A program made the translations under genes and the position numbers. The notes beneath the pieces were generated by a model, which ran no database searches, was not told the origin of the DNA, and saw only the letters and a program-made list of their open reading frames with translations. From Candidatus Omnitrophota bacterium (GTDB taxonomy: Bacteria > Omnitrophota > Gorgyraeia > Gygaellales > Profunditerraquicolaceae): a stretch of 64,000 nucleotides of DNA. Location: the NCBI GenBank assembly GCA_028710685.1, contig JAQTTQ010000001.1:1648-65647 (forward strand). Direction: 5' to 3'. Numbering within the stretch: position 1 is the first letter of the stretch; each line of letters opens with the position of its first letter. This document shows, piece by piece, positions 1 to 64,000 of this stretch.

Positions 1-242
1 ACCAGCCTAAGGCAGGGGAAGGTGTTAGTATCGGCGCTTCAGTTTACCTTGCCTCAAGCGGTTGTTTTAATGTAGAGCTGCAGTATCTTTGGTCAGGTGA
101 CCTGGGAGGTGCCCGCCCTGGCATAAGAGACCCCGGAGTAAAGGTTTCTTTTCAAAATCAAGGGACAAAGATTATAGGTTTGGTACTGATTTCGCCATCA
201 GGCATAACCGATTATACTTTTGACCTTGTAGATGTACGCTAG
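1..242 (+). CDS. 3' end of a hypothetical protein (partial; runs off the window start)
   Basis: An open frame (phase 3) runs to a TAG at 240-242. The translation ends ...GTKIIGLVLISPSGITDYTFDLVDVR. I did not recognise a family. Confidence 0.3.
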   Translation, partial: QPKAGEGVSIGASVYLASSGCFNVELQYLWSGDLGGARPGIRDPGVKVSFQNQGTKIIGLVLISPSGITDYTFDLVDVR

Positions 243-284
243 CCTTTTTTGGATTTTACTTTTTCCCTTACCTCTTAAAAATAC

Positions 285-313
285 TTGACTTATAGTTTGT
301 TTAGTAGTATAAG
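285..313 (+). promoter_or_regulatory. sigma70-type promoter upstream of the ROK gene
   Basis: TTGACT (285-290), a 17-nt spacer, then TATAAG (308-313). Confidence 0.5.
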
Positions 314-354
314 TAAACTAGTATATTTTGCCACGGAGAAAAGGATTTTATTTA

Positions 355-1554
355 ATGCATAATATTAACCTCAATAAAGAGGTGTTGAGCGAGAAAGAAA
401 GACGAAATATAGAAATATTAGATATTTTAAGGAAGCGCGGGCCAATAAGCAGGCCTGAGATTTCCAAGGATATGGGGATAAATGTGGTTACCATATCTAA
501 TTATATCGATGATTATATAAAAAATAATTTGGTCTTTGAAAAAGAACTTGATGTTTCAGAAGGCGGCAGGCGTCCGGTCCTTTTGGATTTAAACCCGTCA
601 GCAGGATTTGTAATCGGCGTTGGTTTGAACCTTACCAACATGGTGGGATTATTGGTAGACTTTAAGGGCAATATAATCACCAAGACGCAAGTAGCCCGGC
701 CAGGTTTCTCAGTGAAAGAAATATCCGAGTGCGTTTTGGATATTATCCGCGAAATCCTAAGGCGTTCAAAAGGTTATGCTGCGAATATTAAAGGCATCGG
801 TGTGGGGGTGGCGGGCTTGATTAATAAAGAAACCGGTTCAATACATTGGCCCCAGAAAATGGATCATTATTATACTTATGCCTCTGCAGATGTTCCTCTT
901 AGGGGTTTAATGGAGAGAGAGTTTGATCTGCCCTGTCTTATAGAGAATGATGCTACGAGTGCATGTTTTGGCGAGCATTGGCTGGGATTAGCCCAAGGTT
1001 TTAAGAATATCATTTATATGTTTTCAGGGGTTGGCTGCGGGATAATGATTAATGGGGAAATTTACCGCGGATCCAGGGGATACGCTGGAGAGCTCTCAGT
1101 ATATAATTATAAAGAGCAGGATGCCTTTAGCTGTGAACTGGGAAAGAGTTGTTTTCTCAAGCGTTGGGAGATGGACCTTAATATAGTTGAAGAAGCGGAA
1201 GAGATGTACGTTACGGAGAATAGGAATATAGATAATCTAGATTTAAAGTCTTTCTTTAATCTTGTCCGTTCTAAGGATAAGGTGGCAGAGGTAGTCCTTG
1301 GTAAAGCGGCAAAAAGGCTGGGTATTAAAATAGCCTCTTTAGTTAATTTACTTAATCCTGAGATGGTAGTTATTGGCGGAGGCCTGGAAGAGGCCGGAGA
1401 TGATTTCTTAAAGCAGGTAAGCGCCGCGATTAAAGATTGGGCATTTAGAGAATCAACTGATGGGTTAAGCATCGCTTATTCTCAATTAAGAGAGAATTCG
1501 GTTGCTTTGGGCGCAGCTAGTCTTGTTATGCAGAAGGTTTTTGCCCAGTTATAA
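355..1554 (+). CDS. ROK-family transcriptional regulator (NagC/XylR-like; N-terminal wHTH plus sugar-kinase fold)
   Basis: N-terminal HTH segment ILDILRKRGPISRPEISKDMGI and a ROK glycine-rich segment GIGVGVAGLINKETG. The ORF track starts at a TTG at 328. The ATG at 355 has a GGAGAAAAGGA RBS and sits better relative to the -10 box. Confidence 0.8.
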   Translation: MHNINLNKEVLSEKERRNIEILDILRKRGPISRPEISKDMGINVVTISNYIDDYIKNNLVFEKELDVSEGGRRPVLLDLNPSAGFVIGVGLNLTNMVGLLVDFKGNIITKTQVARPGFSVKEISECVLDIIREILRRSKGYAANIKGIGVGVAGLINKETGSIHWPQKMDHYYTYASADVPLRGLMEREFDLPCLIENDATSACFGEHWLGLAQGFKNIIYMFSGVGCGIMINGEIYRGSRGYAGELSVYNYKEQDAFSCELGKSCFLKRWEMDLNIVEEAEEMYVTENRNIDNLDLKSFFNLVRSKDKVAEVVLGKAAKRLGIKIASLVNLLNPEMVVIGGGLEEAGDDFLKQVSAAIKDWAFRESTDGLSIAYSQLRENSVALGAASLVMQKVFAQL

Positions 1555-1570
1555 ATTATAAGGAGGGTAA

Positions 1571-2725
1571 ATGGAACAGAAGGCAAAATTCATTATAGTC
1601 GGCCTCATAGGGGTTACGGTGGTATGCGCCTTTCTTGTTATACAGTCTTTAGGGATTAAACAGCAGTTAATGCGCGAGAAGGATGAACTTAAGTCCGAGA
1701 ATATAAGTTTAACTGCTAAGATAGATAAGCTCACTGGAAGTTTGCGTAGTTATGAATCAAAGATAAGCTCCTTAAGCAGTGATTTGGAGAAGGCTTATCA
1801 GGAAAAGGCAGAGCTAGATAAAAAGTATGAGATAGCAAATAAAGCCAGGGAAGAATTAGTAGAAAAGTTGAAAGCCCGGGCGCAGCAGCCGCAGGTTGTT
1901 ATCCGGGAGCCGCAGCAAAGCCTTGCTCCTCAGGCTAATGATGCTTATTGGGCGGGTATCCTGAAGGCTAAGACTGATCTTGAGCTTCAGTTGGGCAATG
2001 TTCGCAGCGAATTGAGAAATTTGCAGATTGATAATGAGCAATTACAGCGCGAGAAAGGAAACTTTGAGCTTGAGCTTAATGCCTTAGCGCGGGAGAGGGA
2101 TGATTTAAGCCGGCAGCTGGATTACAATAAAAAATTGTTGGATAGCCTGGCTCAAGAGCTGGTAAGGGAGAAGAATGACAAAACGCAGATTCAGGATAGC
2201 TATAAGATCATCCGTAATGAAAATGCGGTTTTAAGCCGTCAGTTAGCCAGTTTGAATACGCGAAAGACAGATTTAGAGCGCAAGCTGCAGGAGATGGATA
2301 GTGAAAAGAGCACTTTGGCGCGCAGGGTTTCTGAGATGGAGGCTATGCTTTCTGACAGGTTAACTCAAATCAATACCCTTAAAGACGGAATAGGAAGCGT
2401 TAGGGCCTCGGCTGCCAGGGAGGAATCAAGGGATTCCGTTGAGCTGCCGGCCATAGTGGTTAAGCCTAAAGATTCAGCTGCGCCGGGCCAGGAAGAGACC
2501 GGGTCTACCTTAATGGGTAGGGTTATGGCGGTGAACAAAGAAAATAATTTTGTAATTATTGATTTGGGCGAAGAGGCGGGGGTTAAGGTGGGAGATGCCT
2601 TGAGAATTTACCGCAAGGACAAACCTATCGCCAATGTTGAGGTCATACAGGTAAGGCGGAATATTTCTGCATGCGATATTAAGAAGCAGGGCGTAGTAAT
2701 TAAAATCGGTGATACTGTAAGATAA
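1571..2725 (+). CDS. membrane-anchored coiled-coil protein with a small C-terminal beta domain
   Basis: N-terminal TM helix (FIIVGLIGVTVVCAFLVIQ), then about 250 aa of heptad-rich, Q/E/L/K-rich sequence, then a C-terminal ~70-aa globular segment. The RBS AAGGAGGG lies 4 nt upstream. Confidence 0.6.
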   Translation: MEQKAKFIIVGLIGVTVVCAFLVIQSLGIKQQLMREKDELKSENISLTAKIDKLTGSLRSYESKISSLSSDLEKAYQEKAELDKKYEIANKAREELVEKLKARAQQPQVVIREPQQSLAPQANDAYWAGILKAKTDLELQLGNVRSELRNLQIDNEQLQREKGNFELELNALARERDDLSRQLDYNKKLLDSLAQELVREKNDKTQIQDSYKIIRNENAVLSRQLASLNTRKTDLERKLQEMDSEKSTLARRVSEMEAMLSDRLTQINTLKDGIGSVRASAAREESRDSVELPAIVVKPKDSAAPGQEETGSTLMGRVMAVNKENNFVIIDLGEEAGVKVGDALRIYRKDKPIANVEVIQVRRNISACDIKKQGVVIKIGDTVR

Positions 2726-2743
2726 AATAGTATTCATATATAA

Positions 2744-3769
2744 ATGACACGAACTAAAAAAGCTCCCTCCGGGATTATTTCCATTGAAGATGTTGCCAAG
2801 ATGGCCGAGGTATCCATTACTACTGTCTCGCGCGTAATCAATAAGAAGGGCACGGTAAAGGAAAAGAACCGGGTTAAGGTGGCTAATGCCATAAAGGAGC
2901 TTAAGTTTCAGCCTTCGGTATTTGCCCAGAGATTAGCTACGGGCAAGAGCAATGTAGTAGCTTTAATTATCCCGCGCTATGAAGGCGTCTTCTATTCTTT
3001 CTATGCCTTAGAATTAATTCGCGCCACAGGAAACCTTTGTGAGGTATTTAAGCTTGATCTGCTTCTTCATCTAACCGATAGCCATACCCGCAATCCTTTA
3101 AACCTGAGAGGCTTAGGCGGGGTTATGTTCTCCGATATTATCGGCACCCGTTACCAGGTTGAAGAGGCTTTAAATTCCGGTATCCCTACGGTTATAATCA
3201 ATAATTATGTTAAAGATTTGCCGGTCAGCTGTATCGCTATCGACAATGCCGGCGGGGCTGAGAATGCGGTTAATTATTTAATAAGCTCGGGCCACAAAAA
3301 GATTGCCCATATCAGCGGCGATGTGGCCACCCAGGCAGCGGCACTCAGGCTTGAAGGTTATATACAGGCCTTGAAGAAGAATAATATTCCCGTAAAAGAG
3401 GAGTATATATTAAAGACGGATTATTCGCGCGGACAGGCAAGGTCTGCGGCGGAGACCTTACTTAAGATGGCCGATGCCCCTACTGCGGTATTCGTAGCCT
3501 CGGACTCCATGGCCCTTGAGGTTATGACCTTAGCACGCGAAATGGGTAAAAATATCCCCACGGATTTATCTATAGTTGGTTTTGATGATAATCCTTCGGG
3601 GCTTTACGGCCCGGTAGCTCTTACTACGGTAAGGCAGCCTTTGATTAAAATGGCCGAAGAAGGGGTAAAAGAATTAAACCGGCTAATGACCCTGAAAAAA
3701 GGGGCGCAGCCAAGAAAGATTATTCTTCCGACGGAACTAATTATACGGGAATCCTGCCGAAATCTTTAG
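2744..3769 (+). CDS. LacI-family transcriptional regulator
   Basis: N-terminal HTH ISIEDVAKMAEVSITTVSRVINKKG followed by a periplasmic-binding-like sugar-binding fold of the expected length. Confidence 0.85.
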   Translation: MTRTKKAPSGIISIEDVAKMAEVSITTVSRVINKKGTVKEKNRVKVANAIKELKFQPSVFAQRLATGKSNVVALIIPRYEGVFYSFYALELIRATGNLCEVFKLDLLLHLTDSHTRNPLNLRGLGGVMFSDIIGTRYQVEEALNSGIPTVIINNYVKDLPVSCIAIDNAGGAENAVNYLISSGHKKIAHISGDVATQAAALRLEGYIQALKKNNIPVKEEYILKTDYSRGQARSAAETLLKMADAPTAVFVASDSMALEVMTLAREMGKNIPTDLSIVGFDDNPSGLYGPVALTTVRQPLIKMAEEGVKELNRLMTLKKGAQPRKIILPTELIIRESCRNL

Positions 3770-3779
3770 GCACGTCTTT

Positions 3780-3827
3780 ACACAATCAGTTGTATGCCGC
3801 ATGTTTATAAAACACAATATATTGTAA
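3780..3827 (+). promoter_or_regulatory. two NrdR-box-like palindromes upstream of nrdJ
   Basis: ACACAATCAGTTGTAT (3780-3795) and ACACAATATATTGTAA (3812-3827) have centres 32 bp apart. The second has a perfect 12-bp palindromic core. They sit just upstream of a TTGACA(3835-3840)-N17-TTATTA promoter. Confidence 0.55.
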
Positions 3828-3910
3828 TTTTCTGTTGACAAGTAATTATGGGATATGTTATTATTGTTTGTCAAAATTAAACAATCTTTTAATTATTCGG
3901 GGAGAGCATT

Positions 3911-6217
3911 ATGAAATTAGAATTGTCTGACAATGCGTTAAAGGTTTTGGAGAGAAGGTACTTAAAAAAGAATGAGCAGGGCAAGGTTGTAGAGACGCCT
4001 GAGGAGATGTTTAAAAGGGTGGCATCAGCAATCGCTGCAGCCGAGAGGTTATACGGCAAGGATGCAAAGGAGATTAAAAAGTTAGAGGAGGATTTCTACA
4101 ATGTAATGTCTTCTTTGGAGTTTCTCCCTAATTCGCCTTGCCTGATGAATGCGGGTAAAGACTTAGGCCAGTTATCTGCCTGTTTTGTCCTGCCGATAGA
4201 GGACTCCATGGATTCTATATTTGAGAGCCTTAAGGCAACCGCTATGATACACAAAAGTGGGGGAGGGACTGGATTTTCTTTTTCGAGGTTGCGCCCCAAA
4301 AACGCAGTGGTAAAGACTACCGGAGGCATTGCTTCGGGCCCCATATCTTTCATGCGTGTTTATGATGCGGCTACCGAGGCCGTAAAACAGGGAGGGACCA
4401 GGCGCGGGGCTAACATGGGGATATTAAGGGTTGATCATCCGGATATCATGGAGTTTATTACCTGCAAGGATAATAATAAACAGATAACTAATTTTAATAT
4501 ATCTATTGCCATTACCGATGAATTTATGAAGAAGTTGGATAAGGGCGAAGACTACGATTTAATTGATCCGCATACGCATAAACCTGTGCAAAAGATTAAT
4601 TCCAGGGAGGTGTTTGAGTTAATAGTAAAGCAGGCGCATAAAAACGGAGAACCGGGGATTATTTTTATCGACCGGATGAATGAATACAACCCTACCCCGA
4701 GATTAGGCAAGTATGAGTCGACTAACCCCTGCGGCGAACAGGTACTTTTGCCTTATGAAAGCTGCGATTTAGGCTCAATAAATTTAGCGGTAATCTGTAA
4801 GAAAACATCAGGGCGTTATGAGATTAACTGGGATAGGCTTAAAGAGGTCACGCATTCAGCCGTACATTTTCTGGATAACTTAATTGATGAGAATAAATTT
4901 CCTCTTCCTCAGATTGAGAAGGCGACTAAGGCTACGCGTAAAATAGGTTTAGGTGTTATGGGTTGGGCCTCTCTGCTTATCAGGCTTAATATACCTTATA
5001 ATAGCGATGAAGCAGTAGCTCTAGCTGAGAAGATCATGTCTTTTATTTTAAACGAAGCTACCAAAAAGTCTTTGGAGCTGGGTAAATCAAAGGGGACTTT
5101 TCCGGCATTTAAGGGAAGCATATATGACAAAAAGGATGGCTCGCTTAAGATGCGTAACGGAACACTTACTACAATTGCGCCAACCGGCACTATCAGTATT
5201 ATTGCCGGGCCATGCTCATCCGGAATTGAACCCCTCTTTGCCATATCCTATTACCGTAATGTAATGGATAATGACAAATTAGTTGAGGTAGATCCTTTGT
5301 TTGAGGAAGTAGCCAGAGACCGCGGGTTCTACAGCCGTGAATTAATGGAGAAAATCGCCGAAAGCGGTTCGCTAGCCCATATTGAAGGCATACCCGAAGA
5401 TGTAAAAAGGGTATTTGTTACCGCCCATGATATAACCCCGGAATGGCATGTGCGTATGCAGGCGGCATTCCAGAGGTATGTTCATAATGCTACATCCAAG
5501 ACGATTAATTTTCCTCACGATGCCAGCGCAGAGGAGGTCAGGAAAGCCTATCTGTTGGCATATGAATTAGGGTGTAAGGGTATAACCGTCTATCGTGATA
5601 AGAGCAGGGAAGAGCAGGTTTTGAATATCGGCAGTTCTAACGAGGCAAAAGAGAGTAAGGCAGTAGCCCTGCATTTAGATGCCAAGAAAGAGATAGCCCC
5701 TCGTCCCCGCCCGGAAGTCATAATCGGCACGACTACAAAGGTGGCCACCGGTTGCGGCAACCTTTATGTAACTATAAACCTTGATGAAGAAGGCGAGCCC
5801 TTTGAATTATTCACCCAGATGGGTAAGGCCGGAGGATGCGCTGCCTCTCAGCTTGAGGCTATAGGCAGGCTGGTTTCTTTGGGATTTCGCGCAGGGGTAG
5901 AGGTCAAATCTATTATTGAGCAGTTGCGCAATATCCGTTGTCCTTCTCCTTCTTGGGAAAAGGGGCAGCGTATATTCTCTTGCGCTGATGCTATCGCCCG
6001 CGTGATCGAAAGAAGGCTGGTTAATACCCAGGCGGTTAAATCATCCTTAGAGGTCGCCTCTTTAGCGATGAAACATTCCTCTGATGACGAGCCTGTTGTA
6101 ACTGAGATGAGCAATAATCGGGGCGATATTGTGGGAGTCTGCCCGGATTGCGGAGGAGCTCTCCGCCATGAAGAAGGATGCATGAAGTGTTACGCCTGCG
6201 GATTCTCTAAGTGTTAG
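3911..6217 (+). CDS. nrdJ: adenosylcobalamin-dependent (class II) ribonucleoside-diphosphate/triphosphate reductase
   Basis: Typical NrdJ N-terminus (LSDNALKVLERRYLKK) and a 768-aa length. The C-terminal zinc ribbon reads CPDCGG...CMKCYACGFSKC. Confidence 0.9.
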   Translation: MKLELSDNALKVLERRYLKKNEQGKVVETPEEMFKRVASAIAAAERLYGKDAKEIKKLEEDFYNVMSSLEFLPNSPCLMNAGKDLGQLSACFVLPIEDSMDSIFESLKATAMIHKSGGGTGFSFSRLRPKNAVVKTTGGIASGPISFMRVYDAATEAVKQGGTRRGANMGILRVDHPDIMEFITCKDNNKQITNFNISIAITDEFMKKLDKGEDYDLIDPHTHKPVQKINSREVFELIVKQAHKNGEPGIIFIDRMNEYNPTPRLGKYESTNPCGEQVLLPYESCDLGSINLAVICKKTSGRYEINWDRLKEVTHSAVHFLDNLIDENKFPLPQIEKATKATRKIGLGVMGWASLLIRLNIPYNSDEAVALAEKIMSFILNEATKKSLELGKSKGTFPAFKGSIYDKKDGSLKMRNGTLTTIAPTGTISIIAGPCSSGIEPLFAISYYRNVMDNDKLVEVDPLFEEVARDRGFYSRELMEKIAESGSLAHIEGIPEDVKRVFVTAHDITPEWHVRMQAAFQRYVHNATSKTINFPHDASAEEVRKAYLLAYELGCKGITVYRDKSREEQVLNIGSSNEAKESKAVALHLDAKKEIAPRPRPEVIIGTTTKVATGCGNLYVTINLDEEGEPFELFTQMGKAGGCAASQLEAIGRLVSLGFRAGVEVKSIIEQLRNIRCPSPSWEKGQRIFSCADAIARVIERRLVNTQAVKSSLEVASLAMKHSSDDEPVVTEMSNNRGDIVGVCPDCGGALRHEEGCMKCYACGFSKC

Positions 6218-6251
6218 CCTATTGTTTCGAATTAATAGGAGGTAGCCTTAA

Positions 6252-7535
6252 TTGAAGAAAATACTTTATATAGTTTTAGATGGCCTCGGAGATTTACCGA
6301 TAAAGGAATTAGGAAATAAGACTCCTCTTGAGGCGGCGGTGACTCCTAATATGGACCGGCTTGCGCAGTCCGGGAAGACGGGGATTGTTTATACTGTGGG
6401 ACGCGGTATTGCCCCGGAATCAGATATTGCGGTAATCAGTTTGCTGGGATACGATGCGCATAAGTACTATACCGGACGCGGGCCATTGGAATCTTTTGCG
6501 GAAGGATTGGCGGTAAATACCGGGGATGTAGCTTTTAGAGTAAATTTTGCTACTGTTGCTGAAGATGGCAAGACCATAAAAGACCGTCGCGTGGGCAGAA
6601 ATCTTACTACCGAAGAGGCCGCTGCCTTGGCTAAGGAGATAAATTCAAAAGTTACTTTATCCAGCGCTACTTTCGAATTTAAAAGTACAATCGGCCACCG
6701 CGGAATATTGGTTATAAGGGGTATGCATCAGAAGCTATCCGGTTGGATTACTAATACTGATCCGGCATACGGCAGGGAAGGTGTTTTCGGGGTAGCCTTG
6801 GAGAAATTTGATAATACGGTTAGCACCTCTATTCCGATGCCCGGGTATGAGGATGACCTCAGCGCAAAAGAAGCGGCTAAGCTTTTGAATGAATTTACCG
6901 AGAAATCCATAAAGGTCTTAAATGAGTCGGGTATAAATAAAAAGAGGGTGAGTGAGGGTAAGATGCCGGGCAATTTGATACTCTCCCGTGACGCAGGTGA
7001 CCGCCTTCCGAAATTTCCTCCGATAAAAGAAGTTTTTAACCTAAAATTCGGTTCTTTTGTGCAGATGCCGGTAGAGAAGGGGATTGCGCTTTTAACCGGA
7101 ATTGACATTATTGATGTCCCCCAGTCAAGCGGGCATTTAGATGTAGATTATCCTATCTGGGCAAAGATCGCGCTTGATTCGATACAAAAATATGACGGTA
7201 TTTATGTGCACTTGAAGGGCCCGGATGAACCTGCTCATGACGGGGATTTTAGCAAGAAGAAGGAGAGCATTGAAGCCATTGATAAGTATTTTTTTACCAG
7301 CCTTTTATCCCAGCTTGATCTTGCCAATACCATTGTCGCCGTTACTGCCGATCATTCTACGGTCTGCGCGGTTAAGGCGCATACCGCAGATCCTGTTCCG
7401 CTTTTAGTCTGCGGAGGAAATATCAAGGCTGACGGCTCAATGAGTTTTTCGGAACGTTCATCAAGCCTAGGTTCAATCGGGGAGCTCTTGGGCAACCAAA
7501 TATTGCCGTTTTTAATTAATTTTTCAAAACAATAA
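6252..7535 (+). CDS. apgM: cofactor-independent phosphoglycerate mutase, archaeal type
   Basis: N-terminus KKILYIVLDGLGD with a metal-binding phosphatase-like fold. TTG start with a TAGGAGG RBS. Confidence 0.85.
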   Translation: MKKILYIVLDGLGDLPIKELGNKTPLEAAVTPNMDRLAQSGKTGIVYTVGRGIAPESDIAVISLLGYDAHKYYTGRGPLESFAEGLAVNTGDVAFRVNFATVAEDGKTIKDRRVGRNLTTEEAAALAKEINSKVTLSSATFEFKSTIGHRGILVIRGMHQKLSGWITNTDPAYGREGVFGVALEKFDNTVSTSIPMPGYEDDLSAKEAAKLLNEFTEKSIKVLNESGINKKRVSEGKMPGNLILSRDAGDRLPKFPPIKEVFNLKFGSFVQMPVEKGIALLTGIDIIDVPQSSGHLDVDYPIWAKIALDSIQKYDGIYVHLKGPDEPAHDGDFSKKKESIEAIDKYFFTSLLSQLDLANTIVAVTADHSTVCAVKAHTADPVPLLVCGGNIKADGSMSFSERSSSLGSIGELLGNQILPFLINFSKQ

Positions 7536-7549
7536 CCTTATTTTTCAGG

Positions 7550-7582
7550 CGCAGGGCCGGCATATCTTGTCGGCCCTTTTTA
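7550..7582 (+). terminator. intrinsic terminator after apgM
   Basis: A 7-bp stem AGGGCCG/CGGCCCT with an 11-nt loop, followed by TTTTTATTT. Confidence 0.6.
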
Positions 7583-7635
7583 TTTACGGGATAAAAAGTT
7601 ATTTCCGGGTTGATTTTAATGGTATAATTTTTAAT

Positions 7636-9468
7636 ATGGACAAATATGATATTATTGTAATTGGCTCAGGCCATTCCGGGATAGAGGCAGCACTTGCAGG
7701 CTCGCGCATGGGCGCTAGGGTGCTTATGCTGACCTTTGATATTAATTCTATAGGCAGAATGAGCTGTAATCCGGCAATCGGAGGCGTGGGCAAGGGGCAG
7801 CTGGTCCGTGAGATTGATTCTCTTGGAGGAGAGATGGCCCTTGCAGCGGATGCCTGCGGGATACAATTCCGTATACTTAATGCCTCTAAGGGGGCAGCGG
7901 TGCATTCATCGCGTGCTCAAATAGATATGGATATGTACAGTCAGTACATGAAAAAAACAATACTTAGGAATAAGGGGATAGAGGTAAAGGAGGCAGAGGC
8001 TAAGGAGCTGATTGTTGATGACGGTAAGGTTAAGGGTATAATCACCAGTAAGAAAGAGGAGATCCTCTCCTGCTGTGTTGTACTTTGCCCGGGCACCTTT
8101 TTAGGAGGGGTAATCCATGTTGGCCTTAATCATTTCAGCGCAGGCAGGATTGATGAGCCATCAGCAGAAGGATTAGCCGATAATTTAAGGCTGTTTGGAT
8201 TTAATTTACTTAAGTTTAAAACCGGGACCTGCGCGCGACTAGATAAGGATTCTATTGATTATTCAAGGTTGATTGTGCAAGAGGGAGACAGTTTTCCTAA
8301 GCCGTTCTCTTTTTCTACAAAAGCCCTGCCCCAGAGGCAGGTCCCTTGCCATATAACTTATACTAATAAGGTTACGCATAAGATAATATCGGATAACCTG
8401 GATAAGTCTCCTCTTTATGCAGGTGTTATCAAGTCAACCGGTGTACGCTACTGCCCTTCAATCGAAGATAAGATAGTTAAGTTTCCGGATAGGCAGAGGC
8501 ATCAGATATTTTTGGAGCCTCAAGGTTTGAGTACGCAGGAGGTTTATCCTAATGGTATATCAACCAGCCTCCCTGAGGATGTGCAACTTAGGCTGATACA
8601 TTCCATAGAGGGGTTGGAAGAGGCGAGGGTTATCCGTTTTGGTTACGGGATCGAGCATATTGTAGTTGACCCGACGCAATTATTTCCTACCCTGGAAACC
8701 AAGGCTGTAGAGGGGTTGTATTTTGCAGGGCAGATTAATGGGACTACCGGATATGAAGAGGCTGCGGCACAAGGCTTGATTGCCGGAATAAACGCTGCTT
8801 TGAAAATCAAAAAGGAGACTCCTCTTATTTTAGACCGTTCCACCAGCTACATAGGAGTTTTAATAGACGACCTTGTTACTAAGGGTACCAATGAGCCATA
8901 CCGTATGTTTACCTCAAGGGTAGAATACCGCTTGATTCTTCGAGAGGATAATGCGGATATGCGGTTAAGTAAAATAGGCCATAGCATCGGTTTATTAAGT
9001 AAGGAAAGTTATAAGAGGGTTGAAGAAAAGGCGAATGCCATCAGTCAAGGAGCAGCCTTCTTGAAGAAAACCCGGATTAAATCTTTTAACGGGGTTAACC
9101 TGAATAAAGAGGTTACGCTGGAGAAACTGCTCAAAAGGCCAGAGGTAAGATTAAGCGATCTTAAATTTCTTAAGTACGCTGAAATAGAGGGGCTTAAGTT
9201 TGATGTTGCAATGGGCATAGAGATAGAGGTAAAATATAGCGGGTTTATAGAGCGGCAACTAAAGGATGTTGAAAAGTTTAAGCACCTGGAGAAGATCAAG
9301 GTCCCTGAGGGTATAGATTATATGCTGATTTGCGGTCTCTCCCGGGAGATTAAAGAAAAGCTGCATAAATTTAAACCTATCAACCTGGGCCAGGCATCAA
9401 GGATATCAGGAATAACCCCGGCAGCCATATCAATGCTGATGGTTTATTTCAAGAAGATAAATGGATAA
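7636..9468 (+). CDS. mnmG: tRNA uridine 5-carboxymethylaminomethyl modification enzyme MnmG (GidA)
   Basis: FAD-binding segment YDIIVIGSGHSGIEAALA and GidA-family homology throughout. The ORF-track start at 7567 lies inside the upstream terminator. The ATG at 7636 follows an extended -10 (TGgTATAAT, 7620-7628) by about 7 nt. Confidence 0.9.
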   Translation: MDKYDIIVIGSGHSGIEAALAGSRMGARVLMLTFDINSIGRMSCNPAIGGVGKGQLVREIDSLGGEMALAADACGIQFRILNASKGAAVHSSRAQIDMDMYSQYMKKTILRNKGIEVKEAEAKELIVDDGKVKGIITSKKEEILSCCVVLCPGTFLGGVIHVGLNHFSAGRIDEPSAEGLADNLRLFGFNLLKFKTGTCARLDKDSIDYSRLIVQEGDSFPKPFSFSTKALPQRQVPCHITYTNKVTHKIISDNLDKSPLYAGVIKSTGVRYCPSIEDKIVKFPDRQRHQIFLEPQGLSTQEVYPNGISTSLPEDVQLRLIHSIEGLEEARVIRFGYGIEHIVVDPTQLFPTLETKAVEGLYFAGQINGTTGYEEAAAQGLIAGINAALKIKKETPLILDRSTSYIGVLIDDLVTKGTNEPYRMFTSRVEYRLILREDNADMRLSKIGHSIGLLSKESYKRVEEKANAISQGAAFLKKTRIKSFNGVNLNKEVTLEKLLKRPEVRLSDLKFLKYAEIEGLKFDVAMGIEIEVKYSGFIERQLKDVEKFKHLEKIKVPEGIDYMLICGLSREIKEKLHKFKPINLGQASRISGITPAAISMLMVYFKKING

Positions 9469-10132
9469 GATAAAAAATTACGCCAGCGTAAAAAAATTTT
9501 CCCAAAAAGAAGGCATTGACCTTTTCGGGGTTGCGGATATCAGGGGGGTAAAAGGAGAATTTCAATCTCTGGAGTCTTTAGCAAAAGATTTAGAGAGCGC
9601 TATTTGTTTAGGGGTTCGTTTATCAGCAGCTATTTTAAGCGAAATAATCAAGGCGCCTACCCGCCTCTATTTCCATCATTACCGGACCGTGAATGCTTAT
9701 TTGGATCAGGCCGCGCTTAAGGTTGCAAACTTTATTCAAAGAAAAGGCTTTAGGGCCCTACCAATCCCTGCATCGATTATCTTAAATTGGGAGAATCAGA
9801 CCGCGCACCTCTCGCATAAGAAGTTGGGGGTTTTGGCGGGTTTAGGTTGGATAGGGAGAAATAACCTTCTTGTAAATGAGAAAATAGGAAGCCAGATGCG
9901 CCTGGCAACCATATTAACAGATCTGCCCATAAAAACCGATAAACCCTCTGGAAAAGACTGTGGGGCTTGTTGTTTATGCGTTAAGGCCTGCCCGGCACAG
10001 GCAATTAAAGAGAGCCCGGTTGATTTTGACCATATAAAATGTTTTGAGAAGTTAAAAGAATTCCAGAGGCAGAAATTGGTAGATCAGTATATCTGCGGAG
10101 TTTGTGTTAATGTCTGCAAAGGGAGAAAATAA
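9461..10132 (+). CDS. QueG-like (epoxyqueuosine-reductase-related) 4Fe-4S protein, short form
   Basis: The segment LGWIGRNNLLVNEKIGSQMRLATILTDLPI resembles the QueG core. Ferredoxin-type clusters CGACCLCVKACP and CGVCVNVC are present. At 223 aa it is much shorter than canonical QueG. Confidence 0.5.
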   Translation: MDKIKNYASVKKFSQKEGIDLFGVADIRGVKGEFQSLESLAKDLESAICLGVRLSAAILSEIIKAPTRLYFHHYRTVNAYLDQAALKVANFIQRKGFRALPIPASIILNWENQTAHLSHKKLGVLAGLGWIGRNNLLVNEKIGSQMRLATILTDLPIKTDKPSGKDCGACCLCVKACPAQAIKESPVDFDHIKCFEKLKEFQRQKLVDQYICGVCVNVCKGRK

Positions 10133-10134
10133 TT

Positions 10135-10608
10135 ATGAGCGGGATATATCTTACTAGGCTAGGCCATAAGAAATTAATGGAGGAATTAGAAACCCTGAAG
10201 ACAACTAAGCGCCGTCAATTATCCAAGGCTGTAGGGGAGGCGCGCAGCCACGGGGATATCTCTGAGAATGCCGAATATGATGCAGCCAGGGAAGCGCAAG
10301 GCTTAAATGAAAAGAGGATTGCTGAGCTGGAAGGCAAGTTAGCTTGTGCTAAGATACTCGATGATGAAAATATTACTTCGGATGAAGTATTGATAGGCGC
10401 TACTGTAAAATTGAAGGATTTAGTGAGTGGCGAGGAATTTGAATATACCCTTGTTTCAGAGCTGGAGGCTGATTACGACAGCGGAAAAATATCGGTTAAT
10501 TCACCTATTGGGGCTGCCTTATTAAACCATAAACTAAACGAAGTGGTTGATATTAAGATACCCGCAGGTGCTTTAAAATACCAAATTCTACGCATCTTCC
10601 GCGAATAA
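10135..10608 (+). CDS. greA: transcription elongation factor GreA
   Basis: GreA signature GDISENAEYDAAREAQ and a 157-aa length. Confidence 0.9.
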   Translation: MSGIYLTRLGHKKLMEELETLKTTKRRQLSKAVGEARSHGDISENAEYDAAREAQGLNEKRIAELEGKLACAKILDDENITSDEVLIGATVKLKDLVSGEEFEYTLVSELEADYDSGKISVNSPIGAALLNHKLNEVVDIKIPAGALKYQILRIFRE

Positions 10609-10622
10609 CGTTTAATATCTCC

Positions 10623-10651
10623 TTGACCCGCCTTCTTAGCTGGTATATAAT
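10623..10651 (+). promoter_or_regulatory. sigma70-type promoter for nadE (apparently leaderless)
   Basis: TTGACC (10623-10628), a 17-nt spacer, then TATAAT (10646-10651). The ATG at 10661 is only 9 nt downstream of the -10 box. Confidence 0.5.
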
Positions 10652-10660
10652 TCTTTCAAT

Positions 10661-11377
10661 ATGAGGAAGAGAATCGTTTCTTGGATAAAAAATCAGGTTA
10701 AGGCGTCTAACTCTAAGGGGATAGTCCTTGGGCTTTCCGGCGGGATAGACTCGGCAGTAGTTGCAGGTTTGTGCTCTAATGCGCTAGGCCGTAAGAATGT
10801 ATTGGCTCTATTCCTTCCTTGTAATAGTAACCCACAGGATTTAAAAGATGCTAGGCTGGTTGCCAGGGCCTTGAGGCTTAAAACCAAATTGGTGGATTTA
10901 TCACCGGTATATAATAACCTGTTGAGAATATTTCCTAATGCCCCTGGCCTTGCAAAAAATAACCTTAAGCCGCGCTTACGAATGTTAACGCTTTACTTCT
11001 TTGCCAATAAATTAAATTATCTTGTTTGCGGTACAGGGAATAAATCAGAGCTCTCGGTAGGTTATTTCACGAAATACGGAGATGGGGGGGCGGACATTCT
11101 GCCTATCGGAGGGCTGCTTAAGAGGCAGGTTTGGTCTTTAGCAAGAGAGCTTAATATTCCAGAGCCAATAATTAATAAGGCCCCTACTGCCGGCCTATGG
11201 CAAGGGCAGACCGATGAGGGAGAAATGGGGATTACCTATCAGGATCTGGATGATATATTGAGCCGCCTGGAGAACAAGACAAAGCAGGCAGCCTCTTTTA
11301 ATAAGGTAAAGAGGGTAAAGAAGATGATTGAGGCTTCGACGCATAAGAGAAGGGTTGCGGGAATATTCCGCATTTAA
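10661..11377 (+). CDS. nadE: NH3-dependent NAD+ synthetase
   Basis: PP-loop motif GLSGGIDSAVVAGLC and a 238-aa length. Confidence 0.85.
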   Translation: MRKRIVSWIKNQVKASNSKGIVLGLSGGIDSAVVAGLCSNALGRKNVLALFLPCNSNPQDLKDARLVARALRLKTKLVDLSPVYNNLLRIFPNAPGLAKNNLKPRLRMLTLYFFANKLNYLVCGTGNKSELSVGYFTKYGDGGADILPIGGLLKRQVWSLARELNIPEPIINKAPTAGLWQGQTDEGEMGITYQDLDDILSRLENKTKQAASFNKVKRVKKMIEASTHKRRVAGIFRI

Positions 11378-11390
11378 AGGGAGGCTAAGA

Positions 11391-11876
11391 ATGGATGAAA
11401 TACTGGAAGTTTTAGAAAAAGACGCTCGTACATCACCTGAAGATATTGCCAGGATGCTTAAGAAAAAGCCTAAAGATATAAAGGAGAAGATTAAGAAATA
11501 CGAGAAAGATGGGGTAATCTTAAAGTATAAGGCAGTCTTAAATAAGGATTTAGTGCATGATGAAGAGTCCAGGCTACGCGCCTTGATAGAGGTTAATATT
11601 ATCCCGCAAAAGGATGTCGGCTTTGATAAAATTGCCGAGCGTATATATTCATTCCCCGAAGTATCCAGCTGCTACCTGATATCAGGCACCTATGACCTTT
11701 TGGTGGTGGTAGAAGGAAAGAATATACATACGGTATCAAGCTTTGTCGCGGAAAAGCTCTCTTGCCTTGAGAACGTAAGGGGGACAACCACGCATTTTCT
11801 TTTGAAAAAGTATAAAGAGGACGGGGTTATATTAAAACACAAAGAGGAGAATAAAAGGATAGCCATCTCCTATTAA
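11391..11876 (+). CDS. Lrp/AsnC-family transcriptional regulator
   Basis: HTH_AsnC-like N-terminus (ILEVLEKDARTSPEDIARML) followed by a RAM-like fold. The ATG at 11391 has a GGGAGG RBS. The ORF-track start at 11328 overlaps nadE. Confidence 0.7.
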   Translation: MDEILEVLEKDARTSPEDIARMLKKKPKDIKEKIKKYEKDGVILKYKAVLNKDLVHDEESRLRALIEVNIIPQKDVGFDKIAERIYSFPEVSSCYLISGTYDLLVVVEGKNIHTVSSFVAEKLSCLENVRGTTTHFLLKKYKEDGVILKHKEENKRIAISY

Positions 11877-11879
11877 AAA

Positions 11880-13025
11880 ATGAAAATTTCTAAGAAAGTA
11901 GATAAAATGCAGCCCTCCGGGATCCGGGCCTTTTTTGACCTGGTCCTGGGGATGAAGGATGTGATATCCTTAGGGGTTGGGGAGCCGGATTTTACCACTC
12001 CTTGGCCTATCCGCGAGGCAGGTATCTCTTCCCTTGAGGAAGGGTTTACTTCCTACACCTCCAATAAGGGTTTGTATAAGTTACGCCTGAGTGTCAGCCG
12101 TTACCTGAGAAATAGATACGGGGTTGAATATTGCCCGGATGAGGAGATACTTATAACCGTAGGCGTTAGCGAGGCAATGGATTTAGCCCTGCGTACCATA
12201 ATAAATCCTAACGATAAGATTTTGATTCCCACCCCAAACTATGTTTCTTACGGCCCGCTTACAGAGCTAGCCGGCGGTTTACCCGTCTATATAGATACCC
12301 AAAAAACTGGATTTAAGCTTACGCCCGGGGAACTAGAAAGGCATATTGATGATAAGACTAAGGGGATAATTTTTAATTATCCCTGCAATCCTACCGGCAT
12401 ATCCTATAGCAGGAAAGAGTTAAGCCAGATAAACAAGGTGTTGTTGAAAAATAAAATTATTTGTCTTTCTGATGAGATATATGCGGATCTGACATATGAT
12501 TTTGAGCATGTATCATTCCCTTCGTTGCCCGGGGCAAAGGAGAATGTGGTTTACTTTAACGGTTTCTCAAAATCCTATGCTATGACCGGCTGGCGCGTGG
12601 GATATGCCTGCGGGCCAAAGGAGATTATCGCGGGGATGACAAAAATCCACCAGTATACAATTATGTGCGTTTCTATAACCTCGCAAATGGCAGCCTGCGA
12701 AGCTTTGCATGCAGGCAAAGGTTTTGTTGAAAAAATGAAGCGGGAATATGCAAGGCGCAGAGAATTTGTAATCGATGGGCTAAACAGCATGGGGCTAACC
12801 TGCCATAAGCCCCAGGGCGCTTTTTATGCCTTTCCCAGCATTAAGAAAACGGGGTTAAGGTCCTTGGATTTTGCGCAGAAGCTGTTGAAGGATGAAAAAG
12901 TTGCAGTTGTTCCGGGGACTGCCTTTGGAGTTGAATTCGAAGATTATATAAGAATATCTTATGCCTCCAGCTTTGATAATTTAAAAGAGGCGCTACGCAG
13001 GATGGGCGCATTCTTAAAGAAATAA
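11880..13025 (+). CDS. class I/II PLP-dependent aminotransferase (aspartate-aminotransferase-like)
   Basis: PLP-lysine region NGFSKSYAMTGWRVGY and a fold typical of AAT-family aminotransferases. Confidence 0.85.
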   Translation: MKISKKVDKMQPSGIRAFFDLVLGMKDVISLGVGEPDFTTPWPIREAGISSLEEGFTSYTSNKGLYKLRLSVSRYLRNRYGVEYCPDEEILITVGVSEAMDLALRTIINPNDKILIPTPNYVSYGPLTELAGGLPVYIDTQKTGFKLTPGELERHIDDKTKGIIFNYPCNPTGISYSRKELSQINKVLLKNKIICLSDEIYADLTYDFEHVSFPSLPGAKENVVYFNGFSKSYAMTGWRVGYACGPKEIIAGMTKIHQYTIMCVSITSQMAACEALHAGKGFVEKMKREYARRREFVIDGLNSMGLTCHKPQGAFYAFPSIKKTGLRSLDFAQKLLKDEKVAVVPGTAFGVEFEDYIRISYASSFDNLKEALRRMGAFLKK

Positions 13026-13030
13026 TCATA

Positions 13031-13756
13031 ATGCCTAGAAAAAACAAGGATAATTACGAGATTTACGTAAAACAGATTGAAGTCTTGTCTAAGGTAGCAA
13101 ACCTGATTACTTCAGGAATGTACCTGGAGGAGCTTCTGCGCCTGATTGTCAATGTTACTGCTGAGATAATGAATTCTAAGATATCCTCTTTAATGCTCTT
13201 AGACCATGAAAAGAAAGAGTTGGTGGTGCGCGCTACTCAGTCAATCTCCGAATCTTATAATAAGAAGCCTAATATAAAGATGGGAACTGGCATAGCCGGC
13301 GAGGTTGCTTTAAATAATAAGGCTATAGTTGTGCCGGACCTTAAAAAAGACCCCCGCTATCTTAATCAGGATATCGCAAGGAAAGAAAAACTTTGTTCCC
13401 TGGCGAGCATTCCTATGGCGGTAAATGGGAAGGTTATCGGCGTGCTTAATTGTTATACTTCTAAGAAGCATGAATTTACCAAGACAGAGTTGAATCTTCT
13501 CAACGCCTTGGCAAATCAGGCAGCTATAGCTATTGAGAATGCAGAGCTAAACCTTCGAGCGCGCTCTGCGGAAGAGGCCCTTACTACGCGCAAAGTCGTA
13601 GAGAGGGCGAGGGATATTTTATCCCAGGAAGCTAACATTTTGCCTTCGGAAGCATACCGTTTAATTCAAAAACAGAGTATGGATTCCCGTAAGTCAATGC
13701 GGGAGGTAGCCGAGGCCATAATCTTGGCCAAGGATATAAAGAGTAAGAAGTATTGA
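13031..13756 (+). CDS. GAF-ANTAR protein (putative RNA-binding antiterminator with a ligand-sensing GAF domain)
   Basis: The N-terminal GAF segment includes GTGIAGEVALNNKAIVVPD. The C-terminal ANTAR segment TRKVVERARDILSQEANILPSEAYRLIQKQSMDSRKSMREVAEAII closely resembles the AmiR/NasR-type ANTAR domain. Confidence 0.75.
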   Translation: MPRKNKDNYEIYVKQIEVLSKVANLITSGMYLEELLRLIVNVTAEIMNSKISSLMLLDHEKKELVVRATQSISESYNKKPNIKMGTGIAGEVALNNKAIVVPDLKKDPRYLNQDIARKEKLCSLASIPMAVNGKVIGVLNCYTSKKHEFTKTELNLLNALANQAAIAIENAELNLRARSAEEALTTRKVVERARDILSQEANILPSEAYRLIQKQSMDSRKSMREVAEAIILAKDIKSKKY

Positions 13757-13825
13757 CAAATATAGATTTTATGTTAGACTAGTATTAGATTACGCAATGA
13801 TGCAGTAATACGCAATGACATAGAA

Positions 13826-13869
13826 GTCTTCTGGGCTTGTTAAAAAAGCCAGAAGGCTTTTTCTTTTTA
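13826..13869 (+). terminator. intrinsic terminator after the GAF-ANTAR gene
   Basis: Stem CTTCTGGGCTT/AAGCCAGAAGG with loop GTTAAAA, followed by CTTTTTCTTTTT. Confidence 0.7.
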
Positions 13870-13870
13870 C

Positions 13871-13924
13871 GGACACTGGAGTCCTCAATCCGGAATTTAT
13901 TCCGGTTGGGGGCTCTTATTTTTT
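13871..13924 (+). promoter_or_regulatory. leader of the sigma-factor gene: hexaloop hairpin overlapping a terminator-like structure
   Basis: GGAC-ACUGGA-GUCC (13871-13884) is a hexaloop hairpin. A GAGTCC (13879-13884) ... GGGCTC stem encloses the palindrome CCGGAATTTATTCCGG (13890-13905) and is followed by TTATTTTTT (13916-13924). The hexaloop hairpin and the terminator 5' arm share nucleotides. Confidence 0.45.
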
Positions 13925-13933
13925 GAGGGTAAG

Positions 13934-14455
13934 ATGGAGTATGCCCGGTTATTAAAAAAACTTTTACCTAAGATAAAAGGGATAGCCTTTAAGCTAAACA
14001 GGTATTATGGGCCTTTTGCTTATGATGATTTATGCCAGGAAGCGATTATCCATCTTTGGGTTAATTTTAAAGCAGGCCGTTTAGCTGAGAAGACGCAGAG
14101 TTATATATTGCAGGGGTGCTACTTTCACCTGAGGAATTATATCCGTAAATTTAGCGAAAAAAATACCCTCTTAAGCCTGGATTCATTAATTAATGATGAT
14201 AACGAGGTAACCCTTGAAGGCCTGCTCGTTTTAGATGATGAGAGAGATTTGCGCGATGTTATGAATGATAATTTCCTGGTGGAGGCTATTGAAAATAACG
14301 GTTTTACTATAAGGGAAAAGCAGATACTTAAGTTTTATAAAAAGGGACTCACTACTAGAGAAATAGGGGGGAGGCTCAGCCTTTCTCATGTTAGAATAAT
14401 TAAGATTATGCAGAATATAAGAATTAAGTGCCGTAAATACCAGGATATTTTTTAG
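13934..14455 (+). CDS. sigma-70 family RNA polymerase sigma factor (ECF-like, region 2 plus region 4)
   Basis: The region 2-like segment DLCQEAIIHLWVNF...YILQGCYFHLRNYIRK and the region 4 HTH LTTREIGGRLSLSHVRIIKIMQNIRIKCRK. The RBS is GAGGGTAAG. Length is 173 aa. Confidence 0.75.
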   Translation: MEYARLLKKLLPKIKGIAFKLNRYYGPFAYDDLCQEAIIHLWVNFKAGRLAEKTQSYILQGCYFHLRNYIRKFSEKNTLLSLDSLINDDNEVTLEGLLVLDDERDLRDVMNDNFLVEAIENNGFTIREKQILKFYKKGLTTREIGGRLSLSHVRIIKIMQNIRIKCRKYQDIF

Positions 14456-14552
14456 TTACCAGGCTTAAGCCGTTTTTACTTGTATATATAAGACACATTG
14501 AAGTGTAATCTAATACAAAGGCGTTCCTTGATAAAGGGGCGCTATTTTTTTT
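14456..14552 (+). promoter_or_regulatory. amt leader (element A): small terminator hairpin, hexaloop hairpin and a strong intrinsic terminator before the RBS
   Basis: GGCTTAAGCC plus Ts at 14462-14476. Hairpin ACAC-AUUGAA-GUGU at 14493-14506. A 9-bp terminator stem GCGTTCCTT/AAGGGGCGC with a GATA loop, then TATTTTTTTT, at 14521-14552. The amt RBS AAGGAGGGG follows directly. The block is about 70% identical to 18495-18587. Confidence 0.55.
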
Positions 14553-14569
14553 ACATTAAGGAGGGGTTT

Positions 14570-15874
14570 ATGGATATGAAGGTTGTTATTGATACAATTT
14601 GGGTCCTTATGACTGCAAAACTGGTATTCTTTATGAATCTGGGTTTTGCTATGGTTGAGTCAGGGTTTGCCCGTTCAAAGAACTGCGTAAATATCCTTTC
14701 TAAGAACTTCGTGGTTTTCGCCGTTTCATCTTTTGGTTTTCTGCTTTTAGGCTGGGGGCTTATGTTCGGAGACGGAAATGCTTTTATGGGGCTAAAGGGC
14801 CTCTTTTTTGCAAGCGGAATAGATAATTCTCCGGCAACCGCTGAGGCGTATAAGGGAGTTTATTCCGCTCTTTCCTGGACCGGAGTACCAATGTGGGCAA
14901 AATTCTTTTTTCAGCTGGTATTCTGCGGCACGGCAGCTACTATTGTATCCGGGGCTGTGGCAGAGCGGATTAAATATAATTCTTTTATAATTTTTTCTTT
15001 TCTTATGGCCATGTTTATTTATCCAATCGTCGGGCATTGGATATGGGGAGGTGGTTGGTTGCATAGTAAGGGGATGCTTGATTTCGCAGGTTCAACAGTA
15101 GTGCATTCAGTTGGAGGGTGGGCAGCTCTGGCAGGCATTTTGGTTTTAGGGCCGAGATTCGGTAAATATGCAAACGGCAGGTTAAATCCGATCCCCGGAC
15201 ATAACCTTTCGCTAGCCACATTAGGTACCTTTGTTCTCTGGTTTGGTTGGTTTGGTTTTAATCCCGGGTCAACAATGTCTGCCGATCCTATTGCAATAAG
15301 CCATGTCGCCATAACTACCAATATGGCGGCAGCTATGGCTATTATTAGCGCTACCTTGCTTTCCTGGATATTATTAGGAAAGCCTGATCTAGGGATGACT
15401 TTAAATGGCTGCTTGGCCGGGTTAGTGGCCATTACCGCCGCCTGTGCTTTTGTAAGTGTTGTAAGTGCTATTATAATCGGTTTAATTGCAGGCGCACTTG
15501 TGGTTTTATCGGTTATATTCTTTGATAAGATTAGAATCGATGATCCGGTAGGCGCCCTTTCAGTTCATCTTGTAAACGGAATCTTTGGTACTCTTTGTGT
15601 GGGACTTTTTGCGCAGGATAAGATTGCCGGTATAGATACGGGAAACGGGTTATTTTACGGGGGAGGGACTAAACTGTTAGCCTCTCAGCTAAGCGGTGTT
15701 TTAGGGGTTGCGCTATTTACTTTTTTTGTTTCACTTTTTTTCTGGGGCGTGCTTAAATATACCATGGGTATAAGGGTATCCCTTAAGGAAGAGGTAGAGG
15801 GTTTGGATATCGGAGAACACGGTAATTCTGCCTATCCTGAATTTTTTGGCAGGAAGCCGGCATATACAGTTTAA
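14570..15874 (+). CDS. amt: ammonium transporter (Amt family)
   Basis: About 11 TM helices and Amt/MEP-family sequence throughout (for example FGFNPGS, GHWIWGGGWL). The ATG at 14570 has an AAGGAGGGG RBS. The ORF-track start at 14498 is upstream of the leader terminator. Confidence 0.9.
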   Translation: MDMKVVIDTIWVLMTAKLVFFMNLGFAMVESGFARSKNCVNILSKNFVVFAVSSFGFLLLGWGLMFGDGNAFMGLKGLFFASGIDNSPATAEAYKGVYSALSWTGVPMWAKFFFQLVFCGTAATIVSGAVAERIKYNSFIIFSFLMAMFIYPIVGHWIWGGGWLHSKGMLDFAGSTVVHSVGGWAALAGILVLGPRFGKYANGRLNPIPGHNLSLATLGTFVLWFGWFGFNPGSTMSADPIAISHVAITTNMAAAMAIISATLLSWILLGKPDLGMTLNGCLAGLVAITAACAFVSVVSAIIIGLIAGALVVLSVIFFDKIRIDDPVGALSVHLVNGIFGTLCVGLFAQDKIAGIDTGNGLFYGGGTKLLASQLSGVLGVALFTFFVSLFFWGVLKYTMGIRVSLKEEVEGLDIGEHGNSAYPEFFGRKPAYTV

Positions 15875-15887
15875 GGAGGGTGAATAA

Positions 15888-16226
15888 ATGAAAAAAATAG
15901 AAGCCATTATAAGGCCAGAGAGTATTGATGCGGTGCGAAGCGCTTTAAGTGCGGCAGGGGTAACTGGCCTCATGATTTCGGATATTGAAGGGCATGGTAA
16001 ACAAAAAGGGGTTATCCAGCAGTGGAGGGGGGAGAAGTATAGGGTGGAGCTTCTTGCAAAAATAAAAATTGAGACCGTGGTTAAGGATGATGATGTGGAG
16101 CGTATAGCCGGCGTTATTATTGAAAGCGCCAGGACAGGCGAGATAGGAGACGGTAAGATATTTATATACCCGATTACGGAGGCGATAAGGATACGTACGG
16201 GAGAAAAGGGGGATTCGGTCATTTAG
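15888..16226 (+). CDS. glnK: nitrogen regulatory protein P-II (amt-linked)
   Basis: MKKIEAIIRPESIDAVRSALSAAGVTGLMISDIEGHGKQKG, 112 aa, immediately downstream of amt. Confidence 0.9.
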   Translation: MKKIEAIIRPESIDAVRSALSAAGVTGLMISDIEGHGKQKGVIQQWRGEKYRVELLAKIKIETVVKDDDVERIAGVIIESARTGEIGDGKIFIYPITEAIRIRTGEKGDSVI

Positions 16227-16295
16227 AATTTAGCGCTTTAAAAGTCTGTTTATTTCTTATAAGCTTGTGGTAGAATAGTGCAAAGGGAGGAAGAT

Positions 16296-18491
16296 ATGAG
16301 CATAAGGCAAAAAGCTTTATTTAAAGTTAAGAGTGTTGCGTTAGATAAGATAAATACCCCTAAAAAGGTTTCCGGGTATTTCGGTGAGAATACCTTCAGT
16401 TTAGATACCATGCGCAAACATATCTCCAAGGATACTTTTGAGGCCTTTAAGAGATGGATGTCGCAAGGCAGTACTATTACTTTAGGCCAGGCAAATGAAA
16501 TTGCCGAGGCGATGAAAGAGTGGGCTATGGCAAAGGGTGCTACTTATTACACTCATTGGTTTCAGCCTATGACCGGGCTAACCGCAGAAAAGCACGATAG
16601 CTTTATTTCTATGGTATCGCCTGGGAAGGTGATTGAGAAATTCTCAGGGAATAAGCTAATTCAGGGAGAGCCTGATGCCTCAAGCTTTCCTTCTGGCGGA
16701 ATTCGCGCTACTTTTGAGGCCCGCGGTTATACTGCTTGGGACCCTTCAAGCCCGGCCTTTATTATTGAAAGCGCCCTTGGGAAGACTCTTTGTATTCCCA
16801 GCATATTTATTTCTTATCACGGAGAGGCCTTAGATAAGAAGCTGCCGCTTTTACGTTCCGATGAAGCATTAAATAAAGCAGCAGTAGGCCTGTTAAAGAT
16901 CTTTGGGCGCAAGGATGTAAGGAAGGTATTCTCAACCTGCGGTCCGGAACAGGAGTATTTCTTAATTGATAAGCATTTTTATAATTTGCGGCAGGATTTA
17001 TTAATGGCAGGGAGGACCTTGATCGGGGCCCCTTCTCCGAAAGGGCAGCAGCTTGAAGACCAGTATTTTGGCACGATTAAGGAGCGGGTAGTTAATTTTA
17101 TGTTTGAATTGGCCCAGGAGGCTTATAAATTAGGAATTCCTATAATGACCCGGCATAATGAAGTTGCTCCTCATCAGTATGAGTTCGCTCCTATTTTTGA
17201 AGAGTCTAATATAGCTGCGGACCATAACCAGCTTTTAATGGAATTAATGAAGAAGGTTGCTTTAAGGCATGATATGGTATGCCTTTTGCATGAAAAGCCT
17301 TTTGCCGGCATAAACGGAAGCGGCAAGCACCTTAACTGGTCTTTGTCCGATGATAATGGCAATAACCTCCTTAACCCGGGAGAGACGCCTGAAGACAACC
17401 TGCAGTTTTTAACTATCTTAGCTGCGGTTTTGCGTGCGGTGTATCTTCATGCCGATCTTTTGCGCGCCTCCATTGCTATGGCAGGCAATGAACATCGTTT
17501 GGGGGCAAATGAAGCTCCTCCGGCTATTATCAGCGTATTCTTAGGAGAGCAGCTTACTGAAGTATTGGATATGCTGGAAAATGGGGTTAAGGCGAAGTTC
17601 TCCAAGCGCGATATCATTGACCTGGGGATTGCGCGCCTTCCTAAATTCAATAAGGATAGTACGGATAGAAACCGCACCTCTCCCTTTGCCTTTACCGGAG
17701 CAAAATTTGAGTTTCGCGCAGTAGGTTCATCCCAGAACATTTCAACCCCGATTACTATTATAAACACTATTATTGCCGAAAGCCTTGATTTTGTTGCTAG
17801 CGAGCTTAAAAGAGCTGTCAATTCGGGAAAGGATTTTAACTCTGCGGTACTTAAGGTCGTTAGTTCAGTCATAAAGGAGACAAAGAAGATCCGTTTTGAA
17901 GGTAATAATTATTCTAAGGAATGGCTGAATGAGGCGAAGAAGAGAGGGCTTCCTAATATAGCCTCTACCTATGAATCGCTTAAGGCGTTAAAGAAGGAGG
18001 GTAATGTCGGTCTTTTTGAGAAGTATAAGGTTTTTTCCAAGGAGGAGCTTATTGCCCGTTATCACATATGGATCCATATGTATAATTTGACCCTTGAAAT
18101 TGAGGCAAATACTTTAGGCGAAATGGTTAATGCCTCGGTTGTCCCCGCAGGGTATGAATACGAGAAGCTTCTTGCCAGGACCCTTGATGAGATAGTAAGG
18201 CTTAAGAAATCAGCCGGGTTAAAGATCGATGCTAACGCATTGAAAGATAAGAAGGAGCATCTGAGTGAAATAGTGAACAAGATTTATTATGTAAGGCATA
18301 ATACAGCCACAATGGGTTGCTTGCTTGAGAAGGCGTGCGCCCTGAGCAGTGAAAAAAGGGCTGAGGTTTATTTTAAGAACTTAAAGCCTTTAATGGAACA
18401 TATCAGAAAGCACGTAGACCAGCTGGAGTCTGTCGTCTCTGATGATGCCTGGGATCTGCCCAAGTACCGCGAGATGCTTTTTATTAAATAA
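16296..18491 (+). CDS. glnN: glutamine synthetase type III
   Basis: About 730 aa with the GSIII-specific N-terminal region and a catalytic core including NGSGKHLNWSL. The ATG at 16296 has a GGGAGG RBS. Confidence 0.85.
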   Translation: MSIRQKALFKVKSVALDKINTPKKVSGYFGENTFSLDTMRKHISKDTFEAFKRWMSQGSTITLGQANEIAEAMKEWAMAKGATYYTHWFQPMTGLTAEKHDSFISMVSPGKVIEKFSGNKLIQGEPDASSFPSGGIRATFEARGYTAWDPSSPAFIIESALGKTLCIPSIFISYHGEALDKKLPLLRSDEALNKAAVGLLKIFGRKDVRKVFSTCGPEQEYFLIDKHFYNLRQDLLMAGRTLIGAPSPKGQQLEDQYFGTIKERVVNFMFELAQEAYKLGIPIMTRHNEVAPHQYEFAPIFEESNIAADHNQLLMELMKKVALRHDMVCLLHEKPFAGINGSGKHLNWSLSDDNGNNLLNPGETPEDNLQFLTILAAVLRAVYLHADLLRASIAMAGNEHRLGANEAPPAIISVFLGEQLTEVLDMLENGVKAKFSKRDIIDLGIARLPKFNKDSTDRNRTSPFAFTGAKFEFRAVGSSQNISTPITIINTIIAESLDFVASELKRAVNSGKDFNSAVLKVVSSVIKETKKIRFEGNNYSKEWLNEAKKRGLPNIASTYESLKALKKEGNVGLFEKYKVFSKEELIARYHIWIHMYNLTLEIEANTLGEMVNASVVPAGYEYEKLLARTLDEIVRLKKSAGLKIDANALKDKKEHLSEIVNKIYYVRHNTATMGCLLEKACALSSEKRAEVYFKNLKPLMEHIRKHVDQLESVVSDDAWDLPKYREMLFIK

Positions 18492-18494
18492 TCT

Positions 18495-18618
18495 TGTTAC
18501 CAAGCCTAGGGCTTGTTTACTTGTATATGTAGAAGGCACATAGTAGTGTAATAGTACCAGAAAGAACGAAGGCGTTCATGATAGCTGATAAATAAGCTAA
18601 AGTGAACGTCTTTTTTTT
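18495..18618 (+). promoter_or_regulatory. fis-gltBD leader (element B): paralogous copy of the amt leader with hexaloop hairpin and terminator
   Basis: AAGCCTAGGGCTT hairpin plus Ts at 18503-18518. Hairpin (G)CAC-AUAGUA-GUG(U) at 18536-18549. Alternative hairpin GAACG-AAGG-CGTTC at 18564-18577. A 9-bp terminator stem GGCGTTCAT/GTGAACGTC followed by T8, at 18571-18618. Confidence 0.55.
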
Positions 18619-18648
18619 GGTTAAGCGGTGATTAAAATTTAGGCAGAC

Positions 18649-19026
18649 ATGATAACTATCCTAATATCTGAAGATGAAATAAGGGCCAAAGAGGCCCTCG
18701 CTAGGATGTTCGCCCAGGAGGGATATGAACTTTCAGAATCCTGCCTTACGGGCAATGTCATAAGGGTAGTGAAGAAGGGCTGCATCCGCGACCTTGCCTT
18801 TATAGGCGATAGTGCAATTGAGATACAGGATTCATTTCTTAGCGGCCGGGGGGCATTGTATAAATCGGTAGTTGAAGAAATAGAAAAGCCTTTAATCGAA
18901 CATACCCTTGAGAGTACCCAGGGCAATCAGATAAAGGCGGCAAAGGTTTTAGGGCTAAACCGTAATACCTTACGTACCAAGATAAGAAAGCTAGGAATTA
19001 ATGTTAGAAAATGGAAAATTATATGA
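18649..19026 (+). CDS. Fis-family DNA-binding protein
   Basis: The C-terminal segment LYKSVVEEIEKPLIEHTLESTQGNQIKAAKVLGLNRNTLRTKIRKLGI matches the Fis/NtrC C-terminal HTH. The N-terminus resembles a vestigial receiver start (ITILISEDEIRAKEALARM). Confidence 0.65.
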   Translation: MITILISEDEIRAKEALARMFAQEGYELSESCLTGNVIRVVKKGCIRDLAFIGDSAIEIQDSFLSGRGALYKSVVEEIEKPLIEHTLESTQGNQIKAAKVLGLNRNTLRTKIRKLGINVRKWKII

Positions 19027-22000
19027 AAAACGATAATGGTTTTCCTCTTGCCCAGGGATTATATGACCCTCGCCTCGAGCATGATTCCTGCGGCGTAGGT
19101 TTTGTTTGCGATATCCTTGGCAGGAAATCTAACGGTATCCTCAGGCAGGGAATCAGCGTATTAAACAGGCTTGCTCATCGCGGGGCGGTAGGGGCAGATC
19201 CTAAGACCGGGGATGGTGCAGGTATTTTAATCCAGATCCCTCATGAGTTTTTCGCTAAGGTTGCCCAAGATAAAGGTATTGCCTTGCCTGATCCGGGGTT
19301 TTATGCAAGCGGATTGGTATTCTTGCCTCAGAATAAGGAAGAGCGTCAATTCTGCAAAGATTATTTTGAAGAAGCCATAAATGAGCACGGGCAGTCTTTG
19401 CTTGGTTGGCGGGTTGTGCCTACCGATAGTTCTGATATCGGAGAGGGCGCAAAATCCACCCAGCCGGTTTTTGAACAGGTTTTTATCGCCAGGGGTAAGG
19501 AGATTAAAAGCCAATTAGATTTTGAAAGAAGGCTGTATATAATCCGCAGGAGAATAGAAAATATTGTCCGCTCCTCCAAATTAAAACAAAAGAGCTCATT
19601 TTATATCACCAATATCTCAAGCCGGACTTTTTCTTATAAGGGCCTGCTTATGCCGGGGCAGCTGGATAGTTTCTTTATTGATTTGAAGGACAATAGCTTA
19701 AAAAGTGCATTGTGCCTTGTGCATTCCAGGTATTCGACAAACACCTTTCCTACCTGGGATTTAGCGCAGCCATTTAGGTTTCTGGCGCATAACGGAGAAA
19801 TCAATACCATCCGCGGTAATATTAACGGGGTTAGCGCTAGGGAGCGCCTTTTAGCAAGCGAATTTTTCGGCCTGGATATAGAGAAGTTAAAGCCGATAAT
19901 TGTGGAGGGCGGCAGCGATTCCGCAGCGATAGATAATTTTTTTGAATTGCTCGTTTTATCCGGAAGGCCCATTGATCATGTAATGATGATGCTTATCCCC
20001 TCTGCCTGGGAACACGATAAACTCATGAAGAAAGAGTTAAGGGACTTTTATAAATACCACGCCTGTTTTATGGAGCCTTGGGATGGCCCGGCAGCGGTTG
20101 CTTTTACCGATGGGGATAATATAGCGGCAGCCTTGGATAGAAACGGCTTGAGGCCGGCACGTTATATTATTACAAACGATAATCTATGCGTAATGGCCTC
20201 TGAGGTCGGGGTCCTGGATATCGCGCCTAAGGATATCAAGGTTTCCGGCAGGCTTGAACCGGGGAAGATTTTCTTTATAGATACAAAAGCCGGGCGTGTA
20301 ATTAACGACGCAAAGATTAAAGAGGAAATATCTCAGCATAATCCTTATGGTTATTGGCTTTCAAAGAACCTGGTGGATTTAGATAAGTTATCCGGCTCAG
20401 GTTTGCCGCTGAAACACAAGTCCGAGGATTTAATCGCAGCCTTAAAAAGCTTTGGTTATTCGCGCGAAGACCTGAAATTAATTATCCGGCCTATGGCCGA
20501 GGAAGGCAAGGAGCCTGTGGGGTCTATGGGGAATGATACCCCTCATGCCTTCTTGTCCGATAAGCCTCAACTTTTGTATAATTATTTTAAACAGCTTTTT
20601 GCGCAGGTCACTAACCCGGCAATTGATTCCATAAGGGAAAAGCTGGTTATGAGCCTGGAAAGCTTTATCGGACCGGAGAAGAATTTGTTGGAAGAAACCC
20701 CAAAACACAGCCATAAATTAAGGGTTAATAACCCTATTCTTTCGGATGAGGAATTATCCAGGATCAGGGATATAGGCGTAAATAACTTTAAGACCAAGAC
20801 AATATATACTTTCTTTGATGCCGGGAATAAGGAAGATGGTTTCAGGATGGCCCTGGAAAGGATATGTTTTGAAGCAGAATACGCTATAGAGCAGGGGTAT
20901 TCCTTTATCATATTAAGCGACAGGGGGGCGGATAGGGATGGCATTGCCCTGCCGGCACTTTTAGCCACAAGTGCGATACATCACTATTTAGTCAAGAAAA
21001 CTATACGTTCGCAGGTTGCTTTAATAGTGGAGAGTGCGGAGCCCAGGGAGGTGCATCATTTTGCGCTTCTTTTTGGTTATGGCGCTGATTGTATCAATCC
21101 CTATCTTGCCTATAGGGCAGTTGAATATCTTATCGAACAAAAAGAATTAAAAACAGATATCAAGACTGCGCTTAAAAATTATAATAAGGCGGTAACCGAT
21201 GGGATACTAAAAATACTATCCAAAATGGGTATTTCTACCCTTAGAAGTTACCGCGGAGCACAAATTTTTGAGGCCTTAGGCTTAAGCCAGGATTTAGTTG
21301 ACCGGTATTTTACAGGTACTGTTTCAAGGATCGGCGGAGTCAATTTAAGCGGGATTGCCCTGGAAACTATTCTACGCCACAGGCAGGCTTATTCTGCGCG
21401 CAACCCCCAGAACGTTTGTTTACCAAGCGGAGGGGTATACCAATGGAAGGCAGACGGAGAATTTCATCTGTGGAATCCTATGAGTATTGCAGCCTTGCAG
21501 GCTGCTGCGAGGGAAAATAACCCGGTTAAATACGCTGAGTTTGCAAAACTGATTAATGATCAATCGGATAACCCGACTACCTTAAGAAGTTTATTCAGAT
21601 TTAAGGCGGCAGAAAAAGTTCCGCTTGATGAAGTGGAGCCGGTAAGCGCTATAATGAAACGTTTTGTAACCGGCGCAATGAGTTTTGGCTCCATAAGTGC
21701 TCCGGCCCATGAAACTATAGCTATCGCCATGAACAGGATCGGCGGAAAGTCTAATACCGGAGAGGGAGGAGAGGACCCCAATAGGTTTATAGCCTTGCCT
21801 AACGGTGACTCGCGAAGGTCGGCTATTAAGCAGGTGGCATCAGGAAGATTCGGGGTAACTATAAATTACCTTATTAATGCCGATGAGATACAGATTAAGA
21901 TTGCCCAGGGCGCTAAACCGGGAGAGGGAGGGCAGTTGCCCGGGCATAAGGTAAGCGGGGTAATCGCCAGGATACGTTATACTACTGCCGGGGTAACCTT

Positions 22001-23561
22001 AATATCCCCTCCTCCTCATCATGACATCTATTCGATTGAAGACTTAGCGCAGCTTATTTTTGACTTAAAGAATGCAAATCCTAAGGCGCGCATCAGCGTA
22101 AAGCTTGTCTCGGAAATGGGTGTGGGTACTGTGGCTGCTGGTGTGGCCAAGGGGCATGCAGATATGATTTTAATCTCCGCAGGAGACGGTGGCACAGGGG
22201 CCTCGCCTTTAAGTTCTATTAAATATGCGGGCCTTCCCTGGGAGCTGGGTTTATCCGAGACGCATCAGACATTGCTTCTGAATAATCTGCGCTCAAGGGT
22301 TCGTATACAGGCTGATGGCCAGATGCGTACCGGGCGGGATGTGGTTATCGCGACTTTATTGGGAGCGGAGGAATTCGGTTTTTGTTCTGCCGTATTGGTA
22401 GTAGTCGGGTGTGTAATGCTTAGGCATTGCCACTTGAATAATTGTTCCCTGGGGGTGGCTACGCAGGATGATATTCTGCAAAAAAGATTTAAGGGCAGGC
22501 CGGAGTATATAGTTAATTATTTCAATTTTGTTGCCCAGGAGATAAGAGAGATTATGAGCAGCCTTGGGATAAGGAATATGGATGAAATGGTCGGACGCTC
22601 CGATCTTCTTGAAGTAGACAAAGATAGAGTCCCCTTAAAGGCTAAAAATTTGGATTATTCCCGTATACTCTACCGTCCTTTGCTAGCTGACGGGACAGCA
22701 AGGCATTTTCAGCCTAAAAAGAATAACAGCTTAGGGCCGGTGTTAGATAACAAGCTGATTAAAGAATGTTCTGTTTCTATTAGAGAGAACAAGCCGATAG
22801 TAGTAACTAGCGGGATAAATAATGCAGATCGTTCTGTAGGCGCGATGTTAAGCGGGGAAGTATGCCGCGTCTGCGGGGATGGGGTACTTCTTGAGGATAC
22901 TCTAAGATGCCGATTTCGCGGGATAGCCGGACAGAGTTTCGGGGCTTTCTTGGCTAAGGGGATAACATTTGAGCTCGAGGGGATGAGTAACGATTATGTA
23001 GGTAAGAGTATATCCGGAGGAAAAATAATAATCTATCCTGATCGCAGCTCTTCTTTTAATCCCCATGAGAATATTATTATTGGTAATACCAGTTTCTACG
23101 GGGCAATATCAGGGGAGGCTTATATAAGCGGTTTGGCAGGGGAGCGGTTCTGCATCAGGAATTCCGGCTTATATGCGGTTGTGGAAGGAGTGGGAGATCA
23201 TGGCTGTGAATATATGACCGGGGGAAGGGTTATAATACTGGGAAGAACCGGAAGAAACTTTGCCGCAGGTATGTCCGGGGGCATAGCCTATGTTTACGAT
23301 CAGGATGGCAGCTTTAAAGATAGATGCAATATGGATATGGTGGCGCTGGATAGGATAAAGGGCGATGATTTAGATACCATATATCATCTTTTGCATAATC
23401 ATTTAAAATATGCCAAAAGCAAGAAGGCAAAGTCGATACTTGAGAATATCCACGATGAGCTTAAGTATTTTATCAAGGTAATACCTATAGAATACAAAAG
23501 AATACTTGAGGGTATTAAGATTGAGCAAAAGCTCGATTTAATGGAGAGATCTGATGGGTGA
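19011..23561 (+). CDS. gltB: glutamate synthase large subunit
   Basis: 1516 aa with the Ntn amidotransferase start (...CGVGF), FMN/Fe-S central domains and the C-terminal GXXDGG repeat domain. An alternative ATG at 19023 overlaps the fis stop. Confidence 0.9.
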   Translation: MENYMKNDNGFPLAQGLYDPRLEHDSCGVGFVCDILGRKSNGILRQGISVLNRLAHRGAVGADPKTGDGAGILIQIPHEFFAKVAQDKGIALPDPGFYASGLVFLPQNKEERQFCKDYFEEAINEHGQSLLGWRVVPTDSSDIGEGAKSTQPVFEQVFIARGKEIKSQLDFERRLYIIRRRIENIVRSSKLKQKSSFYITNISSRTFSYKGLLMPGQLDSFFIDLKDNSLKSALCLVHSRYSTNTFPTWDLAQPFRFLAHNGEINTIRGNINGVSARERLLASEFFGLDIEKLKPIIVEGGSDSAAIDNFFELLVLSGRPIDHVMMMLIPSAWEHDKLMKKELRDFYKYHACFMEPWDGPAAVAFTDGDNIAAALDRNGLRPARYIITNDNLCVMASEVGVLDIAPKDIKVSGRLEPGKIFFIDTKAGRVINDAKIKEEISQHNPYGYWLSKNLVDLDKLSGSGLPLKHKSEDLIAALKSFGYSREDLKLIIRPMAEEGKEPVGSMGNDTPHAFLSDKPQLLYNYFKQLFAQVTNPAIDSIREKLVMSLESFIGPEKNLLEETPKHSHKLRVNNPILSDEELSRIRDIGVNNFKTKTIYTFFDAGNKEDGFRMALERICFEAEYAIEQGYSFIILSDRGADRDGIALPALLATSAIHHYLVKKTIRSQVALIVESAEPREVHHFALLFGYGADCINPYLAYRAVEYLIEQKELKTDIKTALKNYNKAVTDGILKILSKMGISTLRSYRGAQIFEALGLSQDLVDRYFTGTVSRIGGVNLSGIALETILRHRQAYSARNPQNVCLPSGGVYQWKADGEFHLWNPMSIAALQAAARENNPVKYAEFAKLINDQSDNPTTLRSLFRFKAAEKVPLDEVEPVSAIMKRFVTGAMSFGSISAPAHETIAIAMNRIGGKSNTGEGGEDPNRFIALPNGDSRRSAIKQVASGRFGVTINYLINADEIQIKIAQGAKPGEGGQLPGHKVSGVIARIRYTTAGVTLISPPPHHDIYSIEDLAQLIFDLKNANPKARISVKLVSEMGVGTVAAGVAKGHADMILISAGDGGTGASPLSSIKYAGLPWELGLSETHQTLLLNNLRSRVRIQADGQMRTGRDVVIATLLGAEEFGFCSAVLVVVGCVMLRHCHLNNCSLGVATQDDILQKRFKGRPEYIVNYFNFVAQEIREIMSSLGIRNMDEMVGRSDLLEVDKDRVPLKAKNLDYSRILYRPLLADGTARHFQPKKNNSLGPVLDNKLIKECSVSIRENKPIVVTSGINNADRSVGAMLSGEVCRVCGDGVLLEDTLRCRFRGIAGQSFGAFLAKGITFELEGMSNDYVGKSISGGKIIIYPDRSSSFNPHENIIIGNTSFYGAISGEAYISGLAGERFCIRNSGLYAVVEGVGDHGCEYMTGGRVIILGRTGRNFAAGMSGGIAYVYDQDGSFKDRCNMDMVALDRIKGDDLDTIYHLLHNHLKYAKSKKAKSILENIHDELKYFIKVIPIEYKRILEGIKIEQKLDLMERSDG

Positions 23562-24999
23562 TTTAAGGGGGTTCTTAAAATTAGCCAGGCAGGATAATTC
23601 TTATAGGGATGTCTGCCAGAGGGTAGAGGATTACAGGGATGTGGTTAAGCCCCGTAAGGATATCAAGGCAAAAGAGCAGGCTTCGCGCTGCATGGATTGC
23701 GGGACTCCCTTTTGCCATTTTAAATGTCCGCTGGGTAATTACATACCCGAGTGGAATGATTTTATGTTTCGGGGGAATTGGGAAGAGGCAGTGAAGTTAC
23801 TGGAGGCAGCCAACAGCCTTGCGGAGATTACCGGGCGGGTTTGCCCGGCTTTATGCGAATACGCCTGTGTTTTAGGCCTTAACGATGATCCGGTAACTAT
23901 CCGTGATAACGAGTTATCTGTAGTGGAATACGGTTTTAATAATGGTTTGATTAAGCCGGTCAAAATCAGCCAAAGAACCGGGAAAAAGGTTGCGGTGGTT
24001 GGTTCCGGACCGGCAGGACTATCATGCGCATCCCTTCTTAATAAGGCAGGGCATACGGTCACTGTTTTTGAGCGCGATAGTGAACTTGGGGGGATTCTCC
24101 GTTTTGGCATTCCGGATTTTAAACTTGAGAAAGGTATTTTGGACAGGCGTATCGGCTTATGGAATAAAGAGGGGGTTATTTTCAAGGTTAATACAGATGT
24201 GGGCAGCGATTATCCGGTGGCTAAATTAATTGAAGGTTTTGACGCGATTTGCCTGGCAGGGGGATCGCGAATCCCCCGGGATTTAAATATTGAAGGCCGC
24301 AATTTAAAAGGAATATATTTTGCGATGGATTACCTTAAGCAGTCTAACCTTCGCGTATCCGGCAAGAAAATCCCGGCAGAAGAGTTAATCGATGCCAGGG
24401 GAAAGAGTGTTGTGGTTATAGGCGGGGGAGATACCGGATCGGATTGCGTAGGTATTGCGCATCGCCAGAAAGCCGGCTGTGTTGTGCAGATTGAAGTTTT
24501 ACCCCGGCCTCCCGAATGCCGCACAGAAGACCAGCCTTGGCCTAATTATCCGCTTCTTTTAAGAAACTCTAGCAGCCATGAAGAAGGCGGAGAGCGCTAT
24601 TGGTCGGTATTGACAAAGAAATTTGTAGGCGAAAAAGGCAGGGTAAATAAATTATCTTGCGTTAAAGTTGAGTTGATCCCTCAACCGGGTAATCCCTGCC
24701 TAATAAGTAAAGAAATACCCGGGAGTGAATTCTATATCAAGGCGGATTTAGTAATAATTGCGGCAGGGTTTCTGCATCCGCAGCATACGGGGTTGCTTAA
24801 AGAATTAAATATAGGCTTTGATCAGAAGGGTAATGTTTTTACTCAAGACAATTATGCTACCTCAGTAGATAAGATATTTTGTGCAGGCGATATGCGCCGC
24901 GGGCAATCTTTGGTTGTCTGGGCTATTTCAGAAGGTAGGCGCTGTGCCTATGCGATAGATAAGTTTCTTATGGGAGAGAGCAGTTTGGCTCAAATTTAA
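23554..24999 (+). CDS. gltD: glutamate synthase small subunit (NADPH)
   Basis: N-terminal Cys clusters (CMDCGTPFCHFKCP), the FAD/NAD Rossmann segment VAVVGSGPAGLSCAS, and an 8-nt overlap with gltB. Confidence 0.9.
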   Translation: MGDLRGFLKLARQDNSYRDVCQRVEDYRDVVKPRKDIKAKEQASRCMDCGTPFCHFKCPLGNYIPEWNDFMFRGNWEEAVKLLEAANSLAEITGRVCPALCEYACVLGLNDDPVTIRDNELSVVEYGFNNGLIKPVKISQRTGKKVAVVGSGPAGLSCASLLNKAGHTVTVFERDSELGGILRFGIPDFKLEKGILDRRIGLWNKEGVIFKVNTDVGSDYPVAKLIEGFDAICLAGGSRIPRDLNIEGRNLKGIYFAMDYLKQSNLRVSGKKIPAEELIDARGKSVVVIGGGDTGSDCVGIAHRQKAGCVVQIEVLPRPPECRTEDQPWPNYPLLLRNSSSHEEGGERYWSVLTKKFVGEKGRVNKLSCVKVELIPQPGNPCLISKEIPGSEFYIKADLVIIAAGFLHPQHTGLLKELNIGFDQKGNVFTQDNYATSVDKIFCAGDMRRGQSLVVWAISEGRRCAYAIDKFLMGESSLAQI

Positions 25000-25014
25000 A
25001 GAGGAGCGTTTAAT

Positions 25015-27594
25015 ATGATTAGCACCGGTATAAAAGGGTTAGATAGCGTGATTACGGGGTTAAGGCTAGGAGATAATGTAGTTTGGCAGATCGATCATAT
25101 CGATGACTATCTAGATTTGGTAAGGCCATTTGTCAGGCAGTCATTAAAAGAAGGAAGAAAAGTGGTTTATATCAGGTTTGCCGCGCACCAAGAGCTCCTT
25201 AAGCCATCCGCTAAGGTAAGGCGTTATGATTTAGACGCTAGTGCCGGATTTGAATCTTTTACTGCCAGGGTGAATAATATTATTACCGCGGAAGGGGAAG
25301 GGGCTTATTATGTGTTTGACTGTTTGTCTGAGCTGCTTTTGGCTTGGGCCACCGATCTTATGATGGGTGATTTCTTTATGCTGACTTGCCCGTATCTCTA
25401 CGAGCTTAAGACAGTAACCTACTTTTCTATTTTACGTAACAACCATTCCTTTAAGTCTATAGCGCGCATACGCGAGACGACACAATTATTGCTTGATGTG
25501 TACCGTTGCCAAGAGAGTTTTTATATCCATCCCTTAAAGGTATGGAACCGCTATTCTCCTACTATGTTTTTACCGCATTTAAGAAAGGGGGATGAGTGTA
25601 TTCCGATTACGGATAGCGTAAACGCGGCAAGGCTTTTTTCCTATATCAGGGAAAAGGGGGCAGAGAATGCCAAACGCAACCTTGATTATTGGGACCGTTT
25701 ATTTCTGGAGGCCGGCGATCTGGCAGGGAAAAACCTTCCTAAGGAGAAGGTTAAGGAAACCTTGGCAAAGTTATGCAGTATAATGATCTCTAAAAATAAG
25801 AAAATATTGGATTTGGCGATGCGAACTTTCTCGCTGGAGGAACTTATAGAAATAAAGTCACGCTTAATCGGGACCGGTTTTATCGGGGGTAAAACCGTGG
25901 GTATGCTCATCGCCAGGAAGATACTTTCGCAGAAGCTTTTAAACTGGAAAGAATTATCTGAGCCCCATGACTCTTTTTATATCGGTTCGGATATATTTTA
26001 TTCTTATATAGTCCATAACCGCTGGTGGAAACTGCATATGCAGCAGAAGACTGAAGAAGGTTATTTTAATGCGGCAAGGTTATTGAAAGAAAGGATGCTT
26101 TACGGGATATTCCCCGAAGAGATTATGGAGCATTTTCAGCAGATCATTGAATATTTCGGGTCATCGCCTATTATAATACGCTCCAGCTCACTGCTGGAGG
26201 ATGATTTTGGCAATGCCTTTGCCGGTAAATATGAGAGTATATTTCTGGCTAACCAAGGCAGTCCCGAGCAGAGGTATATACAATTTGCGGAGGCAGTTAG
26301 GAAAATTTATGCCAGCACAATGAATGAGGATGCTTTAGTTTATAGGAAGCAGAGGGGGTTGGATAAGCTGGATGAGCAGATGGCCCTTTTGGTGCAGCGT
26401 GTTTCAGGCGCTCATCATAAAGATTTTTTCTTTCCGGATTTAGCCGGGGTAGGCGTTTCATATAATACATATGTTTGGAATAACGAAATCAATCCTAAGA
26501 CAGGCATGCTGAGGGTTGTTTTCGGGTTGGGTACCAGGGCGGTTAATCGGGTGGAAGGGGATTATCCTAGGATGGTAGCTTTGTCCGATCCCCTGCGCAG
26601 GCCTTATGCGCAAAATGAGGATTTAAGAAAATATTCCCAGCATGACGTAGATGTTATAGATACAAAAGAAAACTCCCTGGCTACAATATCCTTTAATGAG
26701 CTGGCCTTAAAGAATATCTATAAAAATGTCGAAGCCTTTGCGGTTAAGGATTATGATTCGATGGATTTCATGAGTAAAAGAGGCCAGGATGGGCAATATT
26801 GGATTCTGACACTCGATAATATATTTAATGATAATAAATTGCCGGATTTTTTTAGGAAAATACTCGGGGAATTAGAGTTAAACTATGATTATCCGGTTGA
26901 AATAGAATTTACGGTTAATTTCACGGGGGATAACAAGTTTAAGATCAATCTCCTGCAGTGCCGTCCGTTACAAACATACGGCCTGGAGCGTAAGGTTAAG
27001 ATACCTAAGGCAATAAGTAAGGAGGATACCCTATTTGATTCCAGGGGTTATTTTTTAGGAGGGAATATTAACCAGAAGATAAGCTGGATTATCTATATTG
27101 ACCCTGAAAGGTACAGTAAGCTTATCCTTTCCGATAAATATGAGGTAGCCCGGATAGTAGGCAAATTAAATATATCTATTAAAAGCAGGGATGAGCTGCC
27201 TACCCTTTTAATGGGACCGGGCAGATGGGGTACAACTACGCCTTCACTGGGAGTACCGGTTAAGTTCGCCGAGATAAATAATGTAGCGGCCCTTGCTGAG
27301 ATTGCTTTTTCATCCGGAAATTTAATGCCGGAGTTATCATTCGGTACCCATTTTTTTCAGGATTTGGTAGAAACAAATATATTTTACGCAGCCCTATTCC
27401 CCGGCAGGAAGGAAGTCATTTTCAATAAAAAATGGTTTGATAAGAACAGGAATCTGTTTACTGATCTTATCCCCGAGTCGGCAAAATACGAAGATGTAAT
27501 CGGGGTATATGATGTAAGCGAAAAAAACTTTAAGATTATTTCGGAGGTAGTTTCGCAGAGAGTTGTTTGTTTTGCTCAAGGGTTTACTAATTGA
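25015..27594 (+). CDS. PEP/pyruvate-binding (PPDK_N ATP-grasp-like) domain protein with an N-terminal degenerate KaiC/RecA-like domain
   Basis: The N-terminus GIKGLDSVITGLRLGDNVVWQ resembles the KaiC/RadA start but has no Walker A motif. A central segment GTGFIGGKTVGMLIARKIL resembles the PEP-synthase/PPDK nucleotide-binding domain. No His swivel motif was seen. The RBS is AAAGAGGAG. Confidence 0.5.
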   Translation: MISTGIKGLDSVITGLRLGDNVVWQIDHIDDYLDLVRPFVRQSLKEGRKVVYIRFAAHQELLKPSAKVRRYDLDASAGFESFTARVNNIITAEGEGAYYVFDCLSELLLAWATDLMMGDFFMLTCPYLYELKTVTYFSILRNNHSFKSIARIRETTQLLLDVYRCQESFYIHPLKVWNRYSPTMFLPHLRKGDECIPITDSVNAARLFSYIREKGAENAKRNLDYWDRLFLEAGDLAGKNLPKEKVKETLAKLCSIMISKNKKILDLAMRTFSLEELIEIKSRLIGTGFIGGKTVGMLIARKILSQKLLNWKELSEPHDSFYIGSDIFYSYIVHNRWWKLHMQQKTEEGYFNAARLLKERMLYGIFPEEIMEHFQQIIEYFGSSPIIIRSSSLLEDDFGNAFAGKYESIFLANQGSPEQRYIQFAEAVRKIYASTMNEDALVYRKQRGLDKLDEQMALLVQRVSGAHHKDFFFPDLAGVGVSYNTYVWNNEINPKTGMLRVVFGLGTRAVNRVEGDYPRMVALSDPLRRPYAQNEDLRKYSQHDVDVIDTKENSLATISFNELALKNIYKNVEAFAVKDYDSMDFMSKRGQDGQYWILTLDNIFNDNKLPDFFRKILGELELNYDYPVEIEFTVNFTGDNKFKINLLQCRPLQTYGLERKVKIPKAISKEDTLFDSRGYFLGGNINQKISWIIYIDPERYSKLILSDKYEVARIVGKLNISIKSRDELPTLLMGPGRWGTTTPSLGVPVKFAEINNVAALAEIAFSSGNLMPELSFGTHFFQDLVETNIFYAALFPGRKEVIFNKKWFDKNRNLFTDLIPESAKYEDVIGVYDVSEKNFKIISEVVSQRVVCFAQGFTN

Positions 27595-27650
27595 CAGTTT
27601 CTTAAACTATGCTATACTTACAAATAGTTCAAGGGAGAACTCAAGAGTTT

Positions 27651-27701
27651 AAACAATGGCGTTTAAGGGCCGTTCCATCGGCATTAAACGCCTTTTTGTT
27701 T
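27651..27701 (+). promoter_or_regulatory. pyrG leader: hexaloop hairpin overlapping an intrinsic terminator (candidate attenuator)
   Basis: AAAC-AAUGGC-GUUU (27651-27664). A 9-bp terminator stem GGCGTTTAA (27658-27666) / TTAAACGCC (27685-27693) with a structured loop, followed by TTTTTGTTT. The two structures are mutually exclusive. Confidence 0.5.
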
Positions 27702-27705
27702 CTAA

Positions 27706-29330
<1,625 letters not shown>

Positions 29331-29331
<1 letters not shown>

Positions 29332-30416
29332 TGGAGGCGATGCTTGTATTGGAAGACGGGAGTATATTTAGGGGAAGGTCTTTTGGCTCAAGCGGAGAAA
29401 GATACGGCGAGGTTGTATTTAATACTGCGATGAGCGGTTACCAGGAAATAATTACCGACCCTTCCTATAAGGGCCAGATTGTCGTAATGACCTACCCGTT
29501 GATAGGCAATTACGGAGTCAGTAGGGAAGATGTAGAATCGCGTAAGCCATTTCTAGAAGCATTTGTGGTAAGGGAGTGCAGCAGGATAGCCAGTAACTGG
29601 CGTTCGATGGATAACTTGCAGGGATATCTGAAAGCGAATAATATTATGGGCCTTGAGGGTATCGATACCAGGGCGCTTACTTTACTCATACGCAAGTCCG
29701 GTTCGATGAAGGCAGTTTTATCTACCTTAGACCTCGATGCTACAAGTTTAATTAATAAGGTAAGGTTATCGCCTTCTCTTCTGGGGGTGGATTTAGTTAA
29801 AGAAGTGACTATAGGCAAGCAATACGTCTGGTCGCATATTAAGAGCAAGAAATATAAGGTAGTAGTTATTGATTGCGGCTTAAAATACAATATTCTGCGT
29901 AAACTGATGGGTGTAGGATGCGAGGCCTTGGTAATGCCCGCAAACGTAAGTGCCCAAGAGATACTTAAAAGAAGGCCGCAGGGCGTGCTTATCTCCAACG
30001 GTCCGGGAGACCCCGCTGCAGTAAATTATGTAGTTAATACCACCGAGAAACTGCTTGGCAGAATTCCTATTTTCGGTATATGTTTAGGGCATCAGATACT
30101 CGCCCTTGCCTTAGGGGGTAAGACCTACAAGTTAAAATTCGGGCACCATGGCGCCAACCATCCGGTAAAAGAATTAAAAACCGGCAAGATAATGATAACC
30201 TCTCAAAATCATAATTTCTGCGTAGATATCGAGTCATTAAATAAAAAAGAGATAGAGATGACCCATATTAATCTAAACGATTCTACTCTTGAGGGTATGA
30301 GGCATAAAAGGTTTCCGGTATTATCGGTGCAATTCCATCCTGAGGCTTCCCCTGGGCCTCACGACGCAGATTATTTATTTCTAGAGTTTACCAAAATGAT
30401 GAGAAAATATGCCTAA
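29331..30416 (+). CDS. carA: carbamoyl-phosphate synthase small (glutaminase) subunit
   Basis: N-terminus [11 protein letters not shown], the GATase catalytic segment GICLGHQ and a 361-aa length. Confidence 0.9.
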
Positions 30417-32055
30417 GCGCAAAGATATAAAGAAAATACTTATTATAGGCTCCGGGCCTATTGTTATAGGACAGGCATGCGAATTTGATTACTCCGGGAC
30501 TCAGGCCTGCAAGGCCTTAAGAAGAGAAGGTTTCAGGGTGGTCTTGGTAAATTCCAATCCCGCAACAATTATGACTGATCCCCAGACAGCAGATATTACT
30601 TATATTGAGCCCATAACTGCGGATATACTTGAAAAGATAATTGCTAAAGAGCGTCCCGATGCGCTTCTTCCCACCTTGGGGGGGCAGACAGCTTTGAATG
30701 CCGCAGTAGAATTGGCAGAGCGGGGGGTATTAAAAAAGTATAATGTTGAGACTATCGGCGCCAATATAAAGGCTATAAAAAAGGGCGAGGATAGGCAGTT
30801 GTTTAAAGAGGCGATGAAGAAGATCGGGATTGACCTCCCTAAGAGCGGTAAGGCCTATACCCTGAAAGAGGCTATTGATGTAGCCTTGAAGATAGGCTTT
30901 CCTTTAATTATAAGGCCTAGTTTTACCTTAGGGGGAAGAGGCGGAAGTATGGCCTATAATATGGAAGAATTCAAAGAATTAGCCAAATATGGATTAGAGT
31001 CAAGCATGATCAGTGAAATACTTATTGAAGAATCAGTAGCGGGTTGGAAGGAATTTGAGCTGGAGGTCATGCGGGACAAGAAGGATAATGTCGTGGTTAT
31101 TTGTTCCATAGAAAATCTTGATCCTATGGGGGTGCATACGGGAGATAGTATAACCGTGGCCCCTGCGCAGACTCTTACCGATAAAGAATACCAGAAGATG
31201 CGCGACAGTGCACTTGCCTGCATCAGGGAGATAGGCGTTGAGACCGGAGGTTCGAATATCCAGTTTGCCGTTAATCCTAAGACAGGGAGATTGGTGGTGA
31301 TAGAGATGAATCCGAGGGTATCAAGGTCATCGGCCTTGGCTTCAAAGGCAACGGGGTTTCCTATCGCCAAGATTGCGGCAAAATTGGCCGTAGGTTATAC
31401 GTTAGATGAGATACCTAACGATATAACCTTAAAGACTCCTTCTTGTTTTGAGCCGGTTATTGATTATTGCGTGGTGAAGATTCCCCGTTTTACTTTCGAG
31501 AAATTTCCTTCTGCCCAAAAAGAGCTGACTGTATCTATGAAATCGGTGGGAGAGGTGATGGCTATAGGAAGGACTTTTAAGGAGGCCCTGCAAAAAGCGC
31601 TGCGTTCTCTGGAATTAGGTTTTTCTGGGTTAGACGATTTAAAATATCAACCTAGCGACGATGAGTTAAGAAACAACCTGAGGATGCCTAATGATTTAAG
31701 GATCTTTTATATAAAGGAGGCATTAAAAAGGGGGTATAGCCCGGCAGAGATTAATAACCTGACCCAGATAGACCTGTGGTTTCTGGAGAACATTAAAGAG
31801 ATCGTGGGCTTAGAAGAAGAGATTAGGCTAAAAATGAAGATAGGCGATGAAATAGATTCGGTTGAGTTGTTAAGGAAGGCGAAGGAATTCGGTTTTTCTG
31901 ATTTACAGATTTCCAGGCTTTTGGGAAAAGATGCTAATAGTATAAGGAAGTGGAGGATGGAGAAGGGCATAAAACCGGAATATAAGCTGGTGGATACTTG
32001 TGCCGCTGAGTTTGAGGCATTCACGCCTTATTATTATTCAGCTTATGAGGGATAA
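30409..32055 (+). CDS. carB: carbamoyl-phosphate synthase large subunit, N-terminal half only (split carB)
   Basis: [26 protein letters not shown] start and one ATP-grasp unit plus the oligomerisation region. The protein ends at 548 aa and the next gene is purF, so the second half must be encoded elsewhere. Confidence 0.85.
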
Positions 32056-32057
32056 TT

Positions 32058-33434
32058 ATGTGCGGAATATTCGGGGTTTATCCCCACAGAGACGCTAGTA
32101 AACTTACCTATTTAGGGCTTTATAGCCTGCAGCACCGCGGTGAGGAGTCAGCGGGTATAGTAAGCAATAATGGCAGGAAGGTTTTTCTGCATAAGGGGAT
32201 GGGCCTGGTAAGCGATGTCTTTGATGAAAGGTCTATTTCTGGACTGCGCGGGGAACTTGCCATAGGCCATGTGCGTTATTCTACAACCGGAAGCAGCAAT
32301 ATAAAGAATATCCAGCCATTTTTAGTGAAGTCAAAAATGGGGAATATTGCTATAGCCCATAACGGTAATCTTATAAACGCCCTTTTCTTACGCCGGCAGA
32401 TGGAGGAGAAGGGCTCTATATTCCAGACCACCATGGATTCAGAGGTGATATCCCACCTTCTTGCTCATAGCCCGAAGAAAGATGTTAAGGAGGCGATGGT
32501 CTGGGCGTTAAGCCAGCTTAAGGGAGCGTATTCTTTAATCTTGATGGTCAATGATATGATCGTAGGGGCAAGGGACACCTTTGGCTGGAGGCCGCTTTGT
32601 TTGGGCAAATTCGACGGAGCTTATATCTTGGCTAGCGAAACCTGTTCTTTGGATTTGATAGGCGCCGAATACATAAGGGATATTGAGCCCGGAGAGATAG
32701 TATTTATTAGCAAGGATAGGTTTGAGTCAATAAAGCCGTTTGAGAGAACGCCTTGCGCTTTTTGTATATTTGAATTTATCTATTTTGCCCGGCCGGATAG
32801 TAATATTTTCGGATGTAATGTATATGGCTGCCGTAAGGCTTTAGGGAGGCAGCTGGGGAAAGAATTCCCGGTACCGGCAGATATCGTAATGCCTATACCT
32901 GATTCCGGGACCTCCGCGGCCCTGGGTTTTACTGAAGCAACTAATATTCCTTATGAAACAGGATTGATCCGTAACCATTATATCGGGCGCACCTTTATTC
33001 AACCAAGCCAGTTAGTCCGTGATTTCCGGGTTAAGATAAAGTTAAATCCGGTTAGGGAAGTTTTAAGGGATAAGCGCGTAATTGTTATTGAGGATTCTAT
33101 CGTGCGCGGGACAACCAGCCGAGCCAGGGTTAAGGCAATCAGGGAGGCGGGGGCAAAAGAGATACATATGCGGGTTAGTTGCCCTCCTTTGAGGTTCCCC
33201 TGTTTTTACGGCATAGACTTTCCTACAAAAAAAGAATTAATCGCCTCTAACCACAGCATCCAATGGATACGCGATTTTATCGGGGTTGATAGCCTTGAAT
33301 ACTTAAGTCTTAAGGGTATGCTGGATTCGATCCCCTGCAAAAAAGATAATTTCTGCACTGCCTGTTTTACCGGGGAATATCCGGTTAAACCTTCCTTTGG
33401 TCTTTCAAAGAAGTCCCTGGAGAGGCGTAAGTGA
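32058..33434 (+). CDS. purF: amidophosphoribosyltransferase
   Basis: MCGIFGV N-terminal nucleophile, a PRTase fold and a C-terminal Cys cluster. Confidence 0.9.
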   Translation: MCGIFGVYPHRDASKLTYLGLYSLQHRGEESAGIVSNNGRKVFLHKGMGLVSDVFDERSISGLRGELAIGHVRYSTTGSSNIKNIQPFLVKSKMGNIAIAHNGNLINALFLRRQMEEKGSIFQTTMDSEVISHLLAHSPKKDVKEAMVWALSQLKGAYSLILMVNDMIVGARDTFGWRPLCLGKFDGAYILASETCSLDLIGAEYIRDIEPGEIVFISKDRFESIKPFERTPCAFCIFEFIYFARPDSNIFGCNVYGCRKALGRQLGKEFPVPADIVMPIPDSGTSAALGFTEATNIPYETGLIRNHYIGRTFIQPSQLVRDFRVKIKLNPVREVLRDKRVIVIEDSIVRGTTSRARVKAIREAGAKEIHMRVSCPPLRFPCFYGIDFPTKKELIASNHSIQWIRDFIGVDSLEYLSLKGMLDSIPCKKDNFCTACFTGEYPVKPSFGLSKKSLERRK

Positions 33435-33575
33435 GATAAGACCTTGACAAGGGATTTTATTTTTGTTATCGTTAAAGTTGTTATTCGGCATCCATCCGTA
33501 TATTTAAGATGCGCCTGTTATAGTCCCAACATAAAGTAAATAGGCAGATAGGCATAATAATCTAAGGGGGAGTTT

Positions 33576-34202
33576 ATGTTTTCTTTCATTGTAAAGGGCG
33601 GACCAGTTATGCTGCCGATTATTTTAGGTTCTGTAATCGGCCTGGCTATTGTTATTGAGAGATTCTGGGTTTTTAGGGAGATGAGGCTTAATACCTTTGA
33701 TTTTATCCAGTCAGTTTTCCGTAACATTAAGGAAGGGAAGATTAAAGAGGCGCTTTTTGTTTGCGACAAATTTATACATCATCCTTTAGGGGTAATATTC
33801 AAGATAGGCATAGAAAGAAGGAATTTGCCGTTAGAGAGGCTGGAGAAGGTCTTAGAGCAGGCCGGGAATAATCAGATACAAAAGCTGGAGAAGTACTTGG
33901 GGGCCTTAGTTACGATAGTCGGCATTGAGCCGCTTTTAGGGTTTTTAGGCACGATTACAGGGTTAATCCGCGCATTTATGTCCTGGGAGCAGGCAGGCGC
34001 GAATGTTACCGTCAGCGTATTGGCTGCGGGTATTTATGAGGCGATGCTTACTACCGCCGCAGGGTTGATTGTGGCAATCCCGCTTTATCTATGCTACAAT
34101 TATTTTATAAGCCGCATTAAATCTGTATCTAACGAACTCTCCAATCATTGTATTCAGCTCCTTGAGGTTATCGCAGAGACAAAAGAAGGAAAGGGTGTAT
34201 GA
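33576..34202 (+). CDS. MotA/TolQ/ExbB-family proton channel
   Basis: Three TM helices and the conserved C-terminal TM pair (IEPLLGFLGTITGLIRAF). Confidence 0.8.
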   Translation: MFSFIVKGGPVMLPIILGSVIGLAIVIERFWVFREMRLNTFDFIQSVFRNIKEGKIKEALFVCDKFIHHPLGVIFKIGIERRNLPLERLEKVLEQAGNNQIQKLEKYLGALVTIVGIEPLLGFLGTITGLIRAFMSWEQAGANVTVSVLAAGIYEAMLTTAAGLIVAIPLYLCYNYFISRIKSVSNELSNHCIQLLEVIAETKEGKGV

Positions 34203-34621
34203 AGATAGCCGGGCGCCGGGCTCACCTAGAGAAAATGGAATCAGTGGTGATGACGGACATCATTTTGAATATGTTCATTTTCTTCTTTATCTCCTTTAGC
34301 CTCCTTTACACCTTCAGCCCCTATCGTATAAAGAAGCTTGAGGTAAGGCTTCCGGAGGCAGCCTCTGCCAGGCCATTAGAGGGGAAGGGGCAGGTAAATA
34401 TCACTATAAATAATGAGGGGGTTATTTATCTTGACCAGGAGCATGTGGCTAAGAAATCTTTACGCGAGAAGATCTCCAAGCGGTATACACAGAATCCGGG
34501 GTTAGGCGTTATCCTAAGTTCTGACAGGTTGGTGCGTTTTAAGGATATAGTGGATGTGCTGGATATATTAAATGCCGTAGGCATTAAGAATCTTAATATT
34601 GCGGCAACCAGCGAAAAATAA
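34199..34621 (+). CDS. ExbD/TolR-family protein
   Basis: A single N-terminal TM helix followed by a periplasmic domain, overlapping the exbB-like gene. The true start may be an internal ATG. Confidence 0.7.
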   Translation: MKIAGRRAHLEKMESVVMTDIILNMFIFFFISFSLLYTFSPYRIKKLEVRLPEAASARPLEGKGQVNITINNEGVIYLDQEHVAKKSLREKISKRYTQNPGLGVILSSDRLVRFKDIVDVLDILNAVGIKNLNIAATSEK

Positions 34622-34627
34622 TCTTTC

Positions 34628-34738
34628 TTGACAAAAATTGTAATAGTGTTATTATTTAATCTCAATATTAGTTTTGAGGACAATGGCGTCCATTCTTTAC
34701 CGTTATTTATATAATTACGGAAGGAGTGGGCGTTTTTT
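34628..34738 (+). promoter_or_regulatory. nfnA leader: promoter, hexaloop hairpin and a terminator-like structure
   Basis: TTGACA (34628-34633), 16-nt spacer, TATTAT (34650-34655). Hairpin GGAC-AAUGGC-GUCC (34678-34691). An 8-bp stem GTCCATTC (34688-34695) / GAGTGGGC (34724-34731) with an inner hairpin, then G plus TTTTTT (34733-34738). The hairpin and terminator overlap. A perfect inverted repeat GCCTAAGAATTAGGC (34752-34766) abuts the RBS. Confidence 0.5.
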
Positions 34739-34774
34739 ATTCTCAAGGGATGCCTAAGAATTAGGCAGAAGGTT

Positions 34775-35599
34775 ATGAAAATACTAAGCAAGGAAGTGTT
34801 AAGCGATTTTCAGGGGGTAAGGGTTATCAGCATGGAGATTTTTGCCCCGAAAATTGCCTTAAAGGCTAAGCCCGGGCAGTTTATCGCGCTTATGGTAAAT
34901 AAGGACGGTGAGAGGGTGCCTTTAACCATAGTAAGCACGGGAAATGACTCTATAAGAATTATCTTTCAGGAAGCAGGTTTTACTACCAGGCTCTTGGGAA
35001 GGCTTAATCTCCAGGATACCCTTTATGCTATAGTCGGGCCTCTTGGCCATGCAACCGATATCAAGCGTTTCGGCAAAGTAATTCTGGTCGGAGGAGGGGT
35101 AGGCATTGCCGAGATTTATCCGGTAGCAAAGGCCTTAAAAGAAGCGGGAAATAATGTTACCGGTATTCTTGGTGCAAGGACCAGGGATCTGCTTATCCTT
35201 GAGAATGAATTAAGGGAGGCCTCGAGCCAGTTGTTTGTGGCAACGGATGACGGGTCTTACCAGAGAAAGGGCTTTGTTACCGATATATTAAAAGAATTAC
35301 TAGAAAAAGATAAATATGATTTGGTTTATTCGGTAGGCCCGATTCCGATGATGAAGAGGGTTGCGCAGGTCACTAAGGGTTTTAAGGTTAAGACTATTGT
35401 TTCCCTGAATGCGTTAATGGTGGATGCAACCGGTATGTGCGGATGCTGCCGGGTTACGGTCTCAGGGCAAACAAAATTCAGCTGTATCGACGGCCCGGAG
35501 TTTGAGGCGCAGGAGATAGACTGGGAGGAGCTAACCCAGAGAAACCGGGTCTATCAGGATAAAGAAAAGCATATCTGTAATCTTAATAAGTTATTCTAA
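34775..35599 (+). CDS. nfnA: NfnA/SudB-type small subunit (PyrK-like FAD/[2Fe-2S] ferredoxin-NADP+ reductase subunit)
   Basis: PyrK-like fold with a C-terminal Cys cluster CGCCRVTVSGQTKFSC, 274 aa, paired with a GltD-like subunit. Confidence 0.75.
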   Translation: MKILSKEVLSDFQGVRVISMEIFAPKIALKAKPGQFIALMVNKDGERVPLTIVSTGNDSIRIIFQEAGFTTRLLGRLNLQDTLYAIVGPLGHATDIKRFGKVILVGGGVGIAEIYPVAKALKEAGNNVTGILGARTRDLLILENELREASSQLFVATDDGSYQRKGFVTDILKELLEKDKYDLVYSVGPIPMMKRVAQVTKGFKVKTIVSLNALMVDATGMCGCCRVTVSGQTKFSCIDGPEFEAQEIDWEELTQRNRVYQDKEKHICNLNKLF

Positions 35600-35607
35600 G
35601 GTAAACT

Positions 35608-37038
35608 ATGCCAAAACCGGCGGTTAAAACAAAAGAAGTCCCTGCTTGTGAGAGAATCTTAGGTTTCTCAGAGGTCACCTGCGGGTATACGCAGGAAGAA
35701 GCCATTTTAGAAGCATCACGCTGCCTGCAGTGCAAAGACCCCAAGTGTATACCCGGTTGCCCGGTAGGGATAAATATCAAGCAGTTTATAAAACAGGTTA
35801 CGCAAAAAGATTTTGCCGGGGCCTATTATACTATCAGGGAAAAGAATAATTTTCCATGCATCTGCGGGAGAGTTTGCCCTGCGGAATACCAGTGCAGAAA
35901 GGCCTGTGTTTTAACAAAAAAAGATTCGCCATTTGCCAGCGCGGATTCCATAAATATACATTTTATTGAGAGGTTTGTCGGCGATTTCGGGATGAAAAAC
36001 GGTTTAAAGGTAAATATTATCCCCGATGAAAAAATCTCCGGGCATAAAGTTGCGGTTGTAGGCTCCGGGCCTGCCGGATTATGCTGCGCAGGAGAGTTAG
36101 CGCGTTTGGGGGTTAAGGTTACGGTCTTTGAGGCGTTGCATAAAAACGGAGGGGTATTAAGATATGGTATCCCGCCCTTTAGGATGCCGCGCGATATACT
36201 TGACTTCGAGATAAATTACCTGAAAAGCTTAGGCGTTGAGATCCTGCCGAATTTTATTGTAGGCAAGACTAACGATTTAGCGGATTTGTTTAAAGAAGGT
36301 TTTTCTGCGGTTTTTTTAGGTTTGGGTGCAGGGGTTCCTTCCTTTCTCGGTATTGCGGGAGAGAACCTTTGTAATGTTTATTCGGCAAATGAATTCCTGA
36401 CCAGGGTTAACCTTATGTCCGCATATGAGTTTCCTAAAGCCCATACTCCCGTTAATATAGGCAAGCATATCTTAGTGGTAGGCGGGGGGAATACGGCAAT
36501 GGATGCCGCGCGTTGTGCTTTAAGGCTGCAAAAGATGAATAATATTGAGCCTGATACTACTATTGTTTATAGGAGGACAGAGGTAGAGATGCCTGCCCGC
36601 AGGCTTGAGATAGAGCATGCCAAGGAAGAAGGCGTTAAGTTTAAGATGCTGGTCAGCCCGCAAGAGTTTAAGGGTGATGATTCCGGTTTTGTAAAGGTCT
36701 TAAAATCTTTGGAGTGTAAATTAGGGCAGCCGGATGCCTCTGGCAGAAGGAGGCCGGTTGCTATCGAGGGAAGCGATTTTGAAATTGAATGCGATCTGGC
36801 TATTATCGCCATAGGGCTTAAGGCGAATCAGGTTTTAACCAGCGTAACCCCGGAAATCAAAACAGATAAATATTCGGATGTAATAGTTAATCCTCAAACT
36901 ATGGAGACTTCTATGAGAGGGGTATTTGCCGGAGGCGACATAGTCGGAGGGGAAGGGACAGTGATTGAGGCAATGGGCATGGCTAAGAAGGCAGCCCTTG
37001 CAATTAAGGATTATTTGTATCAGTTACCTATTAAATAA
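35608..37038 (+). CDS. nfnB: NfnB/SudA-type large subunit (GltD-like NADPH oxidoreductase with two [4Fe-4S] clusters)
   Basis: CLQCKDPKCIPGCP and CICGRVCPAEYQCRKAC clusters. The FAD/NAD segment VAVVGSGPAGLCCAGEL. Length is 476 aa. Confidence 0.8.
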   Translation: MPKPAVKTKEVPACERILGFSEVTCGYTQEEAILEASRCLQCKDPKCIPGCPVGINIKQFIKQVTQKDFAGAYYTIREKNNFPCICGRVCPAEYQCRKACVLTKKDSPFASADSINIHFIERFVGDFGMKNGLKVNIIPDEKISGHKVAVVGSGPAGLCCAGELARLGVKVTVFEALHKNGGVLRYGIPPFRMPRDILDFEINYLKSLGVEILPNFIVGKTNDLADLFKEGFSAVFLGLGAGVPSFLGIAGENLCNVYSANEFLTRVNLMSAYEFPKAHTPVNIGKHILVVGGGNTAMDAARCALRLQKMNNIEPDTTIVYRRTEVEMPARRLEIEHAKEEGVKFKMLVSPQEFKGDDSGFVKVLKSLECKLGQPDASGRRRPVAIEGSDFEIECDLAIIAIGLKANQVLTSVTPEIKTDKYSDVIVNPQTMETSMRGVFAGGDIVGGEGTVIEAMGMAKKAALAIKDYLYQLPIK

Positions 37039-37062
37039 TTTAAATTTAAGGAGGTGGGGTAG

Positions 37063-38400
37063 ATGTCGGTAAAAATCGAAGAGTTTATGAATAATGTGAT
37101 AAGTAAGAACCCCAATGAGGCTGAATTCCATCAGGCAGTCAGGGAGGTCGTAGAATCGGTGCTTCCCTTTATCGAAGAAAATCCTAAGTACCTTAAGGCT
37201 AAAATATTAGAGAGAATGGTTGAGCCTGAAAGGACTATTATTTTCCGCACTCCCTGGCTTGATGATAAAGGAGAGATTCAGGTTAGCCGAGGTTACCGTA
37301 TAGAGATGAACAGCGCAATCGGGCCTTATAAGGGCGGTTTACGTTTTCATCCCAGCGTAAACTTAGGTATCTTGAAATTCTTGGCTTTTGAGCAGGTTTT
37401 TAAGAATGCGTTGACTACTCTGCCTATGGGCGGAGGCAAAGGGGGGTCAGATTTTGACCCTAAGGGGAAGTCGGATAACGAGGTGATGAGGTTTTGCCAG
37501 AGTTTTATGGTTGAGCTCTCCAGGCATATAGGCCCTAATACAGATGTCCCTGCCGGTGATATCGGGGTGGGCGGCCGCGAAATAGGCTATATGTTCGGCC
37601 AGTATAAAAGATTACGCAATGAATTTACCGGCGTTTTAACCGGCAAAGGATTAAACTGGGGAGGAAGTCTTATTCGTCCGGAGGCTACGGGATACGGCTG
37701 TGTATATTTTGTTGAAGAAATGCTTAAGACAAGGGGAGAGTCTCTTAAGGGTAAGGTTTGCGCCGTCTCCGGATCGGGTAATGTTGCCCAGTATACTGTA
37801 GAGAAACTGCTTCAGTTGGGGGCAAAGGTAGTAACGCTTTCTGACTCTGACGGATTTATCTATGATGGTGAAGGCATCGACCAGAAAGAGCTGAAGTGCG
37901 TTTTGAATTTAAAGAATGTTAAGCGCGGCCGCATAAAGGAATGCGCGAAGGAATTTAAGTGCGATTATTTCGATAAGCAAAAGCCCTGGTCGATAAAATG
38001 CGACGTAGCTTTCCCCAGCGCAACGCAAAATGAAATAGATGAGCAGGATGCAAAAACCCTGGTTAAAAACGGTTGTCTTGCTATAGGGGAAGGGGCGAAT
38101 ATGCCTACTACGCCCTCCGGAGTTGAAATCTTTCAGAAGGCTAAGATTCTTTATGCCCCGGGTAAGGCGTCTAATGCCGGAGGCGTGGCTACTTCCGGGT
38201 TAGAGATGTCCCAGAACAGTATGCGCCTTTCCTGGTCGCGCGAGGAGGTAGACAGAAAATTGCATGATATAATGGTGGCCATACATGAGCAGTGTGTTAA
38301 GTACGGTAAAGAAGACGGTTATATCAACTACGTTAAAGGAGCAAATATCGCCGGATTTGTTAAGGTTGCCGATGCCATGATTGACCAGGGAATAGTCTGA
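37063..38400 (+). CDS. gdhA: NADP-specific glutamate dehydrogenase
   Basis: Typical GdhA N-terminus (EAEFHQAVREVVESV), GGGKGG and the catalytic lysine region. Length is 445 aa. Confidence 0.9.
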   Translation: MSVKIEEFMNNVISKNPNEAEFHQAVREVVESVLPFIEENPKYLKAKILERMVEPERTIIFRTPWLDDKGEIQVSRGYRIEMNSAIGPYKGGLRFHPSVNLGILKFLAFEQVFKNALTTLPMGGGKGGSDFDPKGKSDNEVMRFCQSFMVELSRHIGPNTDVPAGDIGVGGREIGYMFGQYKRLRNEFTGVLTGKGLNWGGSLIRPEATGYGCVYFVEEMLKTRGESLKGKVCAVSGSGNVAQYTVEKLLQLGAKVVTLSDSDGFIYDGEGIDQKELKCVLNLKNVKRGRIKECAKEFKCDYFDKQKPWSIKCDVAFPSATQNEIDEQDAKTLVKNGCLAIGEGANMPTTPSGVEIFQKAKILYAPGKASNAGGVATSGLEMSQNSMRLSWSREEVDRKLHDIMVAIHEQCVKYGKEDGYINYVKGANIAGFVKVADAMIDQGIV

Positions 38401-38427
38401 TAATAGCACTAAAGACATTCTATTCTG

Positions 38428-38462
38428 AAAACGCCCTCTTATACTTGGAGGGCGTTTTTATT
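38428..38462 (+). terminator. intrinsic terminator after gdhA
   Basis: Stem ACGCCCTC/GAGGGCGT with a 9-nt loop, flanked by AAA and TTTTTATTATT. Confidence 0.75.
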
Positions 38463-38497
38463 ATTGAATAAACTTATTTTAGAGGTAAAATAAACCC

Positions 38498-40435
38498 ATG
38501 AATAAAGAAGAAGCTATAGAGGGTTTTATTAAAGGTTTGCGTATAGCTTTTAATAATGCCCTGGCCTATCCTAAAAACCACCCCTATCTCATTAAATCTC
38601 TAGAGGAGTTTAACTTTACAATACAAGAGCTGCTGCATTTTATTAACCCCATAGAGCTGGATATTGCCCCGGACTCTCTTTTTATGGATGAAAGATACTG
38701 GGCTAAGCCTGAGGTATATGTGGAGTTGGCTAAAATACTGCATCAGCGTAAAATAAAGAAAATAGTAATAAATCCCGGGTGTAACAGTGATGAGCTGATG
38801 GATTTATTAAGTGCCTTGGCCCTTTCCCCCAGGGATATTATTAAAAACGGCGGGTTAGGGGAAATATTAAAGAAGGCAGCATCCAGGCATATCTTAGTTG
38901 AGGAGTTGGACTATTCCAGCCTGCTTAATGCTCAATCCCAGGAGGATTCACCGGATGTATGGCGCTATCTATTTAAAGGAGCTGTTTCAGGCCAGGATAA
39001 GGCCAAGCTAAATGAATTTACGGACAATTTTTCTCTCTCGCTGAGGAAGATGCATGCACAGGATATAATCGCCGATTCCGATTTAAAGGAGGATTTGATT
39101 AAGTTTATGCGGCAGCTCAAAGAAAGCAATAATGAAAAGTTTTCTCAGTGTTCCGGAGAGCTATTCAATTATTTAGTTAATTCAGAAAATACTTTAACCG
39201 AACAGGATTTTCACTCCCTTAAGGTTCTCTTTAATGATTTAAATGAGCATGACCTGGCCCAGGTTTTATGGTCTAATGTTTCCAAAGATGAGCCTCCTGA
39301 CCCGTTGTTTTATAGCTTCTTTTCTACTATCTCCGAGAGCGTGGGTACCCAAAATATCGCAGCTTCTTTATCCAAGAGCATCGAGCCAAAGCTGTCGTTA
39401 AAGAAAAACCCTCTTTTAGCAAAGAAGATCCAGAGCCTTCTTTTAAGCCCTGATTCTCAGAATTTATCTCCGGTATATCGCAATACGCTTTCTTCCATGC
39501 TTAAGGACATGTCATCCGCTGAGGATTTCTTTTTCGACCCTGTTCAGATGCGGGTTAATTACTGTTTTATTCTGCTCAATATGTTAAGCAAAGAAAGTGA
39601 TGCCGCCAGAGAGAAGAATATATTGGAAAGATTAGACAAGGAATGGGGTTTTATAGCTGAGCATAGAGACTATGAATATATAAAATACCTTTTGCAGGTG
39701 GTTAAAGCCAACCTACAGAATGGGGTAGGGCCTATAGCCCAGTTAACGGTTTTAGAGGATAGGGTATCCCAGCTGATAGAAGAGGGGATTTGGAGCGGGG
39801 ATTCAAATGCCAGCTTGGATTCATTAGCCGAAGGGTTGGTTAATAGCCGCAAGGGGAGCCAGTTTTATCTCGATAAGATTTTTGAGGAAGGCAAGGTAAA
39901 TGTTTGCGGATTAACCATGTTTTTAAAGTTTTTCCCTTCCCAGTTGGATATTTTCTATTTTCGGGTAAAGTCAAAGTCTAATGATTTGGAATTCCTGGTC
40001 TCTATGGTAAGGGTTATTTCGAAGGTAAATCTGGACCTTTCTCTGCCGATACTGAAGCAGATTTATTCTTTTTCTAATGAGATGATAAGGGTAGAAATAT
40101 TAAAGTCGATGTTCAGTATGCCTCGGTTCGACCGGGATTTTCTCTCGGGCGCGCTTAAGGAGAGCAGCAGGATCTTAAAAAAAGAGATCCTTAAGGTTCT
40201 ATCAAGAGATAAAGAAGCGCAGAGGGAGGGGGTCCGGCTTCTGCTTGAGGTTAAAAGCCCCTGGGGGAGCAAGAATAGGGTAATACTGGAGAATATGTCG
40301 ATTATAGAAGAGTTGAGTTTGAGGGAAGGCGCGGATTACCTGTTGCCTTTTACTAAAATGAATTTATTTTGGCACGCCTCTTTAAAAAAGAAAGCCAAGG
40401 ATATATTGGAGAGCCTAACGTGCAGGAGAGAATAG
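38498..40435 (+). CDS. hypothetical 645-aa protein whose N-terminal ~140 aa are paralogous to the N-terminal domain of the downstream HD-GYP protein
   Basis: I recognised no catalytic motifs. The N-terminal pattern F..G...A...A.AY....HP.L.K.LE mirrors the N-terminus of the 40369 gene. The remainder is helix-rich and L/S/E/K-rich. Confidence 0.5.
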   Translation: MNKEEAIEGFIKGLRIAFNNALAYPKNHPYLIKSLEEFNFTIQELLHFINPIELDIAPDSLFMDERYWAKPEVYVELAKILHQRKIKKIVINPGCNSDELMDLLSALALSPRDIIKNGGLGEILKKAASRHILVEELDYSSLLNAQSQEDSPDVWRYLFKGAVSGQDKAKLNEFTDNFSLSLRKMHAQDIIADSDLKEDLIKFMRQLKESNNEKFSQCSGELFNYLVNSENTLTEQDFHSLKVLFNDLNEHDLAQVLWSNVSKDEPPDPLFYSFFSTISESVGTQNIAASLSKSIEPKLSLKKNPLLAKKIQSLLLSPDSQNLSPVYRNTLSSMLKDMSSAEDFFFDPVQMRVNYCFILLNMLSKESDAAREKNILERLDKEWGFIAEHRDYEYIKYLLQVVKANLQNGVGPIAQLTVLEDRVSQLIEEGIWSGDSNASLDSLAEGLVNSRKGSQFYLDKIFEEGKVNVCGLTMFLKFFPSQLDIFYFRVKSKSNDLEFLVSMVRVISKVNLDLSLPILKQIYSFSNEMIRVEILKSMFSMPRFDRDFLSGALKESSRILKKEILKVLSRDKEAQREGVRLLLEVKSPWGSKNRVILENMSIIEELSLREGADYLLPFTKMNLFWHASLKKKAKDILESLTCRRE

Positions 40436-41730
40436 AGTTATCTTTTAAGGATTTCCTGGCTGCGGTACAGACAGCCAAGCTTTATGGGATGGGGCATCCT
40501 ATACTTAAGAAAGCGCTTGAAAAGGCTTTTAACAGTATCGAGGGTGCATTAATGGACAGGGCTGAGTTTACCATAGGCATTATCGGTGATGAAATTGCTT
40601 TTGAGAAAGAGATACTTTTTTCCCTGAGCAAACTAGCTGAGGTAGGAGTAGGTTATATTAAAGAGAGGGGCATTGAAAGGATTACCTTTAACAGAGGCAT
40701 TGAGTTTGTTGAGCTTGAGAAATTTGTTTCGCTTCTCTCGATGCCTAAGGAAGATATCCAGGGCCAGCCACAGGATCATCTTTTCTCAATGGGGGTTAAT
40801 AATATAAGTATCGGCAAAATAGGCGTAAGTTTGGGCAAGCCAGCTCAGGAAGAGGATTCCTTTATTGATATTGCTTCGCCTTTATCCCGGATATTTAACC
40901 ATGAGGCCGTGGATGGCATAGCCTTAAAATCATCCATAAATAATATTATCAATAATTTAGGGGGGCAATACCAGCAGCTGCTTAAACTTAATACCCTTAA
41001 AAGGTATGACCTGGGGACATTCACTCATATTATTAATACCTCTGTCTTAAGCATGTATTTTTCTTCCAAAATCGGTTTTCCTAAGGATTCAATATTAGAA
41101 ATCGGGTTAGCCGCCCTTTTCCATGATATAGGCAAGCTTTATATATCGAGGAAGATTATCCGTAAACCCGGGCAGTTAAGCGAATTTGAATTCTCTCAGA
41201 TTGAAAGCCATACGGTGCTTGGTTCAGCGCTCCTTTTGCAATATGTAGATACATTAGGTATTATGCCGGTGGTGGTAAGTTTTGAACATCATTTAAAATA
41301 TGATTTAAGCGGATATCCCAAGCTTTCTTTTCCCAGGAGACCCAACATTGTTTCTCAAATAGTTTCTGTTTGCGATGTTTATGATGCACTCTCCGCGAGA
41401 AGAAGCTATAAGTCAGATTACCCTCCGGATGCAATATATAACCTTATGATGCGCGGTAAAGGCACAACCTATAATCCTTTTTTAATCGATCGATTTTTTC
41501 AGATAGTTGGGGTCTGGCCGATCGGCTCGATTGTGGCCTTGAGCGATAGGAGAGTGGCGGTAGTTTCCGAAGAGAATCAGGATGATATATTTGCGCCTAT
41601 AGTAAAGGTAATCTATCCTGAAAAGAAAGAGGCCCCGGTAGACCTCAAGGGTAATAAGGATAACCTTAAGATTGAGCGTTATCTTAACCCCTGGACAGAG
41701 GGGAAGGATTTTCTGCATTTATTAGGATAG
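40369..41730 (+). CDS. HD-GYP domain protein (putative c-di-GMP phosphodiesterase) with an N-terminal accessory domain
   Basis: HD motif (LFHDIGK) and HHLKYDLSGYP. It overlaps the upstream gene. An in-frame GTG at 40420 with a GGAGAG RBS is a plausible alternative start. Confidence 0.8.
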   Translation: MARLFKKESQGYIGEPNVQERIELSFKDFLAAVQTAKLYGMGHPILKKALEKAFNSIEGALMDRAEFTIGIIGDEIAFEKEILFSLSKLAEVGVGYIKERGIERITFNRGIEFVELEKFVSLLSMPKEDIQGQPQDHLFSMGVNNISIGKIGVSLGKPAQEEDSFIDIASPLSRIFNHEAVDGIALKSSINNIINNLGGQYQQLLKLNTLKRYDLGTFTHIINTSVLSMYFSSKIGFPKDSILEIGLAALFHDIGKLYISRKIIRKPGQLSEFEFSQIESHTVLGSALLLQYVDTLGIMPVVVSFEHHLKYDLSGYPKLSFPRRPNIVSQIVSVCDVYDALSARRSYKSDYPPDAIYNLMMRGKGTTYNPFLIDRFFQIVGVWPIGSIVALSDRRVAVVSEENQDDIFAPIVKVIYPEKKEAPVDLKGNKDNLKIERYLNPWTEGKDFLHLLG

Positions 41731-41795
41731 TTCTTGTCCTATTTACAAAGATATAGTAGAGTAATACAATAATTCAATAATCAAGGGAGCCTATC

Positions 41796-43316
41796 TTGAA
41801 AACAGGTTTTGATAACGAAAAATATCTTAAAGAGCAAACCCAGGCTATAGTTGAGCGCGTACGTAAGTTTGATAATAAACTATATCTTGAATTCGGGGGT
41901 AAGCTTTGCTTTGATTATCACGCCTCCCGCGTGCTTCCCGGATATGACCCTAACGTAAAGATAAGGCTGCTGCAGTCATTAAAAGATAAGATAGACATTG
42001 TTTTATCTATATATGCCGGAGACATTGAGAAGGGCAGGGTGCGCGGCGATTTCGGGATTACTTATGATGCGGCTACCTTGAAATTAATAGATGACTTAAG
42101 AAAGTGGGGGCTGGATATACTGGCAGTAGTCATTACGCGTTTTAACAACCAGTCCTCTGCCGTAATCTTTAAGAATAAGTTAGAGCGCAGGGGGGTAAAG
42201 GTTTATCTGCATTACCCTATAGAGGGTTACCCTGCAGACGTAGACTCAATAGTAAGCGAGAAAGGTTTCGGGAGAAATGATTTTATAGAAACCAAGAATC
42301 CCATTTGCGTTGTTACTGCCCCGGGGCCAAACAGCGGCAAGCTTTCGGTATGCCTCTCCCAGCTATACCACGAGCATAAACGCGGGATAAACGCCGGATA
42401 TGCCAAATTTGAGACATTCCCGATCTGGAACCTTGCCCTCAAGCATCCGGTTAACGTTGCATATGAGGCGGCTACCGCAGATATCCAGGATTTTAACCTG
42501 GTGGATCCGTTTCATCTTAATAAATATAGTAAGACTTCAATTAATTATAACCGTGATGTGGAGAGCTTTCCGATCTTAAAACTTATCTTAACCCGGATAT
42601 TTGATAAAAATTTAAATCAGCCTGTTTATAATTCTCCTACGGATATGGGGGTTAACCGGGCGGGGTTTGGGATAGTGGATGACAAGATTGTCCAGGATGC
42701 CGCTAAGCAGGAGTTAATCCGCAGGTTTTTCAGATATAATAGCGAATATCTTCTGGGTATTGAGAGGAAAGAAACTGTAGACAGGGTAACCTTGTTAATG
42801 GAGGAGCTGGGGGTTAAGGTTATTGACCGGGCAGTTGTGGAAGTGGCCAGAAAGACCGCAGATGAGGCAGAGGCGAAGGGTAAGGGGAATGCCGGAATAT
42901 TTTGCGGGGCAGCTATTGCCCTTGCCGACGGAAGGATTATTACGGGTAAGAATTCTAGGCTTATGCATGCAGCCTCAAGCCTGATTTTAAACGCGGTTAA
43001 GGTTTTGGCTAATATACCGGATGAGATACTCCTGCTCTCGCCTCATATCATTAACCAGATCGCTAAGCTTAAGGAAGGAATATTAGACTCTGATTCTGAA
43101 AGTCTCGATCTGGAAGAATCCCTTATCGCCTTATCTATAAGCGCCACTACGAATCATACCGCAGAAATAGCTATGCAGAAGCTTGTGCTCCTGAAGGGTT
43201 GCGAGGTGCATATGACTCATATCCCCACCCCCGGGGATGAAGTGGGATTAAAAAGGCTCGGCGTTAATCTTACCACAGACGGGAAGTTCTCTTCGCGCAA
43301 CCTCTTTGTAACTTAA
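41796..43316 (+). CDS. UPF0371/DUF1846-family protein
   Basis: From memory, the N-terminus MKTGFDNEKYLKEQTQAIVERV...LYLEFGGKL...YHASRVLPGYDPN is characteristic of this ~500-aa conserved family. TTG start with an AAGGGAGC RBS. Confidence 0.65.
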   Translation: MKTGFDNEKYLKEQTQAIVERVRKFDNKLYLEFGGKLCFDYHASRVLPGYDPNVKIRLLQSLKDKIDIVLSIYAGDIEKGRVRGDFGITYDAATLKLIDDLRKWGLDILAVVITRFNNQSSAVIFKNKLERRGVKVYLHYPIEGYPADVDSIVSEKGFGRNDFIETKNPICVVTAPGPNSGKLSVCLSQLYHEHKRGINAGYAKFETFPIWNLALKHPVNVAYEAATADIQDFNLVDPFHLNKYSKTSINYNRDVESFPILKLILTRIFDKNLNQPVYNSPTDMGVNRAGFGIVDDKIVQDAAKQELIRRFFRYNSEYLLGIERKETVDRVTLLMEELGVKVIDRAVVEVARKTADEAEAKGKGNAGIFCGAAIALADGRIITGKNSRLMHAASSLILNAVKVLANIPDEILLLSPHIINQIAKLKEGILDSDSESLDLEESLIALSISATTNHTAEIAMQKLVLLKGCEVHMTHIPTPGDEVGLKRLGVNLTTDGKFSSRNLFVT

Positions 43317-43996
43317 TGGCTATCCGAAAGTACAATCAGGAGCTTAAGTTTATTGCTTTTATCCTGGTTATATTATTGTTGTGGTATCTAAGCCGCTATT
43401 TAGGCATAGATATCCCCGCCCTGCAGGATTCTCTTTCCGGTTATCCTCTTTTTTTAAGCGCGTCATTATACGTTGTGTTTTACGTAATTATAAGTTTTTT
43501 TATTTTTTTCTCCAAGGATGTATTCTGGTTTAGCGGGGCATTACTCTTCGGGCCTTTTTTAAGTGCCTCGTTAATCTGCGTGGCTGAATTTATCAATGCT
43601 TTTATTTTATTCTATTTATCCCGTTTTTTGGGAAGGGGGTATGTTCAGAAAAGACTGTCCGGAAGGTACCATGCCTTGGATGAAAAACTGAGCAGGCTGA
43701 ATATCTTTTGGTTGCTGGTGTTTAGGGCGGCACCCTTAGTGCCCTACAGATTCATGGATTTGGCTGCCGGCTTAACCGGGATGCGTTTTGGAAAATATTT
43801 GGTAGCAGTTATCTTTGGCACCCCCTTAAAAATGTTCTGGATCCAGTATATTGTTTATGCCGTGGGTAAAAGTATTTTAAATAATCCGCTGGCGCTTACT
43901 GAATATTTCTTAAATAATAAGGTATTGTTTTTATCCAGTTTTATCTATATTATATTAGTAGCCATGGTTATTTTTAAAATAATGAAAAAGGATTAG
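43316..43996 (+). CDS. TVP38/TMEM64 (DedA-related) family membrane protein
   Basis: Multi-TM protein with a VPYRFMDLAAGLTGMRF-type re-entrant loop signature. Confidence 0.7.
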   Translation: MAIRKYNQELKFIAFILVILLLWYLSRYLGIDIPALQDSLSGYPLFLSASLYVVFYVIISFFIFFSKDVFWFSGALLFGPFLSASLICVAEFINAFILFYLSRFLGRGYVQKRLSGRYHALDEKLSRLNIFWLLVFRAAPLVPYRFMDLAAGLTGMRFGKYLVAVIFGTPLKMFWIQYIVYAVGKSILNNPLALTEYFLNNKVLFLSSFIYIILVAMVIFKIMKKD

Positions 43997-44001
43997 TTTT
44001 T

Positions 44002-45396
44002 ATGCCGATAAAATTAAGATTTCTTGGCGGGGTAATGACGGTTACAGGCTCAAGCCATTTGATCACCGCTGGTAAAACTGAAGTATTGCTGGATGCCGGA
44101 TTATTCCAGGGCCGGCGCGATGAGTTTTATAAGATAAATACGACTTTTGATTTTAATCCGCGCTCAATCAATGCCCTCATCTTATCGCATGCCCATATTG
44201 ACCATTGCGGCAATATCCCCAGCTTAATCAAAAAAGGGTTGCGCTGTAAGATATATACTACATCTGCTACTAAAGACTTGGCGGGATTAATGCTTGAGGA
44301 TTCGGGTAAAATACAGGAAGAAGATATAAAGTACTTGAATAAAATAAATAAGAGGATTGGCTTGCCTAAAAGGGAGCCGCTTTATACTAAGAAGGAAGCT
44401 GCCCGGGCAACTAAAATTTTCCGGCCCATAGCTTACGGGCAGAAGTTTTGCGTGGCTAAGGATGTTTATGTGACCCTGGTGAATGCCGGGCATATTTTAG
44501 GTTCAGCGATAACGGTTTTAGATATTAAAGACGAAGGCCGCTCTATCCGCCTGGGTTATGCCGTAGATTTGGGCAGAAAAAATCTCCCCTTGCTTAATGA
44601 CCCGGTTATCCCTAAAAACCTCGATTACCTTATTATGGAGAGTACTTACGGAGGCAGGTTGCATGCGCCTATTGAGGAGGCCCAGTCAAAATTAAGGGAG
44701 GCTATATCGCGTACCTTGCGCAGGGGAGGCAAGGTTCTTATCCCTTCCTTTACCCTTGAGCGCGCGCAGGAAGTGGTTTATTTCCTAAATGAATTATTGA
44801 AAGAGAAACTTATCCCTGCGGTACCGATATATGTGGATAGCCCGCTGGCTACGGATATTACTGAGATGTTTGAATACCACTGTGATTATCTCGATAAGAA
44901 GACCGGTGATGATATAGCAAGGGGGAATAGCCCATTTGGTTTGCTTAATTTAAGGTTTATCCGGGACCAAAAAGAGTCTAAGGCCTTGAATGCGGATAAG
45001 CGCCCGATGATTATTATTGCGGGAAGCGGAATGTGCGAATCCGGCAGGATCCTGCATCATTTGCAGAATAATATCGAAGATAGCCGCAATATGATTCTTG
45101 TTGTTGGTTATATGGCCCGCGATACCCTAGGCAGGCGGATTGTAGACAAAGAGAAGCTGGTGCGCATATTCGGTATTGAGTATGAGCTTAACGCCGAGGT
45201 GGTTACGGTTAATGCCATGTCAGGGCATGCCGATCAAGGCGAACTTCTGGAATTTGTTTCTGCATGTATGCCTTTAAAGCGCATTTTCCTGGTGCACGGC
45301 GAGGAGGAGCAGATAAATATTTTATCCGGCATCCTTGCGCAAAAAGGCATAAATGTCCATGCCCCGGTAAAAAATGAAGAAGTGTTGCTAGATTGA
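44002..45396 (+). CDS. MBL-fold beta-CASP ribonuclease (RNase J/CPSF-like RNA-metabolising hydrolase)
   Basis: HAHIDHCG metal-binding segment, beta-CASP-like insert and a C-terminal His. Length is 464 aa. Confidence 0.75.
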   Translation: MPIKLRFLGGVMTVTGSSHLITAGKTEVLLDAGLFQGRRDEFYKINTTFDFNPRSINALILSHAHIDHCGNIPSLIKKGLRCKIYTTSATKDLAGLMLEDSGKIQEEDIKYLNKINKRIGLPKREPLYTKKEAARATKIFRPIAYGQKFCVAKDVYVTLVNAGHILGSAITVLDIKDEGRSIRLGYAVDLGRKNLPLLNDPVIPKNLDYLIMESTYGGRLHAPIEEAQSKLREAISRTLRRGGKVLIPSFTLERAQEVVYFLNELLKEKLIPAVPIYVDSPLATDITEMFEYHCDYLDKKTGDDIARGNSPFGLLNLRFIRDQKESKALNADKRPMIIIAGSGMCESGRILHHLQNNIEDSRNMILVVGYMARDTLGRRIVDKEKLVRIFGIEYELNAEVVTVNAMSGHADQGELLEFVSACMPLKRIFLVHGEEEQINILSGILAQKGINVHAPVKNEEVLLD

Positions 45397-45404
45397 TAAT
45401 TGTG

Positions 45405-45418
45405 TGGTAATATTACCA
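45405..45418 (+). promoter_or_regulatory. perfect 14-bp palindrome overlapping an extended -10 upstream of the L27-like gene
   Basis: TGGTAATATTACCA. It contains TGgTAATAT, an extended -10-like element, 7 nt before the AAGGAGG RBS. Confidence 0.4.
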
Positions 45419-45437
45419 AACATAAGGAGGATATACA

Positions 45438-45683
45438 ATGATAGGCGGATTTTCAACACCTAAGAAAGATAAGGCAAGCAAGGTTTCGGGGGGCATGGCT
45501 GTTAAGACCGGGCAGATATTGGTCAGGGGGGTAGATACCTATAAGGCGGGGGTTAATGTGAAAGGCCCGGGCACGCTTTTTGCCCTGTGTGATGGGAAGA
45601 TTTATTTTACCCGTAAGAAAACAAGCCGCGGAAAATTACGCACATTTGTGAATATTAAGCCTGCGGTTAAGAAGGCTAAGTAA
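45438..45683 (+). CDS. rpmA: ribosomal protein L27-like (divergent N-terminus)
   Basis: The core GG.AVKTGQILVRG..TYKAGVNVKGPGTLFALCDGKIYF aligns to L27 (GG.VLAG.IIVRQRGTKFHAG.NVG.GRDHTLFA..DGKVKF). The N-terminal AHKKxGGSTRNGRDS motif is replaced by MIGGFSTPKKDKAS. No rplU gene is adjacent. Confidence 0.55.
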   Translation: MIGGFSTPKKDKASKVSGGMAVKTGQILVRGVDTYKAGVNVKGPGTLFALCDGKIYFTRKKTSRGKLRTFVNIKPAVKKAK

Positions 45684-45693
45684 GTTTTCTGCT

Positions 45694-46788
45694 ATGCAGG
45701 ATAAAGCAAAAAGCTATTCCAATATTAGATATGGATTGTCTATTGCCGGATTAGTTTATACCTTTATCCTGCTTTTTTTATTTTTAAAGCTGGGGATATC
45801 CGGACGTATTGCCCTTATGCTGGGGGATCGCCTTGCGAGCTTGCTGGTCTTGCCGGCATATCTAATTATAATTTTCGTACTTTATTTTTTCCTAAATTTA
45901 CCTTTAAGTTTCTACCAGTCCTATACCCTGGAGCATAAATTCTTACTCTCCAGGCAGAGTGTCAATGATTGGTGGAAGGACCAGTTTAAGTCAGGGGCAA
46001 TCTCCTACATTATCAGTCTTTTATTATTTGGCGCCTTTTATCTTATCCTGGAGAATTTTCCTTACGGGTGGTGGCTGGTTATTTCATTATTCTGGATATT
46101 CTTCTCTGTCTTGCTGGCTAAGGTAATGCCGGTTGTTATTATCCCTCTTTTCTTCAAATACAAAAGGCTTGCGGATGAGGTTTTAAGGGAAAGAATTATG
46201 CTTCTGGCCAAGAGGATGGATATCAAATTAATCGATTGTTTTGAGATCGATTTTAGTAAGAAAACCTTAAAGGCAAATGCCGCCTTTCTAGGCGTAGGGA
46301 ATACGCGCAGGGTAATCCTTGCGGATACCCTAAAGGATAAATATACCCATGATGAGATTGAAGTAATCTTAGCCCATGAGTTTGCGCATTATAAGCTTAG
46401 GCATTTAATAAAGCTGATTATGCTTAATTCCTTTGTTACCCTGGCTGTTTTTTATTTAATCTTTAATACTAATGCATACGCTTTAAGTTTTTTTAGCTTG
46501 CCCGGACTTTTTGATATTGCTGCCTTGCCGTTGATTTTCATCTACTTTCTTGTCTTTAGTATAATTACGCGGCCGCTGGAGGCTTTTGTAAGCAGGAGTT
46601 TTGAGAGAAGCGCTGATTTAAAGGCATTGGAGGCGACAAAGCTCAAAGAGGCATTTGTTTCCACTATGAATAAACTTGCCAGCCAGAATCTCGCCGATAG
46701 AAATCCCCACCCGATAATCAAATTTTTCTTTTTTGACCATCCTCCGATTACTGAGCGTATTAAAAGCGCTGAGTCAGTTTCTCTTTAA
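45694..46788 (+). CDS. M48-family zinc metallopeptidase (Ste24/HtpX-like, multi-TM)
   Basis: HEFAHYKLRH (HExxH) after an N-terminal block of TM helices. Length is 364 aa. Confidence 0.75.
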   Translation: MQDKAKSYSNIRYGLSIAGLVYTFILLFLFLKLGISGRIALMLGDRLASLLVLPAYLIIIFVLYFFLNLPLSFYQSYTLEHKFLLSRQSVNDWWKDQFKSGAISYIISLLLFGAFYLILENFPYGWWLVISLFWIFFSVLLAKVMPVVIIPLFFKYKRLADEVLRERIMLLAKRMDIKLIDCFEIDFSKKTLKANAAFLGVGNTRRVILADTLKDKYTHDEIEVILAHEFAHYKLRHLIKLIMLNSFVTLAVFYLIFNTNAYALSFFSLPGLFDIAALPLIFIYFLVFSIITRPLEAFVSRSFERSADLKALEATKLKEAFVSTMNKLASQNLADRNPHPIIKFFFFDHPPITERIKSAESVSL

Positions 46789-47921
46789 GATTTAGAGAGG
46801 AAATTGATGATGGAGCGGGCGGCGTAAGAGGCCGCGCCGGTTTCGCCAAGATGCGGCCTTATTGCAAAGAGGTCTTCCTTGGTAGCTTTTATTTTAGCAG
46901 GATCCTTAAGGGTTTTAACTGTGTAATCGGCGATCCTGCCCGGACTTGCCTTAAACTGTATAAACTCCGGGATTATTTTCTTACCGGCTACGATGTTAGC
47001 CAACCCGATATAAGGCAGCTTTACCTGCGGCCGGTATAAGAGGAAATTCAATAAACCCGTCTTGTAAATAAGACAGAAGGGTTTTTGCATTATGGCTGTC
47101 TCCAGGGTAGCGGTTCCGGAACATACCAGGCAGAAGTCTGCAATGTTCATGCAATCATAAGGTTTGCCTTCTACGATTTTTACGTCCACCCCGTATTTCT
47201 TAATTAATTCGTTATAGGTGTCCCATTCAACCTGTGGGTATTTGGCGACTATAAACTGGGCCTTTAGATTCTTCTCAATAAGGCCGGCACTTTTCAGCAT
47301 AATCGGGAATATTCTTTTTACCTCTTGTTTTCTTGACCCCGGGAAAAGGGATATAGCAATTTTATCCCGGTCTAGTTTTAGATTATTTATTAATTCATCC
47401 CTAGTCATAGTAGGCTTTACTATGTCTAAAAGAGGATGCCCCGCCCAGTCAACGTCCACCCCGTGTTTTTTATAAAAAGCCCGCTCGAATTTAAAAAGGA
47501 CAATAACTTTTTTAATATATTTCTTTATGGTTTTTATCCTGCCCTCCCGGGAAGCCCATAATTGCGGAGAGACATAGTAAATAGTCAAGATCTCATTGTT
47601 AATCTTCTTTGCCAGCCTGAGGTTAAAGCCTGAGAAGTCCACGAAAATTATTGCGTTCCAGTTCCCGCTTTTAATTTTTTTCAGGATAAGGTTCTTTAGG
47701 GAGATAAATTTAGGGAGTTTCTTAAATACATCGAATAGGCCCATTACCGAGAGGCCCTTGATGTCATAGAAAATATCGGCACCTGCGTTTTTCAGCAGGT
47801 CTGAGCCTATGCCGGAAATATTAATATCGGGATCTATCTTTTTCATTTCCCTGACTAATCCGGCGGCATGCATTTCGCCCGAAGGTTCTCCGCAAATAAT
47901 CAGGATCTGTTTCTTTGCCAT
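46785..47921 (-). CDS. lpxB: lipid-A-disaccharide synthase
   Basis: N-terminus ILIICGEPSGEMHAAGLVREMKK and a GT-B fold of the expected length. Confidence 0.85.
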   Translation of the reverse strand: MAKKQILIICGEPSGEMHAAGLVREMKKIDPDINISGIGSDLLKNAGADIFYDIKGLSVMGLFDVFKKLPKFISLKNLILKKIKSGNWNAIIFVDFSGFNLRLAKKINNEILTIYYVSPQLWASREGRIKTIKKYIKKVIVLFKFERAFYKKHGVDVDWAGHPLLDIVKPTMTRDELINNLKLDRDKIAISLFPGSRKQEVKRIFPIMLKSAGLIEKNLKAQFIVAKYPQVEWDTYNELIKKYGVDVKIVEGKPYDCMNIADFCLVCSGTATLETAIMQKPFCLIYKTGLLNFLLYRPQVKLPYIGLANIVAGKKIIPEFIQFKASPGRIADYTVKTLKDPAKIKATKEDLFAIRPHLGETGAASYAARSIINFLSKS

Positions 47922-48826
47922 ATTTGATTCTGAATTTTAAGCGCACAATCCAGGGCCTCGCGGGCAACTTTGCCTGAGACCAGCGGCTCTTTATGCTGAG
48001 CCACGCATTCGATAAAAGAAGCCAATTCTTTTTGCAGGGGCTGCTCTTTTTCGATAGGAAGGCTCTCTTTTGTAATTTTAAATAGGCCCTTGCGGTATAC
48101 TACCGCCTGCGCATTCTTATAATCAAGGGAGATATAGGTATTTTCCTGGAAAATTCTGATTTTACGCATGGCCTCATCCGACACCCGCGAGGCAGTGAGA
48201 TTGGCGACGCATCCGTTCCTAAAGGTAAGGCGGGCATTGGCAATATCCTCAAAATCAGTAAGCACATTGACGCCTACCGATTCCATCCGTTCTACCGGTG
48301 AATTAACCAGGCCTAAGATTATGTCGATATCGTGAATCATTATATCCAATACTGCCCCCACATCAAGGGAGCGGTTAGGAAAAGAGGACAGACGGTGGCA
48401 TTCTATAAATTTTGGGTCTTTGATGATTTTCTTAGTCGCGCTGAAGGCGGAATTAAACCTTTCGATATGCCCTACCTGCAGGATTAAGCCGTTATCTTGG
48501 GCTATTTTTATTAAGCGGTCTGCTTCTTGGAGGGTTGGGGTGAAGGGTTTTTCTACAAGGGTGTGTATTTTGTTATTCAGGAAATCAGCGGCAACCTTAA
48601 AATGCATTTTTGTGGGCGTGGCTATACTTACGGCATCAACCTCGCCGTAAAGCTTACGGTGGTCGCTATAGCCCGGGACTTTGAGCTCCCTTGATACTAG
48701 GTCAAGCGTCTTGCTGTTTGTGTCGCATACCGCTACAAGGCTGCATCCGGGGATTTCCCTGTAAACCTTAGCATGGATGCTCCCCAGGTGGCCTGTCCCT
48801 ATGACTCCTACCCTGATTTTATCCAT
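47900..48826 (-). CDS. Gfo/Idh/MocA-family NAD(P)-dependent oxidoreductase
   Basis: MDKIRVGVIGTGHLGSIH Rossmann start. The ORF-track start at 48862 is a TTG that forms the -35 hexamer of the proposed promoter. The ATG at 48826 lies 7 nt after the -10 box. Confidence 0.8.
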   Translation of the reverse strand: MDKIRVGVIGTGHLGSIHAKVYREIPGCSLVAVCDTNSKTLDLVSRELKVPGYSDHRKLYGEVDAVSIATPTKMHFKVAADFLNNKIHTLVEKPFTPTLQEADRLIKIAQDNGLILQVGHIERFNSAFSATKKIIKDPKFIECHRLSSFPNRSLDVGAVLDIMIHDIDIILGLVNSPVERMESVGVNVLTDFEDIANARLTFRNGCVANLTASRVSDEAMRKIRIFQENTYISLDYKNAQAVVYRKGLFKITKESLPIEKEQPLQKELASFIECVAQHKEPLVSGKVAREALDCALKIQNQIWQRNRS

Positions 48827-48833
48827 AGAAAGA

Positions 48834-48862
48834 ATCATAGCAAATGGCTCGACAAAAGTCAA
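48834..48862 (-). promoter_or_regulatory. sigma70-type promoter giving a leaderless transcript for the Gfo/Idh/MocA-lpxB operon
   Basis: On the minus strand: TTGACT (48862-48857), a 17-nt spacer, TATGAT (48839-48834), then 7 nt to the ATG at 48826. Confidence 0.45.
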
Positions 48863-48901
48863 TTGCTATGATAAAATACATTTTCTTTAAGGAATAAAAA
48901 T

Positions 48902-50692
48902 ATGCGAGATTATTTTAAATTACTTAAGTTTGTAAGGCCTTATCTGGGGCTTTTCTTTCTGGCCAGCGTATGCATGGGGTTTTCCGCTGTATTTGACGGG
49001 GTATCCCTGGCGATGATGGTCCCCCTAGCGGATAAAGTCCTCACCAATAAGAAAATAGTTATCCCTGCCAAGCTGCCGGATTTCTTAAGCAATCTTATAG
49101 ATAAGATAAATAGTATTCCCGCAGAGGAACTTTTAGGCTATATGGCGGTAGTGATTATCCTGCTTTTTATAATTAAGGGCCTCTTTGGTTTCCTGCAAAG
49201 CTATTTCATGTCAGATATCGGGCAGAGGATAGTAAGGGATATTAAGGCAAGGCTCTATGCTAAATTTCAGAATCTCTCTCTGGATTATTTCACTCATAAG
49301 CGAGGCGGAGAGATGATCTCTCGCATCACTAATGACGCCAGGGTAGTGGAAAATGCGGTTTCTTACGGCTCAAGCGATCTGGTTTATCAGGGCCTGCAGG
49401 TTATAATATTTTTCTCTATCACGCTCTTTATATACCCGAAGTTTGTTATATTTATCCTTCCTCCTTTGGCTATACTCGGATATACGATTTCCAGGGTAGG
49501 AAAAAAGCTAAGGAAGTTATCCCGCAGCTCGCAGGAAAAGGCAGCAGATATAAATTCCGTGCTACACGAAACGATTATCGGGGCAAGGATCGTTAAGGCC
49601 TTTAACATGGAGGATTACGAGGTTAAAAAGTTTAATAAGATTAATAATGATTCCTACCGCTTATCAATGAAATCTATTAAACGTACCCTGCTTTTAAGCC
49701 CGGCTACCGAGATTTTAGGGTGTCTTGCGGGGATTACGGTTTTTTACTTAGGGGGCCGGGAGGTTATTGCAGGAAAGATCTCTTTCGGTGTTTTCGGGCT
49801 CTTTATCGGAGCGCTTCTCTCGACTATCCGTCCATTTAAGAAGTTAAGCCAGGTAAATTCATTGAATCAACAGGCGGTTGCAGCCAGTGACAGGATATAC
49901 GAGGTTTTAGAGGCTAAGCCTTCAGTGGAGGAGTCTCCTTCGGCGCGTGTCCTTAAAGAATTTAAGAAGGGGGTTGTTTTTGATGACGTTTGGTTTAGCT
50001 ATGGAGAGAATACGGTCCTGAAAGGAATTAAGTTGGATGTTCCTTTTGGTTCTATGCTTGCCATTGTAGGCCCCAGCGGCACGGGGAAGACCACGCTTTT
50101 AGACTTAATTCCGCGATTTTACGATCCCAGTAAAGGTAGGGTATTAATTGACGGAGTAGATATACGGGAGTTTACCTTAAAATCTTTGCGCAGTATGACC
50201 GGGATAGTCAGCCAAGAGACCATTCTCTTTAATGATAGTATTAGGAATAATATAGCTTATGGGAGGCCTAACGCAACGGATGAGGAGATAGAGGATGCGG
50301 CGCGCCAGGCCAATGCCCATGATTTTATACTTCAGCTTTCAGGCGGATACGGTACTGTTATCGGAGACCGGGGTATGCGTATTTCCGGAGGTGAGCGCCA
50401 AAGGATTGCCATAGCCCGCGCACTTTTAAAGAACCCGCCGATATTAATCTTAGATGAAGCCACTTCTCAGCTGGATTCCCATTCGGAGAGGGTGGTGCAG
50501 GAGGCATTAGACCGTTTGATGATGGGCAGGACGGTATTTGTTATTGCCCACAGGCTTTCAACGGTACGCAATGCCCATTTGATTGCGGTTATGAATAAAG
50601 GGAGCATCAGCGAGATCGGAACCCACCAGGAGTTGTTAGCAAGGGGTGGGATGTACAAAAATCTTTACCACATGCAGGAGATACAAAAATAG
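48902..50692 (+). CDS. msbA: ABC exporter with fused permease and ATPase (MsbA-like, lipid A/lipid flippase family)
   Basis: Six-TM domain plus an NBD with Walker A GPSGTGKTT, signature LSGGERQR and Walker B ILILDEAT. It is divergent to the lpxB operon. Confidence 0.75.
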   Translation: MRDYFKLLKFVRPYLGLFFLASVCMGFSAVFDGVSLAMMVPLADKVLTNKKIVIPAKLPDFLSNLIDKINSIPAEELLGYMAVVIILLFIIKGLFGFLQSYFMSDIGQRIVRDIKARLYAKFQNLSLDYFTHKRGGEMISRITNDARVVENAVSYGSSDLVYQGLQVIIFFSITLFIYPKFVIFILPPLAILGYTISRVGKKLRKLSRSSQEKAADINSVLHETIIGARIVKAFNMEDYEVKKFNKINNDSYRLSMKSIKRTLLLSPATEILGCLAGITVFYLGGREVIAGKISFGVFGLFIGALLSTIRPFKKLSQVNSLNQQAVAASDRIYEVLEAKPSVEESPSARVLKEFKKGVVFDDVWFSYGENTVLKGIKLDVPFGSMLAIVGPSGTGKTTLLDLIPRFYDPSKGRVLIDGVDIREFTLKSLRSMTGIVSQETILFNDSIRNNIAYGRPNATDEEIEDAARQANAHDFILQLSGGYGTVIGDRGMRISGGERQRIAIARALLKNPPILILDEATSQLDSHSERVVQEALDRLMMGRTVFVIAHRLSTVRNAHLIAVMNKGSISEIGTHQELLARGGMYKNLYHMQEIQK

Positions 50693-50720
50693 TTGCAAAT
50701 TTACCACATTTTTGTATAAT
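50693..50720 (+). promoter_or_regulatory. sigma70 promoter for rpsB-tsf-pyrH-frr
   Basis: TTGCAA (50693-50698), a 16-nt spacer, TATAAT (50715-50720). Confidence 0.6.
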
Positions 50721-50767
50721 ATTACACTAAACTGCTTTTTGTAGAGAAAAGTAAATATTAACAATTT

Positions 50768-50802
50768 CCCGCGATATGATCATATTTATGCGGGATCCCG
50801 CC
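50768..50802 (+). promoter_or_regulatory. structured element in the rpsB 5' UTR (nested palindromes)
   Basis: CCCGC...GCGGG stem enclosing the perfect 12-bp palindrome ATATGATCATAT, followed by a second CCCGCC. It lies about 40 nt before the rpsB start. Confidence 0.4.
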
Positions 50803-50841
50803 TGTAAAAGTAAACCTGGAGGGAAAGGGAGGTAATAAAAA

Positions 50842-51744
50842 GTGCCATCAGATTTAATTAAGCAATTGTTAGAGGCAGGTGTTCATTTCGGGCATCAGAC
50901 TAAACGCTGGAATCCCAAAATGAAAAAATTTATTTTTGGTTCAAGAAGCGGGATTTACATTATAGACCTTGAGAAAACCGAGGAGTGTATTAATTCCGCC
51001 CGGGATTTCCTCATGGATATAACCTCTAAGGGAGAGTTTGTCCTCTTTGTCGGGACGAAAAAGCAGGCTCAAGAGGTCATGCAGCAAGAGGCAATACGTT
51101 GCGGCATGTATTATGTAACGGACCGCTGGCCAGGGGGTATGCTTACTAATTTCACTACTATTAAGAAGAGCATAAACCGCCTTAAAGAGATCGAAAGGAT
51201 GCGGGGGGATGGCACCTTTGATAAGCTTACCAAGAAGGAGGTTGCCGGTTTAGAGAAGGAGCTCTCTAAGCTTAATAAAAATTTCTCCGGGATTGTGCCT
51301 ATGGAGAAGATGCCTAAGGCGATGTTTGTAATAGATACCTGCAAAGAAGAAACAGCGGTAAAAGAGGCTCGTAGGCTGCATATTCCTATTGTTGCCTTAA
51401 TTGATACTAACTCTAATCCCGACCTGGTAGATTATCCTATCCCCGGTAATGATGATGCCACTAAATCCATTAAGGCGGTGGCCAACATTATTACGGATAC
51501 CATCATAGAGGGTAGGAAGAAATTTCTCTCTTATCTAAGCCAGGAAGGCGTGAAGGTAGCGGATAGCGATAAGGGTTTGGAGGAGGCAGGGCTTTTACCC
51601 GAGGAGGAGCTGAAGATTAAGGAAATAGAAGAAATCGTTGAAACCATAGAGCCGGTAGCAGGAGAAGAAAGTAAAATATTAAAGAAAGGGCATATAAAGC
51701 CTGCAGACGTTAAGTTAAAGGGTAGAAAGAAAGGTACTAATTAA
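50842..51744 (+). CDS. rpsB: 30S ribosomal protein S2
   Basis: LLEAGVHFGHQTKRWNPKM S2 signature. GTG start with a GGAGGGAAAGGGAGG RBS. Confidence 0.9.
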   Translation: MPSDLIKQLLEAGVHFGHQTKRWNPKMKKFIFGSRSGIYIIDLEKTEECINSARDFLMDITSKGEFVLFVGTKKQAQEVMQQEAIRCGMYYVTDRWPGGMLTNFTTIKKSINRLKEIERMRGDGTFDKLTKKEVAGLEKELSKLNKNFSGIVPMEKMPKAMFVIDTCKEETAVKEARRLHIPIVALIDTNSNPDLVDYPIPGNDDATKSIKAVANIITDTIIEGRKKFLSYLSQEGVKVADSDKGLEEAGLLPEEELKIKEIEEIVETIEPVAGEESKILKKGHIKPADVKLKGRKKGTN

Positions 51745-52269
51745 ATGAAGATATCGGTAGATTTAATCAAGGAGTTAAGGGAGATGACCTCTTCCAGCGT
51801 GGCACATTGCAAGAAGGCGCTTGAGGAGACCAAGGGTGATTTAAAGAAGGCAGCGGTTTTATTGCGTAAGCAGGGTTTAGAAATTGCCGCTAAAAAACAG
51901 TGCCGGGCAGCAAAAGAGGGAAGAGTTGAGTCTTATATACATCACGGCAATAAAATCGGAGTCCTTCTGGAAGTAGACTGCGAATCTGATTTTGTAGCGC
52001 GTAATGAAGACTTCGTTATTTTTGCTAAGGATGTTGCCATGCAGATAGCAGCTACGAGTCCGCTCTACCTTAAGAAGGAGGATGTGCCAACGGAGGTATT
52101 GGAGAGCGAGAAAAGCAAGGAAGACTTTTGTAAGAATCATTGTTTAATGGAGCAGGTCTTTGTCAAGGATCCCTCAATAACTATTAATGATTATTTAGGC
52201 AGTATTGTGGCTAAGGTCGGCGAGAATGTAGTTATCCGCCGATTTATCAGGTATAAGATCGGCGAATAA
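51745..52269 (+). CDS. tsf: elongation factor Ts (short form)
   Basis: [39 protein letters not shown]-terminal EF-Tu-binding motif. At 174 aa it is shorter than the ~280-aa E. coli type. Confidence 0.85.
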
Positions 52270-52997
52270 TGTCAACTTCTTCAGTTTATAGAAGGATAGT
52301 ACTTAAGTTAAGCGGTGAAGCCTTGCAGGGGAAGAAGTCGCACGGTATAGACCACGCTGTCTTGGTATCAATTGCCCGCCAGATTAAGGAAATCCGCGAT
52401 TTAGAGGTTGATGTAGCAGTTGTTTTAGGGGCAGGAAATATATTCCGCGGCCAGGAGAATACAGGTTCCCGCGGATTGGATATGGATAGGTCAGTCGCCG
52501 ACTATATGGGTATGCTGGCTACCGTCATTAATGGTTTAGCCTTGCAGGATGTCCTTGAGAAATCAGGCGTGCCTACCCGGGTTATGACCGCCATAGATAT
52601 GGAGAGGATCGCAGAGCCTTATATCAGAAGGCGGGCCATAAGGCATTTAGAGAAGGGCCGGGTAGTAATATTTGTTGCCGGCACCGGCAATCCTTATTTT
52701 ACCACTGATACGGCTGCTGCCTTGCGCGCAATGGAGATTAATGCAGACGCTATCCTTAAGGGCACTCAGGTTGACGGGGTTTATTCTGCGGATCCTTTAA
52801 GGGTAAAAGGCGCTAGGAAGTTTCTGCGCCTAAAATATATCGAAGTATTGAAAAAGGGGTTAAAGGTTATGGATGCAACCGCAATCAGCCTTTGCATGGA
52901 TAATAACCTTCCCATCGTGGTATTCAACCTGAATAAGCCCGGGAATATTAAACGGGTGGTTTTAGGGGAGAATATCGGCACGGTTGTGGCTAAATAA
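52269..52997 (+). CDS. pyrH: UMP kinase
   Basis: [11 protein letters not shown]...[11 protein letters not shown], amino-acid kinase fold, 242 aa. Confidence 0.9.
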
Positions 52998-53029
52998 TTT
53001 TCTTATTATTAGGCAAGGCGGGAGGTTAA

Positions 53030-53590
53030 ATGACTACTAAGGAAATTTTGCATACTACGGATGATAAGATGAAAAAGGCCTTTGAATCGGTAATACGTGA
53101 TTTCTCCGAAATACGTACCGGCAGGGCAAGCCCTACGCTTGTTGAAGGGATATTTGTTGATTACTATGGTACTCCGACCTTGCTAAAGCAGCTGGCCTCT
53201 ATCTCTGCGCCGGATGCGCATCTTTTAGTTATCCAGCCCTGGGATGCAAGCGCAATACCGGAAATAGAAAAGGCGATAATGAAGTCAAATTTAGGTATCA
53301 ATCCTTCTAATGACGGTAAGGTTATACGGCTATCTGTCCCGCAGCTTTCCAAAGACAGGCGCCAGGAGTTGGCCAAGGTGATACATAAGATGTCTGAAGA
53401 AGGAAGGATATCGCTGCGCACCATAAGGCGTGATGCTAAGGAACATCTGGAGAAATTAGAGAAGGATAAGGTTATCTCCGAGGATGATAAGTTCCGCGGG
53501 CTAGACGAGCTGCAAAAGAACGTCGATAAATATATCCTTAAGGTCGACGAGTTATTGAAGAACAAGGAAAAGGAAATACTGGAATTCTAA
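53030..53590 (+). CDS. frr: ribosome recycling factor
   Basis: FSEIRTGRASPTLVEGIFVDYYGTPTLLKQLASIS RRF signature, 186 aa. Confidence 0.9.
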   Translation: MTTKEILHTTDDKMKKAFESVIRDFSEIRTGRASPTLVEGIFVDYYGTPTLLKQLASISAPDAHLLVIQPWDASAIPEIEKAIMKSNLGINPSNDGKVIRLSVPQLSKDRRQELAKVIHKMSEEGRISLRTIRRDAKEHLEKLEKDKVISEDDKFRGLDELQKNVDKYILKVDELLKNKEKEILEF

Positions 53591-53595
53591 GATTT

Positions 53596-53668
53596 GGGCC
53601 TCTAGCTCATCCGGTAGAGCAGCGGCTTTTTAAGCCGCGTGTGCCGAGTTCGAGTCTCGGGAGGCTCA
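53596..53668 (+). tRNA. tRNA-Lys (anticodon TTT)
   Basis: Cloverleaf folded by hand. Acceptor GGGCCTC/GAGGCTC, D stem GCTC/GAGC, anticodon stem GCGGC/GCCGC with loop TTTTTAA, T stem CCGAG/CTCGG. Length is 73 nt. Confidence 0.85.
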
Positions 53669-53749
53669 TATATTTGTTACCGAGGTGATGATCCCCTTGC
53701 AAGTCTTAGCGGGGGGACTCGCTCCTTTTAAGTAAGCGCAGGGAGCTCG

Positions 53750-53764
53750 GTCTCGGGAGGCTCA
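53750..53764 (+). repeat. direct repeat of the 3' end of tRNA-Lys (tRNA fragment)
   Basis: TCTCGGGAGGCTCA at 53750-53764 matches 53654-53668 (the T-arm 3' half plus acceptor 3' strand). No matching 5' half is present. Confidence 0.5.
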
Positions 53765-53792
53765 ATAAATATATCAGCGGCAAGAGGAAATA

Positions 53793-53877
53793 GGGCGGAT
53801 GGCGAAATTGGCAGACGCGATAGCCTTAGGAGCTATTGGGGCAACCCTTGGAGGTTCAAATCCTCTTCCGCCCACCA
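53793..53877 (+). tRNA. tRNA-Leu (anticodon TAG), type II with long variable arm and encoded CCA
   Basis: Acceptor GGGCGGA/TCCGCCC, anticodon stem ATAGC/GCTAT with loop CTTAGGA, a 13-nt variable arm, T stem GGAGG/CCTCT, then A and CCA. Confidence 0.8.
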
Positions 53878-53897
53878 AAGAATATTTCAAAAATCAT

Positions 53898-53970
53898 GCG
53901 GGAGTGGCTCAGTTGGTAGAGCGTAACCTTGCCAAGGTTAATGTCGCGGGTTCGAACCCCGTCTCCCGCT
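53898..53970 (+). tRNA. tRNA-Gly (anticodon GCC)
   Basis: Acceptor GCGGGAG/CTCCCGC, anticodon stem TAACC/GGTTA with loop TTGCCAA, T loop TTCGAAC. Length is 73 nt. Confidence 0.85.
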
Positions 53971-53999
53971 TTTAAATTAAAACCTGAAAGGAGAAACAG

Positions 54000-54470
54000 A
54001 TGCAGATTATGGATTTTTTATCTAAGAAGGCCATTATCACCGACATAAAGTCCAGTAAGAAGGAAGAGGTTATCCGTGAGATGGTGGATACCTTAATTGA
54101 GGCCGGAGACATTGAGAAGCGCTCGCGCAATAAATTGATTGAGTCCTTGATGGGCAGGGAGGCGCTTGGCTCCACTGCTATCGGACAGGGTATAGCGATA
54201 CCTCACGCAAAGTCTGATTGTGTCGGTAAACTGGTGGCTGCCTTCGGGCTTTCTAAGAAGGGAGTCGATTTTGATTCTTTAGACGGTGAACCCGCATATA
54301 TATTTTTTCTCTTGGTAGCTCCTCAGGATTCAGCCGGCCCGCATTTAAAAGCCCTAGCGCGTATCTCAAGGCTTCTTAAGGATAAATATTTCCGCGATAC
54401 CTTACGCGCTTCTGAAGATGACAAGGCAGTTGTCAGAATTATAACCCAGGAAGACGAAAAGAGAGTCTAA
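54000..54470 (+). CDS. ptsN: PTS EIIA-Ntr (nitrogen regulatory IIA protein)
   Basis: Fructose/mannitol-type EIIA fold with the active-site His in GQGIAIPHAKSD. 156 aa. The RBS is AAAGGAGAAACAG. Confidence 0.8.
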   Translation: MQIMDFLSKKAIITDIKSSKKEEVIREMVDTLIEAGDIEKRSRNKLIESLMGREALGSTAIGQGIAIPHAKSDCVGKLVAAFGLSKKGVDFDSLDGEPAYIFFLLVAPQDSAGPHLKALARISRLLKDKYFRDTLRASEDDKAVVRIITQEDEKRV

Positions 54471-54480
54471 TAGCATTGAT

Positions 54481-55722
54481 ATGCCCATTAAAATCAATAG
54501 CTTATTCAAGTGGCTTTATCCCGGAATAGGTGTTAAACGCTGGGTTATCTTAAGTTTCTTTGGTATTGTCATCTTGGTTTTCTCAGCCGGTAGGCTGCGA
54601 GGCGATGAATTCCTGTTTTTTAAGATACTGGATTCTATAATCTTATTCTCCGGGATTGTCATTTTGATCCTGGGGGTAAAAAGAATATTAAGGTCATTGA
54701 TCGCTGTTTTTGTACCGGAGTCAAGGGGGCTAGAGCTTTTTGATATAATTTACCAGAATAAGCAGGTTAACCGCGGGCCTAAGATAGCGGTAGTCGGAGG
54801 CGGCACAGGCCTTTCAGTGCTTTTAACCGGGCTTAAACAGTTTACCTCGAATATATCGGCAATAGTCACGGTTGCTGATGACGGAGGTTCTTCCGGAAGG
54901 ATAAGGGAGGAATTCGATATTTTGCCTCCCGGGGATATACGTAACTGCCTGGTGGCTTTAGCTGATGCCCCTGCTTTGATGCGTGATTTATTCCAGTTCC
55001 GTTTTGATACAAGTTCGCAGCTCTGTGGACATAGCTTCGGGAACCTTTTTATTACGGTAATGACCCGTTTAACCGGAGATTTTGAGAAGGCGATTAAAGA
55101 AACAAGCAAAGTATTGGCTTTACGCGGGCAGGTCATTCCTTCTACTTTAGATAAGGTAGTCTTAGCTGCTAAACATAAGGACGGGAGCGTTACTCTAGGC
55201 GAGAACAATATCCCTAAGACGCATCGTTCCATAGAAAAGGTTTATCTCAGTCCGGATAAACCCCAGGCAACTCCCGATGCTATAAAGGCTATAAAGGAAG
55301 CGCAGATTGTTGTTTTAGGCCCGGGTTCTCTTTATACAAGCATAATACCTAATCTTTTAATTAAAGAGATTACCGAAGCTATAGTTGCTTCGGATGCGGT
55401 TAAGGTTTATGTATGCAATGCTATGACCCAGCCGGGAGAGACCGATGGCTACAGCGCTTCGGAACATATAAGGTCTCTTATATCGCATTCGCATCCTAAG
55501 GTAATTGATTACTGTGTTGTGAATACCGCAGAGATGCCTAAAGATATATTAAGGCGGTATGCCCAACAGGGTTCATACCTGGTGGTAAATGACAGAAGAA
55601 AGATAGAGGAGATGGGTTATCGTATAGTTGAGGACGATTTTAGTATTATTGAAGACGCTTTAATCAGGCACGATCACCTTAAGCTGGCCAAGATTATTTT
55701 GGGGCTTATCGAGGAAATTTAA
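54481..55722 (+). CDS. YvcK/gluconeogenesis-factor (CofD-like, UPF0052) family protein with N-terminal TM segment
   Basis: KIAVVGGGTGLSVLLTGLK...VTVADDGGSSGRIREEFDILPPGDIRNCL matches the YvcK/CofD signature. Confidence 0.8.
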   Translation: MPIKINSLFKWLYPGIGVKRWVILSFFGIVILVFSAGRLRGDEFLFFKILDSIILFSGIVILILGVKRILRSLIAVFVPESRGLELFDIIYQNKQVNRGPKIAVVGGGTGLSVLLTGLKQFTSNISAIVTVADDGGSSGRIREEFDILPPGDIRNCLVALADAPALMRDLFQFRFDTSSQLCGHSFGNLFITVMTRLTGDFEKAIKETSKVLALRGQVIPSTLDKVVLAAKHKDGSVTLGENNIPKTHRSIEKVYLSPDKPQATPDAIKAIKEAQIVVLGPGSLYTSIIPNLLIKEITEAIVASDAVKVYVCNAMTQPGETDGYSASEHIRSLISHSHPKVIDYCVVNTAEMPKDILRRYAQQGSYLVVNDRRKIEEMGYRIVEDDFSIIEDALIRHDHLKLAKIILGLIEEI

Positions 55723-55991
55723 TGGCTACCGTTAAAAAAGAATTAGTGGTGAAGAATAAGCAGGGCTTGCATGCCCGGCCTGCCGCATTATTTGTGCAGA
55801 TAGCCAATAAATTCGATTCGCGTATTACCGTCAGGCGCGATGATGAAGAGGTGAACGGCAAGTCTATCATGGGTATACTGATGCTTGGCGCTGAAAAGGG
55901 TAGCTCTATTATTATTGAGGCAGACGGGGAAGATGCGTCTCTTGCAATGGAAGAGTTAGAGAGAATTATTATGTCAGAGGAAGAGTTATGA
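55722..55991 (+). CDS. HPr-family phosphocarrier protein (NPr-like)
   Basis: Active-site region VVKNKQGLHARPAALFVQ (His15 context). 89 aa. Confidence 0.85.
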   Translation: MATVKKELVVKNKQGLHARPAALFVQIANKFDSRITVRRDDEEVNGKSIMGILMLGAEKGSSIIIEADGEDASLAMEELERIIMSEEEL

Positions 55992-57718
55992 TAGAGCTTA
56001 AAGGCATAGCTGCGGCTAATGGTATAAGCATAGGAATCGCCCATAAAATCGGTAAGGAGGACTTTATTGTCCCTAAGGATAATATTACCGAGGCCCAGAT
56101 CCCCTTAGAGATACAGCTTTTCGAAGAGGCGTTGATTAAGACACGCAGGGAGATTATTGAGCTTCAGAAGCGGATAGGTTCCGATATGGGCAAGAACGAG
56201 GCTCAGATTTTTGATGCGCATCTATTGGTTTTAGAAGACCGAATGCTCATTGAAGAGGTGATATCCCGACTGAAGAAAGATAAATTAAACGTTGCCTTTA
56301 TTTTTCAGGAGGTTTTAAAAAAATATGTATCTGTTTTTGCCAAGATTGAAGATGAGTACCTGAAGGAGCGCATCTCTGACATCAATGATGTCGGAAAGAG
56401 AATTTTAAGGAATATCTTAGGCAAAGAGAGAAAGGGATTAAGCGAGCTTAAGGATAAGGTAATAATTGTAGCCCATGATCTCTCGCCTTCGGATACCGCG
56501 GCTATGCATAAGAGGCGGGTTTCGGCTTTTGTCACGGATGTAGGAGGAAAAACTTCGCATACCGCGATTATGGCTAAATCCCTTGAGATACCTGCTGTGG
56601 TAGGCGTCCAGGATGCCACAACTGAGATTAATGCCGGGGATATGCTGATCGTAGACGGGGCGCTGGGGCTTGTTATTGTTAATCCCGATCAGAAGACCCT
56701 GGATTTATATCATACCGCAGAGGAGAAGTTAAGGGGAGTTAATGAGAAGTTCCTTTCGGCTAAAGACCTTCCCGCAATAACCTTAGACGGGGTCAAGGTG
56801 GAGATAAATGCGAATATCGAGTTCCCAGATGAAGTCCCGGGAGTAAAGTTGCACGGCGGAGAAGGGATAGGTCTTTATCGTACGGAGTTTTTCTACATGA
56901 ACCGGAAAGACTCGCCTTCAGAGGATGAGCATTATCTTGCGTATAAATATGTCGCCGAGCAGATGAACCCTTATCCGGTTATTATACGCACTATAGATCT
57001 GGGGGGAGACAAATTCTTATCGCAATTTCAAATTCCTCATGAAATGCAGCCATTTTTGGGCTGGAGGGCCATACGTTTTTGTCTGGCGCGCCCTGAGATA
57101 TTCAAGCTGCAATTAAGGGCTATCTTGAGGGCCTCAGTCCACGGGAACCTAAAACTTATGTATCCGATGATATCCGGGATCGAAGAATTACGCCAGGCCA
57201 ACAAGATACTCGATGAGGCAAGGGAAGAGCTTAGGTCTAAAGGAATTCCTTTTGATGAGGATATCCAGGTAGGCGCTATGATTGAGGTTCCCTCTGCTGC
57301 GATGACCGCGGATATATTAGCAGAAGAGGCAGATTTCTTTAGTATCGGCAGCAATGACCTGATTCAGTATTCTCTGGCAGTTGACCGGGCTAACGAAAAG
57401 GTGGCCTATCTTTATGAGCCTGCCCATCCCGCGGTTTTAAGGCTTATTAAGAATGTTATCGATTCTGCACATAAGGGGGATATAAACGTAGGGATGTGCG
57501 GAGAGATGGCCGGTGAGCCCAGCCTAGCTTTAATACTTTTAGGAATGGGGCTTGATGAGTTCAGTATGCCGCCTCAGGTTATACCGGAGTTGAAATATCT
57601 AATCCGCTCAATTACCTTGGCGCAGGCTAAAGAAATTGCAAATGAGGCATTAAAGCTTCCTACCGGGAGAGAGGTGGAGGATTATGCCCAGTCGAAATTA
57701 AAGGAGATTTTAAAATAA
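55988..57718 (+). CDS. ptsI: phosphoenolpyruvate-protein phosphotransferase (PTS enzyme I)
   Basis: Phospho-His region GGKTSHTAIMAKSLEIPAVVG, the PEP-binding TIM barrel and a 576-aa length. There is no N-terminal GAF domain. Confidence 0.9.
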   Translation: MIELKGIAAANGISIGIAHKIGKEDFIVPKDNITEAQIPLEIQLFEEALIKTRREIIELQKRIGSDMGKNEAQIFDAHLLVLEDRMLIEEVISRLKKDKLNVAFIFQEVLKKYVSVFAKIEDEYLKERISDINDVGKRILRNILGKERKGLSELKDKVIIVAHDLSPSDTAAMHKRRVSAFVTDVGGKTSHTAIMAKSLEIPAVVGVQDATTEINAGDMLIVDGALGLVIVNPDQKTLDLYHTAEEKLRGVNEKFLSAKDLPAITLDGVKVEINANIEFPDEVPGVKLHGGEGIGLYRTEFFYMNRKDSPSEDEHYLAYKYVAEQMNPYPVIIRTIDLGGDKFLSQFQIPHEMQPFLGWRAIRFCLARPEIFKLQLRAILRASVHGNLKLMYPMISGIEELRQANKILDEAREELRSKGIPFDEDIQVGAMIEVPSAAMTADILAEEADFFSIGSNDLIQYSLAVDRANEKVAYLYEPAHPAVLRLIKNVIDSAHKGDINVGMCGEMAGEPSLALILLGMGLDEFSMPPQVIPELKYLIRSITLAQAKEIANEALKLPTGREVEDYAQSKLKEILK

Positions 57719-58452
57719 AAGCTTTAATTCTAGCCGCAGGTTATGCTACCAGGCTTTATCCTTTAACAAAGGAATATCCTAAACCGTTACTGAAGGTTAA
57801 GAACAAGCCGATTATTAATTATATAATTAATAATCTCAGCTCGGTTAAGATTATCGATGAGTTAATCGTAGTTACTAACAGCAAATTTATCGGAAAGTTC
57901 AGGCAATGGAAATTACGGCTTAAAGGTGGAAAGAAGATAACCTTAGTCGATGACCAAACCAAAAGTAATGAAGACCGGCTGGGGGCAATAGGGGACATAA
58001 ACTTTGTTTTAAGGAATAAACGCATCAAGAGCGATCTTTTGGTTATCGGAGGGGATAACTTATTTAGCGGCAACCTTAACGCATTTGTCAATTTCGCGCT
58101 TAATAATAAGCCTAATACGACAATCGGCGCCTATAGGCTGAAGAACAAAATAGATGCAAGCAAATATGGCGTGCTTAAGGTTGACAAAAATCATAAAGTT
58201 GTGGCATTTAAAGAAAAACCCAAGAGACCAAATTCCCCTTTAGTGGCGATGTGCCTGTATTATATCCCGAGAAAACAGTTTCATCTAATCGGTAATTATA
58301 TGAAACTTAATAAGAATAAAGTGGATGCCACCGGCAAGTATATAGGCTGGCTGAAAAAGAAGGCGGATATATTTTGTTTTGAGTTTAAGGGTTCCTGGTT
58401 TGATATAGGCGACCATAAGTATTTGGCTGCGGCAAAAAAGAATTTTAAATAA
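57715..58452 (+). CDS. sugar-phosphate nucleotidyltransferase (NTP_transferase family) without a canonical start codon
   Basis: The frame is continuous from 57646 to 58452 and encodes (x)KALILAAGYATRLYPLTKEYPKPLLKVKNKPII..., the classic N-terminus of G1P nucleotidyltransferases. The first in-frame ATG/GTG/TTG is not reached until 58039. Codon ATA at 57715 follows the AAGGAG RBS (57701-57706) by 8 nt and overlaps the ptsI stop. Confidence 0.55.
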   Translation: MKALILAAGYATRLYPLTKEYPKPLLKVKNKPIINYIINNLSSVKIIDELIVVTNSKFIGKFRQWKLRLKGGKKITLVDDQTKSNEDRLGAIGDINFVLRNKRIKSDLLVIGGDNLFSGNLNAFVNFALNNKPNTTIGAYRLKNKIDASKYGVLKVDKNHKVVAFKEKPKRPNSPLVAMCLYYIPRKQFHLIGNYMKLNKNKVDATGKYIGWLKKKADIFCFEFKGSWFDIGDHKYLAAAKKNFK

Positions 58453-58473
58453 AAATATAAAGGAGGTATTGAG

Positions 58474-59643
58474 ATGTCGCGTAAGTATTTTTTTACTTCA
58501 GAGTCAGTTGGTGAGGGTCATCCGGATAAGGTATGCGATCAGATATCCGACGCAGTATTGGATAAGGTATTATCTTTGGATAAGGATGCAAAAAAAAGCC
58601 GGGTTGCCTGCGAGACCTATGTGACTATGGGCCTTTTGATAGTGGGCGGTGAAATTACGACTAATGCCTATATTGATATACAGAAATTAGCCCGGGAAGT
58701 TGTCAGGGATATCGGCTATACGCATCCTAAGTACGGATTTGATTATAATACCTGTGCAATTGTAAATACTATCAATGCCCAGTCTCCTGACATTGCCCAG
58801 GGCGTAAATACCGGAGGCGCAGGGGATCAGGGCATTATGTTCGGGTATGCCTGCAGCGAGACTTCTGAGCTAATGCCTCTTCCTATAACTTTAGCGCATA
58901 GGTTGGTTAAGCGTATGGCTGACGTACGCAGGGCTAATACTCTTAGCTATTTAGGGCCTGATTGTAAATCCCAGGTTACGGTTGAATATGAGAATGGAGA
59001 GCCTAAGCGCGTTGACTCCGTTGTCATTGCCTGCCAGCATACCGATGATATACTGGATGCCTCGGGTAAGAATATTACCTCTAAGGCGCGCTCTGAGATG
59101 ATTAAGGTTATCGCTGGCCCTGTTTTAAAGGGCTTTGCAGATAAGAATACTAAATATTTTGTGAACCAAACAGGCAAGTTTGTAGTGGGCGGGCCTCAAT
59201 CGGATACGGGTATGACCGGAAGGAAGATCGTCGTCGATACTTACGGCGGAAGCATTGCCCATGGCGGAGGGGCATTCTCGGGTAAAGACCCCACTAAGGT
59301 GGATCGTTCGGCAGCGTATATGTGCAGGTATATTGCCAAGAATATTGTAGCTGCCAAATTAGCAGAGAGATTTATGGTCCAGTTATCTTATGTCATCGGT
59401 TATGCAGAACCACTTTCTATTTTTGTAGATACTTATGGCACAGGCAAGATCTCTGATGATAAGCTGGTAAAGTTAATCCGTCAGAACTTCGAGCTTACCC
59501 CTAAGGGGATAATCTCTTGTTTAAGATTGCTTACGCCTATTTATAAGAAGACTGCCTGTTACGGGCACTTTGGCAGGGATGGTTTCAGCTGGGAGAAAAC
59601 AGACAAGGCTGCTGCCCTTAAGCTGCAGGCGGGTAGATTATAA
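58474..59643 (+). CDS. metK: S-adenosylmethionine synthetase
   Basis: [24 protein letters not shown] and [19 protein letters not shown] motifs. 389 aa. Confidence 0.95.
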
Positions 59644-59655
59644 AAAGGAGAAATA

Positions 59656-60912
59656 ATGAAATATGATGTTAAGGATATCGGGTTAGCCGCTAGAGGGGCA
59701 TTAAGAATTGAATGGGCAAGTAATAATATGCCGGTTTTAAATTTGATAAAACAAAGGTTTCTGAAGGAAAAGCCGTTAAGGGGTTTAAAGGTGGCTGCTT
59801 GTTTGCATGTGACTACAGAGACGGGTGTCTTGGCTGAAGTCCTTAAGGCAGGCGGGGCTGAAGTTTTTATTTGCGCCTCTAATCCTCTTTCAACCCAGGA
59901 TGACGTTGCCGCGTCTTTGGTCAAAAACCTTAAGGTCTCGGTTTTTTCTATTAAAGGAGAAGATACCAAGACTTATTACAGCCACATTAAATCTGCTCTT
60001 GAGGTAAAACCGGATATTACTATGGATGACGGGGCTGATCTGGTCAGCACAATACATCAGCGCCCTGCTCATTTGCATAGCAATATCATCGGAGGGACTG
60101 AAGAAACTACTACCGGCGTAATCAGGTTAAAGGCCCTTGCCAGCGAAAATAAGCTCCGCTATCCGATTATTGCGGTAAATGATGCCCTGACTAAGCATTT
60201 ATTTGATAATCGTTACGGAACCGGCCAGTCTACCCTTGATGGTATTATCCGCGCTACCAATAAGCTTATCGCCGGAAGCAACTTTGTAGTCGCCGGATAC
60301 GGCTGGTGCGGTAAGGGTGTGGCCATGCGTGCCAAAGGAATGGGTGCCAAGGTAATAGTTATAGAGATAGACCCCCTGCGCGCCTTAGAGGCGGTAATGG
60401 ATGGGTTTGAAGTAATGCCGATAATGCAGGCAGCGAGAATCGGCGATATCTTTGTAACCGTAACCGGAGATATTAATGTCATACGCAGGGAGCATTTTAA
60501 GGTGATGAAGGACGGCGCAATAGTTTCTAACTCGGGGCATTTTAATGTTGAGTTGGATATCGACGGGCTGAAGCTGCTTTCTAAGGCTAAGAAGGTAATC
60601 CGTGATTTTGTGGAAGAGTATACTTTAAAAGACGGCCGCAGGATATATCTTTTGGGCGAGGGCAGGCTTATTAATTTAGCCGCAGCAGAGGGGCATCCGG
60701 CATCAGTAATGGATATGTCTTTTGCCAATCAGGCGCTTTCCGCCGAATATATGGCGAAGAATTATAAAAGGCTAAAGAAACAGGTTTACAGCGTACCTGA
60801 TAATATCGATAAGAATATTGCTTTCTTGAAATTAAAATCTTTAGGGGTTAAAATAGATGTACTGACCTCACAGCAGAAGAAGTACCTGGCAAGCTGGGAG
60901 ATGGGAACCTGA
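59656..60912 (+). CDS. ahcY: adenosylhomocysteinase (short, archaeal/bacterial ~415-aa type)
   Basis: N-terminus [25 protein letters not shown]-binding segment [18 protein letters not shown]. 418 aa. Confidence 0.9.
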
Positions 60913-60956
60913 TAAATAATTTTTTAATAAATTAACGATATTAAAAAGGAGGCATT

Positions 60957-62645
60957 ATGCCCGGGATTAAAGAGAAAATCATTATTTCGGTAATTTTTTC
61001 TTTAGCCTTGCCTTTTTTTGTTTATGCCCAGGATATCCAGGCTGATTCGAAGATTTCAGCTGTAACTATTTATTCCGGAGATGCCCTTATCAAGAGGGTT
61101 GCGCAGGTCAAATTACCCCAGGGGGAGAACCGGGTAATCTTTGCGGATTTAATACCTGAAATCGACGAAAATTCACTTCGCGTATCCGCAGAGGGTAGCG
61201 CCAGTGTTAAAATTCTGGGGGCCTATATAAAAAAGGAATTTCTAAAAGAACAACCGGTTGATAAGGTAAGAGCAATACAGGCTCAGATTTTAAGGCTTGA
61301 GGATGAGGTCCGCAAGTTTAATGATGCAAAAAAAAGGCTGGCCGATGAGAAATCTTTCCTTGATTCAATACGTTTATTTTCCAAAGAACAGCTGCCTAAG
61401 GATTTGGCTACAAAGATGCCGGCGATCAAAGATTTAAGCGATATGTTGACCTTTCTTGATTCTAAGCTTAAGGACAATTATGCCCAGGTGGTAGATTCTG
61501 AATTAAACATCCGTGATTTAAGAAAGCAGATTGAGGTATTGCACCGGCAGCTTGCTGAGATTTCTGCTCCCACGCAGAAGATGAAGCGCTCAATTGTGGT
61601 GGAGCTTGATGTGTTAAAGGCAGGAAGTTTAAATATCGATATATCTTATAGGGTTGGCGGGGCATATTGGTATCCTTTATATGATGCAAGGGTTAATTTT
61701 GATAAAAAGGAGACGGAGCTTGTATCTTTTGCCTCGGTTAAGCAGAATACAGGGGAAGATTGGCAGGATGTCCAGATCTCCCTATCTACGGCAAAGGTAA
61801 ATGTTTCAGGGGTGCTTCCTGAGATCGAGCCGTGGTTCTTAAGGCCGTATCAGCCAAGAAAACAGACAAGGGTAGGTAGCGCTGTGCTCAGCCAGAAGAT
61901 GGATTTAGAAAGAAATTTCCTCGCAGCCGGGCAACAGATGGAACCTTATTTTACTGAGGAGCCTGCTGCCGCTATCCCTGCCGAATATGATTATGCCCAG
62001 CAGGAAGATAAAGGGATTTCTCTTGTTTATAGGATACAACGCTTAGCATCCGTAAAATCGGGTGGAGAGGAGTATAGGCTTGCGGTCTTAAGCCAGGTTT
62101 TAACTTCATCATTTATTTATTCCGCATATCCCAGGCTTTCTACTTTTGCCTATCTCGGCAGCAGGGTGACTAACGCTAAAGACCTGCAGCTTCTAGGGGG
62201 GAGAGTAAATGTTTTTCTTGACGGGGATTTTGTGGGAGTTTCCCAGGTTAAGAATATCGCGCCAAGTGAAGAGTTCGATCTTTATCTGGGGGTAGATGAA
62301 AATGTAAAAGTAAAAAGGGAGTTATTGGAAAAGAAAGTTGATGAGACTCTTTTTGCCGGTATCCCTGCCACCATCAAGAAGACCATATACAGGTATAAGG
62401 TTACCGTCGAGAATTATAAATCTAAAGATATAAAAGCCAAGATTTTTGAGGCTATTCCCGTATCCGCAGATGACAGGATCAAGGTTAAGGTTGACAAGAT
62501 AAGCCTTGAGCCGTCTTTAAAAGACTACAAGGATAAAAAGGGGATCTGGGTGTGGGAATTCGACCTTAAGCCTACAGAAAAGAAGGAAATATTCTATAAT
62601 TATATTATTGAACATCCCCGTGATATGGAGATAGAAGGGCTATGA
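60957..62645 (+). CDS. secreted DUF4139/DUF4140-family protein (MuiA-like) with a central coiled coil
   Basis: Signal peptide, an N-terminal beta-rich domain (ISAVTIYSGDALIKRVAQVKLPQGENRVIFADL), a coiled-coil middle and a C-terminal beta domain. The family assignment is from memory. Confidence 0.55.
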   Translation: MPGIKEKIIISVIFSLALPFFVYAQDIQADSKISAVTIYSGDALIKRVAQVKLPQGENRVIFADLIPEIDENSLRVSAEGSASVKILGAYIKKEFLKEQPVDKVRAIQAQILRLEDEVRKFNDAKKRLADEKSFLDSIRLFSKEQLPKDLATKMPAIKDLSDMLTFLDSKLKDNYAQVVDSELNIRDLRKQIEVLHRQLAEISAPTQKMKRSIVVELDVLKAGSLNIDISYRVGGAYWYPLYDARVNFDKKETELVSFASVKQNTGEDWQDVQISLSTAKVNVSGVLPEIEPWFLRPYQPRKQTRVGSAVLSQKMDLERNFLAAGQQMEPYFTEEPAAAIPAEYDYAQQEDKGISLVYRIQRLASVKSGGEEYRLAVLSQVLTSSFIYSAYPRLSTFAYLGSRVTNAKDLQLLGGRVNVFLDGDFVGVSQVKNIAPSEEFDLYLGVDENVKVKRELLEKKVDETLFAGIPATIKKTIYRYKVTVENYKSKDIKAKIFEAIPVSADDRIKVKVDKISLEPSLKDYKDKKGIWVWEFDLKPTEKKEIFYNYIIEHPRDMEIEGL

Positions 62646-63601
62646 AGAGGATAGCAGTATTGACTACAGGCGGAGATGCCCCGGGGATGAATCCGGCGAT
62701 ACGCTCAGTCGTGCGTTACGGAATCTCTAAGAATTTAAAGGTTTTAGGAATAATGCGCGGATGGTGGGGGTTGGTTAATGAAGAATTAAGAGAGTTTGAT
62801 CACCATTCGGTATCCGGCATAATCAGCCAGGGGGGGACAATTTTAAAGACCGGCCGTTGCCCCGAATTTGCGAAGAAGGAGTATCAGGACCGGGCATTTA
62901 ATACTATAAAGAAGAACGCTATCGACGGGCTGGTGGTTATCGGAGGTAACGGGAGTTTCACCGCTGCACATCATTTTGGAGAGACCTATAATGTAGCGTG
63001 TGTGGGCATCCCCGCATCGATAGATAATGATATAAACGGCATAGATTTAACTATAGGTTCAGATACTGCCATTAATACCGCATTAGCGGCAGTAGATAAT
63101 ATTCGCGATACTGCAACTAGCATGGAGAGGATATTTGTTATTGAGGTAATGGGCAGAGAATGCGGTTTTATTGCCCTTTCAGTTGCCCTGGCAGGCGGAT
63201 GCGAAGATGTGCTTATCCCGGAATTAAAGCCTGATTGGGAGAGGATGTGCCATGATATTGTCCAGGGGAATATACGCGGTAAATTAAGCTGGATTGTGGT
63301 AGTGGCAGAAGGCGCAGGAAGCGCAATTGACATAGCAAATAAAATAACCGAGTTTACCTCTCTTGAAACCCGTGCCGTAGTATTGGGCCATGTCCAAAGA
63401 GGGGGCAGGCCAACCGCTTTCAGCAGGGATTTGGCTTTGCGTTTAGGCGAGGCAGCGGTAGATTCACTGCTAAAAGGACGGAGGAATATAGCTGTAGGCT
63501 TATGTTGCGGCAAGATAAGCGAGGTGGATTTTGCCACCGCTATAAAAAAGAAGGAAATAAAGGCCGAATATTGGTATAATCTTATTAAAACCCTTACCTA
63601 A
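62642..63601 (+). CDS. pfkA: ATP-dependent 6-phosphofructokinase
   Basis: RIAVLTTGGDAPGMNPAIRSVV and GGNGSF/GIPASIDND motifs. 319 aa. Confidence 0.9.
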   Translation: MKRIAVLTTGGDAPGMNPAIRSVVRYGISKNLKVLGIMRGWWGLVNEELREFDHHSVSGIISQGGTILKTGRCPEFAKKEYQDRAFNTIKKNAIDGLVVIGGNGSFTAAHHFGETYNVACVGIPASIDNDINGIDLTIGSDTAINTALAAVDNIRDTATSMERIFVIEVMGRECGFIALSVALAGGCEDVLIPELKPDWERMCHDIVQGNIRGKLSWIVVVAEGAGSAIDIANKITEFTSLETRAVVLGHVQRGGRPTAFSRDLALRLGEAAVDSLLKGRRNIAVGLCCGKISEVDFATAIKKKEIKAEYWYNLIKTLT

Positions 63602-63632
63602 GGGTTGATCATGAAAGGAGCAGGCAGATAAG

Positions 63633-64000
63633 ATGGGTAGAAAGACTTTAAGTATTGATAAAATTGTGATGGAATTAGTCTTTGCTGATGATGCCTCAAC
63701 TAAAAAGGAATTATCTAAGAAAATCCTGGGGATAGCTTATAAAAAAGGTATTTATCCTTCTAGTATCCATGAACTTTATATGGCAGCGGGCAGGGGAGAG
63801 GTTTGCGGTTTTACGGTGCCGGCGATTAATTTAAGAAGCATGTCTTATGATTTAGCGCGCGCCATTTTCCGGACTGCCTTAAAAAATAACAGCGGCGCGT
63901 TTATTTTTGAGATTGCGAAATCTGAGATGGGTTATACCTCTCAACCCCCTGCAGAGTTTACCGGCGTTATTTTAGCTGCGGCCGTAAGGGAGGGATGGAA
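63633..64000 (+). CDS. class II aldolase-family protein, 5' part only (possible fructose-bisphosphate aldolase)
   Basis: ATG at 63633 after a GAAAGGAG RBS. GFTVPAINLRSM...AIFRTALKNNSGAFIFEIAKSE resembles the FNVNN(L/M)E...SPVIL N-terminal region of class II FBA/tagatose aldolases. It runs off the window end. Confidence 0.4.
   Translation, partial: MGRKTLSIDKIVMELVFADDASTKKELSKKILGIAYKKGIYPSSIHELYMAAGRGEVCGFTVPAINLRSMSYDLARAIFRTALKNNSGAFIFEIAKSEMGYTSQPPAEFTGVILAAAVREGW

Follow-up and report, generated by a model that had tools for sequence, protein, structure and literature searches.

Predicted ANTAR-target dual-hairpin leader of a pyrG-carA-carB-purF operon in a nitrogen-assimilation cluster of Candidatus Omnitrophota

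The leader of the pyrG-carA-carB-purF operon in a Candidatus Omnitrophota genome is, as judged from its sequence, a predicted ANTAR-target dual-hairpin antiterminator and not a new type of attenuator. It probably works as an antiterminator/terminator switch of the ANTAR type, that is, by protein-dependent antitermination, as the promoter, hairpin and terminator predictions laid out below suggest. The leader was examined within a window of 64,000 nt (GCA_028710685.1 JAQTTQ010000001.1:1648-65647), which is the whole stretch of DNA that was analyzed and in which all open reading frames (ORFs) of at least 100 amino acids on the main strand were scanned. The operon occupies 27721-33434 (+), with neighboring genes overlapping or 2 nt apart, and was assigned as follows:

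27721-29331 (+), pyrG, CTP synthase (NCBIfam, 865 bits)
29331-30416 (+), carA, carbamoyl-phosphate synthase (CPSase) small subunit (NCBIfam, 510 bits)
30409-32055 (+), N-terminal half of carB, residues 1-547 only of the CPSase large subunit (NCBIfam)
32058-33434 (+), purF (NCBIfam, 533 bits)

These NCBIfam and Pfam assignments bear out the four gene names given in a preliminary description of this DNA; its statement that all four products are glutamine amidotransferases has to be dropped for carB, which is the synthetase half. The C-terminal half of carB was not found among the window ORFs scanned. Based on the domain annotation of the window ORFs, about 25 kb around the operon constitute a nitrogen-assimilation cluster. 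This cluster starts with genes for an NAD synthase, an AsnC-family regulator, an aminotransferase, a GAF-ANTAR protein, and a 173-residue sigma-like ORF, continues with amtB, P-II, a type III glutamine synthetase, a small HTH_8 protein, gltB, gltD, and a PPDK_N-domain protein, and ends with the pyrG operon, tolQ/exbD, an nfnA-like / gltA(nfnB)-like pair, and gdhA.

The elements of the pyrG leader begin at a promoter whose -35 hexamer overlaps the TGA stop codon of the upstream PPDK_N-domain gene:

27591-27618 (+), promoter TTGACA-16-TATACT, with TG-n before TATACT (11/12 match)
27626-27641 (+), first hairpin (P1), AGUUC-AAGGGA-GAACU, 5 bp, hexaloop with A1/G4 (MFE fold, -3.7 kcal/mol)
27642-27647 (+), linker CAAGAG, 6 nt, from P1 to P2 (read from the sequence)
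27648-27667 (+), second hairpin (P2), UUUAAAC-AAUGGC-GUUUAAG, 7 bp, hexaloop with A1/G4 (-3.2 kcal/mol)
27658-27692 (+), intrinsic terminator GGCGUUUAA...UUAAACGCC with inner GCCG/CGGC, then the U-tract UUUUUGUUU to 27701 (-19.9 kcal/mol)

The stretch singled out in the preliminary description (27651-27701) leaves out P1. The terminator and P2 have positions 27658-27666 in common and are mutually exclusive, as the terminator reuses loop positions 4-6 of P2 together with the P2 3' arm. Given folding energies of -3.2 kcal/mol for P2 and -19.9 kcal/mol for the terminator, termination would be the default and a protein would be needed to hold P2. The fold of the whole leader has a z-score of -2.6. 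It had been considered beforehand that the hairpin might simply be the terminator of the upstream gene, with the pyrG promoter downstream of it. This case does not hold; the promoter precedes the hairpin, which is therefore more than the upstream gene's terminator.

A related reading is that of an unregulated terminator or leaky attenuator that acts on transcripts from gltBD-PPDK_N and from the local promoter, with the small hairpins being incidental. The pyrG terminator is indeed strong, no separate terminator of the upstream gene lies ahead of the pyrG promoter, and three relatives (L001, L082, and L085) have the terminator without a clear P1/P2. We nevertheless regard this explanation as unlikely, because a near-consensus promoter whose transcripts meet a terminator 24 nt from the start codon is senseless without a mechanism of relief, and no promoter-like site was found between the terminator and the ATG. 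Moreover, nowhere else in the window is there as good a fit to published ANTAR sites as at P1 and P2, and the same design is present at four other nitrogen operons, as described in the following paragraphs.

According to Ramesh et al. 2012 (PMC3369931), the substrate of ANTAR proteins consists of two tandem hairpins of at least 3 bp separated by a variable linker, with hexaloops that carry A at position 1 and G at position 4 and with P2 overlapping a terminator; that study showed loop positions 1 and 4, as well as the closing pairs, to be important for EutV. Linkers measure 5-12 nt in the eut leaders of Enterococcus faecalis (PMC3369931), and Mehta et al. accepted linkers of 2-25 nt in actinobacteria, with a cut-off of at least 15 bits. 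The pyrG leader has two stems of at least 3 bp, A1/G4 in both hexaloops, a short linker, and a P2 whose 3' half is common to the terminator 5' arm. The published seed alignment shows the string ACAAUGGCGU of the pyrG P2, unchanged, at the top of P1 in both eutP and eutG of E. faecalis. A covariance model (R2) was built from 30 published ANTAR sites alone, mostly from Firmicutes; as it was trained on published sites only, it provides a test of membership without circularity. The whole window was scanned on both strands (128,000 strand positions) with filters off for this 39-position motif, and the five best matches were:

27626-27664 (+), rank 1, pyrG leader (17.9 bits, E 0.017), aligned over its full length, with P1 and P2 in the hand-drawn register
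23491-23534, rank 2, coding region with a 13-nt loop insertion (15.2 bits, E 0.075), taken as false
18535-18577 (+), rank 3, gltB leader (13.9 bits, E 0.16)
34677-34701 (+), rank 4, nfnA leader, one hairpin (12.6 bits, E 0.31)
14492-14525 (+), rank 5, amtB leader (11.5 bits, E 0.59)

Individually, these E-values (0.017 to 0.59) are marginal because the motif is short. Collectively, four of the five top matches fall within about 500 nt of leader among the 128,000 strand positions, and the hairpin called P1 in the pyrG leader was aligned as P1 by the model. When R2 was applied to 94 kb of pyrG loci from outside the Omnitrophota, two matches of at least 11.5 bits were obtained, both of at least 14 bits, which is about one quarter of the density in the window, a difference that base composition may explain in part. 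R2 also matches the corresponding leaders in relatives. An additional model (R1), trained on six leaders of the amtB/gltB type, recovered only its own amtB/gltB kind, did not find the pyrG and nfnA leaders, and was abandoned as dominated by primary sequence. A third, broader Omnitrophota model was not built, MAFFT having split the P1 3' arm.

With the pyrG leader included, the window contains at least five leaders of this kind, compared with the two in the preliminary description. The other four, with their hairpins, terminators, and downstream genes, are:

13754-13872 (+), leader before the sigma-like ORF, with promoter TTGACA-16-TAGACT
13789-13809 (+), its P1, ..GC-AAUGAU-GC.. (sequence reading and folding)
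13817-13828 (+), its P2, GAC-AUAGAA-GUC (sequence reading and folding)
13822-13861 (+), its terminator and U-run (folding)
13934-14455 (+), the sigma-like ORF (173 aa) downstream of it
14493-14553 (+), leader before amtB-glnB-glnA(type III) (R2 rank 5)
14493-14506 (+), its P1, ACAC-AUUGAA-GUGU (sequence and R2 alignment)
14515-14524 (+), its P2, AC-AAAGGC-GU (sequence and R2 alignment)
14520-14543 (+), its terminator and U8 (folding)
18536-18621 (+), leader before the HTH_8 gene and gltB-gltD (R2 rank 3)
18536-18549 (+), its P1, GCAC-AUAGUA-GUGU (sequence and R2 alignment)
18564-18577 (+), its P2, GAAC-GAAGGC-GUUC (sequence and R2 alignment)
18568-18613 (+), its terminator and U8 (folding)
34628-34738 (+), leader before the nfnA-like / gltA(nfnB)-like / gdhA genes (R2 rank 4)
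34628-34655 (+), its promoter, TTGACA-16-TATTAT with TG extension (11/12 match)
34661-34678 (+), its first P1 candidate, CUCAA-UAUUAGUU-UUGAG, 8-nt loop, no linker, inside the predicted transcript
34640-34655 (+), its second P1 candidate, GUAAU-AGUGUU-AUUAU, overlapping the -10 element (loose dual-hairpin scan)
34678-34691 (+), its P2, GGAC-AAUGGC-GUCC (sequence; the single hairpin aligned by R2)
34685-34734 (+), its long terminator and U6 (folding)
34775-38400 (+), the nfnA-like / gltA(nfnB)-like / gdhA genes downstream of it

The start codon of amtB is probably the ATG at 14570. As in the pyrG leader, the terminator overlaps P2 in the amtB, gltB, sigma-like-gene, and nfnA leaders. Both A1 and G4 are present in eight of the ten loops of the five leaders; the gltB P2 has G1 and G4, and the nfnA P1 does not conform. 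Linkers measure 6 nt in the pyrG leader, 8 nt in the amtB leader, 14 nt in the gltB leader, 7 nt in the leader of the sigma-like gene, and either 0 or 22 nt in the nfnA leader, depending on the P1 candidate chosen. The second of these candidates would exist only in read-through RNA from exbD. Consequently, of the element that the preliminary description placed in both the pyrG and nfnA leaders, the P2 hexaloop over a terminator is common to the two, and a canonical P1 is absent from the nfnA leader, whose P2 is canonical. The leader of the sigma-like gene was not recovered by R2, and its orthologue in L161 contains a compensatory change in the terminator. A descriptor of our own (P1, P2, and terminator) matches only four leaders in the window. 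This descriptor, used with an RNAfold terminator test, and the loose dual-hairpin scan are useful only inside the AT-rich window; reconstruction of the regulon by these two scans was dropped, as they are too permissive in GC-rich loci.

The 10-mer ACAATGGCGT, to which the preliminary description had drawn attention, is present on the + strand in the pyrG leader (27653-27662) and the nfnA leader (34680-34689), and a search of both strands of the window returned exactly these two exact copies. In both leaders it spans the AAUGGC hexaloop with two bases of stem on either side, AC at the end of the 5' arm and GU at the beginning of the 3' arm, and the terminator 5' arm begins with loop bases G4-G5-C6 and the P2 3' arm, in agreement with the structural role first proposed for it. 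Allowing one mismatch gives three matches in the window where 2.5 are expected, a count that is not significant, and the looser 9-mer C[AG]A.GGCGT gives four where 2.1 are expected, which is not above expectation. The third one-mismatch match, ACAAAGGCGT at 14515, is on the + strand in the amtB leader, and all four 9-mer matches (amtB 14516, gltB 18567, pyrG 27654, and nfnA 34681) are located in 5' leaders on the + strand. Each of them, like the third one-mismatch match, is situated directly 5' of an intrinsic terminator. The non-randomness of the 10-mer thus comes from its position and not from the bare count. The pyrG and nfnA promoters are the two best promoter matches of the region 26500-36000; both are of the sigma-70 type with a TG extension, each matches 11/12, and each has a copy of the flagged 10-mer downstream.

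The closest GTDB species representative is an Omnitrophota MAG (L001) with a PyrG that is 74% identical, the sole close one there, and more distant GTDB Omnitrophota have the usual kdsB-pyrG arrangement with no leader. Further relatives were taken from metagenome contigs with PyrG 72-79% identical. Four of these (L081, L088, L089, and L090) have a P2 of the form AAAC-(A/G)AnGGC-GUUU before pyrG, with the terminator kept and loop position 3 varying among U, A, and G. P1 loops of 5 or 7 nt are seen in several relatives (L088, L005, and L082), and in L001, L082, and L085 the P1/P2 before the terminator is not clean. In another four (L084, L086, L002, and L098), pyrG and/or carAB are located in one string with gltB-gltD-PPDK_N and without a leader of their own, an arrangement that, without recourse to the RNA motif, speaks for joint regulation with glutamate synthase. 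On contigs that encode a GAF-ANTAR protein, many more leaders of this kind precede amtB, glnA (types I and III), an amino-acid permease/P-II fusion, a glutamate-synthase-like gene and, in L005 and L082, the GAF-ANTAR gene itself.

Covariation was assessed on small sets of related sequences with an imperfect MAFFT alignment, and we count the outcome as supportive of the predicted pairing, not as decisive. In 12 leaders, P2 is 77.8% paired, compared with 71.1 +/- 3.2 in shuffled sets and at most 52.8% with the partner slid, and it contains 10 double changes, compared with 5.2 +/- 1.6 after shuffling (4/500 shuffles). Exchanges between AU and GC occur at two pairs next to the closing pairs; among the closing pairs themselves, A-U is kept in 12/12 and C-G in 11/12 leaders. 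For P1 and P2 together, eight pyrG leaders are 66.7% paired, compared with 61.8 +/- 3.1 (39/500 shuffles), in an alignment in which L088, L001, L082, and L085 are partly misaligned; covariation in these eight, whether of the two hairpins or of the terminator, gives no clear sign either way.

A candidate for the protein that acts on these leaders is encoded about 14 kb upstream of the pyrG leader in the same cluster:

13031-13756 (+), GAF-ANTAR one-component protein, 241 aa, proposed antiterminator (Pfam)

The protein matches GAF_2 (1e-23) and ANTAR (PF03861, 3.5e-16) in Pfam, and it is the only one with an ANTAR domain among the window ORFs scanned. For the ANTAR region, matches were obtained with Rv1626, with a response regulator of E. 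faecalis (6wsh), and with NasR, and the nearest solved GAF domains include those of NifA-like Nlh1/Nlh2, NifA, and PtsP. A search for homologues yielded 6441 proteins at E<=1e-10; the best 120 of these are at least 79% identical, and all of those with a source name are from Omnitrophota. The gene order conserved in relatives is AsnC, aminotransferase, GAF-ANTAR, (nadE), sigma-like gene, amtB, P-II, and glnA, and the GAF-ANTAR gene is syntenic with the putative target genes in all relatives examined. With somewhat less confidence than we place in the switch itself, we take this protein to be the likely partner of the leaders, based on its co-location and synteny. It is quite improbable that a different trans-acting factor, be it a small RNA, some other RNA-binding protein, or an ANTAR paralogue whose gene lies beyond the window, acts on the same hairpins. 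Such a factor is conceivable in that the GAF-ANTAR protein is linked to the leader RNAs by co-location and family knowledge only, and in that paralogues exist, with two GAF-ANTAR genes in tandem in L082. The shape of the leader RNA, by contrast, is the one recognized by ANTAR domains, and both the synteny in every relative examined and the single ANTAR domain in the window point to the GAF-ANTAR protein. As for the signal, the content of the regulon and the nearest solved GAF domains make nitrogen status about an even bet; that the GAF domain binds 2-oxoglutarate or glutamine is our guess after the GAF domains of NifA and PtsP.

A mechanism that responds to nucleotides, as in model bacteria, would suit an operon that makes CTP and pyrimidine and purine precursors. 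In Bacillus subtilis, attenuation at pyr and pyrG, through PyrR and through CTP-sensitive reiterative transcription, reads pyrimidine nucleotides; in the pyrG type of reiterative transcription, a G-run at the start is extended and pairs with a pyrimidine stretch in the 5' arm of the terminator. Besides the function of the operon, the P1 region of L089 (UUUCAGAGAGGAUU) speaks for such control by its loose resemblance to the binding loop of PyrR. We consider nucleotide-specific attenuation, whether by PyrR or by CTP/UTP-sensitive reiterative transcription or pausing, very unlikely here. The motif is also present before amtB and gltB, genes without a connection to pyrimidines, and the predicted start region ACAAAUAG, 7-8 nt after TATACT, has no G-run, nor does the terminator contain a complement to one. 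No PyrR family matched at E<=10 in 27560-27760 or in L089 9840-10010, and the lead offered by the L089 stretch CAGAGAGG was rejected on that account. The least probable of the explanations weighed is a small-molecule riboswitch in the leader itself, for example one that senses glutamine. Transcriptional riboswitches likewise use alternative pairing that overlaps a terminator. However, no Rfam family reached the gathering threshold in the window leaders, the only matches to Rfam 15 at that threshold in the whole window being three tRNAs, and a search of the pyrG and nfnA leaders at E<=10 gave noise and no meaningful match. There is also no conserved core beyond two hairpins of 4-7 bp, and the features common to the sister leaders are confined to the loops and closing pairs, which suits a protein site better than a ligand pocket. 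The preliminary suggestion of co-regulation by nitrogen or glutamine status, in place of pyrimidine- or purine-specific control, is thereby favored: the same design precedes amtB-glnB-glnA and gltBD, an ANTAR gene is present in the cluster, and no PyrR site, riboswitch, or start G-run was found.

In the mechanism that we propose for the ANTAR-type switch, transcription would start at about 27625 from the strong sigma-70 promoter. By default, the nascent RNA would fold P1 and then the terminator (27658-27692) with its U-tract, giving a terminated RNA of about 75 nt that ends near 27697 and little pyrG-carA-carB-purF mRNA. In the active state, a dimer formed by the ANTAR domains of the GAF-ANTAR protein would bind both hexaloops, contacting A1/G4 of AAGGGA and AAUGGC together with the closing pairs, and would stabilize the weak P2 helix. 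The stabilized P2 would sequester GGCGUUUAAG, the terminator would not form, and RNA polymerase would enter the operon. The same protein may act on the leaders before amtB-glnB-glnA, gltBD, and the sigma-like gene and, less canonically, on that before nfnA-gltA-gdhA, so that glutamine-consuming nucleotide synthesis would be co-regulated with nitrogen assimilation.

More tentatively, and with doubts that outweigh our confidence, this Omnitrophota lineage could have in the GAF-ANTAR protein its one-component master regulator of nitrogen. Either 2-oxoglutarate or glutamine would be sensed directly by the GAF domain; antitermination would cover ammonium uptake, GS-GOGAT, and GDH as well as the glutamine-dependent steps that lead into pyrimidine, purine, and CTP synthesis; and an ANTAR-controlled sigma-like factor would add feed-forward through TTACCA-N17-CTTGTA promoters at amtB, gltB, and glnA. 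If true, this would amount to an RNA-level replacement for nitrogen control of the NtrBC/GlnR/TnrA type, extended to nucleotide metabolism. The proposed placement of amtB/glnA and gdhA under one activator is unlike the pattern in model organisms.

Predicted or demonstrated ANTAR regulons for nitrogen genes date back to 2010-2012, and no new mechanism is involved here. Within the literature searched, two aspects appear to be new, namely a concrete candidate regulon for the GAF-ANTAR class, stated to be uncharacterized in PMC3369931, and the inclusion of CTP synthase, carbamoyl-phosphate synthase, and PurF in an ANTAR nitrogen regulon. Literature searches for GAF-ANTAR, for ANTAR with Omnitrophica, and for ANTAR with pyrG found nothing relevant, and an ANTAR-target RNA has not been described before in Omnitrophota. 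If confirmed, the system would, for the first time, provide a GAF-ANTAR protein with a candidate regulon and with a site on RNA that can be tested. It would also offer a small terminator switch under the control of a protein, in several natural variants that differ in strength, and a simple view of how, in an uncultured phylum with small genomes, one RNA-binding protein might balance glutamine supply against the largest biosynthetic drains.

Among known systems, the pyr and pyrG leaders of B. subtilis likewise place a terminator before pyrimidine genes that is relieved by an alternative structure; unlike them, the pyrG leader in the window is without a PyrR site or start G-run and has its motif in common with nitrogen-assimilation operons. 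The eut leaders recognized by EutV in E. faecalis (PMC3369931) are closer in architecture, with dual A1/G4 hexaloops, a short linker, and P2 over the terminator. In eut, AC-AAUGGC-GU tops P1, whereas in the pyrG leader the same AC/GU-closed loop is in P2. EutV has a phospho-receiver, is partnered by a histidine kinase, and serves ethanolamine catabolism in Firmicutes, whereas the Omnitrophota candidate has a GAF sensor and its putative targets are biosynthetic nitrogen and nucleotide genes. The closest functional parallels concern nitrogen. In the GnfK/GnfR system of Geobacter sulfurreducens (Ueki & Lovley 2010, PMC2995071), the terminators in the leaders of a nitrogen regulon are overcome by an ANTAR protein, and the GnfR site CAGGCAANGGCGCC, located in leaders of nitrogen-fixation genes within a regulatory cascade, has the same AANGGC hexaloop over a terminator as the pyrG leader. 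GnfR is a response regulator that is itself expressed from sigma-54 promoters under GnfL/GnfM, whereas the Omnitrophota candidate is a one-component GAF-ANTAR protein; GnfR targets nif genes, with glnB outside antitermination and no nucleotide-biosynthesis genes reported (PMC2995071). In Desulfotomaculum acetoxidans, D. reducens, and Pelobacter carbinolicus (PMC3369931), there are, as here, several predicted ANTAR-type leaders per genome, which precede genes for P-II, ammonium transporters, glutamine synthetase, and glutamate synthase; neither the main text of that study nor its text-form supplementary tables mention pyrG, carAB, or purF (PMC3369931). Lastly, NasR of Klebsiella oxytoca, a NIT-ANTAR protein, is also a one-component sensor with an ANTAR domain and follows the dual-hairpin logic, and the first hairpin of its nasF leader, GCGCC-AAUGGC-GGCGC, has the AAUGGC loop found in the pyrG P2. 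NasR senses nitrate and nitrite through its NIT domain and controls one operon, whereas the Omnitrophota system would join several leaders to a GAF domain.

Two of the leaders, those of amtB and gltB, carry a conserved bipartite element, TTACCA-N14-TTACTTGTA, which can alternatively be read as TTACCA-N17-CTTGTA and which in both cases lies about 10 nt upstream of hairpin P1.

14452-14486, bipartite element in the amtB leader
18497-18527, bipartite element in the gltB leader
13934-14455, sigma-like ORF of 173 aa with sub-threshold matches to Sigma70_r2 and to GerE/region 4

The element was also found in contigs of relatives (L161, L162, and L164), preceding amtB, glnA1, an unknown ORF, and a permease/P-II gene with constant spacing throughout. 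In its place, the leaders of pyrG, nfnA, and the sigma-like gene have ordinary sigma-70 promoters. The bipartite element looks like a candidate promoter for an alternative sigma factor, and the product of the sigma-like ORF may be the putative sigma factor that recognizes TTACCA-N17-CTTGTA promoters. This ORF is conserved and adjoins the gene for the GAF-ANTAR protein, the proposed antiterminator, in relatives as well, and an ANTAR-type leader (13754-13872) is located 5' of it. If the ORF does encode the sigma factor for these promoters, the arrangement would constitute a feed-forward cascade.

The GAF-ANTAR protein (13031-13756) is itself unusually conserved, with 79-95% identity among the best 120 database clusters. 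PyrG (27721-29331) shows a lower 72-79% identity to the nearest relatives found, a comparison that is rough because different databases were searched. Some leaders in relatives contain tandem attenuators, in which two or three hairpin-over-terminator units follow one another serially, and on one contig two GAF-ANTAR paralogues are encoded side by side, the second preceded by its own leader. The loci in relatives with tandem attenuators or GAF-ANTAR paralogues are as follows.

L082, 6405-8059
L162, 12413-12599
L164, 12417-12653
L164, 13190-13399

Within the pyrG leader, the apex of the terminator (27669-27682), with the pattern (G)CCG-nnCUAU-CGG(C), is kept in sequence in the pyrG leaders of five relatives (L081, L082, L088, L089, and L090). 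This is more conservation than a terminator tip would require. The second-ranked match in the window to the covariance model built from published ANTAR sites (23491-23534) falls within the 3' end of gltB, just 5' of the gltD start. Its loop 1 carries 13 inserted nucleotides and its loop 2 is shortened; the match was taken as a false positive.

An alternative pairing was identified in the nfnA leader (34661-34746), where UUGAG at 34674-34678 has two possible CUCAA partners.

34661-34665, first CUCAA partner, at the 5' end of the leader
about 34742-34746, second CUCAA partner, just 3' of the terminator U-tract

In the predicted minimum-free-energy fold the downstream CUCAA is paired, thereby extending the base of the terminator across the U-tract.

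Four further genes of the window are listed next, two of them downstream of the tRNA cluster at 53596-53970.

25015-27594, 859-aa protein whose sole domain is PPDK_N (ATP-grasp-like)
30409-32055, carB, whose 548-aa product represents just the N-terminal half of the CPSase large subunit; purF follows directly
54000-54470, PTS EIIA_2-type (PtsN-like) protein, downstream of the tRNA cluster
55988-57718, Enzyme I homologue lacking a GAF domain, downstream of the tRNA cluster

No C-terminal half of the CPSase large subunit turned up in the scanned ORFs of the window; in L001, L002, L008, and L098 a second carB half, 35-37% identical, comes after the first. A PPDK_N protein between gltD and pyrG/carA is conserved in many relatives (L002, L084, L086, L091, and L098). 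The EIIA_2-type protein and the Enzyme I homologue may represent the remnant of a nitrogen-type PTS in the same region.

Follow-up and report, generated by a model that had tools for sequence, protein, structure and literature searches.

What decides whether RNA polymerase passes from the leader of the nfnA–nfnB–gdhA operon into its first gene, and which proteins would take part in that decision? The question is raised by a short intergenic region of the window, that is, of the whole 64,000-nucleotide stretch of DNA that was analysed, which carries a promoter, a small hairpin, a terminator and a palindrome within 153 nt. The features of this locus were as follows.

34199–34621: exbD/tolR-like gene, the upstream neighbour (tolQ/exbD genes)
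34622–34774: leader interval between the exbD/tolR-like gene and the three-gene nfnAB–gdhA operon
34628–34655, + strand: sigma-70-type promoter, with −35 element TTGACA (34628–34633), a 16-nt spacer and extended −10 element TGtTATTAT (34647–34655)
34678–34691, + strand: single hexaloop hairpin GGAC-AAUGGC-GUCC, a candidate ANTAR-binding antiterminator; loop 34682–34687, with A1 at 34682 and G4 at 34685
34685–34738, + strand: intrinsic terminator, with a 5′ arm that runs from loop G4 through the 3′ half of the hairpin; stem 34687–34732, U-tract 34733–34738
34751–34767, no strand assigned: 17-bp palindrome TGCCTAA-GAA-TTAGGCA (TGCCTAAGAATTAGGCA), a probable DNA operator
34767–34772, + strand: Shine-Dalgarno sequence AGAAGG, followed by the nfnA start codon ATG at 34775–34777, both read from the sequence
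34775–38400, + strand: regulated operon nfnA–nfnB–gdhA
34775–35599, + strand: nfnA-like gene, encoding a FAD/NAD/[2Fe-2S] protein
35608–37038, + strand: nfnB/gltD-like gene, encoding a GltD/NfnB-like protein
37063–38400, + strand: NADP-specific gdhA (NCBIfam equivalog, 774 bits against a cut-off of 536)
38430–38459, + strand: terminator-like hairpin AACGCCCUC...GAGGGCGUU with a U-run, 3′ of gdhA, read from the sequence

Promoter, terminator and mutual exclusion

The domain content of the two proteins encoded upstream of gdhA fitted NfnAB, with 355 bits for PRK06222 and 521 bits for TIGR01316 (cut-off 472); these families also take in SudAB-type and GltA-type enzymes, and NfnAB activity is a prediction here. 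The closest relatives of the NfnA-like protein all came from Candidatus Omnitrophota MAGs, the most similar being 83% identical. The gene order nfnA–nfnB–gdhA was kept in at least 33 Omnitrophota loci, and 32 of 35 leaders bearing the hairpin preceded an nfnAB–gdhA operon, whereas 19 of 20 leaders lacking it had no adjacent gdhA (Fisher p ~1e-10, uncorrected for phylogeny). The leader was present essentially only where gdhA followed nfnAB, which agrees with the proposal of the initial annotation that nfnAB and gdhA form one operon under this leader. The hairpin and U-run at 38430–38459 likely mark the end of the operon.

The promoter matched 11 of 12 consensus positions and carried the TG of an extended −10 element. 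A TTGACA box, a spacer of 16–18 nt and a TAnnnT box were found in all 40 orthologous leaders. Transcription is predicted to start at about 34662, which leaves only ~16 nt of the transcript 5′ of the hairpin. The 5′ untranslated region had been given as 153 nt, but this value is the intergenic distance; since the near-consensus promoter lies inside the interval, the predicted length is ~112 nt.

In the minimum-free-energy fold, nucleotides 34687–34732 paired as one long stem ahead of T6, and the 169-nt region folded with −47.1 kcal/mol (z = −4.4), a stability equalled by none of 200 shuffles. The terminator stem contributed −22 kcal/mol and was followed by U6, as expected of an intrinsic terminator; it escaped a simple terminator scanner, its loop being longer than the scanner allows. 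A terminator with its 5′ arm starting at loop G4 was present in 38 of 40 orthologues, with −10 to −31 kcal/mol and T4–T9. The base helix was 96.6% paired across these 38 sequences with 28 double-sided changes, a result that none of 500 shuffles reached, and loop position 5 covaried with its terminator partner (AU in 21, GC in 13). The overlap of the hairpin with a terminator-like stem and T6, described earlier for this leader, was thereby borne out.

Because the 5′ arm of the terminator begins at loop G4, the hairpin and the terminator are mutually exclusive. In the two remaining orthologues (L022 and L030) the terminator paired with the 5′ half and loop of the hairpin instead, and mutual exclusion was kept by the other arm. 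The hairpin on its own had −5.5 kcal/mol and the terminator state −26 to −30 kcal/mol, while the fold with the hairpin enforced had −17.7 kcal/mol. When the hairpin was forced, the residual stem of the window stopped 5 nt short of the U-tract, and in orthologues with short terminators no stem was left. The terminator state being far more stable than the hairpin, termination would be the default, and read-through would follow once a protein clamps the hairpin.

The stem-loop and T6 lie in the intergenic region after exbD (34199–34621), and they could in principle end the transcripts of the upstream tolQ/exbD genes, the similarity to the leader of the sigma-like gene being coincidental. This reading is hardly credible. 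The near-consensus promoter was located upstream of the terminator, not downstream, which is contradictory to such a role given the gene order. Moreover, the order of promoter, hairpin and terminator was kept in 40 species in which the upstream genes differed and included GAF-ANTAR genes, and the covariance model of the composite element, built from the orthologues, recognised the window copy with E = 1.6e-6.

The hexaloop and the candidate GAF-ANTAR antiterminator

ANTAR proteins recognise hexaloops with A1 and G4 (PMC3369931, PMC8934654). The hairpin was conserved upstream of nfnA in 40 Omnitrophota species or loci, and among 64 pooled related sites A1 was present in 57 and G4 in all 64, with a loop consensus of A-A/G-N-G-R-C; the leader thus has the hexaloop hairpin typical of ANTAR targets. 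Conservation extended to the 5′ half of the hairpin and to loop A1–A3 (A7 in 64 of 64 and C8 in 58 of 64), although these nucleotides are not part of the terminator. The motif is thus not accounted for by the terminator alone, and this conservation speaks for a role of the hairpin in its own right.

Covariation within the hairpin of the nfnA orthologues was not significant (84 of 500 shuffles not beaten), because the GAC/GUC stem was near-invariant. Pooling with paralogous leaders gave modest covariation at stem pair 2 (GC 50, AU 6, GU 3) and at the closing pair (CG 57, UG 6). Hairpins with a 4-bp stem and an A1/G4 hexaloop were common by themselves, with 64 in the 64-kb window; the composite of hairpin and overlapping terminator was found in the 40 orthologous leaders. 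A GACGTC palindrome in the DNA was rejected as the source of the motif, since half of the sites read GGCGTC.

The initial annotation had pointed to the same GGAC/GUCC hairpin in the leader of a sigma-like gene and to a GAF-ANTAR protein. Both were found: GGAC-ACTGGA-GTCC is present at 13871–13884 in the same layout, and the GAF-ANTAR protein encoded at 13031–13756 is the natural candidate for the regulator. With the covariance model of the hairpin and terminator composite (R1), five modules were identified in the window; each was on the + strand and preceded genes of nitrogen assimilation or their sigma-like regulator. The features outside the nfnA locus, and the score of the nfnA module, were as follows.

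13031–13756, + strand: GAF-ANTAR one-component regulator gene, the proposed trans-acting antiterminator (Pfam GAF_2 1e-23, ANTAR 3.5e-16)
13812–13925, + strand: leader of the sigma-like gene, with two tandem hexaloop/terminator modules, UGAC-AUAGAA-GUCU (E = 0.0016) and the weaker GGAC-ACUGGA-GUCC (13871–13884, E = 5.6)
14493–14550, + strand: amt–glnB–glnA(III) (GSIII) leader with dual hexaloops, P1 ACAC-AUUGAA-GUGU and P2 AC-AAAGGC-GU overlapping the terminator (E = 0.0012)
18536–18645, + strand: HTH_8–gltB–gltD leader, P1 GCAC-AUAGUA-GUGU and P2 GAAC-GAAGGC-GUUC overlapping the terminator, with palindrome TGATTAAAATTTAGGCA at 18629–18645 (E = 1.1e-4)
18649–19026: gene of an HTH_8 (Fis/NtrC-type) protein of 125 aa
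27626–27697, + strand: pyrG (CTP synthase) leader with dual hexaloops, P1 AGUUC-AAGGGA-GAACU and P2 UUUAAAC-AAUGGC-GUUUAA overlapping the terminator (E = 0.061)
nfnAB–gdhA leader, + strand: module with E = 1.6e-6 in the same search

In relatives, the model also found modules upstream of an archaeal-type gltB-like gene, nadE, carB and pyrG. The HTH_8–gltB–gltD leader was conserved in three further loci (L081, L082 and L085).

The ANTAR domain (PF03861) of the candidate regulator scored 59.2 bits against the Pfam cut-off of 27.3 and aligned to EutV, Rv1626 and NasR, with the tyrosine that stacks on G4 and the methionine plug conserved. The RNA contacts of EutV, including the tyrosine onto which G4 flips, are defined by the EutV–RNA structure (PMC8934654). 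In the alignment to EutV (6WSH/6WW6), for which a residue-numbering offset of 2 was derived from residue identities, the Arg, Lys, Tyr and Met residues were identical and two Lys residues were replaced by Arg. The equivalent of EutV Glu160 was Pro, which counts against ANTAR-type recognition. The GAF-ANTAR gene was directly upstream or downstream of nfnAB–gdhA in 11 related loci, and paralogous GAF-ANTAR copies were themselves preceded by one or two modules. In the literature consulted, no GAF-ANTAR one-component regulator has a target assigned to it (PMC3369931, PMC7496416).

The GAF domain of the candidate regulator most resembled its counterparts in NifA, Aquifex Nlh1/2 and PtsP. The GAF domains of NifA and PtsP respond to 2-oxoglutarate or glutamine. 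Owing to this similarity, the ligand of the GAF-ANTAR protein may be a metabolite of nitrogen status, e.g., 2-oxoglutarate or glutamine.

With its A1/G4 loop, the mutual exclusion of hairpin and terminator, the linkage to GAF-ANTAR genes and the modules before nitrogen genes, the nfnAB–gdhA leader is probably an ANTAR-type transcription attenuator in a one-hairpin form, to which a separate palindrome adds a second input (probability about 0.7). Transcription would start at the strong sigma-70 promoter near 34662, and ~16 nt further on the weak 4-bp hairpin with the AAUGGC hexaloop would form. Without the protein, loop nucleotides G4–C6 and the 3′ half of the stem would join the terminator, and transcription would stop at U6 before nfnA. 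The ligand-activated GAF-ANTAR protein would clamp the hexaloop hairpin, with G4 flipped onto the conserved Tyr. The base of the terminator would then be withheld, so that the residual stem falls 5 nt short of the U-tract in the window, and RNA polymerase would read through into nfnA–nfnB–gdhA. The HTH_8 protein, bound to the palindrome in the DNA, would act independently on the elongating or initiating polymerase. Of this scheme, the analysis shows the sequence, the structures and their mutual exclusion, the conservation, the covariation of the terminator and the association with genes; we infer that the protein binds the RNA, what its ligand is, which way regulation runs, and what binds the palindrome and to what effect.

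It is very unlikely that the switch is operated by another RNA-binding protein or is a small-molecule riboswitch, or that partial termination merely occurs without control and damps the strong promoter. Such readings draw on the fact that binding of the hairpin by the GAF-ANTAR protein is proposed from sequence, on a stem too conserved for covariation, and on the presence of one hairpin only, unlike in validated ANTAR substrates. However, a 14-nt hairpin has no room for a ligand pocket, and no Rfam family matched: in the Rfam 15 scan of the window only tRNAs reached the gathering threshold, and the best match in the leader was a chance miRNA match with 20.9 bits against a gathering score of 70. 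The loop, on the other hand, fits both the A1/G4 rule and the loop of GnfR (PMC2995071), the motif accompanies GAF-ANTAR genes and also precedes them, and three sister leaders in the window (amt, gltBD and pyrG) were canonical dual-hexaloop ANTAR sites, whose P1 stems covaried in orthologues.

The nfnA leader itself lacked a tandem pair of hexaloops (P1 and P2) separated by a constrained linker. Between the −10 element and the hairpin there were 5–42 nt in 39 of 40 orthologues and 66 nt in the remaining one (L012), with a median of 19.5, and the hairpin was ~0–35 nt from the predicted 5′ end. Given this short gap, many leaders cannot hold an upstream P1; in 13 of them fewer than ~9 transcribed nucleotides preceded the hairpin. 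An upstream A1/G4 hairpin was found in only 4 of 40 orthologues, against 1.0 expected. As an upstream P1 of the nfnA leader, the structure at 34662–34677 was rejected, since it had only a 4-bp stem with an 8-nt loop, was not conserved and was absent from the closest relative (L001). A second hexaloop in the apex of the terminator was also rejected, as none with G4 was present. The gltB-like leaders of three relatives (L049, L057 and L065) showed the single-hexaloop layout of the nfnA leader.

The palindrome downstream of the terminator

The perfect inverted repeat described in the initial annotation, GCCTAAGAATTAGGC at 34752–34766, was confirmed; it ends 8 nt before the ATG at 34775, and the full dyad is the 17-mer listed above. 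About half of the hexaloop leaders (~20 of 40) carried it, so that its absence from orthologous leaders, named in the initial annotation as a refuting outcome, was not observed. Six leaders that follow nfnB, most of them ahead of gltB-like genes, had it too. Across 598 kb of related loci, 28 copies of the palindrome were counted, against 1.7 expected.

Two roles had been suggested for this repeat, sequestration of the ribosome-binding site and an operator. In the first, the palindrome would form an RNA hairpin in read-through transcripts, which masks the ribosome-binding region or stabilises the mRNA. The window copy can form a perfect 7-bp stem of −6.7 kcal/mol that ends at the Shine-Dalgarno sequence, and in most loci the palindrome is inside the transcribed leader. 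The invariant half TTAGGCA, which contains AGG, was always gene-proximal, and no other Shine-Dalgarno sequence was visible in several leaders (the HTH_8 gene and the L008 group). However, the pairing was not maintained. Position 4 was A in 13 of 23 copies (left half TGCATAA) while its partner was G in 19 of 23 and never a compensating U, and 18 of 38 copies had ~0 kcal/mol as RNA. The Shine-Dalgarno sequence of the window, AGAAGG, was outside the stem except for its first A (34767).

The position of the palindrome was also at variance with an RNA hairpin. Its distance to the start codon varied from 1 to 227 nt, whereas that to the preceding T-run was 0–13 nt, with the window copy 12 nt past the U-tract. 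In gltB-like leaders it was located 42 to ~190 nt before start codons with their own strong AAGGAGG Shine-Dalgarno sequence, 40–190 nt beyond the palindrome. One copy (L014) was upstream of the −35 element, and another (L019:7658) was just after the predicted −10 element, at the predicted start. The RNA-hairpin reading is therefore unlikely, though by no means negligible. TTAGGCA was likewise rejected as a general ribosome-binding feature, since only 3 of its 11 plus-strand copies in the window preceded a start codon and related leaders used AAGGAGG. A sigma-54 promoter at the palindrome was rejected on manual reading, the GG/GC spacing being unfit.

The operator proposal was the better of the two. 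The palindrome follows the terminator and not the start codon, shows no compensatory changes and immediately preceded the HTH_8 gene in all 7 loci; for these reasons it is probably a DNA operator. A site in this position, before the HTH_8 gene, would be expected if a DNA-binding protein regulates its own gene, and the HTH_8 protein encoded at 18649–19026 is the leading candidate for its binder. A metagenome scan for relatives of this protein gave 6 true orthologues among 80 loci, the rest being NtrC-type C-termini. The near-constant spacing past the U-tract might reflect a roadblock that acts together with the terminator, which is a speculation.

Among NtrC/Fis-type operators, the NtrC site is a 17-bp dyad, TGCACC-N5-GGTGCA. 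The palindrome resembles it in its length, in the outer TGC...GCA, in its association with nitrogen genes and in a candidate binder with an HTH_8 domain. The half-site, however, is TGCCTAA, and the protein of 125 aa has no receiver or AAA+ domain. NtrC sites are located upstream as enhancers, whereas the palindrome was usually inside the transcribed leader, just past the terminator.

Relation to known ANTAR systems and significance

The EutV, NasR and AmiR systems share with the nfnA leader a short-stem hexaloop with A1 and G4 whose nucleotides also belong to the terminator, as well as the conserved ANTAR Tyr and Met and nitrogen-related targets; their leaders, however, carry P1 and P2 with fixed spacing, whereas the nfnA leader has one hexaloop near the predicted 5′ end (Ramesh 2012, PMC3369931; Walshe 2022, PMC8934654). 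Antitermination by EutV needs both hairpins and their spacing (PMC3369931, PMC8934654). A single hexaloop is a sufficient binding unit for an ANTAR domain, and the use of single-hexaloop regulatory sites in nature was left open by Walshe 2022 (PMC8934654). The predicted ANTAR nitrogen regulons of Desulfotomaculum and Pelobacter follow the dual-hairpin model (Ramesh 2012). They are similar to the present modules in having many leaders per genome, before glutamate synthase, P-II, amt and glutamine synthetase genes, with terminators that overlap the hairpin. The class of their regulator was not specified as GAF-ANTAR, and no palindrome module was described.

The closest relative of the nfnA-leader system is GnfR of Geobacter sulfurreducens, which, with GnfK, antiterminates transcription in the leaders of nitrogen-fixation genes (Ueki and Lovley 2010, PMC2995071). 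GnfR, an ANTAR protein, governs a nitrogen regulon by way of premature terminators in its leaders, as the GAF-ANTAR protein would here. The RNA site of GnfR (CAGGCAANGGCGCC) reads GGC-AANGGC-GCC, with the same AANGGC hexaloop, and overlaps the terminator. The Geobacter cascade also includes GnfM, a DNA-binding regulator with an HTH_8 domain that acts on gdhA as well (PMC2995071). However, GnfR is a phosphorylated receiver-ANTAR protein with a cognate kinase, whereas the candidate Omnitrophota regulator is a one-component GAF-ANTAR protein. The Geobacter promoters are sigma-54 dependent, whereas those of Omnitrophota are of sigma-70 type or depend on the local ECF-like sigma factor. The phyla differ, and gdhA would be an antitermination target here, which it is not in Geobacter. 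There, an active ANTAR regulon goes with repression of gdhA (PMC2995071), whereas here gdhA would share a regulator with amt and glutamine synthetase. To place gdhA under one regulator with these genes would be physiologically unusual and counts against the ANTAR-type reading.

ANTAR antitermination of nitrogen genes is already known, and on its sequence features the leader appears to belong there. It would depart from the defined ANTAR family in its single hexaloop, in the uncharacterised GAF-ANTAR class of its regulator and in the added palindromic module. A more specific combination, in which a natural single-hexaloop ANTAR antiterminator is run by a metabolite-sensing GAF-ANTAR protein while an HTH_8 operator at a near-constant ~5–15 nt past the U-tract roadblocks the polymerase, is distinctly unlikely to hold as a whole. 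If true, a 5′-proximal single hexaloop would be enough for antitermination in vivo, which is the case left open by Walshe 2022 (PMC8934654). Bound HTH_8 protein would stall RNA polymerase while the active site of the enzyme is in or close to the U-tract and so tune the efficiency of termination, and the two inputs would form a gate on the glutamate-forming enzymes GDH and GOGAT.

The window offers a complete candidate regulon for a GAF-ANTAR one-component regulator, and the related leaders provide dozens of natural candidates in which one hexaloop appears to replace the dual-hexaloop motif. Current search models demand two hairpins and would miss such sites. With a tiny RNA element (~14 nt plus the terminator), the leader would lend itself well to synthetic control, provided that the ligand is found. 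For the Omnitrophota, these features sketch a nitrogen control that would combine a GAF-ANTAR protein, an ECF-like sigma factor that has promoters of its own, and a small HTH_8 regulator whose palindromic site is new.

Hexaloop modules in related loci

The hexaloop/terminator module, an A1/G4 hexaloop hairpin overlapping an intrinsic terminator, was also found upstream of pyrG, nadE, and carB, whose products consume glutamine or ammonia but are not part of core assimilation. Therefore, the regulon seems to include nitrogen spending in addition to nitrogen uptake. The motif sites at genes of these types, in the window and in loci from other genomes (L-numbers), were as follows.

window 27591–27697
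L003 and L005, ~7815–7906
L036, 8066–8118

The L036 contig, labelled as a Methanosarcinales archaeon, contained an Omnitrophota-like nfnAB together with the module upstream of carB, and is probably mis-binned. Position 5 of the hexaloop was split nearly evenly across the sites between A (32) and G (31). In the variant leaders of L022 (477–528) and L030 (3918–3968), the 3′ arm of the terminator paired with the 5′ half and the loop of the hexaloop hairpin, not with its 3′ half, which is an independent route to mutual exclusion of hairpin and terminator.

In Omnitrophota lacking gdhA after nfnAB, the next gene encoded a 546-aa archaeal-type GltB-like protein (L017, L044, L049, L055, L057, and L065), and therefore the NfnB/GltD-like pair may serve glutamate synthesis directly. 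The leader of this gene, ~100–250 nt downstream of nfnB, had its own TTGACA promoter and one hexaloop/terminator module in all six loci, and the palindrome, a probable operator, was present in four of them, with none scored in L049 and L057. Many relatives possessed a second GAF-ANTAR paralogue downstream of gdhA, with its own modules upstream (L014, L018, L019, L028, L032, L048, and L051); these paralogues shared 52–61% identity with the window protein.

The HTH_8 protein and the palindrome upstream of its gene

The gltBD operon began with a gene (18649–19026) for a 125-aa protein, whose only recognised domain was a C-terminal HTH_8 of the Fis/NtrC type; the N-terminal 70 residues matched no family. 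The palindrome TGNNTAA-N3-TTAGGCA (window 18629–18645) was located upstream of this gene in each of the seven loci examined (the window and L081–L086).

The sigma-like gene and the assimilation operons

The features of this region were as follows.

13812–13925, leader of the sigma-like gene, directly downstream of the GAF-ANTAR gene
13934–14455, sigma-like gene (sigma70-ECF superfamily, 49 bits)
14455–14490, promoter-like block upstream of the amt-glnB-GSIII leader
18496–18532, promoter-like block upstream of the HTH8-gltBD leader

The leader of the sigma-like gene carried two modules in tandem, and this arrangement suggests that the sigma factor would be gated twice by the proposed GAF-ANTAR antiterminator. 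In the interval 14498–14576, the mechanically assigned TTG start of the ammonium transporter (14498) fell inside P1, the upstream hairpin of its dual-hexaloop leader, and the true start is probably ATG 14570 or 14576, downstream of the terminator and GGAGG.

The conserved promoter-like block, GTTACCA-N17-CTTGTATAT(A/G)TAG, was not of the sigma-70 type. It preceded the amt-glnB-GSIII and HTH8-gltBD leaders and likewise those of the orthologues (L081, L082, and L085). The ECF-like sigma factor encoded nearby may use these blocks as its promoters; if so, a cascade would run from GAF-ANTAR through the sigma factor to the assimilation operons.
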